64,000 nucleotides of DNA from Candidatus Zhuqueibacterota bacterium (GTDB taxonomy: Bacteria; Zhuqueibacterota; Zhuqueibacteria; Residuimicrobiales; Oceaniaggregativiventaceae). Positions 1 through 64,000 of the stretch are shown piece by piece. The stretch lies in NCBI GenBank assembly GCA_014728085.1, contig WJMF01000020.1, positions 74,608 through 138,607 on the forward strand. Reading direction: 5' to 3'. How positions within the stretch are numbered: position 1 is the first letter of the stretch; each line of letters opens with the position of its first letter. A program made the translations under genes and the position numbers. The notes beneath the pieces were generated by a model. That model made no database searches. It was not told the DNA's origin and saw only the letters and a program-made list of their open reading frames with translations.

Positions 1-1155
1 CGAAATGTCGGAAGTGAGCTTTACTTGCGAACTCCAGTCTTTATAACCATCCTTGGACAGGGGGACGACGTACATATCACGGGAATTACGATAGGAGGCA
101 AAAAAGCGCAAGTCGCCGAGATAATCGCCGACAATTGGCACCGGCCCGCCAAAACTCATATCAACATCATAATCCGGCACCTGAATGTCCAGCTGGCGCC
201 GATGTTCCCACAAAAACAATCTTTGTGCGGCATGAGGCGTAAGGTCGTTGTCCGGATTATTATCCTGCAGGGTCTTTTGTGCTACGGAATTAAACCCCTC
301 AAAGGGGATATATTGCTTTAATGTATATTCATCCCACGCACCGTTACCGGTTCCGGTCCAGCATACCTCGTCATCGACATAGGGACGGATCCAGAAGGAT
401 TCGGGCGAATGCGGTGAATGGCCGAAATGTTTTTGCGCCACCGGACTGTATCGGCCCAGCATGCTAAAGGTGTACCCCCTTTTCTTTCCTTCCTTGGTGA
501 CCACGTTGATCACACCGGAACGAATATTACCATACTCGGCGTTGAAGCCGCCGGTTTGAATCTTGATCTCCTCCACCGAGGTATAACTCACGGCGGTGTA
601 CGGCGTATTGTCGCGCTCATCGCGAAGTGTAATACCGTTGACCACAAAAGCGGTTTCGCTTGAACTGCCGCCGCGAATGGTCATACCGCGAATACCGGCC
701 TGGGTACCGACGATAGAGGTCACACTAACAGCCGGCAATGACTCCACCTCTTCCATACTGAGATTGGCCTGACTCGAAGAAATATCCTTCACCACCACCG
801 GCCGTTGTGCCACCACAACAACCTCTTCACCTTCCAGAACCTCCTGTTGCAGTTTCATATCGATCGTAGTGGTCAGATCTATTTTGACGGTTATATTTTT
901 TACCAGATAAGAAGAGTAACCAACATATGTTGCCTTGAGATCATACTTTCCGGGAGGAACGTTGACAATTACATAATAGCCTTCGAGGTTGGTTGCAGCC
1001 CCCATTGTGGTTCCTTGCAGAATAACATTAACCCCGGGCAAGGCTTCACCGGTCTCGGCATCGGTAACCACCCCCGCGATTTTACCTGTGGTTGCTGCCT
1101 GAAGCAGTGAAACGGAAATCAATACCCCTAGAATAATCCGAGGAACTTGCCTCAT
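1..1155 (-). CDS. TonB-dependent receptor, N-terminal part (CarboxypepD_reg-like domain plus plug); the C-terminus runs off the window start
   Basis: The reverse strand from ATG at 1155 translates MRQVPRIILGVLISVSLLQAATTGKIAGVVTDAETGEALPGVNVILQGTTMGAATNLEGYYVIVNVPPGKYDLKATYVGYS... with no stop before the window edge. The same N-terminal architecture occurs in the full-length receptor at 35936. The plus-strand ORFs listed here are antisense artefacts. Confidence 0.75.
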   Translation of the reverse strand, partial: MRQVPRIILGVLISVSLLQAATTGKIAGVVTDAETGEALPGVNVILQGTTMGAATNLEGYYVIVNVPPGKYDLKATYVGYSSYLVKNITVKIDLTTTIDMKLQQEVLEGEEVVVVAQRPVVVKDISSSQANLSMEEVESLPAVSVTSIVGTQAGIRGMTIRGGSSSETAFVVNGITLRDERDNTPYTAVSYTSVEEIKIQTGGFNAEYGNIRSGVINVVTKEGKKRGYTFSMLGRYSPVAQKHFGHSPHSPESFWIRPYVDDEVCWTGTGNGAWDEYTLKQYIPFEGFNSVAQKTLQDNNPDNDLTPHAAQRLFLWEHRRQLDIQVPDYDVDMSFGGPVPIVGDYLGDLRFFASYRNSRDMYVVPLSKDGYKDWSSQVKLTSDIS

Positions 1156-1424
1156 CATAAATCCTCCCAAAAAATAAATCAGGACTTTGAACTTTTGCCA
1201 AAAAGCCGCATGCTCATCTACCGTTCTCGAATTTAGCTTACAGGTTTTCTCACAAAAAGTCAAGGATTTTTTTAACTAAAAAAGTAAGGATAATAAGCTA
1301 TTTTTTATTGATTTATAATGTTGCCTTTGTCATTAACTTAATAAGGCCAGGAAGAATAGCGGTTTTGCCTTGCCAACAAAAATAGTAAATTCATCTTACT
1401 AACAAACGCTTTTTAAAACCCGCC

Positions 1425-1658
1425 TTATCGGATCAGCTGAATCTGCTGGACGTGACGCCACGGCAAATCGATCTCGTCATCAATACCTGTTTGCATATAG
1501 ATCATATGGGTAACAATCACCTCTTCAACAACCCCCGTATCGTGCTGAGCAAAATCGAACGCGAATTTGCAGATAATTAAAAAAAAAGGATGGAATCCTT
1601 TGACAGCATCATCATCCCGGGCCATGACCTGCCATTCGAAAGCCGTTCGGGTCATACC
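1425..1658 (-). CDS. Hypothetical small protein (about 77 aa if it starts at the internal ATG)
   Basis: The ORF 1425..1793 is open, but its 5' third is encoded by a strong hairpin and A/T runs. Only the part from MTRTAFEW... looks protein-like. No family was recognised. Confidence 0.2.
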   Translation of the reverse strand, partial: GMTRTAFEWQVMARDDDAVKGFHPFFLIICKFAFDFAQHDTGVVEEVIVTHMIYMQTGIDDEIDLPWRHVQQIQLIR

Positions 1659-1716
1659 GTGCTGGAACAGAAGCCGATTAATGGATACGCTTTTCTTTCT
1701 CGACAATAAAAAAAAA

Positions 1717-1767
1717 CCCTTTTCCCTTCGGAACGAAAGAGGGAAAAGGGTTTTTAGGGGAGGAGGA
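1717..1767. terminator. Symmetric GC hairpin flanked by an A-run and a T-run (bidirectional terminator-like, or a leader attenuator)
   Basis: aaaaaaaaccctttt-cccttcggaacgaaagaggg-aaaagggttttt: a perfect stem with an A8 run upstream and a T5 run downstream. Confidence 0.4.
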
Positions 1768-2054
1768 AGATCAAGAGAAAAAGGTGGTTTCACCTTTTAC
1801 TATAGCAAAGCGCATGCCAGGCTTTATTAAAATTGCAAATTATTATTTATTATGAAATTAATAGATCAAACACTGTTTGCGCTTTGACGTTACGATTACG
1901 CTTTTGTGGTTAACAATGTTTGAATTTCAATTTGGTATCTCAGGTGCTATAAATTCCCGGCCGGTTAGGAAAAATGCAGTCTTGCATTTTATCTTACAAT
2001 AGTGTATGTTAGCAGACAAACGTTACAGTTATGTGTATATTACAATAGAAAATC

Positions 2055-3602
2055 ATGACACCGAGTAAAAAACCTGCTTCCCGGAACACAATCCTCACCA
2101 CACTCATAGAAATTCAGCAGGCTATGGGCCGTTCTGCAGAATTGCGGGAAGCGTTCAAGGCGGCTCTTCAAATTCTCTATACCTCCTATCCCATTCAATG
2201 TGGGGCAATTTTTCTGTCCGACGATAGCGGGGAAAAGATTCTCTTAAAAGCTTCCATCGGACTTGAAAAAGAACGATCAAAAGAAGAATATGAAATCGGT
2301 GAGGGATTAACCGGCAGAATCGCTGAAACCGGAAAGCCGATCGTTACTCCCCAGGTTAGTAAAGAGCCAATGTTTCTCAATCGCCTCTGTTCCTATAACC
2401 CGGCAAAAGATGCGGAATTGTCCTATATCGGTGTTCCGGTCTCGCTCGATTATAAAAATTACGGCGTATTAACGGCCTTGTTGACTTACAAGCCGGGAAG
2501 GAACCTGGAAGAGGCTCTGAACTTTTTTATGCTGGTTGCCTCCGCCCTCGTTCAGCCGATCAAATTGCGCGACGCAATCGCCCTCGAAAGACAACGGCTG
2601 ATCGATGAAAATGCGATGCTCAAACAGAAATTACAAAGCGAATACAGCTTTCATAACATCATCGGCAACAGCCATGAAATGAGAGATGTGTACGATAAGG
2701 TCAGTCAGGTCGCCCGCTCGGACACCACCGTCATGTTGAGAGGAGAATCCGGAACCGGAAAGGAACTCATTGCCCAGGCGATTCACTACAACTCACTGCG
2801 AAGCGAGATGCCGTTCGTCAGAGTAAACTGTGCCGCCATTCCCGAAACATTGATCGAAGCGGAATTTTTTGGTTACGAAAAGGGAGCGTTTACCGGTGCT
2901 GTTGAACGCAAGAAAGGTCGCTTTGAAGTGGCCGATGGCGGGACGATCTTTCTCGATGAAATCGGCGACCTCTCTCCGGCGACCCAGGTCAAACTCTTGC
3001 GGGTGTTACAAGAGAGGGAGTTTGAACGGGTAGGCGGTACGGAAACCATCAAAGTAAATATCCGCATTGTTGCAGCGACAAATCAGAATATCGAACAAAT
3101 GATCAGCGATAATCGCTTTCGCGAAGATCTCTATTACAGGCTGAATGTCTTCTCCATCTATCTGCCGCCTCTGCGGGAGAGAAAAGCAGACATTCTGTTG
3201 CTGGCGGATCATTTTATGCTCAAATATGGACGCAAGGAATCAAAATCTATCAAACGCATTTCAACCCCGGCCATCGATATGTTGATGCGTTATCACTGGC
3301 CGGGTAACGTAAGAGAACTTGAAAACTGTATAGAGAGAGCGGTCCTGCTTTGCGAAGACCAGGTCATACACAGCTACCACCTTCCGCCAACGTTGCAAAC
3401 GGCCGAAAGCAGTGGAACCCTGCCGACGCTCTCGCTTCAAAAAGCAGTGGCGTCATATGAAAAGGAACTCATTCAGGATGCCTTGAAGACGTCCAGAGGC
3501 AATCAAGCCAAAACGGCACGTCTTCTCGACACCACCGAGCGTATCCTGGGATATAAAATAAATAAATATGCAATAGATTGTAAACGTTTCAAGACCGCCT
3601 GA
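2055..3602 (+). CDS. Sigma-54-dependent transcriptional activator (GAF sensor, AAA+ domain, Fis-type HTH)
   Basis: Walker A GESGTGKE, the sigma-54-contacting GAFTGA motif ([16 protein letters not shown]), an FLDEIGDL Walker B-like region, and a C-terminal HTH ([21 protein letters not shown]). Confidence 0.9.
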
Positions 3603-3656
3603 AAACCGGATTCATCTGTTTTCACAACCATAGCAATATTGACCTGGGACTAGAAA

Positions 3657-4571
3657 ATGAAAAAACCAAAATTGTGGTGGCGGGCAATCCGGCCGTTTTC
3701 GTTTACCGTCAGTGTGATTCCACCCCTTTTGGGTGGGTTGATTGCTGCCCGCGACTATACCGATTTAAAATTCAACTGGATCTATTTCATCCTGACCATT
3801 GCGGGATGTGTGCTCGCGCATGCCGGCAGCAATATGCTCTCCGACTATTATGACTTTAAAAGCAGAGTTGACCGCAAGGGCACATTTGGTTCCAGCGGCG
3901 TTCTGGTCGCCGAACTCATGAAACCGGAACAGCTTTTAAAAGGCGCCTGGATCGCTCTCGGCGCGGCGGCTCTCATCGGCCTCTATTTTATTTTGGCATT
4001 GAACCATTCCCTTTATTTGCTGGGCCTCATGCTGGCAGGCGGTGGACTGGGATACTTTTATACGGCAAAGCCTTTTGAACTAAAATATCACGCCCTGGGA
4101 GATATTGCGGTATTTATCGCCTTTGGCTCTGCAATGAGCCTGGGAGCTTATTTTATCCAGACCCGGATGTTTTCGTGGACACCTGTGTTATATGCGCTTC
4201 CCATTGCCCTGTTGGTCGATGCTATTTTGCACAGCAATAATTTACGCGACATCCAGAACGACAAGGCTGTCCATATCACCACCTTTGCGGCCATACTGGG
4301 GGGCCACCGTTCAAAATGGTTTTATTATTTCCTCGTGTTTGGTGCCTACATCCTTACCCTGATTCTCGTTCTCTCTGCAGGGCTCTCATGGCTGGCATTG
4401 CTCAGCTGGCTTTCCCTGCCGCTGGCGCTCAAGTTAGCAACGATGATGGCCCACAAAGAAAATCTGGATGTCAGTCGATTTGCAGCAATCGATGCCTTGA
4501 CCGCACAGCTCCATTCGGCATTCGGATTGCTGTTTCTTCTCGGCCTCACTTTGGATTATTTTGTCCTATGA
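3657..4571 (+). CDS. UbiA-family aromatic prenyltransferase (MenA-like)
   Basis: Nine predicted TM helices. First Asp-rich motif SDYYDFKSRVD (MenA-like N/S-D-Y-x-D-x5-D) and second motif NNLRDIQND. Confidence 0.8.
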   Translation: MKKPKLWWRAIRPFSFTVSVIPPLLGGLIAARDYTDLKFNWIYFILTIAGCVLAHAGSNMLSDYYDFKSRVDRKGTFGSSGVLVAELMKPEQLLKGAWIALGAAALIGLYFILALNHSLYLLGLMLAGGGLGYFYTAKPFELKYHALGDIAVFIAFGSAMSLGAYFIQTRMFSWTPVLYALPIALLVDAILHSNNLRDIQNDKAVHITTFAAILGGHRSKWFYYFLVFGAYILTLILVLSAGLSWLALLSWLSLPLALKLATMMAHKENLDVSRFAAIDALTAQLHSAFGLLFLLGLTLDYFVL

Positions 4572-5209
4572 TAAAAATAAACCGGCGAAATGATCTTATC
4601 GTTGCGGCATCTCTACTCCTCGCTTTTTTGCTCTGGTTTGTAACCTTTGTTGTAAAACCAATGAATTTTTGGCTGATGATGTCATTCAACACCCTGCTGC
4701 TTGCAGCCATTTCATTGTATGGCTGCAAACCCGAATTTTACAAACCATCCGTCAAAGACCTGATCGGCGGCATTTTTTCAGGCTTGTTTTTATATGCCGT
4801 TTTTTGGGCAGGGAATGAACTATTGATTTTCCTTTCGCGTTATATGTATCTGTTTGAAAACCGTGCCGAGAATATCTCCGCCATTTATGCAAACCGCCAG
4901 TCCTTGCCGCCATTTCTGGTAGCGCTTTTGCTCTTCTTTCCAATTGGATTTGGCGAGGAACTCTACTGGCGTGGATGGGTACAAATGTATACGGCTAAAA
5001 AATACAATGCCGGTTTTGCCTGGGCGGGAACCATCGTTCTTTATACATCGGTTCATCTCTGTACGGGTAATCCCGTTCTGATTCTGGCCGCCCTGACATG
5101 CGGATTTTACTGGGGAACCTTATATCGCCTGACCGGCAGACTATGGCTGGTTCTCTTCTCTCATATGATTTGGGACCCGCTTGTTTTTGTGATAAAGCCA
5201 ATCATGTAA
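4568..5209 (+). CDS. CPBP-family intramembrane metalloprotease (type II CAAX protease / Abi)
   Basis: EELYWRG (EExxxR), SVHL (FxxxH) and SHMIWD (HxxxD/N) motifs in TM helices. Its ATG overlaps the UbiA stop (ATGA), which suggests translational coupling. Confidence 0.75.
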   Translation: MIKINRRNDLIVAASLLLAFLLWFVTFVVKPMNFWLMMSFNTLLLAAISLYGCKPEFYKPSVKDLIGGIFSGLFLYAVFWAGNELLIFLSRYMYLFENRAENISAIYANRQSLPPFLVALLLFFPIGFGEELYWRGWVQMYTAKKYNAGFAWAGTIVLYTSVHLCTGNPVLILAALTCGFYWGTLYRLTGRLWLVLFSHMIWDPLVFVIKPIM

Positions 5210-5226
5210 TAAAAGAGACAACGCTT

Positions 5227-6333
5227 ATGAAAATAGTGACCCTGCTCATCGTTTTGTTATCCTCTCTCAACGCCGCTCCACAATCTTTATCGCCGCTGGA
5301 ACGGCAGTTAAAGAAGGATATAAGCGACGGCCGTCTCGATTCCTATAACCACATCGAAGCTGCATTTATCCTGTCCGGCGTTAGAAATCACGACAGTCTG
5401 CAAACCTGTCTGCATTGGTACGATGATCTTATTCAAACCATAAAGACATTCGACATCGACCATTTTGAACGCGTTAATTCCGCTGCCAAAGTATTCTCCT
5501 ATCTGCATACCACCTGGTTAATAGACTATCGTGAACGGGCAACCACACTGCTGGATGTGGTGAGGAAAAAGCAGTACAACTGCGTCGCCGGAACCATTCT
5601 TTATAACCTGGTATGCGAGTCGCTTGGCTGGCACACGGAAGCATTTGAAACGCCCTCCCATACCTATACCATTTTCCCAAACTTTAGCCGAAATCTTGTT
5701 GTGGAAAATACCACCACCTATGGTTTTGACATACTCGAAAATCTAAACCAATATTCCCGATATCTTGCCCAATTTTACCCTTCCGAAAAGGTATACCAGA
5801 TCGGCCTTGACCGTCTCTACGAATATGAAAATTCCAAAGGCCGGGTGATCACCAATACTGAGCTTCTGGGATTGCTGGCCTATAACCGCGCTTATTTTGC
5901 TGAAGGTCAAAAAAATTACGATCAGGCCTATGAATTCGTCATCCTGGCGCAATATTTTAACAAAGATTCGAGATCAAACATAAATTTCGAAATAAACCTC
6001 TATAATGTTTGGGGAAAGCAACTGTTTGATTCGCGCAGATTCCACCAGGCGTTTGAGCTCTATGCCGATGCTTACTATAGATATTGGCAAGAAGAGGTGT
6101 TTGCCCACAATTGCAAGGCAGCTTTCTTCAATGCCGCCTCGCAAGATTGGCAACAAAAAAGATGGATTTCAACGATAAGGCTATTCCAGGAGATATATGA
6201 TCTGGATATTTTGCAATCCAAAGACCATTACCGCGCCACGCAAATGTTAAATAGCTGGGTACACTTTTTTGACAGGAACAGCAAGCCGAAGGAAAAAAAA
6301 GAGGCAATGGAGCTTTTACAAAATTTTCAATAA
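5227..6333 (+). CDS. Secreted transglutaminase-like (papain-fold Cys/His) protein with a TPR-like C-terminal region
   Basis: Signal peptide MKIVTLLIVLLSSLNAAPQS. The core YNCVAGTILYNLVCESLGWHTEAFETPSHTYTIF resembles the transglutaminase-core Cys...His spacing. Confidence 0.45.
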   Translation: MKIVTLLIVLLSSLNAAPQSLSPLERQLKKDISDGRLDSYNHIEAAFILSGVRNHDSLQTCLHWYDDLIQTIKTFDIDHFERVNSAAKVFSYLHTTWLIDYRERATTLLDVVRKKQYNCVAGTILYNLVCESLGWHTEAFETPSHTYTIFPNFSRNLVVENTTTYGFDILENLNQYSRYLAQFYPSEKVYQIGLDRLYEYENSKGRVITNTELLGLLAYNRAYFAEGQKNYDQAYEFVILAQYFNKDSRSNINFEINLYNVWGKQLFDSRRFHQAFELYADAYYRYWQEEVFAHNCKAAFFNAASQDWQQKRWISTIRLFQEIYDLDILQSKDHYRATQMLNSWVHFFDRNSKPKEKKEAMELLQNFQ

Positions 6334-6351
6334 TCCCCGCTATTCATCTGA

Positions 6352-6570
6352 CTAGTTGAATTTATTCCTCACCAGCCAGACAAAAATAAGATAGAGAAAC
6401 CACAATATCACAAACAGCCGGGCACCCAACCATAAATCCTTTCCCAATGTCCGAAATTCTTTTTTCAAGCCGCCCGGTTTGAAAAGATCGCCTTTGGTCG
6501 CAGCAACAAAGATTTTTTCAACAATGACAAATAGTGCAATAACAAAGAGAAAATAGAAAAAAATTTTCAT
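6352..6570 (-). CDS. Small hydrophobic membrane protein (72 aa, two TM helices)
   Basis: ORF only. It sits immediately upstream of the polyprenyl synthase on the same strand. Confidence 0.3.
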   Translation of the reverse strand: MKIFFYFLFVIALFVIVEKIFVAATKGDLFKPGGLKKEFRTLGKDLWLGARLFVILWFLYLIFVWLVRNKFN

Positions 6571-6585
6571 AAGAGGGGGATAGAG

Positions 6586-7557
6586 TTAAAATGTTCTGGT
6601 TTCGATTTGCTCCAACAAGGCGACGAGAATATCTTTAGCTACAGACGCTTTTATCAAAGATAAATTCCGGCGTGCCGCACCGAGCGCTTGCTGAATTTCT
6701 TTTTCCGCCGCATCGAATGTCCCGCTCTTTTTACAGAGCTGAATGAATCGCGCGAAATCCGATTGGGCCGGTGATTTTAGCGCCAATATATCGTTAAAGA
6801 CCTGTAACGCTTCGGCGTGAAGATGGTCACGGGCATAAGATACCAAAAATGTTTTTTTGCCTCCCCGCAAATCGCTGCCGATTTTTTTCCCCAACACGTC
6901 ATCCCGGGAAATCAAATCGAGAATATCATCCTGAATTTGAAAGGCAAATCCGATTCGGTTGCCATACTGTTCCAGAGCTTTGATTTGCTCCGCGCTGCCG
7001 TCTCCGAGATATGCCCCCAACTGACAAGACAATGAGAAAAGCCGGCCGGTTTTTTTAGCAATCATGTCGTAATATTCTTGTACCGATACCCCTTCCCGTT
7101 TTTCAAAATCTTTATCCAGAACCTGACCTTCACAAATTTCCAAAATGCCGCTGGAAAACTCACCGATCATATAGGGCATTTTTTTTTCATCGACAGAGGA
7201 TAAAAGCTCAAATGCTTTTACCAGTAGAGCGTCGCCCGTAAGAATTGCCGTATTCTCATTCCACTTTTTATGTACGGTCTGACGTCCGCGTCGCAGATCA
7301 TCCTCATCCATAATATCGTCATGCACAAGGGTAAAATTATGGACACATTCCAGCGCCACGGCGACATCAAGCAAAGAACGAAAATCACCCCCAACCGCCT
7401 CACAACAGGCAAGAAACAAAACAGGACGCAATTGTTTGCCACCGGAACTCGCTACATAACGGACGGGATCGTAGAGTGAATTCGGTTTTCTGTCTCTAAA
7501 AATGGCCGCCGTCCGTTCATTGAGGGCGTCACGATATTGTGAGATTCTTTTTTGCAC
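6586..7557 (-). CDS. Polyprenyl diphosphate synthase (IspB/GGPPS family)
   Basis: FARM motif LVHDDIMDEDDLRRGR and SARM motif FQIQDDILD. At 323 aa it is the same length class as IspB. The track start is GTG. Confidence 0.9.
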   Translation of the reverse strand: MQKRISQYRDALNERTAAIFRDRKPNSLYDPVRYVASSGGKQLRPVLFLACCEAVGGDFRSLLDVAVALECVHNFTLVHDDIMDEDDLRRGRQTVHKKWNENTAILTGDALLVKAFELLSSVDEKKMPYMIGEFSSGILEICEGQVLDKDFEKREGVSVQEYYDMIAKKTGRLFSLSCQLGAYLGDGSAEQIKALEQYGNRIGFAFQIQDDILDLISRDDVLGKKIGSDLRGGKKTFLVSYARDHLHAEALQVFNDILALKSPAQSDFARFIQLCKKSGTFDAAEKEIQQALGAARRNLSLIKASVAKDILVALLEQIETRTF

Positions 7558-7715
7558 GTTTTTGCTTTATTAAATCACTGTAAAAAAAGTGCCCGGCTAT
7601 TTTACAGATAAACCGGACACGAAAAATTTTGTACCTGTTTTAAAAATACAATTTGAATGGAAGACAAGCAAGCAAAAAATCAGGCCAGCCAATGACGGGT
7701 ATTATCGGTCTCCAA

Positions 7716-8297
7716 TTATAATTCCGGGAATCCCTTTGTGCCTTTTGTTACCGCCTGCTGAAATTTGGTTTGGTCAAAAATCGCATTTTTCAAAGAGGCT
7801 TCGCTGAGATCGGCTTTGGAGAAAGAAGCACCGGTCAGGTCACACCGCTCAAGATGCGCATTCTTGAGATTAACCTGCTCCAAAACCGTCTTTCGACAAT
7901 TGGCCCGTTTCATTCGCGCCCGCTCCATGTTGGAGCCGCTGAGATTGGCATTTTCAAGGTTTGATCCGAAAAGACTAATATGATACATATTGGCATTTTG
8001 AAGCGAGGCATTCTCCAGATTGCAATCCTGCAGATTAGCGTCTTGCATATTGGTATTATCCAGATTTGCTGCAAGCAGATTGCTGCCAAAGAAGAAAGAT
8101 CCGGTCAGGTTGGCCCCTTTAAGGTTAGCCCCCTCAAAATTCGCATTATTCAGATTGGCTTTTGATAAATTCGCCCCTTCAAGATTAATGCCCTTTAAAT
8201 TTTCATATGACAAATCGATGCCGCTCAGGTCATACCCGGCCAGAGATTCGCCGTTTCTGATTTTTGCAACAACTTGTTCCCTGCTCATCGAAGGCAT
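7716..8297 (-). CDS. Pentapeptide-repeat protein
   Basis: Long run of A(N/D)L(S/T/K)x pentapeptides (ANLSKANLNNANFEGANLKGANLTGS...). The start was reassigned to the ATG at 8297, which has a GGAGAG ribosome-binding site six nt upstream. The track M at 8303 is TTG. Confidence 0.8.
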   Translation of the reverse strand: MPSMSREQVVAKIRNGESLAGYDLSGIDLSYENLKGINLEGANLSKANLNNANFEGANLKGANLTGSFFFGSNLLAANLDNTNMQDANLQDCNLENASLQNANMYHISLFGSNLENANLSGSNMERARMKRANCRKTVLEQVNLKNAHLERCDLTGASFSKADLSEASLKNAIFDQTKFQQAVTKGTKGFPEL

Positions 8298-8308
8298 AAA
8301 CAACTCTC

Positions 8309-8647
8309 CTATTTATAACTCTCAATGGCTTGTTCGACTGATTTATAGTCCGAAAAAACAGAATCGAGCTTTGTAATTTGAATGGGCCGGCGCAACCTGT
8401 CATTGAGATTGGCCAGTCTCAAATCTCCGCCGCTGCTCCTCAAGCTGGTCAGAGCGCTGATCAATACGCCGAGGCCGGAACTGTTCATCCAGCTAACCTG
8501 CGACATATCGACAACGACATTGACGGTTTCATTTTTCAACGTCTTGTCGATAATTTTACGAAAATCGTCATTCTCCGTTCCCCCCATCAATTCCCCTTTG
8601 AGTTTAAGAACAAGAACATCATTTTGAACTGATTCCTGAATATCCAT
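8309..8647 (-). CDS. STAS-domain protein (SpoIIAA / anti-sigma-factor-antagonist fold; possibly an MlaB-like ABC accessory)
   Basis: VVVDMSQVSWMNSSGLGVLISAL is the typical STAS core with its phosphorylatable Ser region. Strong AAGGAGG ribosome-binding site. It lies 6 nt upstream of the pentapeptide gene and 16 nt downstream of the ABC permease. Confidence 0.8.
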   Translation of the reverse strand: MDIQESVQNDVLVLKLKGELMGGTENDDFRKIIDKTLKNETVNVVVDMSQVSWMNSSGLGVLISALTSLRSSGGDLRLANLNDRLRRPIQITKLDSVFSDYKSVEQAIESYK

Positions 8648-8662
8648 ATATATCCTCCTTAA

Positions 8663-9892
8663 TTATTCATGCCGAAGCGCGGCGATGGGATCAAGACGAG
8701 CGGCCTTGCTGGCGGGATAGACGCCAAAAAGAATCCCGACAAAAGAACAAAAAATCAGGGCGCCAAAAACCACAAATACCGGCACGGCAGCAGGCACGGG
8801 CGAAACCATGTCGACAAATTTTGCCAATGCCAGCCCAAGCACGATACCTATAACGCCTCCGACTTCACACAGCACGATCGCTTCCACCAAAAATTGCCAC
8901 AGAATGTTGCGTTTCTTTGCCCCGATAGATTTTCGGATACCGATTTCACGTGTTCTCTCGGTAACGGACACCAACAGAATATTCATAATACCGACGCCGG
9001 CGACCAGCAGTGAAATAGATGCTATCGCTATACTCACAATACGGGCAATCCTGGTTAAATTATTGAAAAAATCCACCATGGTGTCATTGGAAAAAATTTC
9101 AAAATCATTCTCTTCACCCGGCGGCACCTTGCGCACCGCACGCATGACGCCAATGGTCTGTTCCATGGTCGCATTGAACAATTCCGCGCTTTTTGCCTGT
9201 ACCGTGATATTTAAAGAGCGCTCCTTACCAAAGATATCGATAAACGGACCAATCGGAACCACCACATAATTGTCCCTGCTGTTGCCAAAAGCGCTGCCTC
9301 TCTCGGCAAAGACACCGATGACCTGAAAACGAACACCGCGTATCTTGATCTCTTTTCCTGGCGGAGATTGAAAGGGAAACAGCCTTTCCGCCACCTCCCT
9401 GCCGATAACGGCAACAGAGCGGTTAAAGTTCAGGTCCTGGGGCACCAAAAATCGGCCCTCTGCCATTGTAAACCCATTATTCTCCAAAAACTCGGGCGTT
9501 CCCCCGCAAATCGACACGCTTGGCAACGTTTTGCGATCCTCGAATCGAATCTCCTCTCCTCCGGAACGCCAATATTCAGCCCCGATGGCACGGGCAAGAT
9601 GAACGCGTTCCTTGAGCGCAAGATAATGGTCAAGAGTGATGTCTTTGCGGTTTCGGTATTTACGCCGCTCGTCACCGCCGGCATTGATCGCCGGGTATTT
9701 TTGCACCTGGAACGTATTGGCCCCCAATCCGCTTACCTGTTCATGAAAGCTGTTTTGCAATCCCTGAACCAGGGAATACATGGCGATGATGGTCATTACA
9801 CCAATGATGATGCCGAGCAGGGTCAATGCCGAGCGCATTTTGTTCGTCCGGATGGCGGTCAGGGCAATATTAAAACTTTCTCCGACTTGCAT
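8663..9892 (-). CDS. ABC transporter permease, MacB/FtsX family
   Basis: N-terminal TM helix, large periplasmic domain and three C-terminal TM helices (FtsX). Paralogue of the next gene. Confidence 0.85.
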   Translation of the reverse strand: MQVGESFNIALTAIRTNKMRSALTLLGIIIGVMTIIAMYSLVQGLQNSFHEQVSGLGANTFQVQKYPAINAGGDERRKYRNRKDITLDHYLALKERVHLARAIGAEYWRSGGEEIRFEDRKTLPSVSICGGTPEFLENNGFTMAEGRFLVPQDLNFNRSVAVIGREVAERLFPFQSPPGKEIKIRGVRFQVIGVFAERGSAFGNSRDNYVVVPIGPFIDIFGKERSLNITVQAKSAELFNATMEQTIGVMRAVRKVPPGEENDFEIFSNDTMVDFFNNLTRIARIVSIAIASISLLVAGVGIMNILLVSVTERTREIGIRKSIGAKKRNILWQFLVEAIVLCEVGGVIGIVLGLALAKFVDMVSPVPAAVPVFVVFGALIFCSFVGILFGVYPASKAARLDPIAALRHE

Positions 9893-9921
9893 GCTAGCCT
9901 CACAGGAAATAAAATAAAGTT

Positions 9922-11154
9922 TTATTCATAACGCAATGCTTCAATGGGATTGAGTTTGGCCGCCTTGCTCGCCGGGTAGATACCGAAAAAGATACCGATG
10001 ACGGTGGTAAAAGCCAATCCCAGGAATACAACCCATGGCGTGATTACAGCGGGAATAGGTGAAACAGAAGCGACGAGTTTTGCCAGTCCAACAGCACATA
10101 AAATACCGATAAACACACCGATGGCGCAAATCATAATGGATTCTATGAGAAACTGTACCATGATATCAAATCGCTTGGCGCCGATCGCTTTGCGAATCCC
10201 GATCTCGCGCGTTCTTTCGGTGACGGACACCAATAGAATATTCATAATACCGATACCACCCACCAGGAGCGAAATCGATCCGACTCCAATGGCAACAGCC
10301 CACAGAACACCGGTCAGGTCATTATAGGTGTCCATTAGCATACTTTGTTTGTTAATGGCGAAATTGTTTTCATCACCCCCGCTTAATCCGCGTATCCTCC
10401 GCATAACGCCGGCAAGCTCGATTTCCGCATCTTCGACCAGGTCCGGTGATTTTACCTTTACTTCCATTTGTACCGAGCGGTAACGCGTTCCAAAAATCGA
10501 GGCAAAAGTGTTGATCGGGATAAACACCCAGGTATCAAAATTATTGTTGAAAAATGAACCTTTTTTTTCCCGCACACCGATAACGCGCATTTTTCGGCCT
10601 TCGATCGAAACGCGTTTGCCGATAGGATCGGTATTGGGAAATAATTTTTGAGCCACTTCCCAGCCGAGAACGCATACCGAGCGACGATGATCAACATCCG
10701 TGGACGTAAAAAAACGGCCGTATTCAGGATAGGCATTTGAGGTGATCAAATAATCCTCTGTGGTGCCGACGACAATTGAACCTTCGAGCTTGCGTTCGCG
10801 ATATTGTATGTTACGTCGCGTATAGAGAGCCGGTGCCACAGCTTCCGCCAGGCGGGAAAGCTCTTTAACGCGTTCAGCTTCATGGATTTTGATGTTGGGC
10901 CGGTTACGATAGGCAAAATAAGTATCCCTGTCCATAAACCAGGAATATTTATCAATATAAAGCGTATCAGAACCGAGTGCGCTGATTTCCTCGGTAAAGG
11001 CTTTGTTCAGGCCCTGTACCAGTGCAACAATCGTAATAACGGTCATTACACCGATGACAATTCCCAAAGTGGTTAATATGGATCTCATTTTATAGGCACG
11101 CAAGGCCGTCAGCGCGATTTTCAGGCCTTCTCCTATATAAATTAAAATTCTCAT
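9922..11154 (-). CDS. ABC transporter permease, MacB/FtsX family (second copy)
   Basis: Same architecture as 8663..9892 and clear paralogy (IGIRKAIGAKR / IGIRKSIGAKK). Confidence 0.85.
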   Translation of the reverse strand: MRILIYIGEGLKIALTALRAYKMRSILTTLGIVIGVMTVITIVALVQGLNKAFTEEISALGSDTLYIDKYSWFMDRDTYFAYRNRPNIKIHEAERVKELSRLAEAVAPALYTRRNIQYRERKLEGSIVVGTTEDYLITSNAYPEYGRFFTSTDVDHRRSVCVLGWEVAQKLFPNTDPIGKRVSIEGRKMRVIGVREKKGSFFNNNFDTWVFIPINTFASIFGTRYRSVQMEVKVKSPDLVEDAEIELAGVMRRIRGLSGGDENNFAINKQSMLMDTYNDLTGVLWAVAIGVGSISLLVGGIGIMNILLVSVTERTREIGIRKAIGAKRFDIMVQFLIESIMICAIGVFIGILCAVGLAKLVASVSPIPAVITPWVVFLGLAFTTVIGIFFGIYPASKAAKLNPIEALRYE

Positions 11155-11171
11155 AAGACAGAAATCCTGTA

Positions 11172-11864
11172 TTAAAGTGCCAATTCACTCTTTGCTTCAT
11201 CCCGCTCAACATAACCATCGCGTAAGCGGATGATGCGGTCTGAATGTTCAGCAATATATTCTTCATGAGTCACCAGAATAATGGTATTGCCGGCATCGTG
11301 CAGCTCTTCGAACACTTCCATAATTTCATCGCCCGTCTTGCTGTCGAGATTACCTGTGGGCTCATCGGCCAGTATAATGGAGGGATTGTTAACAAGAGCG
11401 CGGGCGATAGCAACCCGTTGACGCTGTCCGCCGGATAACTCGTTGGGTTTGTGGTGCATTCTATCTGTGAGCCCGACGCGATCCAGCGCATTCTCCGCCT
11501 GCTGGCGTCGTTTAGAAGAAGGCGTTCCGTTGTATATCAAAGGTAATTCCACATTGTGAAGGGCATTTGCCCGGGGTAACAAATTAAAGGTCTGGAAAAC
11601 AAAACCAATCTCGCGATTCCGGATTTCTGCGAGTTGATCGTCATCCATATCACTGACATCGACATCATTGAGGAGGTAGGTACCACTGGACGCTGTATCC
11701 AGACAACCGATTATATTCATCAAGGTAGACTTGCCCGAACCCGACGGACCCATGATGGCCACATACTCGTTTTGCCCGATATTGAGATCGACGTCCCGAA
11801 GGGCATTTACCGAAATGCTACCGATCTCGTAAACTTTATTGATATCCTTTAGTTGAATCATCAT
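11172..11864 (-). CDS. ABC transporter ATP-binding protein (MacB/LolD type)
   Basis: Walker [13 protein letters not shown] signature [15 protein letters not shown], and Walker [12 protein letters not shown]. Confidence 0.9.
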
Positions 11865-11879
11865 ATAACTCGTCCTCTC

Positions 11880-13118
11880 TTAATCCAATTCGTCTTTCCG
11901 ATAGCCGATATCTTTGTTAACTTTTACCTCACTACCGTCTTTCAGCAACCGCGATAAGGCTTTATAGCTTCCGGAAACAACCATTTCATCTTCCTGCAAG
12001 CCGGAGACAATCTCAATGTTGGTGTCATCGCTGATACCGGTTTTGACCGGCCTGACATTGGCGATGCCCTCCTCCACCACAAAGACGACTTCAGTTTTTT
12101 CTTCCTTTTTTTCCTCCTCTTCGCCCTCTGAATCGGATTCTTTCTCTTCGGAAGAGCGTTTCGCAGAAACGTCGGCGCTGTCTTTTTTTACCTCCCGAAC
12201 CGTAACGCACTGAATCGGAACATATAGAATATCATGATGTGTTTCGGTCATGATATCAACCGTTGCGGACATGCCCGGCCTTAATTGTTCCACCGGCGAA
12301 GTGACGGCTACCTTGACTTCAAAATTTGTAACCTGTTCCTGTGTGCCCAGCCCCCGCGTTGTCGCCATATGAGCGATTTCGGATACCCGGCCGTTGAAAA
12401 ATGTGTCGGGGATGGCATCTACCTCGATATTGCACTTATCATCGATTTTAACATAGACAACATCATTTTCATCAATCTCGGCCAAAACCTCCATGCGATT
12501 TAAATCGGCAACGTTGAGAATCGGATCGGATTGGAACTGGGAGCCGACCGCGATCTCTCCCTCTTCTTTATAAACTTTAACCACCGTTCCATAGATAGGC
12601 GAAATCAGCCTGGTTTTTCGAAGATCGTCCATTGCCTGTTTCAGATAGGCTTCTGCCTGTTTAACCTGGCTCTCCGCAGACATGAGCTGAGCTTCTGCAG
12701 CATCCAGATCGGCCTGAGAGGTGAGGTCCTTCTTATACAGATCATTAATTCTTGAAAAATCAGCACGCGCTTTTTTAAGGGCAGCGAGAGCCGATAATTT
12801 CGACGACTCTGCCTGCTCAACGGCGGCCTCGTATCGCTGACGATCAAGCTCGACCAAAAGCTTCCCCTTGTTAACCGTTTCACCCTCTTCAACATGTATG
12901 CTCGTAATCTCCGCGGATATACGGGCGGAAATATCAACCTCCATCTCCGGCTGAACCTGACCCGAGCCGGATATCGTTCTTGTAATATCACCGCGCTTTA
13001 CCTCCACGGCAGAGATTTCAAGACCACCCGTTGACTGCTTGCGCAGATTAATAAAAATCATTACGGCAACGACGACAACCAGGATAATTGCAAGAATGAC
13101 TTTTTTCTGTTTCGACAT
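11880..13118 (-). CDS. HlyD/MacA-family periplasmic adaptor (membrane fusion protein)
   Basis: N-terminal TM helix, a long coiled-coil segment (AAVEQAESSKLSALAALKKARADFSRINDLYKKDL...) and barrel domains. Confidence 0.85.
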   Translation of the reverse strand: MSKQKKVILAIILVVVVAVMIFINLRKQSTGGLEISAVEVKRGDITRTISGSGQVQPEMEVDISARISAEITSIHVEEGETVNKGKLLVELDRQRYEAAVEQAESSKLSALAALKKARADFSRINDLYKKDLTSQADLDAAEAQLMSAESQVKQAEAYLKQAMDDLRKTRLISPIYGTVVKVYKEEGEIAVGSQFQSDPILNVADLNRMEVLAEIDENDVVYVKIDDKCNIEVDAIPDTFFNGRVSEIAHMATTRGLGTQEQVTNFEVKVAVTSPVEQLRPGMSATVDIMTETHHDILYVPIQCVTVREVKKDSADVSAKRSSEEKESDSEGEEEEKKEEKTEVVFVVEEGIANVRPVKTGISDDTNIEIVSGLQEDEMVVSGSYKALSRLLKDGSEVKVNKDIGYRKDELD

Positions 13119-13258
13119 TATTCAGCCTCATTTTTTAATACGTGTCTGTGTACCTGAACCACCGGCGAACGCAGCTGCAACAGGCCGGCACTTGCCGATT
13201 TTATACCTGCCGCTAAAGCGAAAATTTATACAATTTTTACTGCCGGTAAAACTCGTGT

Positions 13259-14668
13259 TTAATTTTCCTCCATACCCATAGCGGTTTCAAGTTCCGCTCT
13301 GGCAATCTTGGCCTCGTATTCTGCGCGAACATAGGCGCTTTGTGCCGATACCAGTTCAACTTGCGCCTGGGTCACTTCAAGCTCCGTTCCGGAACCCACC
13401 CGGCGCCGTTCTTGCTGCAAGCGCAAATTCTCACTCGCCGCTTCAATGTTTTCTTTGTTGATCTGCAAAAAATCGCGATAAGCTTCTAAATTTAAAAAGT
13501 ACTGCTTGACATCAACGGTCAACAGGCGTTTGGCCTCACGCAGGTTCTCCATAGCCATATCGTAATTAATTCTGGCTTTTTGAATAGCGGCCTTGTCGGC
13601 AAACCCCTTAAAAATATTAAGGTCGAGTTGAACACCGATGGTTGCGGTAAAATCTTCATTCAGATCGGTGCTAAAAACCCGCTCATATTGATCGTTATTG
13701 CGGCTGTAGGATATACTGCCGCCGATTGTGGGCATGTAACGCGCCTTTGCTGAAGCGAGATTATAGTAGTAACGTTTAACATCCATTTCCAGAGCTTTGA
13801 TGTTCTGATTTTCATCGATGGCGATTTCAAGAGCTTGGTCAAACGTGTACTCGGGAAAAATCGTCTCCGTTTCATCTTCCACAACCTCGACAGGCGTGCT
13901 CGGATCTATACCCAGGGCGCTGTTTAAATTGGCCCGGGCAATCTGGACCAAATTCTGTTGAGTAATATAATCCCGTTTATTGTTTCCCAGATTTACTCGT
14001 GCCTGATAGACCTCTGCCTGCGATGCCAGCCCGATATCCAGTCGCGTTTTGGCCTCTTCCACCTGCTCCTCGGCATAGTCAACCGCTTGTTTATAGACCT
14101 GTACCAATTTTATGGTTCTTAAAAGGTCATAATAGGATTTTTTTACATTCAGGATCACAGCAAGTCGGGTGTCCTGATAACTGTATTCGGAGGATGCTTC
14201 AATGGCTTTGGCGCCGCGAATGTTGTTGCTGCTGCGTCCAAAATCCCAGATATTTTGCGACAGCGATATTCGCGCACCATAGGAATTCCGTTCCGTGCGA
14301 TCCTGGGTGATGACCTGCTGTTCATAGATGACGTTTCCGGTTTCCGGATCCACCCCCCGGGGAACATCGGTCTTCATCCTTCTGGCACCCTGTATGTACT
14401 TTCCGGAGCTAATGCTGGAATTTATACGGGGTAAAACCGAAGACCAGGCAGAAGTAACATCCGCCCCGGCAAATTCGACACGACGCCCTGCATTGCGCAG
14501 AGTGGAGTTGTTTTCCAGTGCAATCTTGATACAATCCGGCAAATTGAGCGGCCTTTCATTCTGAGAATAAATTTCTTCCTCCTGAGAATAAACAGCGCCG
14601 CCCCATACCAGAATCGCTATGAAAATAATAATATAGTTTTTCAGCATACGCCAAACTCCCACAATCAA
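13259..14668 (-). CDS. TolC-family outer-membrane efflux protein
   Basis: Signal peptide and two repeated helical/beta halves typical of outer-membrane factors. It is first in the operon. Confidence 0.8.
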   Translation of the reverse strand: MIVGVWRMLKNYIIIFIAILVWGGAVYSQEEEIYSQNERPLNLPDCIKIALENNSTLRNAGRRVEFAGADVTSAWSSVLPRINSSISSGKYIQGARRMKTDVPRGVDPETGNVIYEQQVITQDRTERNSYGARISLSQNIWDFGRSSNNIRGAKAIEASSEYSYQDTRLAVILNVKKSYYDLLRTIKLVQVYKQAVDYAEEQVEEAKTRLDIGLASQAEVYQARVNLGNNKRDYITQQNLVQIARANLNSALGIDPSTPVEVVEDETETIFPEYTFDQALEIAIDENQNIKALEMDVKRYYYNLASAKARYMPTIGGSISYSRNNDQYERVFSTDLNEDFTATIGVQLDLNIFKGFADKAAIQKARINYDMAMENLREAKRLLTVDVKQYFLNLEAYRDFLQINKENIEAASENLRLQQERRRVGSGTELEVTQAQVELVSAQSAYVRAEYEAKIARAELETAMGMEEN

Positions 14669-14695
14669 ATTAATAGAATATTCAGATTATCGTCA

Positions 14696-15406
14696 CTAGG
14701 CTCCAACCAAACTTCCGATCGAAATGGAAACAACATAATACAGCACATACACCCCGATTACCCAGGGAACAACTTTTTTGACCTCGCGATTGCTCATGAT
14801 CGCAATTCCAATACAAAGCACCGCGATTCCCCAGATATTAAAAACTTCTACCTTGGATAAAAATTTGTATAAAAAACTCTCCGAAGATTGTAAAAACATC
14901 GCCACGCTAAAATGCACATCTATACTTTCTTTGGATAAAATAACAGGTACCTTGATATAGCCCCCCAGTAAATCAATAAAGGATTTATAAACGACCACCC
15001 CCAAAAGTTGTGAGTATTTGGCTTGTCCGCCGAGAATGATATTGGAAACAAACAACCATATACCTGCCAAAACAAAAAAAGCAACAAATGATCCGATCAG
15101 GGCCATCGGGTACATGAGAATTTTGCCAATGCCGAGATTTTTTTCAGCAATCTCTTCAGCCTGATCTTCCGCCATGCCCCTTTCCATCAGAGCTTCGACC
15201 GTTTTTTCCTTTTGAACATCCATGACCACAGGTTTGATCAGATGGGTCATTCCCACAGCCAGCACAGCATAAATGATCGCCGGAATCAGCCAGGCGGGTT
15301 TCACTTTTACAGCTTTGAAGGTTGCGCCAGGGGCGATGAAAACGTTAATGATGCGGGAAAAAAGTCCCATGCCCTGTTGTTGTTCAATAACTTGATTTTC
15401 TTCCAT
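14696..15406 (-). CDS. Yip1-family membrane protein
   Basis: Five TM helices, a glycine-rich N-terminus and Yip1/DUF1282-like topology. Confidence 0.55.
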   Translation of the reverse strand: MEENQVIEQQQGMGLFSRIINVFIAPGATFKAVKVKPAWLIPAIIYAVLAVGMTHLIKPVVMDVQKEKTVEALMERGMAEDQAEEIAEKNLGIGKILMYPMALIGSFVAFFVLAGIWLFVSNIILGGQAKYSQLLGVVVYKSFIDLLGGYIKVPVILSKESIDVHFSVAMFLQSSESFLYKFLSKVEVFNIWGIAVLCIGIAIMSNREVKKVVPWVIGVYVLYYVVSISIGSLVGA

Positions 15407-15504
15407 GATCCTACCCTCCAGTATCCTTTAAGTTACAATACCAGTTTAAAAGACGTAAAGCAGTTGAAAAAGTTTCAGGTTATATTGGATTATTCGGGAA
15501 AAGC

Positions 15505-16914
15505 TCAGATCAAATCTTTCTCAAGCTCAAGCAGATAGTCGAGAGCGGCATCGTGCTCGTTTGGAATATCCCCGTCTAGAATAGCTTCTTCGATCGCTTT
15601 CTTTAATTTCCCCACCAGCGGACCGGGTTGAAGATTACAAACCTTCATGATCTCGTCCCCCCGAACCGGAGATTGAAACTGGGCCAGACGATCTTTTTCT
15701 TTCACCTCCCGAATACGGTCCACCAGCTTGTCGAAATTGGAAAGGTGTCTGGCCACCCGCTTTGGATTGGCTGACGTGATATCAGCCCGACACAATGTTA
15801 TCAAATCATCGAGTTCGTCACCCGCCTGAACGATCAACCGGCGAATGGCAGAATCCGTTACCCCGTTTTCGGCAAGATGAATCGGGCGTAAATGCAATTT
15901 AATCAGTTTTTGCGCATAGTTTATCAGGTCATTGGAAACTTTAAGCCGTTTTCCGACGGGGACGATCAACCGGCTGCCCAATTCATCGTGTCCGTGAAAG
16001 GTCCAACCGGTTTCCGGTTTGAATTCCTTGGTCATCGGCTTGGCCAGATCATGAAAAAGAGCGGCAAAGCGAAGCCCGGTTTTTTCAGAAAGGGTCGCCA
16101 GGTTGTCGAGAACCTTGAGGGTGTGAAGAAAAACATCCTTGTGCTGATGCCTGCCCACCCGGTCAACGCCTTTTAATTGTTCGATTTCGGGGAGTATGGT
16201 CGAAAGGACGCTGGTTTCATCCATGAGCAAAAATCCCCGGGAAGGCTTTTCCGCAGCTAAAATTTTTAAGAGCTCATCCGTGATTCTCTCCTGGGAAATG
16301 ATTTCCAGGCGTTGCCGCTCCCGCCGTATAGCTGCCAGAGTCTTGGGTGCAATATCAAACTTCAGCTGAGTGGCAAAGCGAATGGCGCGGAGAATGCGCA
16401 AGGGGTCATCATAAAACGTTTTTACCGGCTCAAGAGGTGTTTCGATTCGTTTTTGCCGCAGAGCAGCGACGCCCTTGTACGGATCGATCAAATCACCAAA
16501 ACGAGCGCCGTTCAAAGCAATAGCCATGGCGTTTATGGTAAAATCCCTTCTCGCCAGATCGGTTAACAGATCTGCCTGTTCTACCACCGGCTTGCGGCTA
16601 TCCTGATGATAACTTTCCTTGCGGGCGGTTACAAATTCCAACGTCCGGTCTTCAAACGGGATCATCGCCGTACCAAAGCGTTTATATACAGTAACTCTTT
16701 TTAGATCGAAATGCCTGGCCAACGCTTCAGCCAGGAGAATACTATCGCCCTCAACGACAAAGTCTATATCGGTAACAGAACGGTCTAAAAAGAGATCCCT
16801 GACATACCCACCGACGACGTAGACATGAATACCTATTTGATCAGCAATGGTGCTGATCTCATGAAAAACGGGTTGCGCTTCAATGTGATCTGAAATTTGA
16901 TCAAGTGTAGTCAT
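15505..16914 (-). CDS. cca: CCA tRNA nucleotidyltransferase with HD domain
   Basis: Pol-beta-type motif GGYVRDLFLDRSVTDIDFVVEG, an RxxR head domain, and a C-terminal HD segment (FHDLAKP...HGHDELG). Confidence 0.85.
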   Translation of the reverse strand: MTTLDQISDHIEAQPVFHEISTIADQIGIHVYVVGGYVRDLFLDRSVTDIDFVVEGDSILLAEALARHFDLKRVTVYKRFGTAMIPFEDRTLEFVTARKESYHQDSRKPVVEQADLLTDLARRDFTINAMAIALNGARFGDLIDPYKGVAALRQKRIETPLEPVKTFYDDPLRILRAIRFATQLKFDIAPKTLAAIRRERQRLEIISQERITDELLKILAAEKPSRGFLLMDETSVLSTILPEIEQLKGVDRVGRHQHKDVFLHTLKVLDNLATLSEKTGLRFAALFHDLAKPMTKEFKPETGWTFHGHDELGSRLIVPVGKRLKVSNDLINYAQKLIKLHLRPIHLAENGVTDSAIRRLIVQAGDELDDLITLCRADITSANPKRVARHLSNFDKLVDRIREVKEKDRLAQFQSPVRGDEIMKVCNLQPGPLVGKLKKAIEEAILDGDIPNEHDAALDYLLELEKDLI

Positions 16915-17399
16915 TCTCTTCTGATATTTCGCTTTTTCACACCAACATCCTCCTGCAGGTTGCTCCTAAAGCTCGCACATGACGTTTTCTTCAAACGCTA
17001 AACAGCCCTGAACAATATGCGATGTTCTATCGCATCCGGAAATGGTTCACTCGAAGGAATATTAATTATTTGATTGGTTTTTGTCTTGTTTTTTTTAAAA
17101 AAAATAGTCATTATAATACTAAATAGACTTGTAAAGGGGGCTTGCTACTATTCAATATAGAATTCTGGGCCAGAAAAACAATCTTTTTCATTTTTGAAAT
17201 CTATTGTCTCATGAATGTACAAATGTTTCAGTAAAACACGACCATTTTTTATACCGTTTTCAAGACGTCAACATATCCTTGTCGTTGTTTCAAAAACTCA
17301 TGTTTACAATTGCAGAAAAAATCGATAGTTGCATCCCGGACGTTTACCGCTGGATCTGTGAGCGGATTTTTTTAATCCGGGATCAAACGCTGAATTAAA

Positions 17400-17415
17400 T
17401 GGCACTGTATTTGCG
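17400..17415 (+). promoter_or_regulatory. Sigma-54 (-24/-12) promoter candidate: TGGCAC-N5-TTGCG
   Basis: tggcactgtatttgcg has the correct GG-N10-GC spacing. It lies 68 nt upstream of the ATG of the large secreted protein. Confidence 0.5.
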
Positions 17416-17482
17416 TTGCACTAGCCAGTATGCCATATCGGCATCACGAGGCCGAATTTTGGTGAATCAACTGGAGGAAAAG

Positions 17483-20400
17483 ATGAAACCGAATTTCTAT
17501 CTATGTATATTGTTACTGTTGATCGGGTTTACCGCCCCGCTGCTGGCTCAGGAAGGTACCATTATCGACAGAACCACGGCAGACCCGGAAAAAAGCGGCT
17601 ATGCCCGTTGGATAAAACTGACCTTTCAAACCACACCGGGCGGCACCAACAATCTCAACGACAATTTTAACGGTGTCAAGTTTATGATCGACCTGAATCT
17701 CGACCGGGACGATAACGCGACAACACACACCCCCGGTGAGGTTTATGCCATTCGTGGCGATTCGATCAAGACGCACTTTAACAACTCTGGTGGTCAATTT
17801 GATCAGTATTTGTATTTACCCATCAGAGGGAATCACGATACCAACATTCGGCCACGCGTAAAACTGGAAACCACAGGTTCACTCAGAATCGGCGCTTTTC
17901 AGCTAACCATCCAAAACGATACCGGATATGAAACCTGCCGCGACGGCATCAAACCGAACCTGAGAATGGCGATTTATTATGATGACGGCAGTGGTTCATC
18001 CGGTCCCGAACCGCAAAGCCCGGGCAATACCACCGCTTTTGACGGTTATATCGACCGCATCGATATTATCTGGAGTGAACCCATGGATACAACCAATAAA
18101 GCGGTTAGCGGCGACATTTTTAATGGACTTGGCGATACAATTCTGCGAACGCAAACGACAGGTGGGTGGTACGATGACGAAAACCCCCTGACCTATGACT
18201 ATCAGAGATTTACATTTTACGTTATTTCGAGCACACCCAATACCGGTGTCTCCATCACCCTCACCTATCAGCCCCCCGTCAGCAGCCTGGACAAATTCAA
18301 AGCCAAGTTTCCTTATGATGGTGTCAATCGCTATGAAGCTGAAAGCCATTCCGTCACGGTTCAGGACAAGGCGGGGCCGGCAATTATCAGCGCAAAGACC
18401 GTCAGAGCACATGGTAAAAGACGTCAGCCTCTGGCCGACGCACTTACCAGCAAACGCGTACTGGTCACCTTTAGCGAAAAGGTCAATCGCGCCAATTTAC
18501 TCCTCGATGATCTGACCTTTACCGTTACCATCATGGGTACGCAGCAGGATATTTATGCCGTGCGCTTTCCCACCAGCGGATATAGTAAAACCTTTGAAAT
18601 TGAGCTGGATGATCCCTATTCAACCGAAAACGATACCGGCAGTATTCGTTATAGCGGCAGCTCCCTGGTTTCGGATATCAATGGCAATCTTAATGGCATT
18701 TCTACAGCCAACGAGCCACCCACGCGACCCGCTGCGGGCTATGGACGCCTGATATACATTTGGGATGGAATCCTGCCCAACATTATCCGCGTCCGTACCC
18801 GAGATGTTGCTTTGCCGGGCGAGCTGATCAACGGCGGCGCAAACGGATGGGGGGTGCTCGATTATGTCGATATTATTTTTGATCACACCATGGACACAGG
18901 GCAGCTCAGCACGAGCGGCTTTACTGTCGAAGGAGAAGGCATACAGGGCATCGCCGGGGTTGGAACCTGGTTTAACAGCACCACTTTTCGCATCCCCATA
19001 GCGGCAAGCAACCCCAAAATGCCCAATACCGGCGTATTGCCACAGGTAAAATATGAAAACCCGGAAGCGCCGAACGGCATGAGAGATAACACAAATTACG
19101 GCTATACCGAAGATGTTTTCTACAGCGATACGATGTTGTCGAACAGCAATTACCGCATCGTGGAAATCATCGATAACGCCGGTCCGGCCATATGGCGAGC
19201 GACCACCGCGAGTAAAAACAGCATTCGCATCACCTTTAGCGAAAAAATCAAAACCAATTTTCCCTCGAGCTCCAATTGGCCGACAAATCCCGCACATGCC
19301 TATACTTCACCAAAAAAATTCATCTGGTATGTAGACAATGTTGCCTCCGAGGATACAGGAACCGAAATTTTCTTTACCGGCATTCAGCCGAACTATCAAA
19401 ACAAAATTGTTTATCTGCACCAGACCGGAACGACCTGGACAAAATACGATAGCGGTGGAATCAATTTCACCGGCCAGGGTGTTGTAAGAGATATTGCCAA
19501 CAACGGCAACGATCAGTATGATAATGATACCAGTCTGAGCTCAAAAACAATTCTGGGATCGGATGTCAAGGTATACAGAGATACGATTGCACCAAATCTT
19601 GTTGCCGTTCAAACTGTAGATACCGATTTGAACGGAAAAATTGACGGCTATCGATTTGTTTTTGACGACACCTCTGCCGTTTACCCCAAAACCTCTTTTA
19701 ATACTGAAAACTGGTCGGTTATATCCTATTATACGCTGGAAACCAAAACCTTGCTTGGATTGGATGAAAGCGGCTATACCGTCGTCGGTTCTGATACCCT
19801 CTCGGTCTTGTTGCGTTTCGAAGAAACCCCGAATGACACGTTGAAAAAGAGAGCTTATCTCGGTGACACCGGCGATGTTCCCGATATCATTGTTGCGACC
19901 GGCCAGGGCCTTTCAGACTGGGCCGGCAATGTTATGGATCCATTGCCCATCGGTATAACCAAAGAACAGGACAAATCCGGTCCTGCCATCTGCAGCGCCA
20001 AAACCATCAGTCTCCAGGACGTCGATGTCTTTGTTAGTGAAGATCTTAAAGACAGCACCGTTTCCCGGGAGGATTTTCTGCTCAATATGGTGGTTCAAAC
20101 CCCGATTACAAGCACGTTGCCCATCATAACCGCCACAGAACAGACACCCGAAATGCACAGCAATCCGGAGGAGATCAAACATGGCCGCGTCACGCTTACA
20201 GTACCCCTGGTAAGTGCATGGCAGCCGGATTATGAAGGCTTTGTGGCATTTTCCTATCCGGGCGCGGTCTATGATCACGTCAGCAATGGTCCCGGTGTCG
20301 ATCCCATGATGGACAATCCAAATACACAGCTGGACACTATTAAGGTCGACGACAATGCCGCCAGTCAGTTCGATATTCATGTGAAAATACCCGGCAATCC

Positions 20401-21994
20401 GGTTAGCGGTGCCCCCTTTCAGGTAGAAGTGATTGCCCTTGATAGTGATGGAGAGATAGACCGAAATTTTCCCTATGAAATCTTTTTCTCCAGCAACCTT
20501 CCGACAAATGATATCTCCATGCCATACGGCCCCCATGCATTGGAGGAAGGCGTGGGGCTGTTCACGGTTACAAGTTGGGTGGAAACCAACAATCTCGTCT
20601 TTATGGTTTCCGTGAATAATGATAACTATTCAGGATATCACAGCCAATCCGCGCCAATCACCATAGAAGCCCCGGTAATTGATGCGCCGGACACACTGAT
20701 CGTTGAGGACTATCCCAATGACCAGGGAAGCCATGTCATTTTAAAATTCGATTATTCCGACAACCATCCGGGTATCGGCGAAAACAATTTGATCAGCTAT
20801 TATCAGATTTACCGCGAAGTCAATCACCAGGTTTTCCATTGGTACACACAACCCGCTATCGACACGACAGGAAGCTATGCTGATTCAATGATTATCGTGC
20901 TCAATACAGTTGATAACGAAGAATCCAACTTTTGGGTACGTGCCGTCCACGACCGCAATCGAAGCCTCGCCAAACGATTTGTTTCTCAGACAGACGATCA
21001 GGACGGCTATCTTGTTGCCGAAAGCATAGATCCGATGATGCTTTACAGCGAAGGAAAAATCAGCGAAGAGTACGGCGCCTATATGAAAACCCTGAACGCC
21101 GGACAATATTTATCCGCAACGGTTATGTCTCATGGCCGGGCCGTCGATAACATACAACCCAAAATGCCTGAAAATCTATTGGCCGCCAAGGAAGGCGTCG
21201 CGGTTAAATTGATGTGGAATAAAGTCCGTTTGGGTGTCAACAACACACCCGAAGGAAAACTTTACTATGAAATCTATGCCCACAATCAAAACGCTTACTT
21301 TAATCCGGATGAAGATGGTGAGCTGCTGGCAACCATCGAAGATACGTCGTTTACCATTCCGGACAATCGTTTGCGACGGTTTTATTGCATACGCGCATTT
21401 GACGGAGACAACAGGTCCGCTGTCTCAAATCGGGTCGGGAAATATGGATTCACGATGAATAAAAACAAAAACAGTTCATTCAACTATCTCTCTTTTCCGC
21501 TGGAGACCTGGGATATAACGGATGCAAAGAGCGTATCGCAAATGATTGAAAACCTGCAAGTCCTCTACAAACTAAACCCGGTGACCAACAGCTTTTCGAC
21601 CTATTATATCCCACAGATAGAGTATGGAACCAACTTTGCCCTTGAAACCGGGGCGCCGCTGCTGGTAAACAACGATAAAACCATTGCCGATACCTGGTTT
21701 TATACCGGTAAAATACCAGCGGTTGGATCGGTTAAATTCACTCTGAACAAGGGTGAAAAATCCATCTTTAATGAAATCATCGTCCCACTGGACAAATTTG
21801 ATATTACCAATGCCGATCAATTGGCCAATAATATCGGCGGCATTGAGATTGTTTACAAGCTCGATCCGGAAACCAATGCCTTCAGTAAATTCTGGATCCC
21901 GGACATCGGCTATGGCGAAAATTTTGCAATCATGCCCGGTGAACCGGTACTTATCAACATTAATCAAAATGCCCCGGACATGTGGCCTAACTAG
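17483..21994 (+). CDS. Very large secreted protein (about 1504 aa) with a signal peptide, repeated Ig-like/beta-sandwich-type segments and a tandemly duplicated C-terminal roughly 55-aa module
   Basis: GGAGGAAAAG ribosome-binding site then ATG at 17483. Signal peptide MKPNFYLCILLLLIGFTAPLLAQ. No enzymatic motif was recognised. Internal repeat YKLNPVTNSFSTYYIPQIEYGTNFALETGAPLLVNND / YKLDPETNAFSKFWIPDIGYGENFAIMPGEPVLININ. Confidence 0.7.
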   Translation: MKPNFYLCILLLLIGFTAPLLAQEGTIIDRTTADPEKSGYARWIKLTFQTTPGGTNNLNDNFNGVKFMIDLNLDRDDNATTHTPGEVYAIRGDSIKTHFNNSGGQFDQYLYLPIRGNHDTNIRPRVKLETTGSLRIGAFQLTIQNDTGYETCRDGIKPNLRMAIYYDDGSGSSGPEPQSPGNTTAFDGYIDRIDIIWSEPMDTTNKAVSGDIFNGLGDTILRTQTTGGWYDDENPLTYDYQRFTFYVISSTPNTGVSITLTYQPPVSSLDKFKAKFPYDGVNRYEAESHSVTVQDKAGPAIISAKTVRAHGKRRQPLADALTSKRVLVTFSEKVNRANLLLDDLTFTVTIMGTQQDIYAVRFPTSGYSKTFEIELDDPYSTENDTGSIRYSGSSLVSDINGNLNGISTANEPPTRPAAGYGRLIYIWDGILPNIIRVRTRDVALPGELINGGANGWGVLDYVDIIFDHTMDTGQLSTSGFTVEGEGIQGIAGVGTWFNSTTFRIPIAASNPKMPNTGVLPQVKYENPEAPNGMRDNTNYGYTEDVFYSDTMLSNSNYRIVEIIDNAGPAIWRATTASKNSIRITFSEKIKTNFPSSSNWPTNPAHAYTSPKKFIWYVDNVASEDTGTEIFFTGIQPNYQNKIVYLHQTGTTWTKYDSGGINFTGQGVVRDIANNGNDQYDNDTSLSSKTILGSDVKVYRDTIAPNLVAVQTVDTDLNGKIDGYRFVFDDTSAVYPKTSFNTENWSVISYYTLETKTLLGLDESGYTVVGSDTLSVLLRFEETPNDTLKKRAYLGDTGDVPDIIVATGQGLSDWAGNVMDPLPIGITKEQDKSGPAICSAKTISLQDVDVFVSEDLKDSTVSREDFLLNMVVQTPITSTLPIITATEQTPEMHSNPEEIKHGRVTLTVPLVSAWQPDYEGFVAFSYPGAVYDHVSNGPGVDPMMDNPNTQLDTIKVDDNAASQFDIHVKIPGNPVSGAPFQVEVIALDSDGEIDRNFPYEIFFSSNLPTNDISMPYGPHALEEGVGLFTVTSWVETNNLVFMVSVNNDNYSGYHSQSAPITIEAPVIDAPDTLIVEDYPNDQGSHVILKFDYSDNHPGIGENNLISYYQIYREVNHQVFHWYTQPAIDTTGSYADSMIIVLNTVDNEESNFWVRAVHDRNRSLAKRFVSQTDDQDGYLVAESIDPMMLYSEGKISEEYGAYMKTLNAGQYLSATVMSHGRAVDNIQPKMPENLLAAKEGVAVKLMWNKVRLGVNNTPEGKLYYEIYAHNQNAYFNPDEDGELLATIEDTSFTIPDNRLRRFYCIRAFDGDNRSAVSNRVGKYGFTMNKNKNSSFNYLSFPLETWDITDAKSVSQMIENLQVLYKLNPVTNSFSTYYIPQIEYGTNFALETGAPLLVNNDKTIADTWFYTGKIPAVGSVKFTLNKGEKSIFNEIIVPLDKFDITNADQLANNIGGIEIVYKLDPETNAFSKFWIPDIGYGENFAIMPGEPVLININQNAPDMWPN

Positions 21995-22024
21995 TAGATA
22001 CGTAAATCGTTTTTGAGGTGAAAA

Positions 22025-22987
22025 ATGTTAAATAAAAAATTATTGATCAGCCTGTTTCTAGTCGTCAGCGCGACGCTTGTTTTGGCACAACCGCAAATGT
22101 CCAAACTGGTATGGGGAACGGTAAAAAATCCGGACGGAAGCACGCCGGGCATAAAAGAAGTAAAATATACCAGTTACCTGTCCAGTGAAATCACGGATTC
22201 AACCGATGTCGATAGCACAACCAATAATGGAGGCTGGGCAATCGATTTAAATGATTTTAATAACACGGGAAGTGAATGGGGAGAAGGCGATACCCTGTTT
22301 GTTCTCTTTGAGAATATTGCTTCCGGCGGTGAATTCAACGGCGTCACGTCAGTGCTTAAACATATTGCAGGCTCGGAATCAGATTATCCGCAGCAAATTA
22401 GCGTCTATACCCTTCCGGTTGAATTGGTGACCTTTGCATCACAGGTTGAAAAGGGATTACTGCATGACAGGGTGATATTGTCGTGGAAAACCCTCGGCGA
22501 GTCCAATAATTTTGGCTTTGCCATCGAGCGAAGTTTTGATGGCACAAGGTTTGAAGAAATTGGCTTTATCGCCGGTGCCGGATCAACCAATACAGCACGG
22601 CATTATGAATACAAGGATGGCCAAATCACTCAACCCGGGATCTACAGCTATCGCCTGAAACAAATCGATAACGACGGCACCTTTACCTATTCCAGGGTGG
22701 AGGAAATCACTCTGAATACACCGGAACACTATGAATTGCTGCAAAATTATCCAAATCCGTTCAATCCGGAAACCACGATAGCGTTCAAACTGAAAGAGGA
22801 TACCCGGGTGAATGTCACCATTTTTAATGTCCTCGGCAGGGAAGTAGAGACTCTGGTTGATAAAAAGATGAAAGCCGGTACCCATCAAATTGTTTTTAAT
22901 GCCGGTACACTGCCAAGCGGAATGTATTTTTATCATATGAAAACAAGCGATTTTAATCATGTACGCAAAATGGTCCTGATCAAATAA
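22025..22987 (+). CDS. Secreted protein with a type IX secretion (Por) C-terminal sorting domain
   Basis: C-terminus ELLQNYPNPFNPETTIAFKLKEDTRVNVTIFNVLGREVETLVDKKMKAGTHQIVFNAGTLPSGMYFYHMKTSDFNHVRKMVLIK matches the T9SS C-terminal domain. N-terminal signal peptide present. Confidence 0.8.
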   Translation: MLNKKLLISLFLVVSATLVLAQPQMSKLVWGTVKNPDGSTPGIKEVKYTSYLSSEITDSTDVDSTTNNGGWAIDLNDFNNTGSEWGEGDTLFVLFENIASGGEFNGVTSVLKHIAGSESDYPQQISVYTLPVELVTFASQVEKGLLHDRVILSWKTLGESNNFGFAIERSFDGTRFEEIGFIAGAGSTNTARHYEYKDGQITQPGIYSYRLKQIDNDGTFTYSRVEEITLNTPEHYELLQNYPNPFNPETTIAFKLKEDTRVNVTIFNVLGREVETLVDKKMKAGTHQIVFNAGTLPSGMYFYHMKTSDFNHVRKMVLIK

Positions 22988-23674
22988 GGAGCCATTGCAG
23001 CTTTTGCATAAAAAAGGGGCTGTATTAAACGCTTTGAATATAGCCCCTGCAAATTTATATTTTATCATTTTTTGCCATAATTCTGCGGAGCGAGTTCCTT
23101 CCGCCCCTCCTCGCCGTGGATTTCAAGGCCCTCTTCTGACTTGCGAATAAGCAAAAAAAAATAAACAGAAAGCGGAAGAGCTCGCGGAGCCCGCGGAGGA
23201 TCACCCTCACACAATCTCCTGCCATAATTTGGCCATTAGTACTCATCGTTCTGTTCTACGTGATTTCGTTCTGATAACCCTTGCGGTTGAGATTGTGGGG
23301 GGGAGCCGGAGCGGCCCCGAAATATCTGGTATATGCATTATGGCATTCAAGATGCATATTTTTATCTATATAATGTGCTTTTACATACCCTGGTTGCGTT
23401 TCAACCAGAGTAGCGTCCGGACGGCAAATCCTGCAAGATCAAAAAAAAGCGGTAAAGTCACCAGGCTGCAGGGACTTTTGATACAACTCCTTTTTTGATA
23501 AATTGTTTTGAAATCCCCCTTTCCGTTTTTAGCCTGTTTGCGAAGACAATCTTCCGGGCTTTTCCAGGCTGTGCTCTTTTTCGTTCGCATTTTTATCATT
23601 TTTTTGCTAATTTGAATGATTATATAATCCTGAGCAATAAGATGAGAAAAGCGGTAAATAAAGAGGATGTGGCT

Positions 23675-24916
23675 ATGATACAGCCAAAACTTTACGAGAT
23701 CATTCCGGGAATACAAAACTATTCATGGGGAGGAACGGAATATATACCCTCCCTTCTTCATATTGACAATAAAGAAGAGAAACCATATGCCGAACTCTGG
23801 ATCGGTGTCCATCCCGTTGCACCGGCTAAGGTCGTTGTTGACGACCATTCAGTGTTGCTGCATGATTTTATTAAAAACAATCGCAAAACCCTCCTCGGTT
23901 CCGCCGGCATGGAAAGGGTCGGCACCACTCTGCCATATCTATTCAAAGTGCTCGATGCGCAAAAAATGCTTTCCGTTCAGGTACATCCCTCCAAACAACA
24001 GGCAGCAGAGGGTTTTGAGAGAGAGAACCAGGCAAATATTCCCCTTACGGCTAAAAATCGAAATTACAGAGACAACAATCATAAACCGGAAATTCATGTC
24101 GCGCTTACAGAGTTCTGGATGTTACACGGTTTCAGGCCACTGGAAGAAATCGACTGCTGGCTGTATAAAATAGCGGAATTTAACGCCCTTCTGAAGACGT
24201 GGGAGGGGGGTAATTTGTCGCTTTTGTATGAGACCATTATGACCATGCCCCAGGATCAAACAGATTCCATTCTTCAACCACTCGTCAAACGCCTGATGCC
24301 TTTATATCGTTCTCAACAATTGGACAAAGACGAACCGCATTTTTGGGCGGCGCGTGCGGCGGATCTGTTTCCCCTTCCCGGCAATCATCTTGATCGGGGT
24401 ATCTTTTCCATCTATCTGTTTAATCTTCTTCATCTCCATCCGGGCCAGGGGACCTTTCAGGGAGCCGGGGTTCCCCATGCTTACCTGCAGGGCACCAATG
24501 TGGAGCTCATGGCCAACTCGGATAACGTCCTCAGAGGCGGACTCACACCCAAACATATCGATGTGAAAGAGTTGCTTAAAATCATCAAAATTGATCCGAC
24601 CCTTCCGCAGATACTGGAAGGAAACAAAACTGCCGACCACGAAACGCTCTATCCCGCCCCGGTAAGGGATTTTAAACTCAGCAGACTGTTGCTGAAAACC
24701 GGCGACAACTATATCAGTCAAAATCAACACGGCCTGGAATGCATGGTGCTGACAGAAGGCAGCATCAGGGCAAAGGACGATTATCAGGAAATGTCATTGA
24801 ACAGAGGTAAAGTGTTTATGGCACCTGCAAATGTTGTTTACAGGCTGGAAGCAAAAACCAGATGTATTCTATTTAAAGCTTCAGCGTCTGGTGATGAAAA
24901 CACAGAAAAACCGTAA
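23675..24916 (+). CDS. manA: Mannose-6-phosphate isomerase, class I
   Basis: The YEIIPGIQNYSWGG, QVHPSKQQAAEGF and NHKPEIHVALTEFWMLHGFR blocks are typical of type I PMI. Start chosen at ATG 23675, which has an AAAGAGGA ribosome-binding site. Confidence 0.8.
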   Translation: MIQPKLYEIIPGIQNYSWGGTEYIPSLLHIDNKEEKPYAELWIGVHPVAPAKVVVDDHSVLLHDFIKNNRKTLLGSAGMERVGTTLPYLFKVLDAQKMLSVQVHPSKQQAAEGFERENQANIPLTAKNRNYRDNNHKPEIHVALTEFWMLHGFRPLEEIDCWLYKIAEFNALLKTWEGGNLSLLYETIMTMPQDQTDSILQPLVKRLMPLYRSQQLDKDEPHFWAARAADLFPLPGNHLDRGIFSIYLFNLLHLHPGQGTFQGAGVPHAYLQGTNVELMANSDNVLRGGLTPKHIDVKELLKIIKIDPTLPQILEGNKTADHETLYPAPVRDFKLSRLLLKTGDNYISQNQHGLECMVLTEGSIRAKDDYQEMSLNRGKVFMAPANVVYRLEAKTRCILFKASASGDENTEKP

Positions 24917-24939
24917 AAACCAAAAGAGGGCATTGATCT

Positions 24940-26184
24940 ATGAACATATATGCAATTATTATTCTGTCAGCACTGATTTTTGAATATGTTTTCGACCTAA
25001 TCACCGAAATTCTCAACCTCAAAGCTTTAGAAAGCGATTTGCCCGACGAGTTTAAGGATGTGTGGGACGAAGACCAATATCAAAAATCACAGGAATACAC
25101 CCGCGTGAATATCAAGTTTGGTATCATGACCTCAAGCCTCAGTCTGATATTAACCCTGGTTTTCTGGTTTGCAGGAGGATTTCAATACCTGGACAGCATC
25201 GTCAGGCAGTGGGAGTTGTCGATGATATGGAGAGGATTATGTTACATTGGTATCCTCATATTGCTGCGTTCCTTTTTTTCCCTTCCGTTCGCCATCTATA
25301 AAACATTCGTGATTGAAGAAAAATTTGGATTCAATAAAACCACCTGGAAAACGTTTGTATCCGACATGATCAAGGGACTTGCCCTTGCCGTTATTCTCGG
25401 CGCACCAATACTTGCCGGTGTGTTGGCCTTTTTCCAATACGCCGGTAACTATGCCTGGTTTTATGCCTGGATGGTAACCACTCTATTTACATTGATCATC
25501 CAGTATGTCGCCCCGCGTTGGATTATGCCGCTCTTCAATAAATTTGAACCGCTTGAAGAGGGAGAGTTAAAATCGGAAATCATGGATTACGCAGATTCAG
25601 TGGATTATCGGCTGGAAGGTGTCTATGTAATGGACGGGTCACGCCGATCCTCAAAGTCCAATGCCTTTTTTACCGGTTTCGGCAAAAATAAACGCATTGC
25701 CCTGTTCGACACGCTGATCGACAAGCACACCATACCTGAATTGCTAACCGTTCTCGCGCATGAAATCGGACATTTTAAAAAGAAACATATTCTAAAGGGA
25801 TTGATCATCAGTATCATCCATTCGGGTGTCGTGTTTTATCTGTTATCGATCTTTTTAAACCATAAAGGGTTGTACGACGCTTTTTATATGGAACATCAAT
25901 CCATTTATGCCGGTCTGATATTCTTTGGATTGCTCTATTCTCCAATCGAATTTATTTTATCCATTTTTATGCAGCTCTTTTCCCGCAAGCATGAAATTGA
26001 GGCGGACGAATTCGTCGTCCGCACAACAGACAAGGCGGAAAGTTTTATCAGTGCGCTAAAAAAACTCTCTGCCAACAACCTGAGTAATCTGAGACCGCAC
26101 CCTCTGTATGTGTTCTTTAACTATTCGCATCCTCCGATATTGCAGCGAATCAAACACATTAAAAAACTGGCAAAAAGCAGGTAA
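24940..26184 (+). CDS. M48-family zinc metalloprotease (Ste24/HtpX-like, type I CAAX protease homologue)
   Basis: Multi-TM N-terminus, an HEIGH zinc motif (LAHEIGHFKKKH) and a downstream E (EADEF). Confidence 0.8.
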   Translation: MNIYAIIILSALIFEYVFDLITEILNLKALESDLPDEFKDVWDEDQYQKSQEYTRVNIKFGIMTSSLSLILTLVFWFAGGFQYLDSIVRQWELSMIWRGLCYIGILILLRSFFSLPFAIYKTFVIEEKFGFNKTTWKTFVSDMIKGLALAVILGAPILAGVLAFFQYAGNYAWFYAWMVTTLFTLIIQYVAPRWIMPLFNKFEPLEEGELKSEIMDYADSVDYRLEGVYVMDGSRRSSKSNAFFTGFGKNKRIALFDTLIDKHTIPELLTVLAHEIGHFKKKHILKGLIISIIHSGVVFYLLSIFLNHKGLYDAFYMEHQSIYAGLIFFGLLYSPIEFILSIFMQLFSRKHEIEADEFVVRTTDKAESFISALKKLSANNLSNLRPHPLYVFFNYSHPPILQRIKHIKKLAKSR

Positions 26185-26195
26185 AAGCTCTTAAA

Positions 26196-26609
26196 ATGAT
26201 TGTTATCAATCGAAACACCGTAATTCATGAAAATGAAATAAAACTGACCGCCACAAAAAGTTCCGGTCCCGGAGGTCAGAATGTCAATAAAGTGAACACG
26301 CGGGTTACCCTTTCCTTTGATGTTCTGAATTCCAGTCTGACGGAAGAGCAAAAACATCGCTTGTACAGGCGACTGACCAGCAGAATCAATAAAGAGGGAG
26401 AACTAAAACTCAGCAGTCAGGAGCACCGGACACAGTCCGCAAATCGAAAAGCGGTTATCGACCGTTTTATTGAATTACTACAAAGCACCCTGCGGAAACC
26501 AAGGCGGCGTAAACAGAGCACCCTGCCGCAGCACGTTAAAGCGAAAAGAGTGGCTGCTAAAAAACATCGCGGTGAAATCAAAAAAATGAGACAAAAAGTA
26601 GAGTGGTAA
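26196..26609 (+). CDS. arfB: Alternative ribosome-rescue factor ArfB (peptidyl-tRNA hydrolase, YaeJ family)
   Basis: MIVINRNTVIHENEIKLTATKSSGPGGQNVNK with the GGQ motif and a basic C-terminal tail. Near-collinear with E. coli ArfB. Confidence 0.8.
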   Translation: MIVINRNTVIHENEIKLTATKSSGPGGQNVNKVNTRVTLSFDVLNSSLTEEQKHRLYRRLTSRINKEGELKLSSQEHRTQSANRKAVIDRFIELLQSTLRKPRRRKQSTLPQHVKAKRVAAKKHRGEIKKMRQKVEW

Positions 26610-26680
26610 AAATTTTCTTGTTATGTCTTTACACTCTCTTTTTGAATTGTACAGTCCAAAACCAAAATGGCGAGACCGAC

Positions 26681-27643
26681 ATGCAAACTAAAATCCAGGA
26701 AATTTATCAAGAGATCCAAACACCACATAAATATGGTATTGTTCTTAAACACCGGAATGGACACAAGCTGGATTGTCCCAGTATATTTAGATATGCGGAC
26801 AAATGGTACATGACCTATATCATTTTTGATGGCAATGGTTATCAAACGGCGCTGGCAGAGAGCGAAGATTTACTATATTGGCATGAAAAAGGTGTAATTC
26901 TCGGATTTAAAAATTCTACCTGGGACGCCAGTCAGGTCGGCGGCTATATCGCTCTTCAGGATTATCGTTGGGAAGGTTCCTATAAATTACTCGAATATAA
27001 AAATCGCTACTGGATGTCCTATTTGGGAGGTGCACTGAAGGGATACGAAACCGATCCGCTGTCTATCGGAATAGCCTGGACGCACACGCCGCATTTGCCC
27101 GAAGAATGGCACAGACTGGAGTGTAATCCGGTCTTAACCCCCGACCAACCCGATGCAAGGCCCTTTGAACGTGCCACCCTCTATAAAAGTCATATTATTT
27201 ATGATAAAGATAGAAATCTGGGGTACCCTTTCGTCATGTTTTATAATGCCCGGCAAAAAGGTAATTGGATTGAGAGAATCGGCATCGCGGTTTCTGAGGA
27301 TATGATAAAATGGGAACGGTTCGGGGAAAATGCCGTTATCGATAATGCTTCAGGAATTTCCGGCGACCCCCAGATCACAAAAATCGAAGACACCTGGGTT
27401 ATGTTTTATTTCGGCTATAAATGGAAACCCCAGGCGTTTGACACCTTTGCCATATCCAATGATTTAATCCACTGGACAAAATGGCAGGGAGACCATTTGA
27501 TTGCACCCTCTGAGCCCTGGGATGAAACATTTGCCCATAAACCCTTTATCGTCAAACACAGGGGAATCGTATATCATTTTTATTGCGCTGTCGGCAAAGA
27601 GGGACGAGTAATCGCGTTAGCGACGTCAAAAAAATTAAAATAA
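26681..27643 (+). CDS. Glycoside hydrolase with a five-bladed beta-propeller fold (GH130/GH43-like)
   Basis: The profile WYMTYIIFDG...YWMSYLGG...WVMFYFGYKW is typical of the GH130/GH43 fold. Family assignment is tentative. The track start at 26603 is GTG and would add a hydrophobic, lipoprotein-like N-terminus; the ATG at 26681 is the alternative. Confidence 0.5.
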   Translation: MQTKIQEIYQEIQTPHKYGIVLKHRNGHKLDCPSIFRYADKWYMTYIIFDGNGYQTALAESEDLLYWHEKGVILGFKNSTWDASQVGGYIALQDYRWEGSYKLLEYKNRYWMSYLGGALKGYETDPLSIGIAWTHTPHLPEEWHRLECNPVLTPDQPDARPFERATLYKSHIIYDKDRNLGYPFVMFYNARQKGNWIERIGIAVSEDMIKWERFGENAVIDNASGISGDPQITKIEDTWVMFYFGYKWKPQAFDTFAISNDLIHWTKWQGDHLIAPSEPWDETFAHKPFIVKHRGIVYHFYCAVGKEGRVIALATSKKLK

Positions 27644-27655
27644 TCCGTTCATTTT

Positions 27656-27943
27656 TTACTGCTTTTGAGCTTTACGCATCCGATAAACACCGCTTAGGGA
27701 ATAAAACGCAATAGCGATCCAGATAATGTTGACAAACGTTGAAGGAAATGCCCGGTAATAAAAAGTATTGACGATGAGAAAAACACTACCGAATATATTC
27801 AATATTTGATAAAAAAGTGCGTTGCCTTCAACCCGTCTGGTTGAAACGAGAAAGTAAGCGATTAAAATCAATGCTGCACCGATCCAGCCGACAATATCAA
27901 CAATTAAATTTATACTCAACGAATGCCTCTTTCTTTTAAACAA
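27656..27943 (-). CDS. Small three-TM membrane protein, CBU_0592-family-like
   Basis: IVGWIGAALILIAY...LNIFGSVFLIVNTFYYRAFPS...NIIWIAIAFYSL resembles that family. It overlaps the selD stop by 8 nt, so it is likely coupled. Confidence 0.35.
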   Translation of the reverse strand: MFKRKRHSLSINLIVDIVGWIGAALILIAYFLVSTRRVEGNALFYQILNIFGSVFLIVNTFYYRAFPSTFVNIIWIAIAFYSLSGVYRMRKAQKQ

Positions 27944-28973
27944 CGCGTATGGCCTGGTCCTGCAATTCCGTTACATGCCCCACAATCGGCGCCGAAATTT
28001 CAGCCCGGGAAAAAGCCTGCTGCAACAATTTTGCCTTTTTTTCGGAAACCGATATCAACAATCCGCCTGAAGTTTGTGCATCGTTTAACAAAAGTTGTTC
28101 GGTTTCTCCAATGTTCTCCGCATAATGAACATGCGGCGCCACAAACAGACGATTGGCGCGGGATCCGCCCGGGATGTGCCCGCCTCTGGCTGTTATTTTT
28201 GCATCTTCAAGAACAGGAATCCGGTTGAGCTGAAAAACCAACCCTGTTTTGCTCGCCTGCGCCATTTCGAGGGCATGTCCCAAAAGCCCAAATCCGGTAA
28301 TATCCGTACATGCATGAATGCCGATTTGCCGGCAAATTTCCGAGGCCTGTTTGTTCAATTCAATCATGATCCGACAAACTCTCTTTTCCATTTCTGCAGA
28401 ACCCTTGCCCGCTTTTAAAGCCGTTGTAATTGTACCGGTACCGATTGGTTTGGTCAGGAACAACAGGTCGCCGGCACGCGCGCCGCTGTTGGTAAGGATA
28501 TGATTCGGGTGCACCGTTCCGGTAACCGCCAAACCATATTTGAGCTCATCATCGGAAATGGTATGACCACCGATAATCGCTGTATTCCCCTCCCTGGCCT
28601 TGTCATACCCTCCCCGCAATATTTCAGCAAGAACATCCAGCGAAAAAATGTCTTTGGGAAATCCAACAATATTCAATGCCGAAAGAGGCGTTCCGCCCAT
28701 GGCATATATATCGCTGAGAGAATTGGCTGCCGATATTTGCCCATAAACATAGGGATCATCGACAATGGGCGTGAAAAAATCGACGCTTTGCACCAACGCC
28801 AAATCATCATGCAGCCTGATAACACCAGCATCATCTGCGGTGTTCATACCGACCAAAACCCGCGGGTCTGTCACTCCGGGAAGTTTTTCCAATGCTTTTG
28901 CCAACTCCGTCGGCGCCAGTTTGGAAGCTCACCCGGCACATTTTACTGTTTCTGTCAACCGTTTCTGCTTCAT
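27936..28973 (-). CDS. selD: Selenide, water dikinase (selenophosphate synthetase), a selenoprotein with in-frame UGA (Sec) at 28929-28931
   Basis: Body motifs DDAGV, VDFFTPIVDDPYVYGQISAANSLSDIYAMGG and others. The track ORF starts at a TTG internal to the true gene. Extending upstream in frame gives ATG(28973) MKQKRLTETVKCAG-UGA-ASKLAPTELAKALEKL, which aligns with E. coli [23 protein letters not shown], with U at the catalytic Cys17 position. AAGGA ribosome-binding site 8 nt upstream. Confidence 0.85.
28894..28928 (-). ncRNA. Candidate bacterial SECIS hairpin immediately 3' of the selD UGA (intragenic)
   Basis: mRNA GCUU-CCAA-A-CU-[GGCGCCGACGG]-AG-UUGG-CAA-AAGC forms an imperfect stem-loop of about 10 bp. 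Its apical loop lies 12-22 nt after the UGA. Confidence 0.4.
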
Positions 28974-29002
28974 GAAAAATCCTTATCGATAAAAAGTTAC
29001 CC

Positions 29003-30016
29003 TCAAGACACAACCTGTGCCTTAATCGCTCTAAACCCCGTATCAGAAATAAAAGAACAATGGGTTTCACCATAAGGCTTTAATTGGGCGCAACCGACAC
29101 GGCCTTTTTTGTCGACCGCGATGTATTTTACATTAAAATCAACACTTCCCTTGTTGATGGCAATAATGCGCTTCAGAGCCTCTTCGCAGGCCTTTTGCGG
29201 ATGCATTCCCTGGCGCATCAACTCAACCGTCAAAAAAGAACCACAGGTGCGAATAACCTCTTCGCCGCGTCCGGTTGCGCCGGCCGCGCCGACCCGATTG
29301 TCGAGATACAAGCCCGCACCAATGATAGGCGAATCACCCACACGCCCGGGTATTTTAAACGCCAGGCCGGAAGTAGTGGTAATACCAAACACATCACCGC
29401 CGGCATCTATTCCCAGAACATTAATGGTGCCGGTGGGACGCTGATAAGCTTCATGGCTATAGTCATCATCCTTCGGCGGCAGCCAGTCATCATTTTCACT
29501 CAGGTTTTCTTTCCACTTTAACCAATTCAGCCTGGCTTTATCCGTCAAAAGATTTTCTTCAACAAATCCATGAGCCACGGCAAAGCGCCGGGCACCATCA
29601 CCCACCAGCAACATATGATCCGTGCGTTCCATGACCAGGCGCGCCACCGAACAGGCTCGTTTGATCTTTTCCAGAGCCGCAACAGCGCCGCAATTATGAG
29701 TAGGACCATGCATTACACAGCTGTCCAAAGAAACCACTCCCTCTTCATTGGGAAGACCGCCGTATCCAACAGAGCTGTCCTCCGGATCGAGTTCTGCAAT
29801 ATTGGCACCCCGTTCTACCGCATCCATCATCGAACCGGTTTTCTCCCAGGTGTTCCATGCCGGACCCAGAACCTTTTCACCCCATTCCGTACCACGACTG
29901 CAGACAATTATCGGAGCGGCAACAGCCACAGGATCCGCGGAGAGCGTTTTTTTACCATTTAAGAGTAATACAGCCCCTGCCGCACCCTTGAAAAAATCTC
30001 TTCTTGAAGTCATCAT
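29003..30016 (-). CDS. Isoaspartyl peptidase / L-asparaginase (Ntn-hydrolase, plant-type asparaginase family) with a Tat signal
   Basis: Twin-arginine signal MMTSRRDFFKGAAGAVLL, then GTVGAV-type segments and an autoproteolytic GT nucleophile region (TGTINVLGIDAGG). Confidence 0.8.
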   Translation of the reverse strand: MMTSRRDFFKGAAGAVLLLNGKKTLSADPVAVAAPIIVCSRGTEWGEKVLGPAWNTWEKTGSMMDAVERGANIAELDPEDSSVGYGGLPNEEGVVSLDSCVMHGPTHNCGAVAALEKIKRACSVARLVMERTDHMLLVGDGARRFAVAHGFVEENLLTDKARLNWLKWKENLSENDDWLPPKDDDYSHEAYQRPTGTINVLGIDAGGDVFGITTTSGLAFKIPGRVGDSPIIGAGLYLDNRVGAAGATGRGEEVIRTCGSFLTVELMRQGMHPQKACEEALKRIIAINKGSVDFNVKYIAVDKKGRVGCAQLKPYGETHCSFISDTGFRAIKAQVVS

Positions 30017-30336
30017 ATCTATATTCCCTCATATGCAACTTTTGCTTTATTTTTACGTCTCAAAAAAAAGGATGAATTACACCTTAAAAATGTAGACGGC
30101 TTGAACATTGCATATATGTCGGTTCGAAACAGTTGGAGAATGAATTGAGGAATAATTCAAACCCTGAAATTGATCTACAACTTTGCCGGCACGGTGAAAG
30201 CTATACCATTCCGGTTGAAAAATATAGAGAAATTATTCTTTAAAGACAACAAACATTTCATTCCTTTTGCAACCTTTTTGTTTTTTCACAGTCTTAAAAG
30301 TAGATCGATCTCAGTCGTAAAAAGGATAATGCCTGA

Positions 30337-30525
30337 TTGCAGCTGCTAAAAAATGAAGAAAATATAGTCAGGGAAGCGATTGATGGCGATGAACATGCCT
30401 TCCGCCAATTGTTTCAGGCTTATCAGGACCCAATTTACCGTTTTATATCGCTTGCTGGGAGATAAAGAGGAAGCACAAGAGGCTGGCGTACAGTTGCTTA
30501 AAATATATAAATGAGAGTTGCTTCC
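30337..30525 (+). pseudogene. Decayed N-terminal fragment of an ECF (sigma-70 family) sigma factor, frameshifted and truncated
   Basis: From TTG 30337 the frame gives LQLLKNEENIVREAIDGDEHAFRQLFQAYQDPIYRFISLAGR*. After a -1 shift it continues DKEEAQEAGVQLLKIYK*. Joined, these match ECF sigma region 2.1-2.2 (…[37 protein letters not shown]). Nothing beyond region 2 survives. Confidence 0.45.
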
Positions 30526-30552
30526 ATAGATTTGTTTTGTCCCATAAAAAAA

Positions 30553-30578
30553 AGGGAGACAAACGTTGTCTCCCTTGT
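30553..30578 (-). terminator. Rho-independent terminator of the tRNA operon
   Basis: Perfect 8-bp stem gggagaca/tgtctccc, followed on the minus strand by a U8 run (forward cccataaaaaaaa). Confidence 0.55.
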
Positions 30579-30579
30579 A

Positions 30580-30656
30580 TGGCGGGGCCGACGGGACTTG
30601 AACCCGCGACCTCCGGCTTGACAGGCCGGTGTGCTAACCAACTGCACTACGACCCC
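30580..30656 (-). tRNA. tRNA-Asp (anticodon GTC)
   Basis: The reverse complement GGGGTCGTAGTGCAGTTGGTTAGCACACCGGCCTGTCAAGCCGGAGGTCGCGGGTTCAAGTCCCGTCGGCCCCGCCA folds as a cloverleaf with CCA encoded. Close to E. coli tRNA-Asp. Confidence 0.9.
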
Positions 30657-30685
30657 GTAAACACTAAACATTTCAATAATAACCG

Positions 30686-30761
30686 GGTGGGCCGTACTGG
30701 ATTCGAACCAGTGGCCTCCTGCTTGTAAGGCAGGCGCTCTAAACCAGCTGAGCTAACAGCC
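30686..30761 (-). tRNA. tRNA-Val (anticodon TAC)
   Basis: The reverse complement GGGCTGTTAGCTCAGCTGGTTTAGAGCGCCTGCCTTACAAGCAGGAGGCCACTGGTTCGAATCCAGTACGGCCCACC has the anticodon loop CTTACAA. Confidence 0.9.
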
Positions 30762-30783
30762 CGAAATCGTTAACCCCTCGATT

Positions 30784-31032
30784 CTATTTGCTTTTTTCAG
30801 ATGATCTTTGCGATTTGGGCTTGTAGAATATTGCCAACGGGACAAGTATACAATATCCCAGAATCAAAATAAGCGGTGCCACAGTTAAAGATGCCTGACT
30901 ATCCGCCGGTCCCTTTGCCAAAAAGAAATAACCCACGATAATCGTAATGATCGCAATCGCAAATATCTGAAAATTCCGACTCGTAATACCGAGTGGCTTC
31001 TCTTTTTTCTTATTTTTAGCTTTATCTTTCAT
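30784..31032 (-). CDS. Small two-TM membrane protein, DUF3098-like
   Basis: Lys-rich N-terminus, then FQIFAIAIITIIVGYFFLAKG...LILILGYCILVPLAIF. This pattern resembles Bacteroidota DUF3098. Confidence 0.4.
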   Translation of the reverse strand: MKDKAKNKKKEKPLGITSRNFQIFAIAIITIIVGYFFLAKGPADSQASLTVAPLILILGYCILVPLAIFYKPKSQRSSEKSK

Positions 31033-31154
31033 TTTAGCCTACAAATATAACCAAAAAATCAATTCATGTCAAGTGATTTATAAATACCACTCCCCGATAG
31101 AGGCTATCGATCGCAGCTGTACAAAAGAAAGCACCTGCATGGGTAACGAGCCCC

Positions 31155-34100
31155 CTATACCCTTGCCCGCCTTTTCGTCAATAAATCATGAACCCCTGAA
31201 TACACCACAGGGATCAATACCAGGGTAATCAGTGTCGATACGGTCAGCCCGCCAATCACCGCCCGTGCCAGCGATGCCTGGATCTCACCTCCGGCTCCGG
31301 CACCAAAGGATAAGGGCAGCATTCCGAGTACGGTTGTCGCTGTTGTCATGAGAATGGGCCGTAATCGCAGCCGGCCGGATTGCAGTACCGCATCGCGTAC
31401 GCCCAGGTTCTGCTCCCGGCGCATTAGATTGATATAGTCCACCAGCACAATCGCATTGTTGACGACAATGCCGATGAGCATCACAATCCCCATCAGGCTC
31501 TGAATGTTGAGTGAGGTTCCGGTCAGCAGCAGGGTCGGAACCACTCCGATAATCGCCAGCGGAACCGACACCATCACGATAAGCGGATCCAAAAATCGCT
31601 CGAATTGTGCTGCCATCACCATGTAAATAAGAATCAAAGCCATAACAATAGAGAGTAAAAAATCCTTTTGTGCTTTCTGTTGTTCTTCATATTCGCCGCT
31701 GAATATCAGGGAAAAATCTTTCGGCAAGGCAAAATTTCGCAGCTGATCCTCGAGTTTTTGTACAACATCGCCCAGTGCGGCACCGCTCTGCAAATTTGCC
31801 GTAATGTAAATCACACGCTGCCCGTCAACCCGGTCGATGTCAGTTGGCGTTCGCCGTCTTTCAGTATAGACAATGGAAGATACCGGTATAACCTGCCCGG
31901 AAGCGGTACGCACAGAAACATTATTCAAATCCAGCGTGCTCAGACGGTCTTTCGGCTGCAAGCGAACAACGATCGGAAACTCTTCACCACCGTCCCGAAA
32001 AACGCCCGCACGCCTGCCACCGACATTGGTTTGAACGATTTCGGCAACCTGGCTTACGGATAGACCCAATTCTGCAATCTTTTCGCGGTCGATGATTAAA
32101 TTTTGCTGCGGCCTGCCCTCCCGACGACTGATCCGTACATCAGCGACTTCCGGCACTTCTTCCATGGTTTTTTGAATTTCCTGCGCCAATTGATCTGCCA
32201 GCGCCAAATCATAGCCCCGCAACTCTATCTCCACTGCAGAAGCACCACCGGAACCAAACAAACGCCGTAACATCCATAGACCGGATTGTGCATCCACCCG
32301 AATTTCAGCACCCGGAATACGTCCGGATACATGTTTCCGAATACGATCCGCCAAAACAAAACTGTTGATAGTGCGTTCACTTGCACTCTTTAATGCAAGC
32401 TCGACCTCCGCATCCCCCGTTCGGATCTCGATGGAAATGTGTTTGAGCTGATCTTCCGGTGTCACTTCCCGCACCAGTCGTTCCAGCTCGTGCAAATAGC
32501 GATTAACAACCGCAATATTCGTCCCCTGAGCCATTTCCAGTTCCACATCAATTTCATCGGCATCGGTCTGTGGGGCAAGCTCCATGGGAATGAATCCCCA
32601 CAGCAACGACATGGTGATTAATAGCACGACCGTAATACCGACGACGATTTTTCGATGCCGCATCGCACCAGACAAGAGGTGGCTGTATCCGGCTTCCACA
32701 TAGGCAAACCAGTTATCGAAGCGTTTCTCACTATTTTTGGCGGTTTTTCTGCTTTCCCGAATCGTTAAAAATCGGCTGCTGAGCATCGGCACCAGCGTCA
32801 GGGCCACCAATAGTGAACACAGCAAAGCAAAGACCACAACGAGCGCAAGTTCCCGGAACAACATTCCGGAAATCGTTCTCATAAACACCACAGGTAAAAA
32901 AATTACAATGGTGGTAAGCGTGGAAGCGATAATTGCACCCGCGACCTGTCTGGTACCGGTCAATGCGCTCTCTTTCAGAGAGTGCCGGTTTTCCCGCAAC
33001 CTGACAATATTTTCCAGAACCACTATAGCATTATCCACGATAAGACCAATGCCAAGCGCCAATCCACCAAAACTCATCTGATTCAGGGTCAGATCATTGA
33101 AAAAAAGCAGGCCAAAGGTGGCGATAAGCGAGATCGGAATAGACAATGCAATGATAAAAGTGGTAGAGCCGTTTCGCAGAAATATATATAAAACCAAAAT
33201 GGCCAGCAACCCGCCCCACAGGGCGGAATTCTGCACATTATTGATGGAATTCTGGATAAATTCACTCTGGTCGATGATCATCAGTAGTTGAATGTCATCC
33301 CGTTCCCGGTTGATCTGATCCAGAGCTTTACGCACCTCCCGGGCCACTGCAACCGTGTTCGCACCCGACTGTTTGCGAATGCCCAGGCGCAACATGGGCT
33401 GACCGTCGACCTGCACGATCCGGCTGATGTCTTCATAGCCATCCACCACGTCGGCCACATCTTTAACGCGAATCGGCTTGCCGTCGATGACGGTAATGAT
33501 GGTGTTGGCAATCTGATCAGTCGTCTGAAATTCTCCCAACGTACGAACATACATATCACTCAGACCCTCGCGCATATCACCGCCCGGAAGGGTGACATTT
33601 GCGCGCTGCAGGGCCATGCGTACATCTGCAGCGGAAAGCCGGCTCGATGCCAGACGGTCCCGTTTGAGCTGTACCTGAATTTCGCGGTAAACGCCACCCC
33701 AAACATCCACAGAACCGACGCCCGGGAGCTGTTCAAACCGCTGCGAAATTTCCCGATTCAGGATGCGGGTCAGTTCTTCCATATTGCGCCGTGAACGAGC
33801 ACCCAAAATCACCACAGGAAAATTATCCGGATCGAATTTCCACAGTCGTGGCGGTTCAACCTCCGGCGGAAAATCATCGCGAATACGGTCCAGCGCCGCC
33901 CGTACATCATTTGCCGCTTCATCGATATTGGTCCCCTGCGTGAATTCCAGGGTCACTCTACTCCGCCCCTCCCGGGAAGAGGAGCGTATTTCTTCGATAT
34001 TCGGCACACTGGCGACCGCGTTTTCAACCCGATCCGTAATGATCGTTTCGATCTCCTCGGGGCCCACGTTTTCATAAACGGTCCATACACTTAACAATGG

Positions 34101-34226
34101 ATATTCAATGGACGGAAGTAAATCTATCGGCAAAAAGCGAAAACCCATGACCCCCAATACAATAATGATGAGAAAAACCATCGTCGTGGCAATGGGTCGA
34201 TCGACTGCTAATCTGGTAATATTCAT
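31155..34226 (-). CDS. RND efflux transporter permease (AcrB/HAE1 family)
   Basis: 1023 aa with 12 TM helices and two large periplasmic loops. Conserved RND TM4/TM10 regions. Confidence 0.9.
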   Translation of the reverse strand: MNITRLAVDRPIATTMVFLIIIVLGVMGFRFLPIDLLPSIEYPLLSVWTVYENVGPEEIETIITDRVENAVASVPNIEEIRSSSREGRSRVTLEFTQGTNIDEAANDVRAALDRIRDDFPPEVEPPRLWKFDPDNFPVVILGARSRRNMEELTRILNREISQRFEQLPGVGSVDVWGGVYREIQVQLKRDRLASSRLSAADVRMALQRANVTLPGGDMREGLSDMYVRTLGEFQTTDQIANTIITVIDGKPIRVKDVADVVDGYEDISRIVQVDGQPMLRLGIRKQSGANTVAVAREVRKALDQINRERDDIQLLMIIDQSEFIQNSINNVQNSALWGGLLAILVLYIFLRNGSTTFIIALSIPISLIATFGLLFFNDLTLNQMSFGGLALGIGLIVDNAIVVLENIVRLRENRHSLKESALTGTRQVAGAIIASTLTTIVIFLPVVFMRTISGMLFRELALVVVFALLCSLLVALTLVPMLSSRFLTIRESRKTAKNSEKRFDNWFAYVEAGYSHLLSGAMRHRKIVVGITVVLLITMSLLWGFIPMELAPQTDADEIDVELEMAQGTNIAVVNRYLHELERLVREVTPEDQLKHISIEIRTGDAEVELALKSASERTINSFVLADRIRKHVSGRIPGAEIRVDAQSGLWMLRRLFGSGGASAVEIELRGYDLALADQLAQEIQKTMEEVPEVADVRISRREGRPQQNLIIDREKIAELGLSVSQVAEIVQTNVGGRRAGVFRDGGEEFPIVVRLQPKDRLSTLDLNNVSVRTASGQVIPVSSIVYTERRRTPTDIDRVDGQRVIYITANLQSGAALGDVVQKLEDQLRNFALPKDFSLIFSGEYEEQQKAQKDFLLSIVMALILIYMVMAAQFERFLDPLIVMVSVPLAIIGVVPTLLLTGTSLNIQSLMGIVMLIGIVVNNAIVLVDYINLMRREQNLGVRDAVLQSGRLRLRPILMTTATTVLGMLPLSFGAGAGGEIQASLARAVIGGLTVSTLITLVLIPVVYSGVHDLLTKRRARV

Positions 34227-34251
34227 AAATCGGTGTCCTGCTGATAAATCG

Positions 34252-35571
34252 CTAGTTTAAAACGGTGTCCTCAAGCGCTGCCTGTTGTTCGCGCATGACT
34301 TCCTGCATTAAATCCTGACGCTGCAAATTTTGAAGCTCTTCTACCCAGCCCCATTCAACCGGACGAACGCGGGCCTTCCCCGGTTCGCCACCAAACAGGT
34401 TCTGCCCCAGTGTAATCACCCAATCGCCGGATTCCACCCCCCGTACGCCGGCTTGCATCCTTCCTCTGGCGATGATTTCCACGGGTACAAAGCGAAATGA
34501 AATCGGAGGGGTAAGGGCTATCGACTCGTCGGTATTCTGCGCAGTGAGTGAAGCCACTTCATGGCCGAGTGTGTCCTGGCTGACATAAACACCGGTTTCA
34601 CCGGTATTCGGATTTTCATATAACGCGCTTTGCGGAACCAGCGTCGCCTGTTCGCTTTCACCGTAATGAATGTCCACGGTCACAAACATGCCCGATTTCA
34701 GGCGCTCCTCAGGATTTGCTATATCGATTTCAGCCTCCGTACTGTGGGTTACAGGATGCAAAAACGGAGAAATTCGCCTCAATGGCGCAGAGGTGACACC
34801 AAAGGCGAGGTTCTCGGAGAAAATCTCGGCCCGCTGACCGGGTTCGATATAGTTGAGCATCCGGTCGGTCAGCACCACCTCAATACGAACATTGTCGAGT
34901 TGCCCGAGCGTGAACAGACGGCTATTGCCGTCGACCATCATTCCCATCTCTGCATTTCTGCTGCCGACGGTTCCGGAAACCGGTGCTCTGATGACGGTCT
35001 GAGCCAATGTTTCTTTGCGCTCACTCGTTGTTGCCTGCGCCTGCTCCACCCTTGCTTTTGCCAGCTCCAGATCGGCTTCTGCTGATGTTGCCTCGGCTTG
35101 TGCGGCTTCCAGCTGTGCGGGGCTTGCCAGCGCCTGATCTGCCAATGTTTGCATACGCGTTAATTCAGCCTTGATTTTTTTCAGCTGCGCCTCCGCCTGT
35201 TTCACCTGCGCCACGGCAATCTGGTAATTTGCCTGCGCCTGTCGCAGCCGCTCCTGAAATTCATTGTCCCGCAATGTTACAAGTATTTGTCCCGCTTTCA
35301 CCACATCACCATTTTGAACATATACCGCCGTTATCGGGGCGCTAAGCTCGGGGTAAATCGCTATCTGATTCTCAGCCCGAACCACACCGGTTAACCGCTC
35401 TGTCAGCGGCAGAACACCATATTGCGCCTGAATGGCTTCCACCGCCGGAATCAACTGATTTTCCCGATTGGAACGGGATTCTTCGGAATCGCTCGAACAA
35501 TTGACCAGCAATCCAAAGAATAAAAACACGAAAGGAAAATAGATAAAATTAATTTTAATCGCTTTTTTCAT
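34252..35571 (-). CDS. RND efflux periplasmic adaptor (AcrA/HlyD-family membrane fusion protein)
   Basis: Lipoprotein-like signal (LVNCSS), coiled-coil hairpin (QAEAQLKKIKAELTRMQTL...) and a beta-barrel C-terminus. Confidence 0.85.
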   Translation of the reverse strand: MKKAIKINFIYFPFVFLFFGLLVNCSSDSEESRSNRENQLIPAVEAIQAQYGVLPLTERLTGVVRAENQIAIYPELSAPITAVYVQNGDVVKAGQILVTLRDNEFQERLRQAQANYQIAVAQVKQAEAQLKKIKAELTRMQTLADQALASPAQLEAAQAEATSAEADLELAKARVEQAQATTSERKETLAQTVIRAPVSGTVGSRNAEMGMMVDGNSRLFTLGQLDNVRIEVVLTDRMLNYIEPGQRAEIFSENLAFGVTSAPLRRISPFLHPVTHSTEAEIDIANPEERLKSGMFVTVDIHYGESEQATLVPQSALYENPNTGETGVYVSQDTLGHEVASLTAQNTDESIALTPPISFRFVPVEIIARGRMQAGVRGVESGDWVITLGQNLFGGEPGKARVRPVEWGWVEELQNLQRQDLMQEVMREQQAALEDTVLN

Positions 35572-35935
35572 CGAACCTCTTATGCATTTAGATGTTTGCG
35601 TTTATTCCGACTCCGCCACTCGTCAGTTCAGAACGGTAAAATGCCTCGTGCCAACAGATCAGTAACACACCCCTGCATACCTTTTAAACTGCAGCTAAAG
35701 CTTTACTTTATTCGGCTTGGAAAGTTGAATAACTTGAAATTTAATTGATACTTTTTTTAAATGCAAATCTTTATTTTTCGGATCAGGATCTGCGTTCGGT
35801 GTCGATCCGCAGGTTATTAAAATATGACAAGCAAGAATTTTTGCTGTATCTTAATACATTCTTAACAATTCCTTAACATTGGTTTCTTAATATGGCTGCA
35901 AATCTTTTTACGAATTATAAATAAGGACTGAAATC

Positions 35936-38665
35936 ATGTTGATGAAAAAAAGTATCCTTGTTGTGTTCATTGTTTTAGCTCTGCTGACACCCCACCTGCT
36001 CTTTGCCGACGGTACCGGTCGAATTACCGGTAAAGTGATGGAAGAGAGTTCCGGATTACGGCTTCCCGGCGCGAATGTGGTTATTGAAGGAACCAGCCTT
36101 GGGGCTGCTACCGATGTTGAGGGAAAATACATTATTCCACGGGTACCCGCAGGATCCTATAGCCTCAAAGTAACCTACCTTGGATATGAACAAACCAGCC
36201 GCCAGGTTCAGGTTATGCCCAACGCTGTTCAAACAGAAGATTTTGAACTGGAACAAGGCGTTATCAAAGGTGAAGAGGTCGTTGTCTGGGGAGCACGTGC
36301 CAAAGGACAGGCCCTGGCGCTGAACCAGCAAAAAAATGCTGCCAACATAAAAAATATCGTGGCTTCCGATCAGATGGGACGGTTTCCGGATGCCTCGGCA
36401 CCGGAAGCGGTACAACGTATACCCGGCATTTCTGTTCAGCGCGATATGGGTGAAGGTCGATATATACAAATCCGCGGCGGTTCGCCGCAAATGACATCGG
36501 TTACCTTTAATGGCGAACGGGTCCCATCTCCGGAAGGCGATGAGCGCCAGATTGCGCTCGATGCTGTTCCCGTGGATATTCTGGAAGCCATCGAGGTTTC
36601 AAAGGCCATCACGCCGGATATGGATGCAGACGCAATCGGCGGTTCTGTAAACCTGGTCACCAAAAGAGCACCGGATCAAACCCAGTTTACGGTTGAATTG
36701 GGAGGCGGATATGCGCCCATCCGTGAAGATTATTCCCCGAACGGTTCGGTAACCTTTGGTAATCGATCTGGAAAATTGGGATACCTTTTCTCCGCTTCAG
36801 CCAGTCGCCGTAATTTTGGTGCAGATGACCTGGAACCGGATTATGAACTGAACGACCCCGGTCTGGCGGATGATCAACTCGAAGAATTACAAGTCCGCCA
36901 CTATACATTGTGGCGCTCACGCATAGGCGGAACCGCTATGCTGGAATATAATCTCAATCACAACTCCCGTCTTTATATCAATGGTGTCTATGCAGAAATG
37001 CAGGACGAAGAACAACGCAGAAGAACAATACATGCCGTTGCGGAGGGAGATTATAATGCAGACGGAAGCGTAACCGGTGGCGAAGTTGTCTATACACACA
37101 AGAGCAGACATGAAAATTTACGTTCTGCGAATATAACCGCCGGCGGAGAACATCTTTTATCTTCCGGTATCGGGCTTGATTATCATCTGACCGTCACCCG
37201 GTCGGAAGAAGACACCCCCTTTGATGCCGAAATCGAATTTTTGCTGGAAGACGTCGATTTCAATCCGAATATCAGCGATCCGGATAACATTCGGGCCAAC
37301 CCGCAAAGCAGCTTTCAAAACGGAGAATTTTTATTCGATAAAATCGAACCCGCTTCCAGTCTGACCAGAGACGATGATGTTGTCGCTGCCTTCAATACGA
37401 ACATTCCCTACCGCTTTGGAAAACAGGCGTCCGGAAAACTGAAAATGGGGCTCAAGTTCAGAAATAAAAAGAAAGATCAGGACGTTATTGAGGCTGAAGC
37501 CGAACTGGCGGATGGAGCTGCAGACATCATCCTGGGCAGAAACATCGGCAGCAGTTTCAGCAATGAAGGCTATGTGCCCGGCAACTATCCCTTCCCCAGC
37601 AATGCCACCGAACCGGATGAAGTAAACGATTTTATCGACAACAATCGCGCCTCACTGGAATACGAAAATGTTCTGGAGGCAGAGACAGAGGACTTTATCG
37701 TCAAAGAACAGACCATGGCTGCATATATCATGACAGAATTGAACATTAATCCTTTGTTTATGATTCTGCCTGGTGTTCGTATTGAAAGAACCGCCGTGGA
37801 TGTAGAGGGCTATACCTATGACCCGGATCTCGAAACGATATCCGAGAACAGCAGTGAAACGGACTATACAAAGGTCTTTCCAATGTTGCACACGCGCTAT
37901 CGTCTGACCCCCAATACCAATATTCGCGCTGCTTTTACCACTGCCCTTGCGCGTCCCAATTTTTATGATATGGTTCCTTATATTATTATCGATGATGACG
38001 ACCGGGAAATTGGTAATCCCGATCTTGAACCCACAACGTCGATGAATTATGATGTGATGATCGAGCACTATGATCGTACCATTGGTATTATTTCTGTGGG
38101 CGCCTTTTACAAAAGCATCGAAAATCCCATTTTTACATACACATTCGACAATGAATTTGGAGGTGAAACCGAACAACCAGGCAACGGCAAAGCAGGAAGT
38201 ATTTCAGGGTTTGAGATTGCCGTTCAAAGACAGTTAAAGTTTTTACCCTTCCCGCTCGATGGAATCGGTGTTTATGGCAATTACACCTATACCAGCTCGG
38301 ATGCCACGCTCCCCGGAGGTCGTGAAGCCCAGTTCCCGGGACAGCCGGATCATGTCTATAACCTGGCCCTGAGTTATGAAAAAAGAGGATTTTCCGGGCA
38401 GCTTAGCCTGAATTATCATGATAAATTTATTACAGAGTTTGGCAGCGATAGTGAAGATTCACCGGACTCCGATGAATGGATCGACAAGCATTTGCAGATC
38501 GATTTTTCAGCCAGCTATCAGATTATGCCGAGCTTTAATGTCTTTCTCGAACTGGTCAATATCACCAATGAACCCCTTCGGGCATTTCGCGGCTATACAG
38601 AACGGCCTATTCAGATGGAATATTATAAACCCTGGAGCCGATTGGGCGTGCGATACAGTCTTTAA
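35936..38665 (+). CDS. TonB-dependent receptor (CarboxypepD_reg domain, plug, 22-strand barrel)
   Basis: Signal peptide, then GRITGKVMEESSGLRLPGANVVIEGTSLGAATDVEGKYIIPRVPAGSYSLKVTYLGYE and plug motifs. C-terminal barrel ending ...LGVRYSL. Confidence 0.85.
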   Translation: MLMKKSILVVFIVLALLTPHLLFADGTGRITGKVMEESSGLRLPGANVVIEGTSLGAATDVEGKYIIPRVPAGSYSLKVTYLGYEQTSRQVQVMPNAVQTEDFELEQGVIKGEEVVVWGARAKGQALALNQQKNAANIKNIVASDQMGRFPDASAPEAVQRIPGISVQRDMGEGRYIQIRGGSPQMTSVTFNGERVPSPEGDERQIALDAVPVDILEAIEVSKAITPDMDADAIGGSVNLVTKRAPDQTQFTVELGGGYAPIREDYSPNGSVTFGNRSGKLGYLFSASASRRNFGADDLEPDYELNDPGLADDQLEELQVRHYTLWRSRIGGTAMLEYNLNHNSRLYINGVYAEMQDEEQRRRTIHAVAEGDYNADGSVTGGEVVYTHKSRHENLRSANITAGGEHLLSSGIGLDYHLTVTRSEEDTPFDAEIEFLLEDVDFNPNISDPDNIRANPQSSFQNGEFLFDKIEPASSLTRDDDVVAAFNTNIPYRFGKQASGKLKMGLKFRNKKKDQDVIEAEAELADGAADIILGRNIGSSFSNEGYVPGNYPFPSNATEPDEVNDFIDNNRASLEYENVLEAETEDFIVKEQTMAAYIMTELNINPLFMILPGVRIERTAVDVEGYTYDPDLETISENSSETDYTKVFPMLHTRYRLTPNTNIRAAFTTALARPNFYDMVPYIIIDDDDREIGNPDLEPTTSMNYDVMIEHYDRTIGIISVGAFYKSIENPIFTYTFDNEFGGETEQPGNGKAGSISGFEIAVQRQLKFLPFPLDGIGVYGNYTYTSSDATLPGGREAQFPGQPDHVYNLALSYEKRGFSGQLSLNYHDKFITEFGSDSEDSPDSDEWIDKHLQIDFSASYQIMPSFNVFLELVNITNEPLRAFRGYTERPIQMEYYKPWSRLGVRYSL

Positions 38666-38747
38666 TTCCTAAACAAATCATGATATGGGTGGGCGTTTTG
38701 TTTTCATTGCCCGCCCATTTTTTTACATAACCTGTATGGAGTTTTCA

Positions 38748-39809
38748 ATGAAAAAACAACTCTACCTCTTTGCAACATTCACACTTTTACTTTTGCTGCT
38801 GCTTTCCTGTAGAGAAAAACAGGCTGATCACCAACGGATTAAACCCTTATTCGTGACGGAAAAAGTAAAACACGACAGCGATGATCCGGCTATCTGGATC
38901 AATCCAGCCGATACCAGCAAAAGCCTGATCATCGGAACCGACAAGAACAAGGATGGCGCTCTCTATGTGTTCGATCTTGAAGGAAAAATTATCGAGGACA
39001 AGGTCGTGTACCCTTTGCAACGCCCCAATAATGTCGATGTTGAATATGGTTTTATGCTCAATGGACAGGAAATAGATATTGCTGTTACGACCGAACGACT
39101 CACAAACAAACTTTTAATTTTCAAACTTCCGGAGATGCAGGCGATCGACAATAGCGGAATAAACGTCTTTGCCGGAGAAAGCCGGCGGGCGCCTATGGGG
39201 ATTGCACTTTATAAAAGAGCTTCGGATCAACAAATTTTCGCCATTGTTGGGCGAAAAGAAGGTCCGACGGATGGAACCTACCTCTGGCAATATCTTCTCA
39301 AAGATAACGGCGATGGAGCTGTTGTTGCTGAAAAAGTCAGGGCCTTTGGAGAGTGGAGCGGCAAGAAAGAGATCGAGGCCCTTTGTGTTGACGATGAACT
39401 CGGTTATGTCTACTATTCAGATGAAACCGTTGGTGTACGAAAGTATCATGCAGACCCGGATCATAAAGATGCCAACCGTGAATTGGCCCTTTTTGCCACC
39501 GAAGGGTTTGCGGAGGATCATGAAGGAATATCCATACTGGATAGCGGTGACGGAAAAGGATATATTCTGGTTTCGGACCAGCAGGCAGATGAATTTCATA
39601 TATTCACGCGCGAAGGCAGTGAACAGAATCCGCACGACCATCAACGGGTCAAAGTGGTCAAACTCTCAACCCATGAAAGTGACGGATCGGAAATCACAGC
39701 CTGCAGTTTTCAGCAAAAATTTCCCGGCGGTTTATTTGTCGCCATGTCGGATGACAAGACCTTTCACTATTACGCCTGGGAGCAATTGATCGGAAAAGCC
39801 GGCAATTAA
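38748..39809 (+). CDS. Beta-propeller phytase (3-phytase, BPP family) lipoprotein
   Basis: Lipobox LLLLLSC. DDPAIWINP motif, then TDKNKDGALYVFDLEGK. Collinear with Bacillus PhyC-type phytases. Confidence 0.75.
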   Translation: MKKQLYLFATFTLLLLLLLSCREKQADHQRIKPLFVTEKVKHDSDDPAIWINPADTSKSLIIGTDKNKDGALYVFDLEGKIIEDKVVYPLQRPNNVDVEYGFMLNGQEIDIAVTTERLTNKLLIFKLPEMQAIDNSGINVFAGESRRAPMGIALYKRASDQQIFAIVGRKEGPTDGTYLWQYLLKDNGDGAVVAEKVRAFGEWSGKKEIEALCVDDELGYVYYSDETVGVRKYHADPDHKDANRELALFATEGFAEDHEGISILDSGDGKGYILVSDQQADEFHIFTREGSEQNPHDHQRVKVVKLSTHESDGSEITACSFQQKFPGGLFVAMSDDKTFHYYAWEQLIGKAGN

Positions 39810-39822
39810 GCCGGCTTTTTCT
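39791..39822 (+). terminator. Rho-independent terminator after the phytase gene
   Basis: gaaaagccggcaattaagccggctttttc: a 9-bp stem, 5-nt loop and T-run. Confidence 0.5.
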
Positions 39823-39886
39823 TCCAGATTCGGAGTCAAGTCGGGAACTTTCCTGTTTCAGGGAAAATTTTTTGCAGCTAATACTA

Positions 39887-40108
39887 TCTTATGATCATCA
39901 TCTTTTTTGCCAATGTTCCGTCGGGAGTGGAGAGTTTGTAAAAATACAGGCCCGTCGCAACCGCTTTACCTGAAAAATCGCAGCCATTCCACCTGATTTC
40001 GTGTTTGCCCCGGCAAGCACCGGCAAACAAAACCGTCACCAAATTCCCCTGTATATATTTACCGTTCTGGTAATGCTGAACAAAATTTAGAGTTGCATTT
40101 TTGCGACT
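39887..40108 (-). pseudogene. Remnant of a T9SS C-terminal sorting domain (last 74 codons of a lost secreted-protein gene)
   Basis: Minus-strand frame *SRKNATLNFVQHYQNGKYIQGNLVTVLFAGACRGKHEIRWNGCDFSGKAVATGLYFYKLSTPDGTLAKKMMIIR* matches the distal half of the T9SS C-terminal domain (…G.H.I.WNG.D.SGK.VASGIYFYRL…KKMILLK). It lacks the PNPFNP start, has two upstream in-frame stops, and directly abuts the activator gene start. Confidence 0.5.
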
Positions 40109-40138
40109 CTATGGCTATTTTATTATAAGAATGCCAGC

Positions 40139-41545
40139 ATGACGTTTAACGTCAACAGAACTGTATACAATATGGTTGAAATGAAAACAAGTTTAGATCA
40201 AGACGTAACAAGAATTATACTGGAAAGTATATCCGATGGTGTCTTTACCGTCGATCACGACTGGCGTATAACTTCTTTTAATCGCGCAGCGGAAAAAATT
40301 ACCGGTATTCAGCGCCGGGAAGCAATCGGTAAAAAATGCTTTGAGGTCTTTCGTTCAAACATGTGCGAGACGGACTGTGCTCTGCGCCGGACTATGAGGG
40401 AGGGTAAACCCTTTATCGATACAAGCACTTATATTGTCAATGCTGACCAGGAACGAATTCCGGTAATTGTCTCCACCGCGCTTCTCAGGGATAAAAAGGG
40501 CGCTATTATCGGTGGTGTTGAGACATTTCGCGACATGACCATCATCGAGGCATTACGCCGCGAGCTGGATGGCCGTCATCAAATCGGAGATATGATCAGT
40601 CACAATGCAAAAATGCAGGAAATTTTTGCTATTCTGCCTCAAATTGCTGAAAGCGAAAGCACTGTTTTGATTCAGGGAGAAACAGGTACGGGTAAGGAAA
40701 TACTGGCGAAAGCAATTCATGAATTCAGTCCACGTAAAAACGCTGATTTTGTCGCCATAAATTGTGGCGCCCTTCCGGATTCCTTGCTGGAATCCGAGCT
40801 TTTTGGCTATAAAAAAGGGGCTTTTACCGGTGCCGTGCATGACAAGCCGGGCCGCCTGGCTGCGGCTGAAAGCGGCACGCTTTTCCTCGATGAAATTGGC
40901 AGCATCAGCCCCGCATTTCAGGTACGCCTATTGCGCGTCCTGCAGGAAAAAACCTATACCCCTCTGGGGAGTAACAAATTCAAGAATGCCGACATCCGCA
41001 TCATCGCTGCAACACACGACAATTTAGAAACCCTGGTGGATCAAAATCTCTTTCGAAAGGACCTCTTTTATCGCATTAATGTTATGAAACTGCAGCTCCC
41101 ACCGCTGAGAGAACGCAAAGAAGATATTCCCTTGCTGATCGAGCACATAATACACCGCCTGAATCACACCCGCAATAAATGTATCCAGGGTATCACTCAG
41201 GAAGCACTGGCCCTGCTGATGGTTTGTGAGTATCCCGGCAATATTCGGGAACTTGAAAATATCATAGAACATGCCTTTGTGCTCTGTACCAAAGAAGAAA
41301 TAGATATTTCCTCTCTGCCGGAGAATATACATCCCGGCTCTGATCCGCAATCAACAACCTCTGTAAAAAAAGCCCTCGAGATAGCCGAAGCAGAAACGAT
41401 TTTGCAACTGCTGAAACGCAATCACTATAATCGCTATAAAACAGCGCAAGACCTCGGCATTCATAAAAGCACACTCTTTCGAAAAATTAAAAAACTGGGA
41501 ATTAACCTGCCAAAAATCGATGGCCGCTCGACACACTCGCGCTAA
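40139..41545 (+). CDS. Sigma-54-dependent transcriptional activator (PAS sensor, AAA+ domain, Fis-type HTH)
   Basis: N-terminal PAS domain (ILESISDGVFTVDHDWRITSFNRAAEKITG...), Walker A GETGTGKE, GAFTGA ([14 protein letters not shown]), and an HTH (YKTAQDLGIHKSTLFRKIKKLGI). Confidence 0.9.
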   Translation: MTFNVNRTVYNMVEMKTSLDQDVTRIILESISDGVFTVDHDWRITSFNRAAEKITGIQRREAIGKKCFEVFRSNMCETDCALRRTMREGKPFIDTSTYIVNADQERIPVIVSTALLRDKKGAIIGGVETFRDMTIIEALRRELDGRHQIGDMISHNAKMQEIFAILPQIAESESTVLIQGETGTGKEILAKAIHEFSPRKNADFVAINCGALPDSLLESELFGYKKGAFTGAVHDKPGRLAAAESGTLFLDEIGSISPAFQVRLLRVLQEKTYTPLGSNKFKNADIRIIAATHDNLETLVDQNLFRKDLFYRINVMKLQLPPLRERKEDIPLLIEHIIHRLNHTRNKCIQGITQEALALLMVCEYPGNIRELENIIEHAFVLCTKEEIDISSLPENIHPGSDPQSTTSVKKALEIAEAETILQLLKRNHYNRYKTAQDLGIHKSTLFRKIKKLGINLPKIDGRSTHSR

Positions 41546-41578
41546 CAATGCAATCTTGCGTTTATAGCGATTAATCAA

Positions 41579-41594
41579 GTCGCAAATATGCGAC
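41579..41594. promoter_or_regulatory. Perfect 16-bp palindrome GTCGCAAATATGCGAC, a candidate enhancer (upstream activating sequence) for the adjacent activator
   Basis: A dyad about 85 bp upstream of the -24 element, which is typical placement for an enhancer-binding-protein site. A second partial dyad TGCAATCTTGCG sits at 41549-41560. Confidence 0.35.
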
Positions 41595-41679
41595 CCTGTT
41601 AAAATTTTAATCCAGACAGCAAAATTATAAATTATTAAAATACAGCTGGATAACCGCCTTCTCAACAGAGGCGAATGAT

Positions 41680-41695
41680 TGGCATTGTTGTTGCT
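41680..41695 (+). promoter_or_regulatory. Sigma-54 promoter: TGGCAT-N5-TTGCT
   Basis: tggcattgttgttgct has the canonical GG/GC spacing. It lies 30 nt upstream of the ATG at 41726. Confidence 0.6.
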
Positions 41696-41725
41696 TATAA
41701 TCCAATGAAAAAGGGAACCAAATCC

Positions 41726-42103
41726 ATGAAAGTAGGCATTACAGTCTGGCAAAACCGGATTTCTCCGGTATTTGATGTCGCTAAACACGTCAAGGTAATT
41801 CGGCTCGATAACAACGCCGTCCAGATCAAGGATCTGGAAATGACATCTTCGCTGCCGCTGCAGCGCGCAGAGCTTCTTTCAAATGCCGGTATCAAGGTCT
41901 TAATCTGCGGAGCGATATCCGTTCCTTTTGCAAAAATGATTGCCGGCAGAAACATTAAAGTCATTCCTTTTATTGCCGGCGAGTTTTCAACTGTGCTCAA
42001 TGCCTATCTGAATAGCAATCTTGAACGCCCGGAATTTAATATGCCGGGATACCGGCGGCAACGTCGCCGGCGTTTTCACGGTGGCAGACCAAATGGTAGA
42101 TAG
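41726..42103 (+). CDS. NifX/NafY/NifB-C-terminal-like protein (dinitrogenase FeMo-cofactor-binding fold, PF02579-like) with an Arg-rich C-terminal tail
   Basis: MKVGITVWQNRISPVFDVAKHVKVIRLD...AELLSNAGIKVLICGAISVPFAKMIAGRNIKVIPF fits the family profile (ISP.FG.A..F..........L...GV.VLI.G.IG......L...GI.V). Tail RRQRRRRFHGGRPNGR. Confidence 0.7.
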   Translation: MKVGITVWQNRISPVFDVAKHVKVIRLDNNAVQIKDLEMTSSLPLQRAELLSNAGIKVLICGAISVPFAKMIAGRNIKVIPFIAGEFSTVLNAYLNSNLERPEFNMPGYRRQRRRRFHGGRPNGR

Positions 42104-42141
42104 AGAGATGAACCCGAAAACAATATAAAGGAGGTGAACAT

Positions 42142-42357
42142 ATGCCGAGAGGTGACGGAACCGGCCCCCGGGGACAAGGGCCGCAAACAGGACGCGGGAT
42201 GGGACCTTGTGGTGATAACAATTCTCCGCAAGCGAACAACAATCCAAATCCCAATGCTGGATGGGGTCGACGCCTTATTAATGGATTAAGCAATGCGTTT
42301 GGCCGCCGTCGCGGCCGTGGTCAGGGTCAGGGTCAGGGCCGCAAAGGTAATGATTAA
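42142..42357 (+). CDS. Small Gly/Arg-rich protein, DUF5320-like N-terminal motif only (71 aa)
   Basis: Strong ribosome-binding site AAGGAGGTGAACATATG. MPRGDGTGPRGQGPQTGRGMGPCGDNN then an N/P-rich linker and GRRRGRGQGQGQGRKG. No C-terminal coiled coil. Confidence 0.6.
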   Translation: MPRGDGTGPRGQGPQTGRGMGPCGDNNSPQANNNPNPNAGWGRRLINGLSNAFGRRRGRGQGQGQGRKGND

Positions 42358-42385
42358 TTATAACCTATTGGAAAGGAGGCATATC

Positions 42386-42742
42386 ATGCCCGCAGGAGAT
42401 GGGACAGGTCCCGCAGGAATGGGACCGATGACAGGCCGTGCTGCAGGATATTGCACCGGTTATGGCGTGCCCGGTCATATGAATCCGGGTCCCGGACGCG
42501 GTCGGGGATTCGGCCGCGGTATGAGAATGGGATTCCGCGGTGGCCGGGGGCCGATGTGGGGGCACGGATATTCGCCATATTGGTACGGAGCCCCTGTAGC
42601 ATATAACACACCCGCAACCGCAGCACCAACAGCACAACAGGAAATCGATGTCTTACGATCGCAGGCAGAATATTTTGAAAATATGCTCAAAGAGATCAGC
42701 CAGCGCATCGATGAACTGGAAAAACAAAAGACCGAGGAATAA
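42386..42742 (+). CDS. DUF5320-family-like protein (118 aa): conserved MPxGDGTGPxGxGPxTGR..C N-terminus, RG/GY-rich middle, C-terminal coiled coil
   Basis: Ribosome-binding site GAAAGGAGGCATATCATG. MPAGDGTGPAGMGPMTGRAAGYCTGYG...GRGRGFGRGMRMGFRGGRGPMWGHGYSPYWYG...EIDVLRSQAEYFENMLKEISQRIDELEKQK. Confidence 0.65.
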   Translation: MPAGDGTGPAGMGPMTGRAAGYCTGYGVPGHMNPGPGRGRGFGRGMRMGFRGGRGPMWGHGYSPYWYGAPVAYNTPATAAPTAQQEIDVLRSQAEYFENMLKEISQRIDELEKQKTEE

Positions 42743-42750
42743 GCAGGAAC

Positions 42751-42774
42751 GGGATTGCCTAAAATGCAATCCCG
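42751..42774 (+). terminator. Hairpin terminator after the DUF5320 gene
   Basis: GGGATTGC-ctaaaat-GCAATCCC: a perfect 8-bp stem. The downstream U-tract is weak. Confidence 0.4.
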
Positions 42775-42845
42775 CTTCTCCTTAACAGTAAAAACAACCC
42801 TGCAGCTGAGATCAATACAAAAAAGCATACGAAAAGGCGGCCAAA

Positions 42846-43556
42846 GTGACCAATCAAAAAAAAACAAAAACGAGTAAAGCAAAAATAAATTTCATCATCG
42901 ACGTTGTTCTCCTTATCCTGCTCTTTCTGATTGGCTCCATCGGCATTTTGATAAAATATGTGCTGCTTTCAGGACAAGAAAGCTGGGAAAAATATCACCA
43001 AAAAGTAGAACTGCTCTTATTCGGTTGGGATCGGCATCAATGGGGAACCCTGCATTTCATTCTTTCCGCGATTTTCATAGCACTGATCTTGCTTCATATC
43101 ATCTTGCACTGGAGCCAGGTGAAATGTCTCTTTAAACTTACCATTGCACCGAAAACAGCGCGTATTATTCTAACCAGTCTGTTTCTTTTCATCTGTTTGC
43201 TATTGTTGCTCTTGCCCTTTGTCTTGCCGATTGAAATCAATGTTGTCCCGACCGGCCAGGGCAGACAACACATACTCGAATCTGAAAAGAAAAAGTCCGG
43301 ACCGGAACCGCAAGGAATGGAGCAAAATCATTCCCCCAATCAAAAACATCAACCGGAAATCCAAGGCTATATGACCCTGGAAGATGTGGCAATTCAATAT
43401 GGAATATCTGCAGACACGCTGAAAAAACATCTCGGCATCGCTCAGAAGGTGCCAAACAAAAGCCGCCTCGGACATTTACGACGGCAATATCATTTTAAAA
43501 TGAGCACAATAGAACGCTTGATTCAGAAAAAATTGAACAACCCATCATCTCCTTAG
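42846..43556 (+). CDS. Membrane protein (three or four TM helices, DUF4405-like N-terminal region with a soluble C-terminal domain)
   Basis: TM helices with HW/HxxxH features (LHFILSAIFIALILLHIILHW). GTG start at 42846. Confidence 0.45.
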   Translation: MTNQKKTKTSKAKINFIIDVVLLILLFLIGSIGILIKYVLLSGQESWEKYHQKVELLLFGWDRHQWGTLHFILSAIFIALILLHIILHWSQVKCLFKLTIAPKTARIILTSLFLFICLLLLLLPFVLPIEINVVPTGQGRQHILESEKKKSGPEPQGMEQNHSPNQKHQPEIQGYMTLEDVAIQYGISADTLKKHLGIAQKVPNKSRLGHLRRQYHFKMSTIERLIQKKLNNPSSP

Positions 43557-43740
43557 AACAATAATCAAAGCAGAATCATCGACAACAAACTCTCTTTCCA
43601 GACACACTGTTAAATTAACAATTCTTTCATATAATGGCAAAATAAAAGGACCAGGGCCGAATTTTTGGTTGCGCTTTATTCTCTTTTATAATATAATAAG
43701 AATAAATAACAGTCTGAGGATAACATTCGGGAATGAAAAA

Positions 43741-44457
43741 ATGCTGCGCGAATGGCGCATGAAACTCAAGAATTTCCGGCGGCGTATCACCTATTCGGAA
43801 ACCTTTACGGCTATAGTCGCCGGTATGGCCACAGCTCTTTTCTATCTTTTGACCAAAACGCTGAGAATGGAATATGATTTTGATCCGGAATTCACAAAGC
43901 TGGATCGTCAAAAAATCTGTTATGGCTTTTGGCATGGACGTCTCTTCCTCCTGGTCACCAGTTTCGGGGATTGGAACGTATGCATACCAACCAATGAAGC
44001 ATGGGCCGGAGATATTTTAACCAAAAGCCTGCGCCATTATGGCTTTGTTCCGGTACGGGGATCCAGCCGCAGCGGTGGCGTAAGAGCACTCCTCAACATG
44101 AAAAAAAAGATGACAGAAGAAAAATGTTCAGGCGCCATCGCTATGGATGGCCCCAGTGGACCAATTTATAAAGCCAAACCCGGGATTCTCTTTCTGGCTG
44201 AAAAAATGGGCTACCCAATTGTACCCCTGACCGCAAGCGCGGAAAAAAAGTGGGTGTTAAAATCAACCTGGGACCAGTTTGAAATCCCAAAGCCTTTTTC
44301 CCGCTGCTGTGTGGCCATGGGAAAACCCATTTACGTTACTCATCCTGCACAAAAAATTGAGCTCGAGGAACTGGAACAAATCATGCTGGACTGGCTCGTC
44401 ACAATCGATAAACGCATGGGGAATACCACCACTATTAATATGCTTCAAAAGTCATAA
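43741..44457 (+). CDS. Lysophospholipid acyltransferase-family protein (DUF374)
   Basis: ICYGFWHGRLFLL...GGVRALLNMKKKMTEEKCSGAIAMDGPSGPIYKAKPGILFLAEKMGYPIVP is the typical DUF374/LPLAT core. Confidence 0.6.
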   Translation: MLREWRMKLKNFRRRITYSETFTAIVAGMATALFYLLTKTLRMEYDFDPEFTKLDRQKICYGFWHGRLFLLVTSFGDWNVCIPTNEAWAGDILTKSLRHYGFVPVRGSSRSGGVRALLNMKKKMTEEKCSGAIAMDGPSGPIYKAKPGILFLAEKMGYPIVPLTASAEKKWVLKSTWDQFEIPKPFSRCCVAMGKPIYVTHPAQKIELEELEQIMLDWLVTIDKRMGNTTTINMLQKS

Positions 44458-44616
44458 TGCAAAACGGTACAAATCCGTGCTACAACACGAATTCTATCAC
44501 ATCGGCCACCCGGGATTGATGAGGCGTCTATTGGGATCAAAAGCATTGGCTTGTGATCAACTGTCATCCTTCTGGATAACCACAACCGCAGTAATGGTTA
44601 CAAGCCAACCGGCCGT

Positions 44617-45768
44617 CTAAAATTCCACCTCTACCGAATATACATTTGGCACACCATTCCGGTCGCTGCTGAACATGATCATCTTGCCCTGCGGATGGAA
44701 ATGCGGGTGCGGATGGGATTCCTGTGACTCCCAGCTGGACTGATGTCGGAATAATTTTTCCACCTTGTCAATCTTTCTCTCTTTTATCGTCAACAGTGTT
44801 AAAATCATCCCGTCATATATATCGGTCACCCAATGACGATTGTCTTTATAAAGCTGTGAATGTGCATATCTGACCGGAGCCGCACATCGCCAGGGATCAC
44901 TGCCGTCAGGCTTACAACTACCGATAAATTGTTTCCCCTTGTGAGGACCATATTTGTAACGCGCGGAAAATCCAATTCTGGATCCATCATAATACCAAAA
45001 CTCGTGTGTTCTGTGAATACCGAACGGTTGCGGATTTACCGGGCCACCGGCAGTTCCATTGATGTTGAGCCACCAAATACGGATCGGGGTGTATCCGATC
45101 ACACCTGCATCTTCTTCATCGCTGTGATGCTGCCAGCAATAGCTCAACAAAGAGGAATCCATCGGGTTTGCCTGTAAATGTCCGATAACAAAACCGTACG
45201 GAGGAGAAATTTGTGTCATTTCACCTGTCTCCGCATCAACCTTGAATATGGCATAGGGACCAATATTACGGGGATTCATTTTATCACCAATATCGGCAGA
45301 AACGAGAATGTTTCGAGCGTCACAGCTCACGGTCATAGAGTAAGGAACAAAAGGCAATGTTTTTATCGTCTCACACTCCAGCGATTCGGTGTCAAGCGCT
45401 TTGATTCGGTTCCCATTTACATACCAGAGTGTTTGATGCTGCGGCCAGTGCCAGACCAGATACGGACGGATCGTCGTCTCATCCGTCATCTGAATCATGT
45501 TACCGGTTAATAAATCCAGATTATAGAAATTGGGGACACCATTTCGTTCTGAAATGATGATGGCGTGCTGAGAGTCAATAAAGGTTTCGATATTAAAATA
45601 AAGATGCCAGCTTTTGGCTTGGTGATCGGTCCATTGGGTAATTCTATGTCCATACTCCTGATCAATCCAGGTTGAACGTTCAGAAGGCCATATTTTTCCA
45701 ATGTCTGCAGCAGCAAGGAATTGCCCGTATAAAAAGAAAAGGATAAAGAAAGAATAACAGATTTTCAT
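44617..45768 (-). CDS. Secreted beta-propeller protein, oligogalacturonide-lyase (PL22)-like
   Basis: Signal peptide and His-rich HPHPHFHP metal-site-like motif, with a TolB-like C-terminal blade (MIMFSSDRNGVPNVYSVEV). Family call is tentative. Confidence 0.4.
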   Translation of the reverse strand: MKICYSFFILFFLYGQFLAAADIGKIWPSERSTWIDQEYGHRITQWTDHQAKSWHLYFNIETFIDSQHAIIISERNGVPNFYNLDLLTGNMIQMTDETTIRPYLVWHWPQHQTLWYVNGNRIKALDTESLECETIKTLPFVPYSMTVSCDARNILVSADIGDKMNPRNIGPYAIFKVDAETGEMTQISPPYGFVIGHLQANPMDSSLLSYCWQHHSDEEDAGVIGYTPIRIWWLNINGTAGGPVNPQPFGIHRTHEFWYYDGSRIGFSARYKYGPHKGKQFIGSCKPDGSDPWRCAAPVRYAHSQLYKDNRHWVTDIYDGMILTLLTIKERKIDKVEKLFRHQSSWESQESHPHPHFHPQGKMIMFSSDRNGVPNVYSVEVEF

Positions 45769-45862
45769 CTTAAAACCTTTGATGTTTTCATATTTTTAAA
45801 TAAATTACAAATTATAACGAGTATGTCAATTCTTTATTACATAAAACCATAGGGGTTTTGTT

Positions 45863-46582
45863 ATGAAAAAATATATATCTATTCTGCTGTTTGGCCCTCT
45901 GATTGTTATAAACAGTTCCTGTGATATCTTTTTAAAAGAGGTTTCCGAATTTACCATGACGATATATCCGGATTCCATGCAGGCGATTGCCGGGCAAAAA
46001 TGTGCTTTTCTCATCCAGGCGGAAAACAGAATCGACGGTAGAGCAATGAAAGATGCCATTAGTATCTCCGCAAACCCATCCACAAACGTAACCATTAACC
46101 CGGGCTCATTAAAAAGCGGAGAAATCGCTGAGATTACCATTACCCCCTCTTCAGCGGATATCAATAAAACACTTTACTATAAAATAAGAACAAAACGGGA
46201 AGGTTTTGAACAGGAAGAGACAATAGGCGTTAAAGTGGTGAGCGGTACGGATCAATTCGCCGGTACAGCTGTCCAGATAAGGGACCGGTTTGTATCCTAT
46301 CTGGAAACCTATCAATCCCATTTGGGTATCACCGGTAACACAGAGTGGACGGGAACGATCGTAACCCCGAATTTGACCGTGGTGTCCAATTATCTTTTCT
46401 TTTCCGACAACTGGGAAATGGGAGTAACCTGGCACGTCACGGTTGCGCCAAACGATTGGGCCAAAATTTATCTTCGACGCCGATATTCTGAAATCAGGCC
46501 ATCGCATGCATTCAGGATTTCTTCTCTGTCTGCTGCCGCTTCTCCTGTCCCCTCATCCGTTCCCTACAATGTCATTCGATAA
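45863..46582 (+). CDS. Hypothetical lipoprotein
   Basis: AGGGG ribosome-binding site. Signal peptide with an SSC lipobox. No recognised domain. Confidence 0.4.
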   Translation: MKKYISILLFGPLIVINSSCDIFLKEVSEFTMTIYPDSMQAIAGQKCAFLIQAENRIDGRAMKDAISISANPSTNVTINPGSLKSGEIAEITITPSSADINKTLYYKIRTKREGFEQEETIGVKVVSGTDQFAGTAVQIRDRFVSYLETYQSHLGITGNTEWTGTIVTPNLTVVSNYLFFSDNWEMGVTWHVTVAPNDWAKIYLRRRYSEIRPSHAFRISSLSAAASPVPSSVPYNVIR

Positions 46583-46603
46583 CGCTTAATCGGGAGAAAT
46601 CAA

Positions 46604-47551
46604 ATGAAATTTGTCTGTTATCTGTTTATTGCAGCCTTGGTTCTGTTCCACTGTTCAGCACAGAACAATGATAACGATATTCTTATCGGCGCATCCCTGT
46701 TGACCATGCAGGACGATTTTTATATCACCCTCGATAAAGGATTACACGATACGGCGGCAAAAATCAAAGAACACCATGTCATTATCCAGTCACGCAATGC
46801 AGATCTGAAACTAAGCAAACAAATCAGTGATATCGAAGATTTTATGATGCAGAATGTCGATCTGCTTATCGTCAGCCCGGTAAGCATAACCGCATTGGGT
46901 CCGACTCTGGATGAAGCACATTCCCGCGGTATTCCGGTAATCACCGTCGATATTCGTTCCGAAACGGGTCATGTAGATTGTCACATCATGTCCGATGACG
47001 TCAAAGCCGGCGAAATTTGCGGTGAATTTGCCGCCGAACTGTTAAATCAAAAAGGAAAAGTCGGTGTCATCACTCATCCCGTTCTTACATCCGGAATAAA
47101 CCGTGTACAAGGATTTCGAAAAACCCTGGAGAAATATCCCGACATCCAGATCATTAGCGAGCTGAATGCCGAATCGCGCCGGGAAAAAGCCATGTCGCTT
47201 ATGGAAGATATGCTTATTTCGCATCCGGATGTTGATTGTGTATTGGGTATAAATGACATCATGACGCTGGGAGCCATGGCCTCCATTGAAGGTGCCGGAA
47301 GAACCGAAGACGTTAAAGCCATTATGATTTGCGGTGGACAAAAGGAAGCCTTTGATCGCTTTAGAGCCGACGATCCCTGTCTTAAAGGAGCAGCACTGGT
47401 TTTTCCCTATATCATCGGCACCACCGCCGTTGAGAAAGCAATGGACCTGTTACAGGGTAAAAACGTACCAAACCAGGTTCTCGTTCCGGTTAAATTGCTG
47501 ACCCATGAAAATGTCGATATCCTGCAAAAGGAATGGAGTAAACAGGAATAA
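46604..47551 (+). CDS. Sugar ABC transporter periplasmic substrate-binding protein (RbsB/Peripla_BP_4-like)
   Basis: Signal peptide, then LIGASLLTMQDDFYITLDKGL...GIPVITVD...GINDIMTLGA, the ribose/galactose-type binding-protein fold. Confidence 0.75.
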   Translation: MKFVCYLFIAALVLFHCSAQNNDNDILIGASLLTMQDDFYITLDKGLHDTAAKIKEHHVIIQSRNADLKLSKQISDIEDFMMQNVDLLIVSPVSITALGPTLDEAHSRGIPVITVDIRSETGHVDCHIMSDDVKAGEICGEFAAELLNQKGKVGVITHPVLTSGINRVQGFRKTLEKYPDIQIISELNAESRREKAMSLMEDMLISHPDVDCVLGINDIMTLGAMASIEGAGRTEDVKAIMICGGQKEAFDRFRADDPCLKGAALVFPYIIGTTAVEKAMDLLQGKNVPNQVLVPVKLLTHENVDILQKEWSKQE

Positions 47552-48503
47552 CCCGAACCTCTTAGCCGCGGAGAATCAAGTGCGAAAACTGTTGGGCAGT
47601 TACGGTATTTTAATTGTCTTGTTCGTTATGATTGTCATCATGTCTTTTCTCTCTCCCAGATTTTTATCCTGGTCCAATTTTCTCAACATCAGCCGGCAAA
47701 TATCGGTGATGGCGATTGTCGGCGTAGGAATGACGTTCGTCATTCTGAGTGCCGGTATAGATCTTTCCGTTGGGTCGATTGTTGCGCTCTCCGGCATTAT
47801 GCTCAGCTTTTCTTTTCAAAAACTCGGGCTGCCCATCACCATCTCGATTGCCATCGGTCTGGCAACCGCTTTGCTTGTCGGGATCGTAAACGGGCTTTTG
47901 GTCGCCAGAGCCGGCATTCCTTTCTTTATCGTTACGCTTGCAACCATGGTCATCGGCCGGGGGCTTTGCTTTATCATAACAGGCGGATATCCCATTTCCC
48001 AACTGGGAGAGACTTTTCAGACCGTTGGCCGCGGCTATCTGGGTACCATACCCGTTCCGGTCCTCATAACCGTGGTTGTTTTTCTATGGGCCTGGGTGTT
48101 ACTGAATAAGATGAAATTCGGCAGATACGTCTTTGCGATCGGTGGCAATGAGGAAGCGGCAGAACTGGCCGGTATTTCCGTACAAAAAATGAAAATCTGG
48201 ATTTATGGCTTTTGTGGATTTTGTTGCGGTATCGCTGCACTTATTCTGACATCAAGGATGAATTCCGGTGATCCGAATATGGGAACCGGTATTGAACTCG
48301 ATGCCATTGCAGCCGTTGTTATCGGCGGTACAAGTATCACCGGTGGTAAAGGCTGGCTCGGCGGCACTCTGATCGGCGCCTATATCATTGGAATACTGAA
48401 TAACGGCCTGAATATGCTCGATATCTCGGCCTATTATCAAATGGCCATAAAAGGCCTCGTTATTATCCTGGCAGTGTTTTTACAGCGCAAGCTGGGAGAA
48501 TAA
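47505..48503 (+). CDS. Sugar ABC transporter permease (RbsC/AraH family)
   Basis: Ten TM helices with the conserved block MAIVGVGMTFVILSAGIDLSVGS. The true start may be the in-frame GTG at 47580 rather than the ATG at 47505, which overlaps the binding-protein gene. Confidence 0.8.
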   Translation: MKMSISCKRNGVNRNNPNLLAAENQVRKLLGSYGILIVLFVMIVIMSFLSPRFLSWSNFLNISRQISVMAIVGVGMTFVILSAGIDLSVGSIVALSGIMLSFSFQKLGLPITISIAIGLATALLVGIVNGLLVARAGIPFFIVTLATMVIGRGLCFIITGGYPISQLGETFQTVGRGYLGTIPVPVLITVVVFLWAWVLLNKMKFGRYVFAIGGNEEAAELAGISVQKMKIWIYGFCGFCCGIAALILTSRMNSGDPNMGTGIELDAIAAVVIGGTSITGGKGWLGGTLIGAYIIGILNNGLNMLDISAYYQMAIKGLVIILAVFLQRKLGE

Positions 48504-48522
48504 TCGCTGCCGTTCCCCAGGG

Positions 48523-49965
48523 TCAAACCGGCCACTCAACAATCGCCCCGTTTGATTTTAACCTTTGGCGCAAAAGCGCGGTATCCACCTGATCAAAGCG
48601 CTTGCCCTCCCCGATAACCTGCAGGGTAGCCGTTCCCGCTGCCTCACCCATCGCCATGCAGGGAGCCATGACCCGCAAGGGCCCCAGGACCGGTCGTTCC
48701 ACACTTGCCGCGCGTCCGGGACAAATCAAATTCCCGACAGGCGCCGGAATCATGATGCGATAGGGAATAGCGATTACCTCGCTTCTTTTGCCATGCCCGG
48801 GATTGCAACTGGGGTGCTCGGGGTCCGGAAGATCCCAGCCATAGGCGCTGTACCCGATAGTGTCGGCAAAAACGTTTTGCCGGTTCAAATCCTCTACCGA
48901 CAATCTGTAACGCCCTTTTATTCGGCGTGACTCCCGGACGCCCAGGAGAGGGGCGACCGCTTTAATGCGTGCGTTTTCAAAACCCGGAAAATGCTTCCGC
49001 ATGAGCCGCAACAATTCAATCGTTTCCTGCCGGCCTTTGATTACCCCCTCTGTAACCGACTTTGCGTCTGTGCCATCAATTCCAACCAGACGCGAGGTAT
49101 TGATCATAAACACATCCTGCTTGTCGATCTGAGTGGCGATAAAAATATCATAGGGAAATGTCCACTCTCCCCGCTTTCGCAGGGAGGCGATTTTATCGCG
49201 GAAACGCCTGGCATTATAGTTGTGAATAAAAGCGCCCAATTTATCGCGATCAACATTAGAGGCATGAAATTGCAACGTGGCGGCTGCCACGCCTCCATCA
49301 CCCTCCCGACCCTTTTCAAAATCACAGCCGCTACGGGCGGCAATATCGGCATCGCCTGTGGCATCAACAACCGCATTGACGGGTACAGCCTGCAAGCCGC
49401 TCTTGTTATAGAGAATCAAATGCGTAATGCGGTCACCATGCACCACGGGCTCCACAGCCTGCGTGTAAAACAGAGTTTCCACCCCGTTTTCGGCACACAG
49501 TTCATCCAGATAAGCAGCCATATGATAGGGATCAAAGGGTATGCCGGCAGTCAGCATGCCACGCCCCCAGCCATGTGGTGACAAACGTCCATCTGGATCG
49601 TCTTCCGGAATGAGCGCAAAACCGCGTCTGTGCGCTTCGTGGCTCATGGTACGGAAAATCCCCCCCACCGCCCAGTGCAGGCAATCCGTGGTTCGTCCTC
49701 CCAACCAGTGAGAAACCAATCCCGACGTTGCCATACCACCTAATTGACCCTGCCCTTCAGCGAGAAGAACTTTGAGACCCGCTCTCCCGGCAGCCAGAGC
49801 TGCGGCCACACCCGCGGCCCCGCCGCCGCAAACGATCAGATCGTAGGACTGAGTCATTGGAAGTTTTTTCTGCAACGTAAATGTCGATGCCTGATTCCCC
49901 TCCCTGGGTAACGAACAGGCCATCATTCCAGTGGCTGTAAGGCCGAGAAATTGACGTCGATCCAT
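48523..49965 (-). CDS. FAD-dependent oxidoreductase (PF12831-like) with a Tat signal
   Basis: Tat signal MDRRQFLGLTATGMMA. FAD-binding motif DLIVCGGGAAGVAAALAAGRAG. Confidence 0.75.
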   Translation of the reverse strand: MDRRQFLGLTATGMMACSLPREGNQASTFTLQKKLPMTQSYDLIVCGGGAAGVAAALAAGRAGLKVLLAEGQGQLGGMATSGLVSHWLGGRTTDCLHWAVGGIFRTMSHEAHRRGFALIPEDDPDGRLSPHGWGRGMLTAGIPFDPYHMAAYLDELCAENGVETLFYTQAVEPVVHGDRITHLILYNKSGLQAVPVNAVVDATGDADIAARSGCDFEKGREGDGGVAAATLQFHASNVDRDKLGAFIHNYNARRFRDKIASLRKRGEWTFPYDIFIATQIDKQDVFMINTSRLVGIDGTDAKSVTEGVIKGRQETIELLRLMRKHFPGFENARIKAVAPLLGVRESRRIKGRYRLSVEDLNRQNVFADTIGYSAYGWDLPDPEHPSCNPGHGKRSEVIAIPYRIMIPAPVGNLICPGRAASVERPVLGPLRVMAPCMAMGEAAGTATLQVIGEGKRFDQVDTALLRQRLKSNGAIVEWPV

Positions 49966-50032
49966 ATTTCTCCCTCTTACCTAAATTTATGAGTCCTTCC
50001 GTGGCGTGGACAGAAAAAAACCGGCTGCGTGC

Positions 50033-51094
50033 TTATTTTGAATGAAAGCGAACAAACTCTGCAATATCCATGGCCTCTTTTTCGTCCTGACACCAGATTT
50101 TAAAAAATACATTGCGATTCTTCAACATTTCAATATGTGCCCGAAGCTGATCGCTGTCGGCATCGAGCATCAAATTAACACCACCCGTAAGAGACATTAC
50201 ATGATCCAAATCCTCTATGGGGGAGACGGTCTTGGGGTCATGAGAAACCTGTAAAAGCGAAAGCGGCTTTAACTCTGACAACCGCGGAACATAGTGCATT
50301 TTTTCATTATGAATGTGATACATAACATAATCATAATGCTTAACCAGTTCCTGTTCATAGGGAAAGCCAAATTCCCTGTATACCCCCGGTGAACATAACA
50401 TGGCCGCATCGTTTGACACATGGGCCAGAGTTTTTGCAGGCAGCCAGGACTCGGGCATCCAAAAAATATGACCGCCTCCAACCGTATCCGACCACGCTAA
50501 TAAATAACGATAATACCACTGGATGGCTTTAACGAGAAATTTGGACAAGTCGTGCAAAAAGGCTTTCTCGAGAACAACATCCGTAAAAAAGGCATTGCCT
50601 CTGAGAGCGTTGGCAATATCCATAGGCATCATGGTGCCCCGAACCGACAAGAGGAAGGTTCCGTCCTTCCTCTTGTGCAGATGCCGGTATCCCCTTTCCA
50701 TATAACCGAACCATTCTGATTCTTCCGTTGAGACGAGTTTCCGCAAATCATAAGGAGAATGCAACACAGGTTCGGCTAAACAGGTGTCTTCCTGAAGCTT
50801 AACCGGCTGCCCCAGCCAGGCGCTGTGCTCTGCGATGCCAAATCGAGGACAAATAGAGGGAATCGTATCATCTTTGATCTTTTCTTTAACAGACCACTTT
50901 TCCCGGGCAGTGTCGAGTTGTTCATCCAGATAAGATTCGAGTTCGATATTCAGGTCATATTCATACAAGGGTTTGGCAGCCGGCGCCTTGAACGGAACAT
51001 GGCAGTCCAGCAAAAAATGACCCGGAGAATCGGCGTTATAAAATTTTTTGCAATTTCTGACCACACGGTCGAGTCTCTCTTCCAGTTTGCTCAT
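50033..51094 (-). CDS. Hypothetical cytoplasmic protein (possibly URO-D-like TIM-barrel fold)
   Basis: ORF of 353 aa with no secure motifs. Confidence 0.45.
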   Translation of the reverse strand: MSKLEERLDRVVRNCKKFYNADSPGHFLLDCHVPFKAPAAKPLYEYDLNIELESYLDEQLDTAREKWSVKEKIKDDTIPSICPRFGIAEHSAWLGQPVKLQEDTCLAEPVLHSPYDLRKLVSTEESEWFGYMERGYRHLHKRKDGTFLLSVRGTMMPMDIANALRGNAFFTDVVLEKAFLHDLSKFLVKAIQWYYRYLLAWSDTVGGGHIFWMPESWLPAKTLAHVSNDAAMLCSPGVYREFGFPYEQELVKHYDYVMYHIHNEKMHYVPRLSELKPLSLLQVSHDPKTVSPIEDLDHVMSLTGGVNLMLDADSDQLRAHIEMLKNRNVFFKIWCQDEKEAMDIAEFVRFHSK

Positions 51095-51097
51095 TTC

Positions 51098-52882
51098 CTA
51101 CCCATCCTGATCATCTGTTTTCCGCTGTAATGATTCGAGAAAATCACTCACACCTTTAAACGTCGCAATGGCAATGTCGTCAGCATATTCATCCGCCTGC
51201 ATGATCATCTCATCTTCCGGATTGGACATGAAGATTCCTTCGACAAGCACGGAGATTATATCGGTGGCGCGGGTAACGTAAAAGGGCGTAAAGACACGTC
51301 CAAAAGGAGCCAGCCCCAAATCGACAAGATGCGGATAAATAGCCCAGGCCAGCCCCCTGCTGTAGTGATTGTAATAATAAACGCTGGTTCCCCTTACCCG
51401 TATTGGATCACTGGAAGGCCCGATTGAATTGTTGTGCAAACAGAGAAAGATATGGGCATTTTTTAATCTGGCGATATCCAGTCGCGCCTGCAGAGAAAGG
51501 GTTGTATCGGCCTGGCGGGTCAAAAACACCTTTGCTCCGGCTTGCTCGAATTTGCGGTAAAGAGCCCTTGCCATTTTAAGATTAATCTCTTTTTCCATGA
51601 TACCGGTTGAGCTGACAGCGCCCAATTCTTCGCCCCCATGTCCGGCATCAATAACAAAAACGACATTTTGCAGGGGATTGGCGGGTGCAGGGGGAATGTA
51701 AGGCGGCTTGCGAATCGCCAAAATCAATCTATGGTCGTCATACTCCAGCGTATACCCCCATAGCTGTTTCTCTTCCAGTTCGACAATAATTTTTAACATA
51801 TCGCTGCCTTCCTGCGTCCAGGATATATTTGAAATGGGGGTTTCATGATTGGGATAGGTTATCCATTGATATCCCTGACGCGCGCCAAACAACGTCAGCT
51901 CCAGCCTCAAAGGATGATCATATTGATGAATCAAAAAAGGTAAGGGCTGCCCGATAGCCATAATCAACCGGTACCACTCTTTATTCTGAGAAAACGACGG
52001 TGTAGAAACTTGGGCTTTGGGCAATGGTGTACCGACGGGCAAAAGGTGGACATCCATGGCATTAATATAAGCAAAACGGTTTCTGCTCAGTTTAATTTTG
52101 TTCCGCCCCCCCACTCTGCCAACAATATGCAGGTACACAGAATCCGGTATTCCCCCGAGAATGGTACCCCCTTCACCTGCATTCCACAAATAGGTTTTTT
52201 CTCTGGTCATGCCCACCAATGGCAAAACATCCGTCATCACATAAAGCCGGCCGGAAGGCTGGAGTTTGACCTTTTCTCCGTCCACCCCTTTGAATTCAAC
52301 AGTGATCGCCAGATTTTTATTTGCATTTGCATCATCAACTTGTACAACCCCGTGATATATCCCCTCAACCCCGTTCGTCCTGGATGGCGGTAATTCTGTC
52401 ATCGGAATATTCTTCATCCCATCTTCTATGCTGAACACTGCCCTGCCACCCGGACTGGCCATCATTCGCACGTTTAATTTATCTCCCGGTAACAGCCAGA
52501 CATCGCTCCCGGGTTCAAGGCTGGCGGTATCTATCCTTGTCGGTAGTTGCGAAAGCGTTTCTGGCCTGGCAATATGAAAAACCCGCAGGGTATCTTGAAC
52601 CGTAGAATCTGCAAGGGTGCTCGAAAACAGAATTTCATTCCATCCCGGCTCTAAATCAATACGGCTGACAAATGCACCGTTTCTGAAAACGACAACGGTC
52701 TCTTTGTTTATAGACAGCGCTGCTTTTGGATGAGTGCTTCCTGCAAGCCTTAACCGGTCAACATAAAACGTGTCGTTGGATGCCGGATAGGTCACATTGA
52801 TAAAAAGGTCCTGGGTAAAGGCATTCATTCCCAAAAAGTGTAGTAGAAAAAAAAGAAATAATAATTCTTTTCTCCGCTTCAT
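51098..52882 (-). CDS. N-acetylmuramoyl-L-alanine amidase (Amidase_3 domain at the C-terminus, long N-terminal region)
   Basis: Amidase_3 core VVFVIDAGHGGEELGAVSSTGIMEKEINLKMARALYRKFEQAGAKVFLTRQAD...CLHNNS. Start set to ATG 52882 (MKRRKELLFLFF... signal peptide), which has an AAGAGAG ribosome-binding site. The track start is TTG. Confidence 0.75.
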   Translation of the reverse strand: MKRRKELLFLFFLLHFLGMNAFTQDLFINVTYPASNDTFYVDRLRLAGSTHPKAALSINKETVVVFRNGAFVSRIDLEPGWNEILFSSTLADSTVQDTLRVFHIARPETLSQLPTRIDTASLEPGSDVWLLPGDKLNVRMMASPGGRAVFSIEDGMKNIPMTELPPSRTNGVEGIYHGVVQVDDANANKNLAITVEFKGVDGEKVKLQPSGRLYVMTDVLPLVGMTREKTYLWNAGEGGTILGGIPDSVYLHIVGRVGGRNKIKLSRNRFAYINAMDVHLLPVGTPLPKAQVSTPSFSQNKEWYRLIMAIGQPLPFLIHQYDHPLRLELTLFGARQGYQWITYPNHETPISNISWTQEGSDMLKIIVELEEKQLWGYTLEYDDHRLILAIRKPPYIPPAPANPLQNVVFVIDAGHGGEELGAVSSTGIMEKEINLKMARALYRKFEQAGAKVFLTRQADTTLSLQARLDIARLKNAHIFLCLHNNSIGPSSDPIRVRGTSVYYYNHYSRGLAWAIYPHLVDLGLAPFGRVFTPFYVTRATDIISVLVEGIFMSNPEDEMIMQADEYADDIAIATFKGVSDFLESLQRKTDDQDG

Positions 52883-52974
52883 ATAATTTACTCTCTTTTT
52901 TAAAAAATTCTCTGTTAGGAAATACAGAATCAACGGATATAACCGGCATGATTAAAAACGTCAAAGATACCGGA

Positions 52975-53766
52975 TCACGGTTCACGGATCGGAGAAGTTG
53001 CGGTAGCGTCGCCAGAACCCTGAGATACTTTGCGCGCTTTGAAAACCATCAATCCACTGTGATAATCATAGGGTCGCGCATCAAAACCGCCATAAATCTG
53101 TTCCACGCAAAAACCGCACAGCTTTAAAAGGGCTTCCATCTCGTAACGAAAAACATAGCGATAGCTGTAATTTCCCGTTATCGTTTGGTTTTCATTTCCG
53201 ACTTTGTAATCATTCTGGATATAAAAGTGCTGTTTAACCGGATCATGATTGATTTTCGTTTGTATGGTTACTTTTTCATTGCCTTCCGCTCTGGTTTCGG
53301 AAAATTCATCCTGCCATACAGAGCCGGACAACAGGGGATAAAGGGGGACGACCACATCAAAAAGTAAAATCCCGTCATCTTCAAGGTGCTGGTAGAGCCT
53401 TTTCAGGGTTTGAATCTGATCAGACTGAGAGAGGTTATGCAAAAAAACGCGGAATGGCATCATAATGAGGGGAAACGTCATGTTCAGACACACCGTACGC
53501 ATATCAGCACAGCAGCAATGAACAGAAAGCGGCGCCTGGCGCGAACATTTTTCCAGCAACCGCCTCAGCATGGGAATAGATGAATCAATTCCGTACACGG
53601 TCACACCCTGCTGCGCCAGAGGAATAGCGATACGGCCGGTTCCGATACCAATTTCCAATAGTCTGTCAACATTCACAGCATGCCGCAGATAAAAATCAAT
53701 ATCATCAGATTTAAGGCCATATTCATCATCATAATAAGCGGCCAGAATTTCCAATGTGTCCTTCAT
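52975..53766 (-). CDS. Class I SAM-dependent methyltransferase
   Basis: Motif I LEIGIGTGRIAIPLAQQGVTVYGIDSS, and motif II/III regions. Confidence 0.75.
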   Translation of the reverse strand: MKDTLEILAAYYDDEYGLKSDDIDFYLRHAVNVDRLLEIGIGTGRIAIPLAQQGVTVYGIDSSIPMLRRLLEKCSRQAPLSVHCCCADMRTVCLNMTFPLIMMPFRVFLHNLSQSDQIQTLKRLYQHLEDDGILLFDVVVPLYPLLSGSVWQDEFSETRAEGNEKVTIQTKINHDPVKQHFYIQNDYKVGNENQTITGNYSYRYVFRYEMEALLKLCGFCVEQIYGGFDARPYDYHSGLMVFKARKVSQGSGDATATSPIREP

Positions 53767-53840
53767 ATGATTTTCCCGTCCGGGTAAAAAAAAACCGCTG
53801 ACAGCGTATCACTGCAGCGGCTTGTAAATTCGGTGTCCGT

Positions 53841-54398
53841 TTAAATCTCCATGATATCTTCTTCTTTTTTGATCAGCAGTTCTTCGACCTTGTTGGTGTA
53901 CTGGTCTGTAATCTCTTGAATGGTATCCATTGATCTGTGTAACTCATCTTCAGAGATATCATGATCTTTTTCCGCTTTTTTAAGCTTGTCGTTGGCATCC
54001 CGCCGGACATTGCGAATAGCGACCTTGTTTTCTTCAGCAATTTTTTTCGCAACCTTGACGAGATCTTCGCGCCGCTCCTGGGTTAACTGGGGAATCGGTA
54101 TACGTATGACGATATTATCGTTAGAGGGATTAAGCCCCAGGTCCGATTTTAGAATGGCTTTTTCAATTTCTGTCAGCATTGGCTTTTCCCACGGTTGAAT
54201 CACCAAAAGCCGGGGTTCCGGAGCACTGACGTTTGCAACCTGGCGTATCGGCATCTTGCTGCCGTAATAATCGACCACAATACCATCCAAAAGTGCGGGT
54301 GATGCCTTACCGGTTCGCAATTTGCCGAATTCATTGCGGACATTTTCAATTGTCGTTTCCATACGACGCCTGGTTTCTTTAATGGTTTCATCAATCAT
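53841..54398 (-). CDS. frr: Ribosome recycling factor
   Basis: MIDETIKETRRRMETTIENVRNEFGKLRTGKASPALLDGIVVDYYG is collinear with E. coli Frr. ATG at 54398. The track M at 54407 is GTG. Confidence 0.9.
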   Translation of the reverse strand: MIDETIKETRRRMETTIENVRNEFGKLRTGKASPALLDGIVVDYYGSKMPIRQVANVSAPEPRLLVIQPWEKPMLTEIEKAILKSDLGLNPSNDNIVIRIPIPQLTQERREDLVKVAKKIAEENKVAIRNVRRDANDKLKKAEKDHDISEDELHRSMDTIQEITDQYTNKVEELLIKKEEDIMEI

Positions 54399-54399
54399 A

Positions 54400-55158
54400 T
54401 TATCCACCCATCACTTTAGTTCCAATTTTCTCACCACAGACGATCCGTTTTAAATTACCGGGTTGATTCAAATTATAAACAATTATCGGTAATCGGTTTT
54501 CCATACACAGGGTAACGGCCGTGGTATCCATGACCTTCAGACGCTTGTTTACAACCTCCATATAGGTCAGTTCTTTAAACATGACGGCGTCATCGTGTTC
54601 CATCGGATCTTTGTCATAAACGCCGTCGACCTTGGTCGCCTTGAGAATAGCGTCGGCTTCAACTTCGATGGCTCTGAGCGCAGCAGCCGTATCCGTGGTA
54701 AAATACGGATTACCGGTACCGCCTCCGAAAATGGCAATTTTGCCGTTATTCAGATGTGAAAGCGCGCGCCGTCTGATGAACGGCTCTGCGAGTTCTTCCA
54801 TCTTTATTGCTGTCATCACGCGGGTTTGGACATCATAGCGTTCAATAAAATCCTGCAAGGCAAGAGAATTGATCACCGTTGCCAGCATACCCATGTAATC
54901 GGCGGTTACCCGATCCATTCCCCTGGCACTGGCTGAGAGTCCGCGAAAAATATTTCCGCCGCCGACGATAACGGCAATTTCAACACCAAGATGAGCAACC
55001 TGGCTGATCTCCTGCGAAATCCGGTCAACCACGATGGGATCAATACCCAAACGCCCTGTATCGCCCATCAACGCTTCGCCGCTCAGTTTGACCAGAACGC
55101 GCTTGAATACCAGTTTTTCTTTTTCTTTCTCGATGCTTTCAGATTGCTCTTTGCTCAC
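54400..55158 (-). CDS. pyrH: UMP kinase
   Basis: [14 protein letters not shown]...GIDP...[11 protein letters not shown]...[19 protein letters not shown] are the hallmark PyrH blocks. Confidence 0.88.
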
Positions 55159-55208
55159 TCGCTATCCTGTGGCTAAACTCTACAACGGCTAAAAAACGAT
55201 TAAATCGT

Positions 55209-55802
55209 CTATTCACCCAATTCGTAACGAACAAACCTTTTGATGACAATATTCTCACCAATCGTGGTGATTTTTTCTGTTAAAAGCTCCTGAATCGTCT
55301 TATTCGGATCTTTTACAAAACTCTGTTCCATCAAACAGGCCTCTTGAAAATATTTTTCAAGTTTTCCGGCAACAATTTTTTCAGCAATATGGTCCGGCTT
55401 GCCTTGTTCCTTAACCTGACCGAGATAAATTTCTTTCTCCTTATCCACGACTTCCTGCGGCAGGTCTTCGCGTTTCACGACCAACGGCTTTGCCGCTGCA
55501 ATCTGCATCGCCAGGTCTTTTACAAAGCTCTGAAATTCATCATTCCGGGCAACAAAATCAGTTTCACAATTGACTTCCAGCAAAACGCCCAGCCGGCTTC
55601 CGGGATGAATATATGCCTGTACAATACCTTCCTTGGTTTGCCGGCCCGCTTTCTTTTCTACCTTTTCTATACCTTTTTTACGCAGATAATCTATAGCCTT
55701 GTCCATATCGCCGTTGGTTTCCTGCAAAGCGCGTTTGCAATCCATCATGCCTGCGCCGGTCTTTTCTCTTAGATTTTTAACATCAGCTGCGGAAATCGAC
55801 AT
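55209..55802 (-). CDS. tsf: Elongation factor Ts (short form)
   Basis: MSISAADVKNLREKTGAGMMDCKRALQETNGDMDKAIDYLRKKG matches the EF-Ts N-terminal UBA-like domain. ATG at 55802 with an AAGGAGA ribosome-binding site. Confidence 0.9.
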   Translation of the reverse strand: MSISAADVKNLREKTGAGMMDCKRALQETNGDMDKAIDYLRKKGIEKVEKKAGRQTKEGIVQAYIHPGSRLGVLLEVNCETDFVARNDEFQSFVKDLAMQIAAAKPLVVKREDLPQEVVDKEKEIYLGQVKEQGKPDHIAEKIVAGKLEKYFQEACLMEQSFVKDPNKTIQELLTEKITTIGENIVIKRFVRYELGE

Positions 55803-55834
55803 CAAAACAATCTCCTTAATACTAAAATTATATT

Positions 55835-56620
55835 CTATTCCTTCTTTTTTTCATCTCGATTTTCATCCCCGCTATCTGCCGTCGCCGTTTCCAACTGTTC
55901 CTCTGCTTGCCCTTCCACCATTTCTTCTACTTCTGTGCGGCCGGCTATGCCATCAACGATCGCATCTGCAATAGAATGAGTAATCAAATTGATGGACTTG
56001 AATGCATCATCATTGCAGGGAATGATATAATCGATAGGGTCCGGATCCGAATTGGTATCAATCATGGCAAAAACCGGTATATTTAACCGGTTCGCCTCAT
56101 TTACCGCGATTGCTTCTTTTTTAACATCTACGAGAAACACAGCGTTGGGCAAATGATTCATATCGCGAATACCGCCCAAAACGTTTTCCAGCTTGTCTTT
56201 CTCGCGCTCGATAGACAGAATTTCTTTTTTCGCCAATTTGTCATAAGTGCCATCGGTGGCAAGCTTTTCCAGATTTTTAAGCCGCTTGACACTCTTTTTG
56301 ATGGTAATAAAATTGGTTAATGTTCCACCCAACCATCGTTCGGTAACGTATGGCATACCGCAGCGATCCGCTTCAATTTTTATGATATCCTTTGCCTGTT
56401 TTTTGGTACCGACAAATAATATTGTACCACTATTTCTGGCAATCGAAGCGATCCGGTCGCTTGCCTCGCTGAGATGGGCCTGGGTTTTTTTCAGATCAAT
56501 AATATGAATGCCATTTTTCTCCATGAAAACGTACTTTTTCATCTTTGGATTCCATCTCCTGGTGAGATGACCAAAATGACACCCGGCAAGTAATAAATCC
56601 TGAAGTGATGGTGTAGCCAT
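55835..56620 (-). CDS. rpsB: 30S ribosomal protein S2
   Basis: MATPSLQDLLLAGCHFGHLTRRWNPKMKKYVF... Start reassigned to ATG 56620, which has an AAAGGAG ribosome-binding site 7 nt upstream. Acidic C-terminal tail. Confidence 0.9.
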   Translation of the reverse strand: MATPSLQDLLLAGCHFGHLTRRWNPKMKKYVFMEKNGIHIIDLKKTQAHLSEASDRIASIARNSGTILFVGTKKQAKDIIKIEADRCGMPYVTERWLGGTLTNFITIKKSVKRLKNLEKLATDGTYDKLAKKEILSIEREKDKLENVLGGIRDMNHLPNAVFLVDVKKEAIAVNEANRLNIPVFAMIDTNSDPDPIDYIIPCNDDAFKSINLITHSIADAIVDGIAGRTEVEEMVEGQAEEQLETATADSGDENRDEKKKE

Positions 56621-56719
56621 GGTATACTCCTTTATATGGGGTTTGTCCTCCATCCTCCCGGTATTGTAACCCGCATAACGATAACGGGCACCCCTTGCAG
56701 AAGAGGATGTGTGTTTTGT

Positions 56720-57112
56720 TTATCGTTTCGAAAATTGAAAGCGTTTTCGAGCCTTGGGTTGGCCGTATTTCTTACGTTCAACCATGCGGGGATCACGCGT
56801 CAGAAAACCGTTTTTCCTCAACAAAGGACGAAGATCTTCATTGGCTTTTACCAATGCACGTGCAATTCCCAACAGCAAGGCACCCGCTTGCCCTGACAAG
56901 CCGCCACCATTAACAGATGCATGAATATCATATTTCCCCAGGGCATCTGTAACCACAAGAGGCTGCTCTATAACCATTTGCAGGGTTTCGCGCTTGAAAT
57001 AATCCAATAACTCCTGGCCGTTGATCTCAAACTTGCCCGTACCCGGTGCCAAACGGACCCGTGATATGGAGGTCTTTCGACGACCAGTTGCATAAAAATG
57101 CGTTCCTTTCAT
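56720..57112 (-). CDS. rpsI: 30S ribosomal protein S9
   Basis: [13 protein letters not shown] ... C-terminal [12 protein letters not shown]. Confidence 0.9.
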
Positions 57113-57153
57113 TTTAACTCCTTTAGTTCCAGCAATTTATAAAATAATAAACC

Positions 57154-57582
57154 TTATAATTCAAGTTTTTCAGGTTGCTGTGCCGTATGCGGATGATCCG
57201 GAGAAGCATATAGCTTCAATTTCTTCAACATCTGTCTGCCCAACTTGTTGTGGGGCAACATACCTTTTACCGCCTGTTCCAGAACAAACTCCGGCCGTTT
57301 TGCCATCGCGCGGTCGTACTGAATGGATTTTAAACCGCCGGGATAACGGCTATGCCGGTAATAAACCTTTTGCTCCGCTTTTCGTCCGGTTAAGCGTATC
57401 TTGTCAGCATTGACAACAATCACAAAGTCTCCAACATCCATATGCGGTGCCCAGATGGGCTTGTGCTTACCGCGCAATATCGTTGCAACTTTACTGGCAA
57501 GACGTCCCAGAACTTGTCCCTCTGCGTCAATCACATACCATTTCTTTTCAATATCGCCTATTTTCGGTGAATACGTTTTCAA
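57154..57582 (-). CDS. rplM: 50S ribosomal protein L13
   Basis: [44 protein letters not shown] start with a GAGGAG ribosome-binding site. Confidence 0.9.
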
Positions 57583-57664
57583 AACTCTTACTCCTCTGTT
57601 ACATTTTTACATATAGCCTTAAAATATATAAAAACAGATCAAAATATGCAAGTATTTTATTAAA

Positions 57665-58960
57665 TTATAACGCCTGCCAGAGCTTGCCACGATTAATAAC
57701 AGCCCGAATCCCGCCGGTCAGCTCCATGCCGTCATACGGGGTATTGCGGGACAGAGACTTTTGCCTGCCCGCATCAACCGTCCACGTTTTGGACGGTTCA
57801 ATAACGCTCAAATTGGCCCGTTTCCCCTCCTTGATCTCCGGAACATCCAGCCGTAAAAGCTTGCGGGGAGCAATGCTCATTTTATAAAGAGCCTCCTCAA
57901 GTGACAAAATGCCACTGTTGACAATCTCCGTTATAATCACCCCTACCATTGTTTCAAGACCGGTAATGCCAAAGGGTGCCGCATCGAATTCCACATCCTT
58001 TTCTTCAATCGAGTGAGGCGCGTGATCGGAAGCGATGACATCAATCGTACCATCTGCAAGCCCGGCTTTGAGCCGCTCTATAATAGCCGGGGGGCGCAGC
58101 GGTGGATTCATTTTAAGATTGGTATCATACTGGATCAGATCTTCATCGCTGAACATGAGATGATGAGGCGTGACTTCGCAGGAGATGGAAAGATGTTCAT
58201 CCTTGGCGCGTCGCACCATTTCCACGCTCTTATCAGAGCTGATATGCGCAATATGCAAAAATCCGCCACTGAATCGAAGCAAACCGATATTTCGGGCAAC
58301 CATAACATCCTCAGCGGTTGTGGGAATACCGGCAACACCGAGTCGGGTGGACATTACACCTTCATTCATGTGCCCCCCGGCAGCGAGTGCGAGCTCTTCG
58401 CTATGATCGATGATCACTGTCTCATACATGGAAGCATATTCCAGAGCGCGCCGCATAACGCCGCTGTCCGCAACGCTTGCACCGTCATCGGAAAAGGCAA
58501 CCACTCCTGCCTTGGCCAGCTCTCCCATTTCCGTAATCTCTTTGCCGGCGCGTTCTTTTGTAATGGCTGCAACCGGATAGACATCCACCAGCTGAGACCG
58601 CGCCCGATCAAACAAAAAATTTACAATCTCCTGATTGTCGCAGGGAGGATCAGTATTCGGCATTGCCGCCACTCCCGTAAACCCTCCTGCCATCGCTGCC
58701 GCACAACCGCTTTCCACGGTCTCTTCATCCTCGCGCCCCGGTTCCCGCAAATGAACATGCATATCGACAAGCCCGGCAACGATAATGCAATTGCTGATAT
58801 CGATGATTTCACCCCTGAATTCACTCTCGTTTATAGTTCCGATAGAATCGATTTTTTCACCTCGAATCACAATATCGGCTTTTTGACGCCGGGAGTGGAT
58901 CAAATCGACAACTTCACCATTGCGCAAGCAAACAAGATCGCTTTTTCGTAATGTTTTCAA
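57665..58960 (-). CDS. pyrC: Dihydroorotase (multifunctional-complex type)
   Basis: DMHVHLREPG metal-binding motif, carboxylated Lys region, and DHAPH. Likely TTG start with a GAGAGGA ribosome-binding site. Confidence 0.85.
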   Translation of the reverse strand: MKTLRKSDLVCLRNGEVVDLIHSRRQKADIVIRGEKIDSIGTINESEFRGEIIDISNCIIVAGLVDMHVHLREPGREDEETVESGCAAAMAGGFTGVAAMPNTDPPCDNQEIVNFLFDRARSQLVDVYPVAAITKERAGKEITEMGELAKAGVVAFSDDGASVADSGVMRRALEYASMYETVIIDHSEELALAAGGHMNEGVMSTRLGVAGIPTTAEDVMVARNIGLLRFSGGFLHIAHISSDKSVEMVRRAKDEHLSISCEVTPHHLMFSDEDLIQYDTNLKMNPPLRPPAIIERLKAGLADGTIDVIASDHAPHSIEEKDVEFDAAPFGITGLETMVGVIITEIVNSGILSLEEALYKMSIAPRKLLRLDVPEIKEGKRANLSVIEPSKTWTVDAGRQKSLSRNTPYDGMELTGGIRAVINRGKLWQAL

Positions 58961-58989
58961 ATTTATATCCTCTCTTCAAGTCAGTCGCC

Positions 58990-59928
58990 TCAGGAAGACT
59001 CTTCCCCGCCCTCGTTACCGCTCAATAAATACAATACAGCCATCCGCACAGCGACACCGTTGGTCACCTGCTTGAGAATAACGGAATTCTCCGAATCCGC
59101 TATATCGCTATCAAGCTCCACCCCCCGGTTAATCGGACCGGGGTGCATAATGGTTATGACCTTGTCCATTTTTTCCAATCGCTTTTTGGTTACGCCAAAC
59201 TCGGTATGATATTCCCGTATCGAGGGAAAAAGCCCCTTACCCTGCCGTTCCAGTTGAATGCGCAAGATATTAATAACATCAGCCCATTCCAGGGCCGCAT
59301 CGACGGAATAAGAAACCTCCACCCCCATTTCGTCTATTCCATAGGGCATCAGGGTTTTTGGTCCGCAAACCATCACCTCAGCACCCATGGTTAATAACCC
59401 GAAAATATTTGAACGAGCCACTCTGCTGTGCGCCACATCTCCCAGGATTGCCACTTTCAGGCCCCCAAGCTTGCCATATTTTTCCCGCAGAGTCATCATA
59501 TCCAGCAAGGCCTGGGTGGGATGCTCATGCATGCCGTCTCCGGCATTGATAATTGCAGCATCTACGCACTTTGTCAAAAACAAGGGAACACCGGCGGCGG
59601 CATGCCGCACGACCACCATATCGATATTCATCGCTTCGATGTTGCGAATGGTGTCTTTAAGCGTTTCTCCCTTGGCAACCGAGCTGCCGGTTTTGGAAAA
59701 ATTTACCGTATCAGCGGAGAGACGCTTCTCGGCCAATTCAAAAGAAATCCGGGTCCTGGTGGACGCCTCATAAAAAAGATTCAATACCGTTTTTCCACGC
59801 AATGTCGGGACTTTGGGAATAGGGCGCTTCAGGATCTCTTTAAAAGATACTGCATTGTCGAGTATGAGATGAATATCATCCTTACTCACCCCTTCCAGAC
59901 CAAGCAAATGTCTGCTTTGCAACCCCAT
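58990..59928 (-). CDS. pyrB: Aspartate carbamoyltransferase catalytic subunit
   Basis: STRTR motif (EASTRTRISFELA), HPTQ, and HPGP (IMHPGPINRGVEL). Start ATG 59928 has an AGAGGAGG ribosome-binding site. Confidence 0.9.
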   Translation of the reverse strand: MGLQSRHLLGLEGVSKDDIHLILDNAVSFKEILKRPIPKVPTLRGKTVLNLFYEASTRTRISFELAEKRLSADTVNFSKTGSSVAKGETLKDTIRNIEAMNIDMVVVRHAAAGVPLFLTKCVDAAIINAGDGMHEHPTQALLDMMTLREKYGKLGGLKVAILGDVAHSRVARSNIFGLLTMGAEVMVCGPKTLMPYGIDEMGVEVSYSVDAALEWADVINILRIQLERQGKGLFPSIREYHTEFGVTKKRLEKMDKVITIMHPGPINRGVELDSDIADSENSVILKQVTNGVAVRMAVLYLLSGNEGGEESS

Positions 59929-59930
59929 GA

Positions 59931-60491
59931 CTATGCCTCCTCTTTGGGTGCTTCGACCAATAATACACAATCCTCGCCATCGGTTTCCAAAAGCCGGACC
60001 TGTACCTCCTCACCGATTGAGGTAGGAATGCTTTTCCCGACATAATCCGCGCGGATTGGCAGTTCCCGGTGACCGCGATCGACCAATACAACAAGCTGAA
60101 CGCTGGAGGGACGGCCAAAATCCATCAGGGCATCCAGGGCGGCGCGCGAGGTTCTGCCGGTAAACAACACATCATCAACCAAAAGTACATCCCTGTCATC
60201 AATTTCAAACGGAATATCGGATATCTGAACTTTTGGCTGGCGTAACCGTTTGCGAAAATCATCACGGTAAAGGGTGATATCGAGAATGCCCAAAGGCACA
60301 GCCTTGCCTTCGATCTTTTGGATCGTTTTTACGATTCGCTCGGCTAAAACCGCCCCCCGGGTCCGGATGCCTACAACCAGCATGCGCTCCGTACCCTTGT
60401 TTCGCTCAATCATCTCATGCGCCAACCGGGTAATGATTCGTCTGAGATCATCGTGATCAATCACCTCGGCCTTGATTTTCAATGATTCCAT
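59931..60491 (-). CDS. pyrR: Bifunctional pyrimidine operon regulator / uracil phosphoribosyltransferase PyrR
   Basis: PRTase motif VLLVDDVLFTGRT. PyrR-specific N-terminus MLVVGIRTRGAVLAERI. Confidence 0.85.
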   Translation of the reverse strand: MESLKIKAEVIDHDDLRRIITRLAHEMIERNKGTERMLVVGIRTRGAVLAERIVKTIQKIEGKAVPLGILDITLYRDDFRKRLRQPKVQISDIPFEIDDRDVLLVDDVLFTGRTSRAALDALMDFGRPSSVQLVVLVDRGHRELPIRADYVGKSIPTSIGEEVQVRLLETDGEDCVLLVEAPKEEA

Positions 60492-60504
60492 GCTTGACTC
60501 ACTT

Positions 60505-60610
60505 TTTGATAAAAAAAATCCTTCCCTGCAACGCGGCGGAGAAGGCCTTCCTCTATTCCCTTGCCGCCTCGCAGGGTCAGCTTAAAGGGATCTATCTGCG
60601 TTAATTTTAC
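60505..60610 (-). promoter_or_regulatory. PyrR-binding leader / transcription attenuator upstream of pyrR-pyrB-pyrC
   Basis: The leader RNA (minus strand) contains CCCUGCGAGGCGGCAAGGG, which resembles the PyrR binding-loop consensus UCCAGAGAGGCUGCAAGG. It is followed by the hairpin CCUUCUCCGCCGCGUUGCAGGGAAGG and a U8 run, immediately before the pyrR start. Confidence 0.45.
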
Positions 60611-60723
60611 GAATTCAAAATCATTTTTGCAAGTCTTTTTGCAATAAAATGCCTTGATTATTATACAGATTATGATTAGAATATTTGGAAACAAAACCTA
60701 TTTCATTGCAGGAGAAAGCATCG

Positions 60724-62130
60724 ATGCGATTACGATTAAATCGCTGTACGATGTTAATCCTTTTATCTTGCGCCTTCACGGCAAAGGCGGATAGTATACC
60801 GGTTCGGTATAGTGTCGGCGTCGATCTGTCCGCAATACGCCTGGCAGGAGGAGAAAAAGGATCGACACTTGGACCGGCTTTAGCGATGCATCTTTCCTAT
60901 TATGTTCATCAACAGGCATTGATTACCTATAACTTTTCGTATGGACGGGTCAAACCAAGAGCAAGAAACAGCTATTTTAATGCCGATCCGGCTTTTGACC
61001 TTCAGACCATCTTGCTGTTACAATCGATAGAGTTTGCCTACAAGCTAAAACCATGGCGAAAAATCACTCCTTTTATTGGAGCCGGAGTCGGCTTGCTCAT
61101 CTGGGATATCCGAACCCCCGGAAAAGGCGGATTGTTGGCGAAAGGATTCTTTCCGGGATCCAGCCTTCACGACGGCCCGGCACTGAACGCCACGCTGTCG
61201 ATAAAATCCGGCGCCGCGGTTCCGCTTTCCCGTCATTTCAATGTCGATTTTTCACTCCGCTTTACCCATCTTTTCGATCAAAGAGAAGACAATATCGGCA
61301 CAAACGACACCAACAGCAGCCTTTTTAACGTTCTCATCGGACTCGAATACAAATTCCTCGGCCCCCGCGACACCGATGGGGACGGCATCCTTGACAAAGA
61401 TGACGGTGATCCGTTGCGCGCAGAGGATATGGATGGATTTAGAGATGATGACGGCATCCCTGACCCTGACAACGACCAGGACGGCGTTCCGGACATTATC
61501 GATAAAGCCCCCCTGCAACCTGAAGATATTGATGGTTTTGAAGATGAAGATGGTGTTCCGGATCCGGACAATGACTGGGACGGTATACCTGACGTCGAGG
61601 ATGGAGCCCCCAATCAGCCGGAAGACTTTGACGGCTATCAAGACGATGACGGTATCCCTGACCCTGATGACGATGAAGACGGTATTCCCGATTTGATCGA
61701 CCGGTGTAAAAATGAAGCGGAAACCTATAACAGCTATCGCGACGATGACGGCTGCCCGGATGAAAAACCGGAACCCATAACCGGAAAAGGAGAACGCATC
61801 ATCCTGCGCGATATCCAGTTTGAGCTCGATAGTGCCGAACTGACACGGAAATCTTACACCGTACTCGATGTCGTATATGAATCTCTGTATGCCAATCCTG
61901 AAGTTGAAATTGAAATTCGCGGATATACAGATTCAACCGGCGATGAAGCGTATAACCAAAAACTTTCCACCGCCAGAGCAAAAGCGGTGAGGAGTTATTT
62001 GCTGCAAAAGGGCATCGACAGCTATCGAATAAAAGCCGTTGGGTATGGCGAAAAAAATCCCATAGCCGACAATGCCGCTGAACAGGGCAGAGCACAAAAC
62101 AGAAGGATTGAATTCTTTAGACTGGAGTAA
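60724..62130 (+). CDS. OmpA-family outer-membrane protein with multiple thrombospondin type-3 (Ca-binding, Asp-rich) repeats
   Basis: Signal peptide MRLRLNRCTMLILLSCAFTAKA. Repeats DTDGDGILDKDDGDP / DDDGIPDPDNDQDGVPD / DEDGVPDPDNDWDGIPD. C-terminal OmpA_C domain (...TDSTGDEAYNQKLSTARAKAV...). Confidence 0.8.
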   Translation: MRLRLNRCTMLILLSCAFTAKADSIPVRYSVGVDLSAIRLAGGEKGSTLGPALAMHLSYYVHQQALITYNFSYGRVKPRARNSYFNADPAFDLQTILLLQSIEFAYKLKPWRKITPFIGAGVGLLIWDIRTPGKGGLLAKGFFPGSSLHDGPALNATLSIKSGAAVPLSRHFNVDFSLRFTHLFDQREDNIGTNDTNSSLFNVLIGLEYKFLGPRDTDGDGILDKDDGDPLRAEDMDGFRDDDGIPDPDNDQDGVPDIIDKAPLQPEDIDGFEDEDGVPDPDNDWDGIPDVEDGAPNQPEDFDGYQDDDGIPDPDDDEDGIPDLIDRCKNEAETYNSYRDDDGCPDEKPEPITGKGERIILRDIQFELDSAELTRKSYTVLDVVYESLYANPEVEIEIRGYTDSTGDEAYNQKLSTARAKAVRSYLLQKGIDSYRIKAVGYGEKNPIADNAAEQGRAQNRRIEFFRLE

Positions 62131-62144
62131 GAAAGGATACAACA

Positions 62145-62492
62145 ATGAAGCACCCCCTCGGTGACAGGTTTAAACCAGGTGAGGTCCTGCTTGCCGTCAT
62201 CAATGAAACACCTGCATTTTTTTTGCGGATTGAAAATATCATTGCAGATCGTAAACCCGATTGGTGGCGATTGGAGTTTCTTGTTCTGACACTCCCCCTG
62301 GTACAAACCACCTGGATCGTAGATGACGAACAGATAAGAGGAGCACCCTTTACTATGGCCGGCAAACCGGTCCGAATGGAGCGAGTCAAAGCGCCTGAAT
62401 CTTCTGAAAACCCGCAACAAAAAGAAAAAATCAGCAAAGACGATCAAAAACAGGCGAATGTCATATCTCTCTTCGATCAGAAAAATAAATGA
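62145..62492 (+). CDS. Hypothetical protein (115 aa)
   Basis: AAAGGA ribosome-binding site 13 nt after the OmpA stop. No recognised family. Confidence 0.35.
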   Translation: MKHPLGDRFKPGEVLLAVINETPAFFLRIENIIADRKPDWWRLEFLVLTLPLVQTTWIVDDEQIRGAPFTMAGKPVRMERVKAPESSENPQQKEKISKDDQKQANVISLFDQKNK

Positions 62493-62535
62493 TACGACGA
62501 TAATTTCCGATCAGGAAACACTCTGGAGATGAAAA

Positions 62536-63651
62536 ATGAAAAAGCTTTTAATTTTATCTTTATTCCTCATTCTCGCAAGCTGTGCTGAAAAACCACAAAA
62601 AGAGCTCAAGACCCGCAACTGCAAGAACGTCATTTTTATGATTGGTGATGGTATGGGCACAGGTCATATTTCTGCTACCCGAATTGCTACCGTGGGGCCG
62701 GATAGCGCCTTGACGATGGATACCATGCCCTACACCGGATTCGTAAAAACGCATTCCGCCAACCGCTTGATTACCGATTCTGCAGCATCCGGCACGGCAA
62801 TGTCCACCGGTTATAAAACCGACAACGGTGTTATAGGACTAACCCCGAATGGCACTCGAGTCAAAAACATCGTAAAAGCCTGCCAGGAAATCAACATGGC
62901 GACAGGCCTGGTGGCGACTTCATCCATTACCCACGCAACCCCGGCGTCGATGGCAACCCATGTCGAGAGCCGCAATCAACAGAATGAAATTGCCAGGCAG
63001 CTCATCGAAAATAAAGTAGACGTATTGCTCGGTGGCGGACTGGGATTTTTTCTGCCGCAGTCACATCCTCTGAGCAAAAGAACCGATGACCTCGACATTC
63101 TCAGTACAGCAAAGGAAAGCGGTTACGATATTGCACAAACCAGGGAAGAGCTGCTCAACAGTCAGGCAAAAAAATTACTCGGCCTTTTTGGCCCGGTCAG
63201 CATGAAAACAACCGAACCGGAGCCTTCCCTCGCCGATATGACAGAAAAAGCGCTGAAAATTCTTTCCGGACGTAAAACCGGATTCTTTCTAATGGTCGAG
63301 GGTAGCCAAATCGATTGGGGCGCACACGACAATGATTTTCAGGAGGTGTTGAGACAAACACGGTTATTCGATGAGGCCATAGCAGTCGCGCTTGATTTTG
63401 CCAAAAAAGACAAACACACTCTTGTCATCGTCACGTCAGATCACGAAACCGGTGGTCTGGCGGTCAACAAAGGCGACCGCGACGGCAAGAACTTGGTCGC
63501 AGGATGGACATCCGGTTCCCATACGGCAGAAATGGTACCCCTGTTTGCATATGGACCGGGCGGGCAGCGGTTTGTTGGCCTTTTTGACAACACAAAAATT
63601 CCACAAAAATTTGCTCAACTCATCGATTTAAAGGATTTTCCCCAAGAGTAA
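62536..63651 (+). CDS. Alkaline phosphatase (PhoA family, short form)
   Basis: Lipoprotein signal (ILASC). NVIFMIGDGMG metal site. Active-site Ser block TDSAASGTAMSTG. DHETGG and AGWTSGSHTAEMVP. Confidence 0.85.
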   Translation: MKKLLILSLFLILASCAEKPQKELKTRNCKNVIFMIGDGMGTGHISATRIATVGPDSALTMDTMPYTGFVKTHSANRLITDSAASGTAMSTGYKTDNGVIGLTPNGTRVKNIVKACQEINMATGLVATSSITHATPASMATHVESRNQQNEIARQLIENKVDVLLGGGLGFFLPQSHPLSKRTDDLDILSTAKESGYDIAQTREELLNSQAKKLLGLFGPVSMKTTEPEPSLADMTEKALKILSGRKTGFFLMVEGSQIDWGAHDNDFQEVLRQTRLFDEAIAVALDFAKKDKHTLVIVTSDHETGGLAVNKGDRDGKNLVAGWTSGSHTAEMVPLFAYGPGGQRFVGLFDNTKIPQKFAQLIDLKDFPQE

Positions 63652-63707
63652 AAAACCTTATCGGTCTCTTTTCTCACCTAACGGCTTTTATCGAAAACTG
63701 CATCAGG

Positions 63708-64000
63708 CTAGGGCGAGTGCTCCGATCCGCACTCGCTCTCGCCGTATTCAATTTCTACCGTAATATGCGATATCTTCATCTTTTTTGTTAATGCCCTCAC
63801 CCTGCCCTTGAGACCGATGACCTCATCGCGGGAGATGTTTTCGTCCACGACCAAATGGGTCGTCAATACATGATGCTCACCGTCCAGCGACCAGATATGT
63901 GTATGGTGTATTGACGAAACATGGTCCAACGCTTTGAAGCGCTTTTCAATCGCATCAATATCGATGTTTTCCGGAACTGCCTGCAAAAAGAGAGCAAGGG
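63708..64000 (-). CDS. Cation diffusion facilitator (CzcD-like) transporter, C-terminal cytoplasmic domain; the gene continues beyond the window end
   Basis: VSSIHHTHIWSLDGEHHVLTTHLVVDENISRDEVIGLKGRVRALTK is the CDF C-terminal domain. The frame stays open to position 64000. The track M at 63986 is internal. Confidence 0.6.
   Translation of the reverse strand, partial: LALFLQAVPENIDIDAIEKRFKALDHVSSIHHTHIWSLDGEHHVLTTHLVVDENISRDEVIGLKGRVRALTKKMKISHITVEIEYGESECGSEHSP

Follow-up and report, generated by a model that had tools for sequence, protein, structure and literature searches.

A STAS-domain protein and a pentapeptide-repeat protein encoded at the 3' end of a MacB-type efflux pump operon

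An eight-gene tripartite efflux operon

The window (the whole 64 kb stretch of DNA that was analyzed, which comes from an uncultured KSB1 bacterium) carries seven co-directional open reading frames at positions 7716-14668 of its minus strand, identified from the ORF list and a Pfam scan, the last two of which encode a STAS-domain protein and a pentapeptide-repeat protein (PRP). Read in the direction of transcription, these genes encode a TolC-family outer-membrane factor (13259-14668; Pfam OEP, E 1.8e-69), a MacA/YknX-like periplasmic adaptor or MFP (11880-13118; HlyD_D23, HlyD_3 and TIGR01730), a stand-alone ABC ATPase (NBD) of the MacB/YknY/LolD type (11172-11864; ABC_tran, E 9.5e-35), two MacB-type permeases (permease 1, 9922-11154; permease 2, 8663-9892), a single-domain STAS protein of 112 aa that falls in the SpoIIAA/RsbV class (8309-8647; PF01740, E 7e-20) and a stand-alone cytoplasmic PRP of 193 aa (7716-8297, or to 8303 with a TTG start; PF00805, E 2e-43). 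Coordinates and Pfam domains agree with the gene assignments of the original prediction, which had placed seven genes in the operon. All seven are confirmed, but the unit is one gene longer. A Yip1-domain, YknW-like polytopic membrane protein is encoded on the same strand at 14696-15406 (Pfam Yip1, E 4.6e-13, 49.8 bits against a cut-off of 28.6), and its gene ends 27 nt before the TolC gene, as read from the sequence. Because this gene adjoins the TolC gene and accompanies the pump in relatives, where it also lies directly upstream of the OEP gene, we consider the operon to comprise eight genes, with the Yip1 gene as its probable first.

Intergenic gaps are mostly 15-29 nt, the exception being 140 nt between the TolC and MFP genes. 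Permease 2 and the STAS gene are separated by 15 nt, not 16 as previously counted, and this gap contains the motif AAGGAGG. The PRP gene likelier starts at the ATG at 8297, which is preceded by AGGAG, than at the TTG at 8303; the STAS-PRP gap, earlier given as 6 nt, is then 11 nt, the alternative start leaving 5 nt. Both genes are preceded by sequences that read as ribosome-binding sites. On the same strand, about 95 nt past the PRP stop codon, RNA folding and sequence inspection revealed a GC-rich 10-bp hairpin (7620-7589) followed by U7, an intrinsic-terminator-like element (7582-7620) that would close the operon. Judged from gene spacing, the single transcript originally proposed is supported.

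Both permeases match MacB_PCD (E ~1e-43) and FtsX (E ~1e-23) and are 46% identical to each other; by analogy with LolC and LolE, they probably form a heterodimer. The adaptor scores 189.4 bits on TIGR01730 (cut-off 94.9), and the TolC-family protein 179.6 bits on TIGR01844, below the subfamily cut-off. MacB is the best NCBIfam match of the ATPase and of both permeases; for the ATPase, the NBD part of MacB ranks ahead of DarD and LolD, and none of the three reaches its equivalog cut-off. With FtsX and MacB_PCD permeases, a cognate adaptor and a TolC-family factor in one operon, the locus has the hallmarks of a MacB-type (type VII) pump, and is a MacAB-TolC/YknWXYZ-type tripartite ABC efflux pump operon. 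Two more specific identities were rejected: the fused E. coli MacB equivalog (NF007826, 211-268 bits against 966), the NBD being encoded separately here, and LolCDE (lolCE models 49.5 and 44.1 bits against 362; LolD 230.8 against 307.75), which the MFP and TolC genes in the operon also contradict.

The closest described arrangement is YknWXYZ of Bacillus, a MacB-type exporter of four components, one of them from the Yip1 family: YknW, which in B. subtilis is accessory to YknXYZ (PMC4887032). Both operons join a Yip1/YknW-like protein, an MFP, a stand-alone ATPase and a MacB_PCD and FtsX permease, and orthologues of the present MFP carry YknX-type domains (Beta-barrel_YknX and YknX_C). The present system differs in being diderm, with a TolC-family gene, in having two paralogous permeases instead of one, and in its Yip1 protein, which scores 78.8 bits on the NCBIfam YknW model, below the cut-off of 110. 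To our knowledge, no STAS or PRP gene belongs to YknWXYZ. With MacAB-TolC the operon shares the permease fold family, the periplasmic core domain, the adaptor and the TolC-type exit duct, whereas its separate ATPase, presumed heteromeric permease pair, Yip1 subunit and two cytoplasmic accessory genes set it apart.

Distribution of the pump and its two 3'-end genes

Eighty genome loci were gathered with permease 2 as the query. Among them, conservation of a pump core (Yip1, TolC, MFP, ATPase and at least two MacB-type permeases) extends throughout the FCB group, to Ignavibacteriota, Bacteroidota, Marinimicrobia, Zixibacteria and Caldithrix, and the core often adjoins the gene for the CCA-adding enzyme. 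With this synteny, the core is an old, chromosomally fixed FCB-group operon and not an island of resistance or biosynthesis genes.

The STAS and PRP genes have a far narrower distribution than the core. They occur together in 3 of the 80 loci, and all 11 STAS orthologues with contigs looked up (55-69% identical) have the pump and the PRP gene alongside. Gene order in STAS-bearing loci is invariably Perm-Perm-STAS-PRP, no locus among those examined carries either gene alone, and the pair is confined, in the same set, to one KSB1/Calditrichota-like clade, in which the 3' end of the core was extended by these two genes for cytoplasmic proteins. Conservation of the two genes with the transporter in relatives, on which the original prediction depended, is thus borne out. 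The flanks of the block vary, with a CCA enzyme, peptidase M20 or PhoU gene upstream and a polyprenyl synthase, glycogen phosphorylase or NACHT protein gene downstream. In a neighbor-joining tree, permeases from STAS-bearing operons group together. In the ATPase, just four positions distinguish the STAS-bearing clade, and shared ancestry alone could account for them. Both accessory genes are under purifying selection, with dN/dS values of 0.10 for STAS and 0.04 for PRP, next to 0.02-0.16 for the pump genes.

Three observations bear on how tightly the pair is tied to the pump. Two loci placed within the clade by the neighbor-joining tree (L003 and L006) lack both genes, so the pump is not strictly dependent on them. 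In some relatives, permease 2 and STAS lie far apart, 322 nt in L090, so the two genes could have their own promoter there. Synteny is generally conservative in this lineage, with the polyprenyl synthase gene also often following the block, and the linkage of pump, STAS and PRP is therefore suggestive of shared function rather than proof of it.

The STAS and pentapeptide-repeat proteins

The STAS protein scores 82.8 bits on the anti-sigma-antagonist model TIGR00377 (cut-off 53.45) and 21.5 bits on the MlaB model NF033618 (cut-off 90). Its PDB sequence and fold neighbors are TM1442, SpoIIAA, TM1081 and RsbV; the AF2 model (pLDDT 92) has TM1442, SpoIIAA and RsbV as its top Foldseek matches, with TM-scores of 0.84-0.88 to 1vc1, 1th8 and 3f43, and MlaB is missing from both the PDB sequence matches and the 50 fold matches listed. 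In the alignment, the segment WMNSSGLG...RSSGGDLRLANL...RRP..ITKLD is nearly invariant. Within its first motif, Ser56 is identical in 27 of 27 aligned sequences and retains the phosphorylatable serine that the SpoIIAA/RsbV class carries at the N-terminus of helix alpha2; from motif comparison, we take it to be the equivalent of SpoIIAA Ser58. By sequence and modeled fold, the protein is a member of the SpoIIAA/RsbV phospho-switch class, and the "MlaB-like" label first attached to it has to be given up. The locus does resemble MlaB-MlaF in that a single-domain STAS gene lies at the 3' end of the operon for an ABC transporter, and we know of no STAS protein other than MlaB that is well documented to dock on an ABC ATPase; here, however, a PRP gene accompanies the STAS gene, and by Pfam the operon has no MCE/MlaD component or MlaE-type permease.

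Classical anti-sigma antagonists normally act on kinases and anti-sigma factors, not on transporters. The two genes may accordingly be passengers: the STAS protein and the PRP would then serve a partner-switching pathway that acts on something other than the pump, for instance a sigma factor or a different enzyme, with kinase and phosphatase encoded elsewhere, sharing the pump transcript so that expression but not function is coupled. The canonical class of the STAS protein by HMM, PDB sequence search and fold, with its invariant phospho-site serine, is in keeping with this account, as are the room for a separate promoter in L090 and the retention of the pump without the pair in L003 and L006. 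Unlike SpoIIAA and RsbV, however, this protein has no linked kinase, PP2C or sigma factor, its constant neighbors being the pump and the PRP gene. As originally noted, the ORFs scanned in the 64 kb window include neither a HATPase_c/RsbW-type kinase nor a PP2C phosphatase, and none of the listed flanks of related loci contains an anti-sigma kinase or PP2C phosphatase; a sigma factor is likewise missing from both the window and those flanks. Linkage to the 3' end of the pump persists in the 11 orthologues and the 3 genome loci despite changing surroundings, and we regard the passenger account as unlikely.

The AF2 model of the PRP (pLDDT 95.7) comprises an N-terminal helix followed by ~7.7 uninterrupted beta-helix coils, without loop insertions of the Qnr/AlbG type. 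Its orthologues are colinear and 44-55% identical, and the family spans 180-195 aa and ~8 coils. Of the 19 surface residues that are invariant across 13 orthologues, 15 map to a single one of the four faces (corrected P ~2e-7), where mean surface conservation is 0.88 as opposed to 0.52-0.60 on the others. This face bears an invariant basic cluster (R128, K130, R131 and R151), and its singular conservation suggests a longitudinal protein-binding stripe. The best NCBIfam PRP model is HetL (NF047416), which covers residues 15-182 at 103.1 bits (cut-off 260). Scores are lower for the Qnr model (67 bits against 240), the MfpA model (41.8 against 360) and the individual Qnr subfamily models (32-49 against 425-500), and no AlbG or McbG family is among the NCBIfam matches. 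Generic cyanobacterial-type PRPs precede Qnr, MfpA and AlbG among its PDB sequence and fold neighbors; HetL ranks high and AlbG low among the fold matches.

The original prediction saw in this locus protection against a gyrase or topoisomerase poison, which the pump would export while the PRP would act as a DNA-mimicking protector like McbG, AlbG, Qnr or MfpA, with the STAS protein as regulator of the system. As in those proteins, the PRP is stand-alone, cytoplasmic and of similar length (near MfpA, QnrB1 and AlbG in PDB listings), and most of its orthologues are mildly acidic (net charge -4 to -8). McbG, too, is encoded beside an exporter, its gene adjoining those of McbEF. Topoisomerase-protecting PRPs dimerize through a C-terminal alpha-helix, and a short helix is predicted at residues 176-184 of the window protein, where MfpA, Qnr and AlbG carry theirs (PMC8145042). 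That region, however, is poorly conserved, the L085 orthologue stopping before most of it, and mean pLDDT drops there from 92 to 80. The profile searches proposed with the original prediction, in which the Qnr and MfpA models failed and HetL scored best, also speak against gyrase protection, as do the higher-ranking generic neighbors, the beta-helix free of loop insertions and conservation on one face only, basic cluster included. Within a pI range of 4.7-6.1 and net charges down to -8, the window PRP is itself nearly neutral (net charge -1, pI 6.1). The pump core is housekeeping-like and FCB-wide, and no biosynthetic cluster was found within the 64 kb window. MacB-type pumps, moreover, take their substrates from the periplasmic side. 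Gyrase protection is on these grounds improbable.

Least probable of all is an immunity function in the manner of HetL, in which the pump would expel a toxic or signaling peptide and the PRP would keep that peptide off a cytoplasmic target by taking up its binding site there, as HetL protects HetR from PatS: HetL is the best-scoring model and a high-ranking fold neighbor, the one-faced stripe is compatible with protein binding, YknWXYZ guards against the peptide toxin SDP (PMC4887032) and HetL works by protein-protein contact and competition (PMC7476756), but the score lies far below the equivalog cut-off, the operon shows neither a HetR-like nor a peptide gene, and the STAS protein is left without a role. 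A further Nostoc parallel is HglK. This membrane protein with four transmembrane segments is required for depositing heterocyst glycolipids (PMC8145042), whereas the present PRP is soluble, and heterocyst-related genes are absent here. The glycolipids deposited in heterocysts leave the cell through a pump, DevBCA-HgdD, that is also of the MacB type.

A proposed accessory pair for the pump

Taken together, the STAS protein and the PRP resemble a hitherto undescribed accessory or regulatory pair of the pump more than a cassette for gyrase protection, and the view that the combination is new agrees with the literature searched, which yielded no match. That the two proteins form a cytoplasmic accessory or regulatory pair of this pump is the reading we tentatively favor. 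It builds on what was observed: which genes are present and inherited together, the purifying selection on them, the assignments to family and fold and the one-faced conservation; the physical contacts and the effects on the pump are those that we infer. The conserved face of the PRP would be where a partner protein docks, whether the STAS protein, the ATPase dimer or both. Turning this contact on or off would fall to the STAS protein, perhaps by way of its phosphorylation state, set by a kinase and a phosphatase encoded elsewhere, and such switching would tune the ATPase activity or the assembly of the pump. A precedent is MlaB, a STAS protein that binds and regulates the ABC ATPase MlaF (PMC7790496). 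A narrower version, in which the PRP binds through its conserved face to the ATPase dimer or the cytoplasmic helices of the permeases and is released or recruited according to the phosphorylation state of the STAS protein, is more doubtful.

If the STAS-PRP pair does regulate the pump in this way, it would represent a partner switch in which a beta-helix takes the place of the anti-sigma factor and an efflux pump is the output, and the PRP would be the first with a defined role in regulating an ABC transporter.

An eight-gene efflux operon for a widespread MacB-type pump

The operon comprises eight genes, all on the minus strand, encoding a YknWXYZ/MacAB-TolC-type pump. Pfam domains identify a TolC-family outer-membrane factor (13259-14668), a HlyD-type adaptor (MFP; 11880-13118), an ABC ATPase (11172-11864), two MacB_PCD+FtsX permeases with 46% identity to each other (permease 1, 9922-11154; permease 2, 8663-9892), a 112-aa STAS protein (8309-8647) and a pentapeptide-repeat protein (PRP; ORF 7716-8303). 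Sequence reading places an AAGGAGG within the 15-nt gap between permease 2 and STAS genes, and designates the ATG at 8297, which is preceded by AGGAG, as the most likely PRP start, leaving an 11-nt gap after the STAS gene. The seven ORFs of the block originally predicted at 7716-14668 were recovered, but the unit is larger and includes a Yip1-domain gene (14696-15406) that lies 27 nt upstream of the TolC gene. About 95 nt past the PRP stop lies a GC-rich hairpin of 10 bp and, after it, U7 (7620-7582, minus strand), which a pattern scan for sigma-70 promoters and terminators missed because the hairpin loop exceeds 8 nt; the scan otherwise returned background-level matches only. Rfam detected neither a riboswitch nor a leader RNA in the vicinity of the operon, and PADLOC yielded no defence-system match for the STAS, PRP or Yip1 proteins.

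The pump core is old and widespread. Across 80 loci from species-representative genomes (L001-L080), fetched with permease 2 and annotated with phmmer, the gene order (CCA-adding enzyme or Yip1)-TolC-MFP-ATPase-permeases is shared by Ignavibacteriota, Bacteroidota, Marinimicrobia, Zixibacteria, Caldithrix and further groups. The CCA-adding enzyme is syntenic with the core across much of the FCB group (e.g. L043:7393-13935, L035, L040), and operons contain two to five tandem MacB-type permease paralogues served by a single ATPase gene. Several relatives carry an additional 142-145 aa ORF between the TolC and MFP genes with no recorded Pfam match (L081:3077-3505, L088:4058-4495); the equivalent interval in the window (13119-13258) is a 140-nt non-coding gap.

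Against the NCBIfam YknW family, the Yip1 protein scores 78.8 bits, under the cut-off of 110, and orthologous adaptors contain YknX-type domains; on this basis, the closest described machine is YknWXYZ, a four-component exporter of Bacillus (PMC4887032), of which the window pump is a diderm counterpart equipped with a TolC gene and a heteromeric pair of permeases. Identity with LolCDE was rejected, given the failure of the LolCDE models and the presence of MFP and TolC, as was a mobile resistance cassette, given the conserved synteny and unremarkable GC content.

Several prenyl-related genes surround the operon, including a polyprenyl synthase directly downstream (6586-7557), which also follows the PRP gene in most relatives, a UbiA prenyltransferase (3657-4571), an M48 CAAX prenyl protease (24940-26184) and a Rce1-like CAAX protease within 4316-5209, an ORF call that overlaps the adjoining ones and probably begins too early. 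On the plus strand, a 1531-aa ORF without Pfam match (17399-21994) precedes a 320-aa ORF with a T9SS C-terminal sorting domain (22025-22987); contig L086, looked up from a STAS orthologue, has a 1504-aa gene without Pfam match at the corresponding position, divergent from the CCA-enzyme gene. The presence of a T9SS sorting-domain protein is in keeping with the FCB group. The window also encodes another, unrelated efflux system at 31155-35571 (minus strand), made up of a 1023-aa AcrB-family RND transporter and its own HlyD-type adaptor. The sole Rfam/ARAGORN matches in the window are tandem tRNA-Asp(GTC) and tRNA-Val(TAC) genes (30580-30762, minus strand), and a PAS-sigma54 activator followed by small Nitro_FeMo-Co-like, DUF5320 and DUF4405 genes (40139-43556, plus strand) may form a sigma54-controlled unit.

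A strictly co-inherited STAS and pentapeptide-repeat gene pair

The STAS and PRP genes are a lineage-specific addition to this pump, strictly co-inherited with it and under purifying selection. Only three of the 80 genome loci have them, and each has both: L001 and L002, with a permease 95% identical to that of the window, and L004 (52%). A search with the STAS protein returned more than 100 clusters of proteins of 111-123 aa with 55-79% identity, the named ones belonging to KSB1 or Calditrichaeota. One STAS homologue, annotated as from a candidate division KSB1 bacterium, shows 100% identity to the window protein. All 11 contigs looked up from STAS orthologues (55-69% identity) preserve the order permease(s)-STAS-(180 to 201-aa gene), with only a single permease or permease fragment visible upstream of STAS in two short contigs. 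Conservation of the two small genes with the transporter, as the original prediction implied, is therefore borne out by these contigs and the three genome loci, with the evidence for linkage spanning 14 independent lineages. The flanks of the block are variable, with a CCA enzyme, peptidase M20 or PhoU upstream and a polyprenyl synthase, glycogen phosphorylase or NACHT protein downstream.

The proteins of 180 to 201 aa encoded after STAS are orthologous to the window PRP, with which they are colinear at 44-55% identity, without internal indels and sharing 29 invariant residues. Comparison of the window with L001 gives dN/dS values of 0.10 for STAS and 0.04 for PRP, within the 0.02 to 0.16 seen for the pump genes, and these values, together with conservation alongside the pump, indicate that both genes encode proteins under constraint. 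A neighbor-joining tree of permease 2 groups STAS-bearing operons into one clade with two subclades. Loci L003 and L006 fall inside this clade yet lack STAS and PRP, the permease being followed by GatC, KdsB and PyrG; this absence reflects either loss or tree noise. The gap between permease 2 and STAS reaches 322 nt in L090 (L090:8679-9000) and about 200 nt in L094, against 11-70 nt in most other contigs, and such long gaps suggest that STAS and PRP may have their own promoter in some lineages.

PRP orthologues were collected solely via the adjoining STAS gene. Single-sequence and alignment-profile searches with the PRP gave repeat-driven matches only, and in an exhaustive phmmer search of 1.84 billion representatives giant multi-repeat proteins swamped the output. 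The orthologues (L081:8355-8930, L084:8394-8966, L085:8355-8897 and others) have no Pfam entry in precomputed gene tables and were retrieved by neither word-indexed nor exhaustive protein search. Short, regular PRPs such as these in effect escape such search routes, and similar linked PRPs elsewhere may consequently be under-counted.

Class of the STAS protein and conserved face of the pentapeptide-repeat protein

The STAS protein passes the anti-sigma-factor-antagonist model TIGR00377 (82.8 bits, cut-off 53.45) and fails the MlaB model (21.5 bits, cut-off 90). A profile of 27 orthologues matched exclusively anti-sigma antagonists in the PDB (TM1442, SpoIIAA, TM1081, RsbV and RsfB), and the AF2 model (pLDDT 92), a canonical beta-alpha STAS fold, has its best fold matches in the same set, with TM-scores of 0.84-0.88; MlaB is absent among the 50 fold matches listed. 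The likeness to MlaB originally proposed for this protein is, on these model, PDB and fold results, an analogy of operon position and not family kinship. Ser56, in the motif WMNSSGLG, is invariant in the 27-orthologue alignment and by motif presumably corresponds to Ser58 of SpoIIAA, the residue phosphorylated in that protein. Residues 53-94 (end of beta3, alpha2, beta4, alpha3), which we take to be roughly the surface by which SpoIIAA binds SpoIIAB, are nearly invariant, though the orthologues are only 55% identical overall. By sequence and model, the protein qualifies as a member of the partner-switching class with the switch serine retained. Neither a HATPase_c-type kinase nor a PP2C phosphatase is encoded in the 64-kb window or in the flanks of related loci, in line with the initial observation that none is nearby. 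The class of the protein would suit a passenger partner-switching module sharing only the transcript of the pump, an explanation to be set against strict co-inheritance with that pump and one that we consider rather unlikely.

The PRP sequence has no signal peptide and no hydrophobic segment. Its AF2 model (pLDDT 95.7) comprises an N-terminal helix (6-14), an uninterrupted beta-helix from about 22 to 174 (~7.7 coils) without loop insertions, and a short C-terminal helix (176-184) of lower confidence; conservation does not extend to the C-terminal tail, most of which L085 lacks. Invariant residues recur with a 20-position period (Y31, N51, G71, D91, G111, R131, R151). The pentapeptide register was used to assign each position to one of the four helix faces; in the comparison of 13 orthologues, a single face with 24 of the 91 surface positions carries 15 of the 19 invariant ones (hypergeometric P ~2e-7, corrected for face choice), and mean surface conservation was 0.88 on this face versus 0.52-0.60 on the other three. 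The conserved stripe, DxSY / N.N / FxFG.N / NxQD.N / H..L.G / RxKR / R, runs along coils 1-7 and is chemically mixed, with an invariant basic cluster; its residues are D28, S30, Y31, N51, N53, F68, F70, G71, N88, Q90, D91, N93, H106, G111, R128, K130, R131 and R151. The window protein carries a net charge of -1, its counterparts in other lineages -4 to -8. Judging from sequence and model, a single mixed face of this kind would be expected of a dedicated protein-protein interface and not of all-round DNA mimicry.

This pattern bears on the original prediction of a cassette combining export with gyrase protection. The size, location and predicted C-terminal helix of the PRP are compatible with such a role, whereas DNA mimicry would predict conservation other than on a single face with an invariant basic cluster, and the PRP falls well under the NCBIfam cut-offs for the gyrase protectors Qnr (67 vs 240) and MfpA (42 vs 360); we regard this explanation as improbable. 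The sequence and fold neighbours of the PRP in the PDB are PRPs of the generic cyanobacterial type (designs derived from Np275/276, and HetL, which the sequence search lists as All3740), ranking above Qnr, MfpA and AlbG, with the qualification that Foldseek on the PRP model lacks the power to tell PRP subfamilies apart, all beta-helices matching one another. A HetL-like peptide-immunity role would agree with these neighbours, but the HetL model is also failed (103 vs 260), and we deem it very improbable.

A candidate regulatory input to the pump

Our preferred reading, offered tentatively and as a possibility short of probable, is that the conserved PRP face docks on STAS, on the ATPase dimer or on both, in a contact gated by the state of STAS. 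The two proteins would act on the cytoplasmic side of the pump, and the STAS state might be set by phosphorylation by an unlinked kinase, resulting in a partner switch with the pump as its output. MlaB and MlaF provide a precedent for a STAS protein able to regulate an ABC ATPase (PMC7790496). In the pump ATPase, only D76, T114, E183 and R221 set STAS-bearing operons apart; these residues were rejected as a hint of an interface, being too few and too confounded by shared ancestry.

MacB-type pumps (MacAB, LolCDE, FtsEX, YknXYZ, DevBCA) operate by mechanotransmission driven from the cytoplasmic ATPase, the regulation of which is, to our knowledge, largely unknown. We regard the pump as belonging to a known family, and the conserved accessory pair attached to it as undescribed. 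In agreement with the novelty initially proposed for the combination, full-text literature searches found no paper joining pentapeptide repeat, STAS domain and ABC transporter, or pentapeptide repeat and anti-sigma factor antagonist, and papers naming STAS domain and MacB together are about Mla or are general reviews. Most pentapeptide-repeat proteins have no known function, and a review of the family lists no transporter-regulating member with a known mechanism, HglK and RfrA remaining unexplained (PMC8145042).

To date the pair has been seen solely in uncultured KSB1/Calditrichota-like bacteria, which makes its immediate practical reach modest. Its strict co-inheritance with one MacB-type pump makes it a tangible candidate, open to test, for a regulatory input of a new kind, and the conserved PRP face and the STAS phospho-switch serine provide specific residues open to mutation. 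If confirmed, this mechanism would extend partner switching to the control of efflux and give a pentapeptide-repeat protein a role as a protein scaffold.

What the first reader, a model, noticed from the sequence alone, without database searches (positions are those of the whole stretch)
17400..22987. Sigma-54 promoter driving a 1500-aa secreted protein followed by a T9SS-sorted protein
A near-consensus TGGCAC-N5-TTGCG element lies 68 nt upstream of a 4.5-kb gene. That gene encodes a signal-peptide protein with no recognisable catalytic motif and many Thr/Asn/Asp-rich beta-type segments. A 320-aa protein with a bona fide T9SS C-terminal sorting domain lies immediately downstream. A giant adhesin- or S-layer-like surface protein under enhancer-dependent sigma-54 control is unusual and suggests conditional surface remodelling. 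Neither of the two activators in the window is adjacent, so the cognate activator is unknown.
Basis: partly seen in the sequence, partly recalled or inferred. Interest (0 to 1): 0.5.

Follow-up and report, generated by a model that had tools for sequence, protein, structure and literature searches.

The report
Sigma-54 operon for giant surface protein
A two-gene operon found across the uncultured bacterial phylum KSB1 encodes a 164-kDa chain of antibody-like domains and a small secreted partner protein, and it is switched on through a conserved sigma-54 promoter and an upstream enhancer-like site; the regulation follows known precedents, but the way the two proteins seem to pair up may be new.

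Summary
TGGCACTGTATTTGC (17400-17414) is the only exact TGGCAC-N5-TTGC in the window. TGGCAY-N5-TTGC lies upstream of the orthologous gene in 30 of 30 related loci with DNA there, while the flanks are unalignable. A second footprint, TGTYTCA-N11/12-TGTTTCA-N5-ACACG (window 17205-17241), lies 154-216 nt upstream. It was found nowhere else, so it is a candidate dedicated enhancer. The 1503-aa gene (17483-21994) is intact in about 26 candidate-division KSB1 species. It has a signal peptide and no Pfam hit, and AlphaFold models it as a chain of Ig/FN3-like domains. Its best solved-structure match is the S-layer protein SbsC. It has no T9SS sorting domain. It ends in two ~85-aa repeats that also close secreted proteases in other lineages, always beside a small surface-anchored protein. 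The 320-aa T9SS protein (22025-22987) follows it in every locus. Best reading: an activator-gated sigma-54 operon for a surface protein that docks on a T9SS-anchored partner. The docking step is inferred. The activator is unknown. Sigma-54 control of a giant adhesin operon already has a precedent in Flavobacterium psychrophilum.

The parts
17205..17241 (+). Enhancer-like element (candidate binding site for the activator). Sequence: TGTCTCA-N12-TGTTTCA-N5-ACACGA. It contains the dyad TGTTTCAGTAAAACA at 17224-17238.
   Evidence: TGTYTCA-N11/12-TGTTTCA occurs 19 times in 430 kb (both strands) of held DNA. All 19 lie 154-216 nt upstream of the -24 element of this gene, on the same strand, in 19 of 21 loci. 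A 23-letter version found 11 metagenome contigs. All of those with enough DNA carry the promoter (9) and the gene (8) downstream. The dyad is unique in the window, against 0.17 expected. Its function as an enhancer is inferred.
17333..17383 (+). Nested inverted repeats with a T7 run: ATCCCGGA...CCGCT-N9-AGCGG-TTTTTTT...TCCGGGAT. They lie between the enhancer-like element and the promoter.
   Evidence: Read directly. Seen only in the window and its close relatives L001 and L002; L005 and L014 have a T-run at the same place. Role unknown. It could be a DNA-bending region or an insulating terminator.
17400..17415 (+). Sigma-54 promoter TGGCACTGTATTTGCG. The -24 GG is at 17401-17402 and the -12 GC at 17413-17414. 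The predicted transcription start is near 17425.
   Evidence: It is conserved as TGGCAY-N5-TTGCS in 30 of 30 orthologous loci, at 50-206 nt from the predicted ATG in the 21 loci where this was measured, while the flanks are not conserved.
17473..17477 (+). Ribosome-binding site GGAGG, 5 nt before the ATG.
   Evidence: GGAGG is also present in most orthologues.
17483..21994 (+). Large gene (called BIG in the full report): 1503 aa, mature form 164 kDa. Layout: signal peptide aa 1-23; conserved N-terminal beta domain; about six Big_5-like Ig domains marked by D-x-x-G/A-P-x-I and FSEx motifs; Ig/FN3-like domains; and a C-terminal tandem module.
   Evidence: 27 sequences, 53% mean column identity. 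Big_5 is hit in 14 of 27 members. AlphaFold mean pLDDT 86.3 and 81.6, all-beta; fold matches to tandem Ig chains, S-layer proteins SbsB/SbsC/EA1/Sap, and intimin/invasin.
21476..21991 (+). C-terminal tandem module of the large protein (aa ~1332-1503): two ~85-aa beta-alpha-beta4 repeats. Proposed to be a docking domain.
   Evidence: block-mean pLDDT 81-96 in this region; no Pfam family; 236 representative proteins at E<=1e-3, mostly with the module at the extreme C-terminus; the module sits on Peptidase_C1, S8, C25 and other secreted proteins; a small anchored partner gene is always adjacent.
22025..22987 (+). Partner gene (called T9SS320 in the full report): 320 aa. Layout: signal peptide aa 1-22; family-specific N-domain aa ~23-128; FN3-like domain aa ~129-235; T9SS type A C-terminal sorting domain aa 242-317.
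   Evidence: it lies directly downstream of the large gene in every locus that has DNA there, even where the flanks differ; about 25 full-length orthologues, while more than 5,700 proteins share only the FN3-like domain plus sorting domain; the N-domain profile hits only genes next to module-bearing genes.
23016..23047 (+). Possible operon terminator: GGGGCT-N20-AGCCCC followed by T-rich sequence.
   Evidence: Read directly. It is weak because the loop is long, and the scan did not list it.

Best explanation
This is a two-gene operon that is a core, single-copy feature of the uncultured candidate division KSB1, a phylum of the Fibrobacterota-Chlorobiota-Bacteroidota (FCB) superphylum.

Regulation. 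Transcription starts at a sigma-54 (-24/-12) promoter. Such promoters are silent unless an AAA+ enhancer-binding protein (EBP) remodels the closed complex. That protein most probably binds the conserved TGTYTCA-N11/12-TGTTTCA-N5-ACACG element about 155-215 nt upstream. Its gene is not adjacent and remains unidentified.

Products. The first product is a Sec-exported, acidic, 164-kDa chain of about ten Ig/FN3-like beta-sandwich domains. It has no T9SS sorting domain of its own and ends in a tandem alpha/beta module. The second product is a small protein. Its only family-specific part is a ~100-aa N-terminal beta domain. This domain is fused to the generic T9SS sorting cassette (an FN3-like domain plus a type A C-terminal domain), which should export it and attach it to the outer surface.

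Proposed mechanism. The partner acts as the surface anchor or carrier for the large protein, and the tandem module docks on the partner's N-domain. The large protein would then be displayed as a long surface fibril or S-layer-like coat when the activator's signal is present.

Shown here: the promoter and its conservation; the enhancer-like footprint; the operon linkage; the domain architecture; the sorting domain on the partner and its absence on the large protein; and the recurrence of module-plus-anchored-partner gene pairs.

Inferred: activator dependence in vivo; that the upstream element is the enhancer; surface location of the large protein; and physical docking.
For: Promoter:
- It is an exact consensus match.
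- It is present in 21 of 21 genome loci and 9 of 9 metagenome loci.
- It carries 1.70 bits per column against 0.17 and 0.33 bits in the flanks.
- The pattern occurs 23 times against 1.4 expected. The only two other copies lie next to the window's two EBP genes.
- Both EBPs have Sigma54_activat, HTH_8 and intact GAFTGA.

Enhancer-like element:
- 19 of 19 local matches and 11 of 11 metagenome matches are tied to this promoter.
- It stays with the large gene whether the divergent neighbour is the CCA-adding enzyme or a UbiB-like kinase.

Operon:
- The two genes are 30 nt apart.
- They are linked in all loci, including the rearranged L013 and L018.
- The numbers of orthologues match, at about 26 and about 25.

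Fold:

Docking idea:
- The module closes 236 representative proteins, including secreted C1, S8 and C25 peptidases.
- In all 7 independent contexts examined, a small secreted protein with a lineage-appropriate anchor is adjacent.
- In L026 two module proteins are followed by two homologues of the T9SS partner. One is full length, at 33% identity and E = 1e-55. An EBP gene and TGGCAAAGGAATTGCA lie just upstream.
- The partner's N-domain profile hits nothing except genes next to module genes.

Precedent: sigma-54 drives the SprB adhesin operon in F. psychrophilum (PMC9723704).
Against: - No rpoN gene was seen. The window does not contain one and the rest of the genome could not be searched.
- No activator gene lies within 6 kb in any KSB1 locus.
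- The upstream element is mainly a direct repeat. The dyad is well kept only in some clades, so it could bind a different kind of regulator.
- There is no expression or localisation data.
- The large protein has no known signal for crossing the outer membrane, and co-export of a partner-bound protein by T9SS has no precedent known to me. It could therefore be periplasmic.
- The tandem module also occurs in Chloroflexi-labelled MAGs, where the neighbour is a CBM96-type protein. That protein shows no detectable homology to the partner's N-domain (hhalign E = 0.87). The pairing is therefore one of position and architecture, not of a single conserved interaction domain.
- The neighbourhood sample is small, at 7 contexts.
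Confidence: 0.6

Rival explanations
1. The promoter and operon are real, but the two proteins work independently. The large protein is a periplasmic or outer-membrane-associated structural protein. The 320-aa protein is an ordinary small T9SS cargo that happens to be co-transcribed. No docking takes place.
For: The large protein has no T9SS sorting domain. Piggyback export through T9SS has no precedent known to me. The FN3-like domain plus sorting domain of the partner is a generic cassette shared by more than 5,700 proteins.
Against: The two genes are strictly linked one-to-one in every locus, including rearranged ones. The pairing of module cargo with a homologous T9SS partner recurs in an unrelated cassette, L026. 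An anchored small neighbour was found in 7 of 7 contexts. The partner's only specific part is a ~100-aa domain with no catalytic signature.
Confidence: 0.25
2. The large protein is the S-layer (or sheath) protein of KSB1 cells. It would be a constitutive, abundant lattice former. The sigma-54 promoter would then act as a strong, nearly always-on promoter and not as a conditional switch.
For: It is a single-copy core gene in a housekeeping neighbourhood. It is acidic, has few Cys and is rich in T, N and D. It carries Big_5 (SbsA-type) Ig domains. SbsC, SbsB, EA1, Sap, the haloarchaeal S-layer protein and the Deinococcus HPI S-layer protein are among the best fold matches.
Against: The fold matches are generic tandem Ig chains with TM-scores of 0.1-0.2, and titin and DSCAM score equally well. 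No known S-layer anchoring domain is present. Lattice formation cannot be tested here. Sigma-54 promoters need an activator by their mechanism, so constitutive use would require a permanently active activator.
Confidence: 0.25
3. The conserved TGGCAY-N5-TTGC is not a sigma-54 promoter. It would be the operator of another DNA-binding protein or part of a conserved leader RNA, and the gene would be transcribed from a sigma-70-type promoter.
For: There is no experimental transcription start and rpoN was not observed. Promoter consensus sequences in the FCB group are poorly known.
Against: The conserved positions are exactly the sigma-54 contact bases, with invariant spacing. No sigma-70-like site was found between 17200 and 17483 on the + strand. 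No Rfam family matches. The same motif lies beside both EBP genes of the window. The distance to the ATG varies from 50 to 206 nt, which does not fit a fixed leader structure.
Confidence: 0.05

Closest known systems
Sigma-54 promoter of the remFG-sprCDBF gliding-adhesin operon of Flavobacterium psychrophilum (Guerin et al. 2021, PMC9723704)
   Same: Both are in the FCB group. In both, a -24/-12 promoter drives an operon that encodes a giant beta-rich cell-surface protein together with a T9SS-related partner gene. Both fit the general link between sigma-54 and the cell exterior (PMC3162934).
   Different: SprB carries its own type B T9SS sorting domain, and its partner SprF is a PorP-like outer-membrane protein. 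Here the large protein has no sorting domain, and the partner is a soluble type A cargo. There is no sequence homology. The F. psychrophilum operon also has a second promoter (motif SM5), whereas none was seen here. Here the promoter and an enhancer-like site are conserved across the phylum.
Classical enhancer-dependent sigma-54 promoters (glnAp2/NtrC, nifH/NifA, pilA/PilR)
   Same: They share TGGCAC-N5-TTGC, a conserved upstream element 100-200 bp away, and EBPs with GAFTGA in the genome. pilA/PilR is also a case of a surface fibre under sigma-54 control.
   Different: The activator is unidentified and not adjacent. The upstream element is a direct repeat plus a partial dyad, not the usual pair of dyads. 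The regulon appears to be this single operon.
Bacterial S-layer proteins built of Ig-like domains (SbsA/SbsC of Geobacillus, SbsB, EA1/Sap)
   Different: No SLH or other known anchoring domain is present. Similarity is at the level of domain fold only. Self-assembly is untested. The host is presumably diderm, with a T9SS.
Cohesin-dockerin display on anchored scaffoldins (cellulosome)
   Same: The logic is the same. Diverse secreted enzymes and structural proteins share a duplicated C-terminal module. A neighbouring small protein carries a cell-surface anchor.
   Different: There is no homology to dockerin or cohesin. The module is two ~85-aa alpha/beta domains and not a 70-aa calcium-binding EF-hand pair. 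Binding is purely inferred.
T9SS type A cargo (Por_Secre_tail, TIGR04183)
   Same: The 320-aa partner meets the sorting-domain criteria and has a Sec signal peptide.
   Different: Its passenger is only a ~100-aa domain with no Pfam family. The large protein upstream lacks the sorting domain.

Membership tests
Sigma-54-dependent (-24/-12) promoter | GG and GC dinucleotides exactly 10 bp apart, within TGGCAC-N5-TTGC | tested here: met
   TGGCACTGTATTTGC at 17400-17414 with 0 mismatches.
Sigma-54-dependent (-24/-12) promoter | Intergenic position, correct orientation and conservation upstream of orthologues | tested here: met
   Present in 30 of 30 loci. It carries 1.70 bits per column against 0.17 and 0.33 bits in the flanks.
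Sigma-54-dependent (-24/-12) promoter | The genome encodes sigma-54 (rpoN) | tested here: inconclusive
Indirect support: two EBPs with Sigma54_activat and intact GAFTGA, each next to a -24/-12 match.
Sigma-54-dependent (-24/-12) promoter | A cognate EBP and its upstream activating sequence | tested here: inconclusive
   A conserved candidate element lies 154-216 nt upstream. No EBP gene lies within 6 kb in any KSB1 locus.
Sigma-54-dependent (-24/-12) promoter | Transcription start about 12 nt downstream of the GC, dependent on rpoN and the activator | not testable with these tools
   This needs 5'-end mapping or genetics.
T9SS type A cargo (applied to the 320-aa protein) | C-terminal Por_Secre_tail / TIGR04183 domain above the curated cut-off | tested here: met
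   PF18962 scores 47.4 bits (cut-off 27). TIGR04183 scores 43.5 bits (cut-off 23). Both cover aa 242-317.
T9SS type A cargo (applied to the 320-aa protein) | N-terminal Sec signal peptide | tested here: met
   MLNKKLLISLFLVVSATLVLA|Q, judged by inspection. No predictor tool was run.
T9SS type A cargo (applied to the 320-aa protein) | T9SS machinery genes in the same genome | not tested
   None was found among the window ORFs scanned. NCBI annotates T9SS type A sorting-domain proteins in KSB1 MAGs.
T9SS cargo (applied to the 1503-aa protein) | Type A or type B C-terminal sorting domain | tested here: not met
   The window protein has no Por_Secre_tail, CHU_C or TIGR04131 hit, and none of the 27 family members hits the Pfam sorting-domain models. 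The C-terminus is instead a helix-containing tandem module.
S-layer protein | Known cell-wall or outer-membrane anchoring domain (such as SLH) and lattice self-assembly | tested here: not met
   No SLH or other anchoring family is hit. Self-assembly cannot be tested here. Only the domain folds resemble SbsC and SbsB.
SprB-type gliding adhesin system | Type B sorting domain on the adhesin and a PorP/SprF-family gene downstream | tested here: not met
   No CHU_C domain is present on the large protein. The downstream gene is a soluble type A cargo, not PorP/SprF.
Cohesin-dockerin pair | Dockerin (PF00404) on the cargo and cohesin (PF00963) on the anchored partner | tested here: not met
   Neither the module nor the partner hits these families. 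The resemblance is one of logic only.

The most novel reading that the evidence does not exclude
The C-terminal tandem module is the cargo half of an undescribed two-partner surface-display system. Diverse secreted proteins carry it, including this 164-kDa Ig chain and C1, S8 and C25 peptidases. Each would be tethered to a dedicated small anchor protein encoded next door. The anchor uses whatever sorting signal its lineage offers. In KSB1 and relatives this is a T9SS type A sorting domain. In Chloroflexi-like contigs it is a CBM96-type domain followed by a transmembrane or 'YLPxV' tail. In the KSB1-type version, a protein without a sorting domain would reach or be held at the surface by a T9SS-exported partner, which may mean piggyback export. 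The whole unit is gated by a dedicated sigma-54 activator.
Probability: 0.3. Interest if true: 0.7.

Novelty: new variant of a known kind. Interest (0 to 1): 0.5.

Why it matters
KSB1 has no cultured member, so almost nothing is known about its cell surface or its gene regulation. This locus provides three things:
- A phylogenetically validated sigma-54 promoter together with a candidate enhancer. These can seed genome-wide models of the sigma-54 regulon for the phylum.
- A phylum-specific, probably abundant envelope protein that could serve as a marker or as a target for antibodies or FISH.
- A concrete, testable hypothesis about how a protein without a T9SS sorting domain is displayed through a T9SS-sorted partner.

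If the module-partner pairing is real, it would define a new docking system. The module is shared by proteases and structural proteins in several phyla, and the finding would bear on the open question of whether T9SS can handle protein complexes.

Tried and rejected
- PDB sequence-profile search with the whole family: nothing.
- Pfam and NCBIfam on the whole protein, its N-terminal domain, its C-terminal module and the partner's N-domain: no family.
- Rfam on the window and the intergenic region: only two tRNAs elsewhere and chance-level hits. A known leader RNA or small RNA is therefore rejected.
- Small ORFs between 16915 and 17400: nothing conserved.
- The conserved upstream element read as a Bacteroidetes-type (-33/-7) promoter, an ECF-type promoter or the start of a minus-strand gene: rejected on reading the sequences. 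The required second boxes are absent, 'TCTCAT' opens no ORF, and the element stays with the large gene whichever gene is the divergent neighbour.
- Alpha-2-macroglobulin-like reading of the large protein: rejected. There is no helical thioester domain and the model is all-beta.
- Assigning one of the window's two EBPs as the activator by comparison with the EBP beside the L026 cassette: only the AAA+ core is similar, so no assignment was made.
- Homology between the partner's N-domain and the CBM96-type partners: none.
- The search for homologous proteins with the same alignment: returned only one protein, so that search was wasted.
- afdb50 fold search: the library was not available.
- Fold searches could not isolate the tandem module, because hits from the FN3/Ig domains dominate.


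Full report
**What is at the coordinates**

The + strand carries TGGCACTGTATTTGCG at 17400-17415. This is the only exact TGGCAC-N5-TTGC in the window. With one mismatch allowed the window has 7 matches against 4.5 expected, so relaxed matches mean nothing on their own. The exact match does matter, because about 0.1-0.25 are expected per window from base composition (scaled).

The ORF listing reports an ORF from an ATG at 17399, which overlaps the promoter. The real start is the ATG at 17483. It follows a GGAGG ribosome-binding site (17473-17477) and opens a typical signal peptide, MKPNFYLCILLLLIGFTAPLLA|QEG. The 28 codons upstream are not conserved in orthologues.

In this report I call the 1503-aa product 'BIG' and the 320-aa downstream protein 'T9SS320'. 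BIG is encoded at 17483-21994 and has no Pfam or NCBIfam hit. Thirty nucleotides later, behind its own GAGGTG site, a 320-aa ORF (22025-22987) carries a type A T9SS sorting domain. It scores 47.4 bits against PF18962 and 43.5 bits against TIGR04183, both above the curated cut-offs.

**Whose genome this is**

BIG has 28 homologues in the 5.8-billion-protein collection. Nearly all are full length (1459-1571 aa) and 41-93% identical. Those that carry a name are labelled candidate division KSB1, and one is labelled Calditrichaeota. A scan of one genome per species returned 23 loci. All are MAGs, and several are labelled KSB1. Some carry evidently loose labels such as 'uncultured Cytophagia' or 'Aminicenantes UBA2199'. 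The window therefore comes from a KSB1 bacterium, in the FCB superphylum. The gene is not decaying. The only split copy, in L018, contains an assembly gap.

**Is the promoter real?**

- TGGCA[CT]-N5-TTGC lies upstream of the BIG orthologue in 21 of 21 loci that have upstream DNA. It sits 50-206 nt before the predicted start codon.
- In the 365.7 kb of window plus loci, counting both strands, the pattern occurs 23 times against about 1.4 expected. Twenty-one of these are the BIG promoters.
- Anchored on the element, 19 non-redundant loci show 1.70 bits per column over the 15-nt element, against 0.17 and 0.33 bits in the 25-nt flanks. The flanks are unalignable between clades.
- Nine further metagenome loci also carry the element.
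- The conserved bases are exactly those that sigma-54 contacts, and the spacing never varies.
- The two remaining matches in the window lie beside the window's two EBP genes. One is at 41680 (+), just after the PAS-AAA+-HTH_8 protein (40139-41545), and precedes small NifX-like and DUF5320-like ORFs; I named these two by eye, with no family search. The other is at 1819 (-), divergent from the GAF-AAA+-HTH_8 protein (2055-3602).
- Both EBPs have intact GAFTGA loops.
- No sigma-70-like site lies on the + strand between 17200 and 17483, and no Rfam family matches.

I put the probability that this is a working sigma-54 promoter at about 0.9. The missing piece is rpoN itself. It is not among the window ORFs I scanned, and I could not search the rest of the genome.

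**A second footprint: a candidate enhancer**

About 155-215 nt upstream of the -24 element lies TGTYTCA-N11/12-TGTTTCA-N5-ACACG. In the window this is 17205-17241, and it contains the dyad TGTTTCAGTAAAACA at 17224-17238.

- The double-heptamer pattern occurs 19 times in 430 kb (both strands) of held DNA. All 19 are at this position and on this strand, in 19 of 21 loci. The exceptions are L018, where an N-run interrupts it, and L019, where it has diverged.
- The dyad is unique in the window.
- A 23-letter version scanned against JGI metagenomes gave 11 contigs. Every one with enough DNA has the sigma-54 element 140-230 nt downstream (9 of 9), and 8 have a BIG orthologue.
- The element stays with BIG whether the divergent neighbour is the CCA-adding enzyme or a UbiB-like kinase.

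Its position and exclusivity fit an upstream activating sequence for a dedicated EBP. Its mainly direct-repeat form is less typical, so I treat it as a candidate (about 0.5). No EBP gene lies within 6 kb of BIG in any KSB1 locus.

**The proteins**

AlphaFold models of aa 1-800 and aa 780-1503, built from 27-28-sequence alignments, are confident (mean pLDDT 86.3 and 81.6) and all-beta.

Sequence motifs (D-x-x-G/A-P-x-I linkers and 'FSEx' strands), together with Big_5 hits in 14 of 27 members, indicate this layout:
- an N-terminal conserved beta domain;
- about six Big_5-like Ig domains;
- further Ig/FN3-like domains;
- two C-terminal ~85-aa beta-alpha-beta4 repeats, with block-mean pLDDT 81-96.

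T9SS320 has about 25 full-length orthologues. More than 5,700 other proteins share only its C-terminal 60%, which is an FN3-like domain plus the sorting domain. That part is a generic sorting cassette found on all kinds of cargo in Ignavibacteria, Bacteroidota and other groups. Its only specific part is a ~100-aa N-terminal beta domain with no Pfam family.

**Linkage and the docking idea**

BIG and T9SS320 are adjacent and co-oriented in every locus that has downstream DNA. This holds even where the flanking genes differ, as in L013 and L018.

The C-terminal tandem module of BIG is a mobile unit. A phmmer search against 1.84 billion representative proteins finds 236 proteins at E<=1e-3 (60 at <=1e-10). 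In most of them the module is at the extreme C-terminus. Ten of these proteins were scanned. They include papain-like (C1), subtilase (S8) and gingipain-like (C25, with propeptide) peptidases, DUF642/CARDB proteins, and ~220-aa proteins that consist of little else. The named examples come from Anaerolineae and Caldilineaceae MAGs.

I looked at the gene neighbourhoods of six such proteins.

In L026/L027 the order is as follows:
- an EBP gene with GAFTGA;
- TGGCAAAGGAATTGCA;
- a 366-aa protein with FN3 plus module;
- a 793-aa protein with Peptidase_C1, FN3 and module;
- a 236-aa protein with the N-domain plus a T9SS sorting domain;
- a 330-aa full-length homologue of T9SS320 (33% identity, E = 1e-55).

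The same cassette logic therefore recurs outside the BIG family, with two cargoes, two partners and an adjacent activator.

In the other five contexts (L024/25, L028, L029, L030 and the P0046 contig), the adjacent gene encodes a small secreted protein with a CBM96 (PF24517) domain. It lies directly downstream in four, and two such genes lie upstream in the fifth. For the four partners with DNA the scores are 58, 69.8, 29.9 and 41.5 bits. Each of these four has an anchor-like C-terminus. This is a transmembrane helix with a basic tail in L028 and L029, and an FN3-like domain or DUF11 repeats followed by a 'YLPxV...SP' tail in L024 and L030.

The CBM96-type partners and the T9SS320 N-domain show no detectable homology. 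A local profile of the N-domain hits only genes next to module genes.

Taken together, 7 of 7 contexts pair a module-bearing protein with a small, surface-anchored neighbour. I infer a cargo-anchor (dockerin/cohesin-like) relationship. No binding has been shown. For a diderm it is unclear how BIG would cross the outer membrane. I put this step at about 0.35-0.45.

**Comparison with what is known**

Sigma-54 is broadly linked to the cell exterior (Francke et al. 2011, PMC3162934). In Flavobacterium psychrophilum, a sigma-54 promoter of the remFG-sprCDBF operon was validated by mutagenesis. That operon encodes the giant gliding adhesin SprB and its T9SS helper SprF (PMC9723704). The regulatory theme is therefore not unusual.

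What differs here:
- The promoter and an enhancer-like site are conserved across the phylum.
- The regulon appears to be this single operon.
- The protein family is uncharacterised.
- The large protein lacks a sorting domain and is paired with a T9SS-sorted partner.

The locus fails the membership tests for SprB-type systems, for S-layer proteins with known anchors, and for cohesin-dockerin pairs. The resemblances are functional analogies.

**Verdict**

The finding is real and well supported as a sigma-54, activator-dependent operon for a large envelope protein and its T9SS-sorted partner, conserved across KSB1. On the regulatory side it is a new variant of a known kind. The module-partner pairing is the part that could be new, and it needs the experiments listed under the next steps. 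Interest: 0.5.

Noticed in passing
window 41680-41694 (+) and 1805-1819 (-): These are the only two other TGGCAY-N5-TTGC matches in all the DNA held (window plus L001-L023). Each lies beside one of the window's two sigma-54 activator genes. One follows the PAS-EBP (40139-41545) and precedes small ORFs (41675-42357) that looked NifX-like and DUF5320-like to me by eye; no family search was run on them. The other is divergent from the GAF-EBP (2055-3602). Both are probably real sigma-54 promoters.
   Followed up: partly
window 21476-21991; proteins P0029-P0175: The C-terminal tandem module of the large protein matches no Pfam or NCBIfam model and is mobile. It is found in 236 representative proteins, mostly at the C-terminus of secreted C1, S8 and C25 peptidases and other proteins. 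Some are from Chloroflexi-labelled MAGs.
   Followed up: partly
L026 2002-9247 (also L027): A paralogous cassette from an unidentified organism. Its order is: sigma-54 activator, TGGCAAAGGAATTGCA (3718), two module-bearing proteins (one a papain-like protease), then two homologues of the T9SS partner. A second -24/-12-like site, TGGCACAATAGTGGC, lies at 1846-1860 (-), divergent from the activator gene.
   Followed up: partly
L024 7726-8742; L028 8033-8758; L029 5862-6596; L030 4868-6304: In contigs that show no T9SS-type gene, module-bearing proteins are followed by small secreted proteins with a CBM96 (PF24517) domain. These end in a transmembrane helix with a basic tail, or in 'YLPIVFSSP' / 'YLPLVMRTSP'. 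This may be an unrecognised C-terminal sorting signal.
   Followed up: partly
window 22409-22987 (aa ~129-320 of the 320-aa protein): The FN3-like 'LPVEL..F.A....V.L.W.T..E.NN.GF' domain plus Por_Secre_tail forms a ~190-aa cassette. More than 5,700 otherwise unrelated proteins share it. The functional T9SS sorting unit in these lineages may therefore be larger than the ~75-aa sorting domain in Pfam.
   Followed up: no
window 17333-17383: Nested inverted repeats with a T7 run lie between the enhancer-like element and the -24 box, in the window clade only. L005 and L014 have a T-run at the same place. This could be a bend or IHF-like region, or an insulating terminator.
   Followed up: no
L001, L002, L008, L010, L012, L014, L016, L021, L022: The record titles call these MAGs 'uncultured Cytophagia' or 'Candidatus Aminicenantes UBA2199'. 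Yet they carry the KSB1-specific operon, and all but the truncated L021 also share the KSB1 gene order upstream of it. The taxonomic labels look unreliable.
   Followed up: no
window 8663-16914 (-): The upstream neighbourhood is conserved across KSB1. It consists of a MacB-type ABC exporter (two FtsX permeases, an ATPase, a HlyD-type adaptor and a TolC-like OEP), a Yip1-domain protein and the CCA-adding enzyme. In some species a UbiB-like kinase gene is inserted between the CCA gene and the operon.
   Followed up: partly
window 30583-30762 (-): Two adjacent tRNA genes (Rfam RF00005, 73.9 and 73.5 bits).
   Followed up: no

Follow-up and report, generated by a model that had tools for sequence, protein, structure and literature searches.

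The window, that is the whole stretch of 64,000 nucleotides of DNA that was analyzed, carries on its minus strand a selD gene with an in-frame TGA codon. The gene and the elements within and next to it are located as follows.

28980-28984, minus strand: AAGGA, Shine-Dalgarno-like, 6 nt 5' of the ATG, read from the sequence and with a presumed function.
28971-28973, minus strand: ATG start of selD, the sole possible start in the frame.
27936-28973, minus strand: selD, full coding sequence with a predicted selenocysteine (Sec) at residue 15, from the translation and from profile and PDB matches.
28938-28940, minus strand: TGT, Cys12, which forms C-x-x-U with Sec15, from the translation and the alignment of relatives.
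28929-28931, minus strand: in-frame TGA, putative Sec codon (residue 15), homologous to Cys17 of E. coli SelD.
28920-28922, minus strand: AAA, Lys18, which pairs with E. coli Lys20 in the alignment with 3u0o.
28887-28926, minus strand: whole predicted SECIS-like domain, composed of a lower stem and the enclosed hairpin H1, with a minimum free energy (MFE) of -13.7 kcal/mol.
28900-28914, minus strand: H1, apical SECIS-like hairpin 20 nt after the UGA, from its fold (-7.7 kcal/mol) and from relatives.
27936-28904, minus strand: truncated ORF of the kind proposed by gene callers, with a TTG start and 322 aa, without the catalytic loop, from the ORF list and homologues.

Upstream of selD lies an asparaginase-2-family gene (29003-30016, minus strand), with 29 nt from its stop to the selD ATG, and downstream lies a gene for a CBU_0592-family small membrane protein, with an 8-nt overlap between its start and the selD stop. 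This short gap and this overlap suggest co-transcription. The order of the asparaginase-2-family gene and selD (27656-30016 in the window, minus strand) is kept in four relatives, L161, L162, L163 and L170; among these, only L161 and L162 have the CBU_0592-family gene after selD, and an unannotated opposite-strand gene follows selD instead in L163 and L170. Synteny between the window and L162 (MAG GCA_054920095.1) extends over many genes. The window is chromosomal, as it contains rpsB, tsf, pyrH, frr, rplM, rpsI, pyrB and pyrC at a GC content of 46.6%, and its products include a T9SS-sorted protein as well as several sigma-54 activators. The sole RNA genes detected in it are a tandem of tRNA-Asp(GTC) and tRNA-Val(TAC) at 30580-30762 (minus strand). 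Elsewhere in the window, a 1531-aa ORF (17399-21994, plus strand), for which Pfam gave no match at 1e-6, precedes the gene of a 320-aa protein (22025-22987, plus strand) that has a T9SS sorting domain at its C-terminus, and the pair is also present in L162. At 40139-43556 (plus strand), a sigma-54 activator gene precedes DUF5320 and DUF4405 genes; this cluster is conserved in L162, where it additionally encodes a Nitro_FeMo-Co (dinitrogenase cofactor-binding-like) protein.

The selD frame comprises 345 residues plus the stop, i.e., 346 codons, and terminates at a TAA (27938-27936, minus strand). The 14 sense codons from the ATG to the TGA read MKQKRLTETVKCAG, and past the TGA at 28931-28929 the frame is open for 330 further codons. 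The preceding in-frame stop is located 3 codons before the ATG; because the intervening codons, GGA TTT TTC, are all non-start codons, the ATG at 28973 is the only possible start of selD. A first-pass annotation of this DNA had stated that the listed ORF starts at an internal TTG, and that reading upstream in frame gives an extension from an ATG through a UGA. Both features are read directly in the sequence, the TTG being at 28904 and the extension running from the ATG at 28973 through the TGA.

For the protein searches, we used the 345-residue product with a Cys at the position of the TGA. The NCBIfam profile TIGR00476 (selD) was matched from its position 1 with 378.5 bits (cutoff 125), in agreement with the earlier identification of the extended frame as selD, and NF002098 was matched with 322.7 bits (cutoff 299). 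The product also contains the Pfam domains AIRS (PF00586, 5e-27) and AIRS_C (PF02769, 3e-19). Among the structures, SelD of Aquifex aeolicus (PDB 2yye) was matched at E = 3e-66, aligned from query residue 6, and SelD of E. coli (PDB 3u0o) at E = 4e-60, with an alignment over residues 5-315 (HMMER). In the latter alignment, query R5 corresponds to chain R7, a register that places the TGA (residue 15) on Cys17, exactly where the first-pass annotation had put it, and K18 on Lys20, the lysine of the catalytic loop. The N-terminal glycine-rich loop G-[Cys/Sec]-x-x-Lys is present in the product, and A-G-U-A-S-K here corresponds to A-G-C17-G-C-K20 in E. coli and to S-G-C-A-A-K in Aquifex. Overall, judged by these matches, the product of 27936-28973 (minus strand) is a full-length, equivalog-level SelD, for which selenophosphate synthesis is predicted.

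We compared the selD DNA of the window with that of 15 SelD loci of close relatives (55-95% protein identity), which gave 16 sequences in total. Relatives with a sense codon at the position of the TGA and an N-terminus encoded elsewhere had been named beforehand as the finding that would speak against a Sec codon; we observed TGA at this codon in 16/16 sequences of the close clade, including the syntenic L162. The upstream peptide RLTE[TS]VKCAG was likewise kept in 16/16 sequences, with third positions that vary freely, and the pairwise synonymous diversity of codons -9 to 0 was 0.627, the same as that of codons 61-330. A conserved peptide with background-level synonymous diversity upstream of the TGA indicates that this stretch is translated and is not a leader. 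Taken together, the comparison shows protein-level selection on the codons before the UGA, and translation starts from the ATG at 28973.

A broad sample was formed by 80 genome loci among the matches listed, from many phyla and mostly with an identity of about 50%, of which 76 were parsed. At the aligned Sec codon, these parsed loci among the matches listed carried TGA in 56 cases and TGT or TGC in 20, so that the alignment of Sec and Cys forms, suggested in the first-pass annotation as a check, places both at the same codon. In a set of 160 loci biased towards the relatives of the window, a Cys at -3 (C-x-x-U) was observed in 60/139 Sec-type and 0/21 Cys-type loci, and a Cys at +2, as in E. 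coli, was present in 24 loci of the Sec type and 15 of the Cys type.

Among the 48 substantial ORFs of the window, 7 are terminated by TGA. Since TGA ends other genes of the window, the genetic code is standard and a genome-wide reassignment of UGA is excluded. A screen of the window for long same-frame segments split by one TGA returned chance or overlap cases only. The only one of these in an otherwise empty intergenic stretch, the TGA at 62530-62532, was rejected as a read-through codon: the downstream ORF starts with the lipoprotein signal peptide MKKLLILSLFLILASC, which marks the true start, and the in-frame TGA just before it is therefore a chance occurrence. The gap of about 400 nt before this alkaline-phosphatase-like lipoprotein gene contains a 115-aa ATG ORF (62145-62492, plus strand) of unassigned nature.

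On the RNA level, H1 is composed of a 6-bp stem, GCCGAC/GUUGGC (28914-28909 paired with 28905-28900), and of the loop GGA (28908-28906). In the MFE structure obtained with ViennaRNA, H1 is enclosed by a lower stem that pairs 28926-28918 with 28896-28887; this lower stem is paired at 83% across the relatives, and an alternative hairpin, H2, competes with it in most of them. The first-pass annotation had drawn the hairpin at 28894-28928, a version that adds 4 bp (GCUU/AAGC) below H1. That version has the same apex and, with its 4-bp base included, also evaluates to -7.7 kcal/mol; the MFE structure (-13.7 kcal/mol) takes another lower stem and not GCUU/AAGC.

According to the published bSECIS model, the loop has 3-9 nt, the stem 4-16 bp and one of the first two loop positions is a G (PMC13188914); the loop lies 16-37 nt from the UGA, and the MFE is at most -7.5 kcal/mol (PMC13188914). 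In the window, the apical loop has 3 nt (GGA) and begins with GG, the upper stem has 6 bp, the loop follows the UGA at a spacing of 20 nt, and the MFE is -7.7 kcal/mol without and -13.7 kcal/mol with the lower stem. H1 hence lies within every published bSECIS limit, and the proposal of a plausible bacterial SECIS 3' of the UGA holds. Sec-containing SelD genes have indeed yielded bSECIS elements (PMC4561486). Using our own implementation of the same limits, 49/57 Sec-type SelD genes passed, but so did 10/20 Cys-type genes and 127/300 codon-order shuffles of the window sequence (42%), and the consensus is thus a weak discriminator when taken alone. The stability of the fold was uninformative as SECIS evidence, with z = -0.25 and -0.36 relative to dinucleotide shuffles. 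A search with Rfam, including its SECIS models, was negative both for the whole window at the gathering score and for 28840-28990 with the threshold relaxed to E <= 10.

Along the selD alignment of the close clade, synonymous diversity was lowest at codons +6 to +17, which correspond to nt 16-51 after the UGA: among the 224 12-column segments, this one was at 0.276 versus a median of 0.607, and the next non-overlapping segment was at 0.536. Random column sets were as low in 0/100,000 draws. This low diversity indicates an RNA constraint on top of the coding constraint. The core pairs of H1 were kept in all 16 close-clade sequences, and 2 of these pairs showed compensatory changes. In addition, the fold of nt 4-48 was stronger in Sec-type genes than in Cys-type genes of similar GC content (-15.3 versus -10.6 kcal/mol; Mann-Whitney p = 4.5e-4). 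Overall, these results strongly argue for an overlapping RNA element that would constrain the selD coding sequence where a bacterial SECIS is expected. It is this comparative evidence, and not the stability of the fold or the permissive consensus, that carries the putative SECIS assignment of the H1 region.

Two hairpin positions were observed among the relatives when the region corresponding to 28880-28914 (minus strand) of the window was compared. The window, L161, L162 and L084 carry a stable GGA-loop hairpin 20 nt after the UGA, and are without H2. About 10 other loci (L163, L170, L001, L081-L083, L164-L166 and L169) carry H2 at nt 34-52 after the UGA, that is GCAGCUUU-GGA-AAAGCUGC, a perfect 8-bp hairpin of -10.1 kcal/mol with a spacing of 38 nt, 1 nt past the published range of 16-37 nt. 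In the H2 carriers, H1 is weaker, with 5 bp and the loop AUGAA; L166 carries both a stable H1 and H2. This complementary distribution suggests either a relocation of the SECIS or a two-hairpin SECIS. Because most relatives have the stronger H2, which is absent from the window, the helix that SelB would bind is uncertain. A move of the functional SECIS within this uncultured FCB/KSB1-like SelD clade, or a two-hairpin SECIS, is a rather unlikely interpretation, which we put forward tentatively. If it were true, with SelB reading H2 in the relatives and H1 here, it would represent a natural relocation of a SECIS between close orthologues.

We searched for the Sec machinery around selD. ARAGORN detected no tRNA-Sec in the 64-kb window, only tRNA-Asp and tRNA-Val, and tblastn searches at 1e-10 with the SelA and SelB proteins of E. 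coli detected no selA or selB in it. Among the 48 window ORFs, none matched selU/ybbB, yqeB/C or fdhA in NCBIfam or Pfam. With the tblastn and ARAGORN probes, selA, selB and tRNA-Sec were found within 10 kb of selD in no close relative, whereas the same probes detected selA at 16, selB at 18 and tRNA-Sec at 13 loci, at most 10 kb from selD, in a set of 23 distant loci. The presence of the machinery beside selD in distant loci and its absence from this vicinity in close relatives indicate that selD is not clustered with it in the close clade. The absence of selA, selB and tRNA-Sec from 64 kb is neither for nor against their presence elsewhere in the genome.

The consequences for annotation extend beyond the window. 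Among the 120 best database homologues, 117 have 290-330 aa and begin just past the Sec position, which bears out the expectation that gene callers truncate this gene. The exceptions among these best 120 are the Cys-type proteins P0102 and P0119, and P0004, which is recorded with a W at the position. The DNA of P0004 (L165, a contig of 1.4 kb) has a TGA there, and translation with table 11 does not give the recorded protein; the W was therefore rejected as an artefact of gene calling with code 4. The nearest labelled SelD among the matches listed come from "candidate division KSB1" and from an "uncultured Cytophagia" MAG, so that the window probably belongs to an uncultured lineage of the FCB group. 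The practical value of the present analysis is an annotation fix: the whole uncultured clade is systematically mis-annotated, and the correct annotation of the window would be selD at 27936-28973 (minus strand) with a Sec exception at 28929-28931.

Taken together, the gene, its relatives and the putative RNA element make it very probable that Sec is inserted into this SelD through the standard SelB/SECIS mechanism of bacteria. Translation initiates at the ATG at 28973 and proceeds to the UGA at 28931-28929, which would be recoded by SelB carrying Sec-tRNA(Sec). SelB is predicted to bind the hairpin just 3' of the UGA, with its apex at 28914-28900 and a lower stem that reaches 28926-28887. Sec would thereby be placed where E. 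coli SelD has Cys17, 3 residues before the loop lysine. The product of the resulting enzyme, selenophosphate, is itself required to make Sec-tRNA(Sec), and since SelD makes this compound, selD would depend on its own product. The gene identifies its organism as one that decodes Sec, and from it we infer that the genome must also encode selA, selB and selC outside the window; further UGA-containing genes may possibly exist elsewhere.

A read-through of the UGA without Sec seems very unlikely to us. It would insert Cys or Trp by near-cognate decoding promoted by RNA structure, as proposed for the hymenopteran SPS1-UGA. UGA-adjacent stem-loops can promote such an event in eukaryotic SPS genes (PMC4561486), and it would agree with a window in which the machinery was not observed. 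However, it has been described for eukaryotic paralogues of changed function, and the protein here is a SelD at the equivalog level. Moreover, the UGA occupies the Cys position of Cys-type bacterial SelD, it stands at the same position in the selD of loci with adjacent selA, selB or selC, and bacterial Sec-type SelD is well established. We hold it to be extremely improbable that the TGA is a genuine stop, in which case the gene would start at the TTG at 28904 (or at a later ATG) or be a pseudogene, and the 14 codons would be non-coding. This is the model picked by the gene callers, and it does not call for the machinery that was not seen in the window, but its product would be deprived of the G-[U/C]-x-x-K catalytic loop (Cys17/Lys20 in E. 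coli), and the TTG (28904-28902, minus strand) sits within the 3' arm of H1. In addition, neither a nonsense mutation nor non-coding DNA would be expected to give a TGA that is invariant down to 55% identity, preceded by the RLTE[TS]VKCAG peptide in all 16 close-clade sequences at background-level synonymous diversity. A reassigned code, with UGA read as Trp (table 4) or Gly (table 25), has next to no probability, as the W recorded in P0004 is a caller artefact, TGA terminates other ORFs of the window, no other long window ORF needs a TGA read-through, and Cys-type homologues have the catalytic Cys at this position.

Sec-containing SelD is textbook knowledge and has been known for decades; a Sec-containing selD with an in-frame UGA is of a long-known and widespread kind, and biologically there is nothing new in it. 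Among prokaryotic selenoprotein families, SelD ranks second in size, and its Sec lies in the N-terminal loop (PMC13188914); in bacteria, the two selenoproteins with the widest distribution are FdhA and SelD (PMC1794560). SelD selenoproteins have been listed for Deltaproteobacteria, Clostridia and Pasteurellales (PMC1794560, PMC4561486). The gene described here resembles Sec-type bacterial SelD in having the UGA at the catalytic loop position, followed by x-x-K, and a stem-loop within the coding sequence directly downstream. The chain of Aquifex SelD (PDB 2yye/2zod) has G-C-A-A-K where G-U-A-S-K is found here; the native Aquifex enzyme contains Sec, and the crystals were those of a Cys mutant. 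As a difference, the clade of the window has a Cys at -3 (C-x-x-U) and not at +2. The hairpin sequence also differs from the GGUCC...GGACC hairpin that is common in other phyla, and otherwise nothing fundamental sets the gene apart.

With SelD of E. coli (3u0o), the predicted protein shares the loop, the Lys and the AIRS fold; the E. coli enzyme has Cys17 (of the TGT/TGC type) and Cys19 at +2, and needs neither recoding nor a SECIS. The comparison with the SECIS of E. coli fdhF, and with bSECIS elements in general, likewise shows an in-ORF stem-loop 3' of the UGA with a small G-G/U apical loop about 20 nt away. In contrast to the fdhF element, the hairpin here has a 3-nt GGA loop, no sequence similarity to it and no Rfam match, and its binding by SelB is a prediction. 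Finally, the selenoproteins SPS2/SEPHS2 of eukaryotes and archaea likewise have their Sec at the homologous position (PMC4561486), but these depend on a SECIS in the 3'-UTR and on EFSec/SBP2, whereas the selD described here would use a hairpin inside the ORF for SelB.
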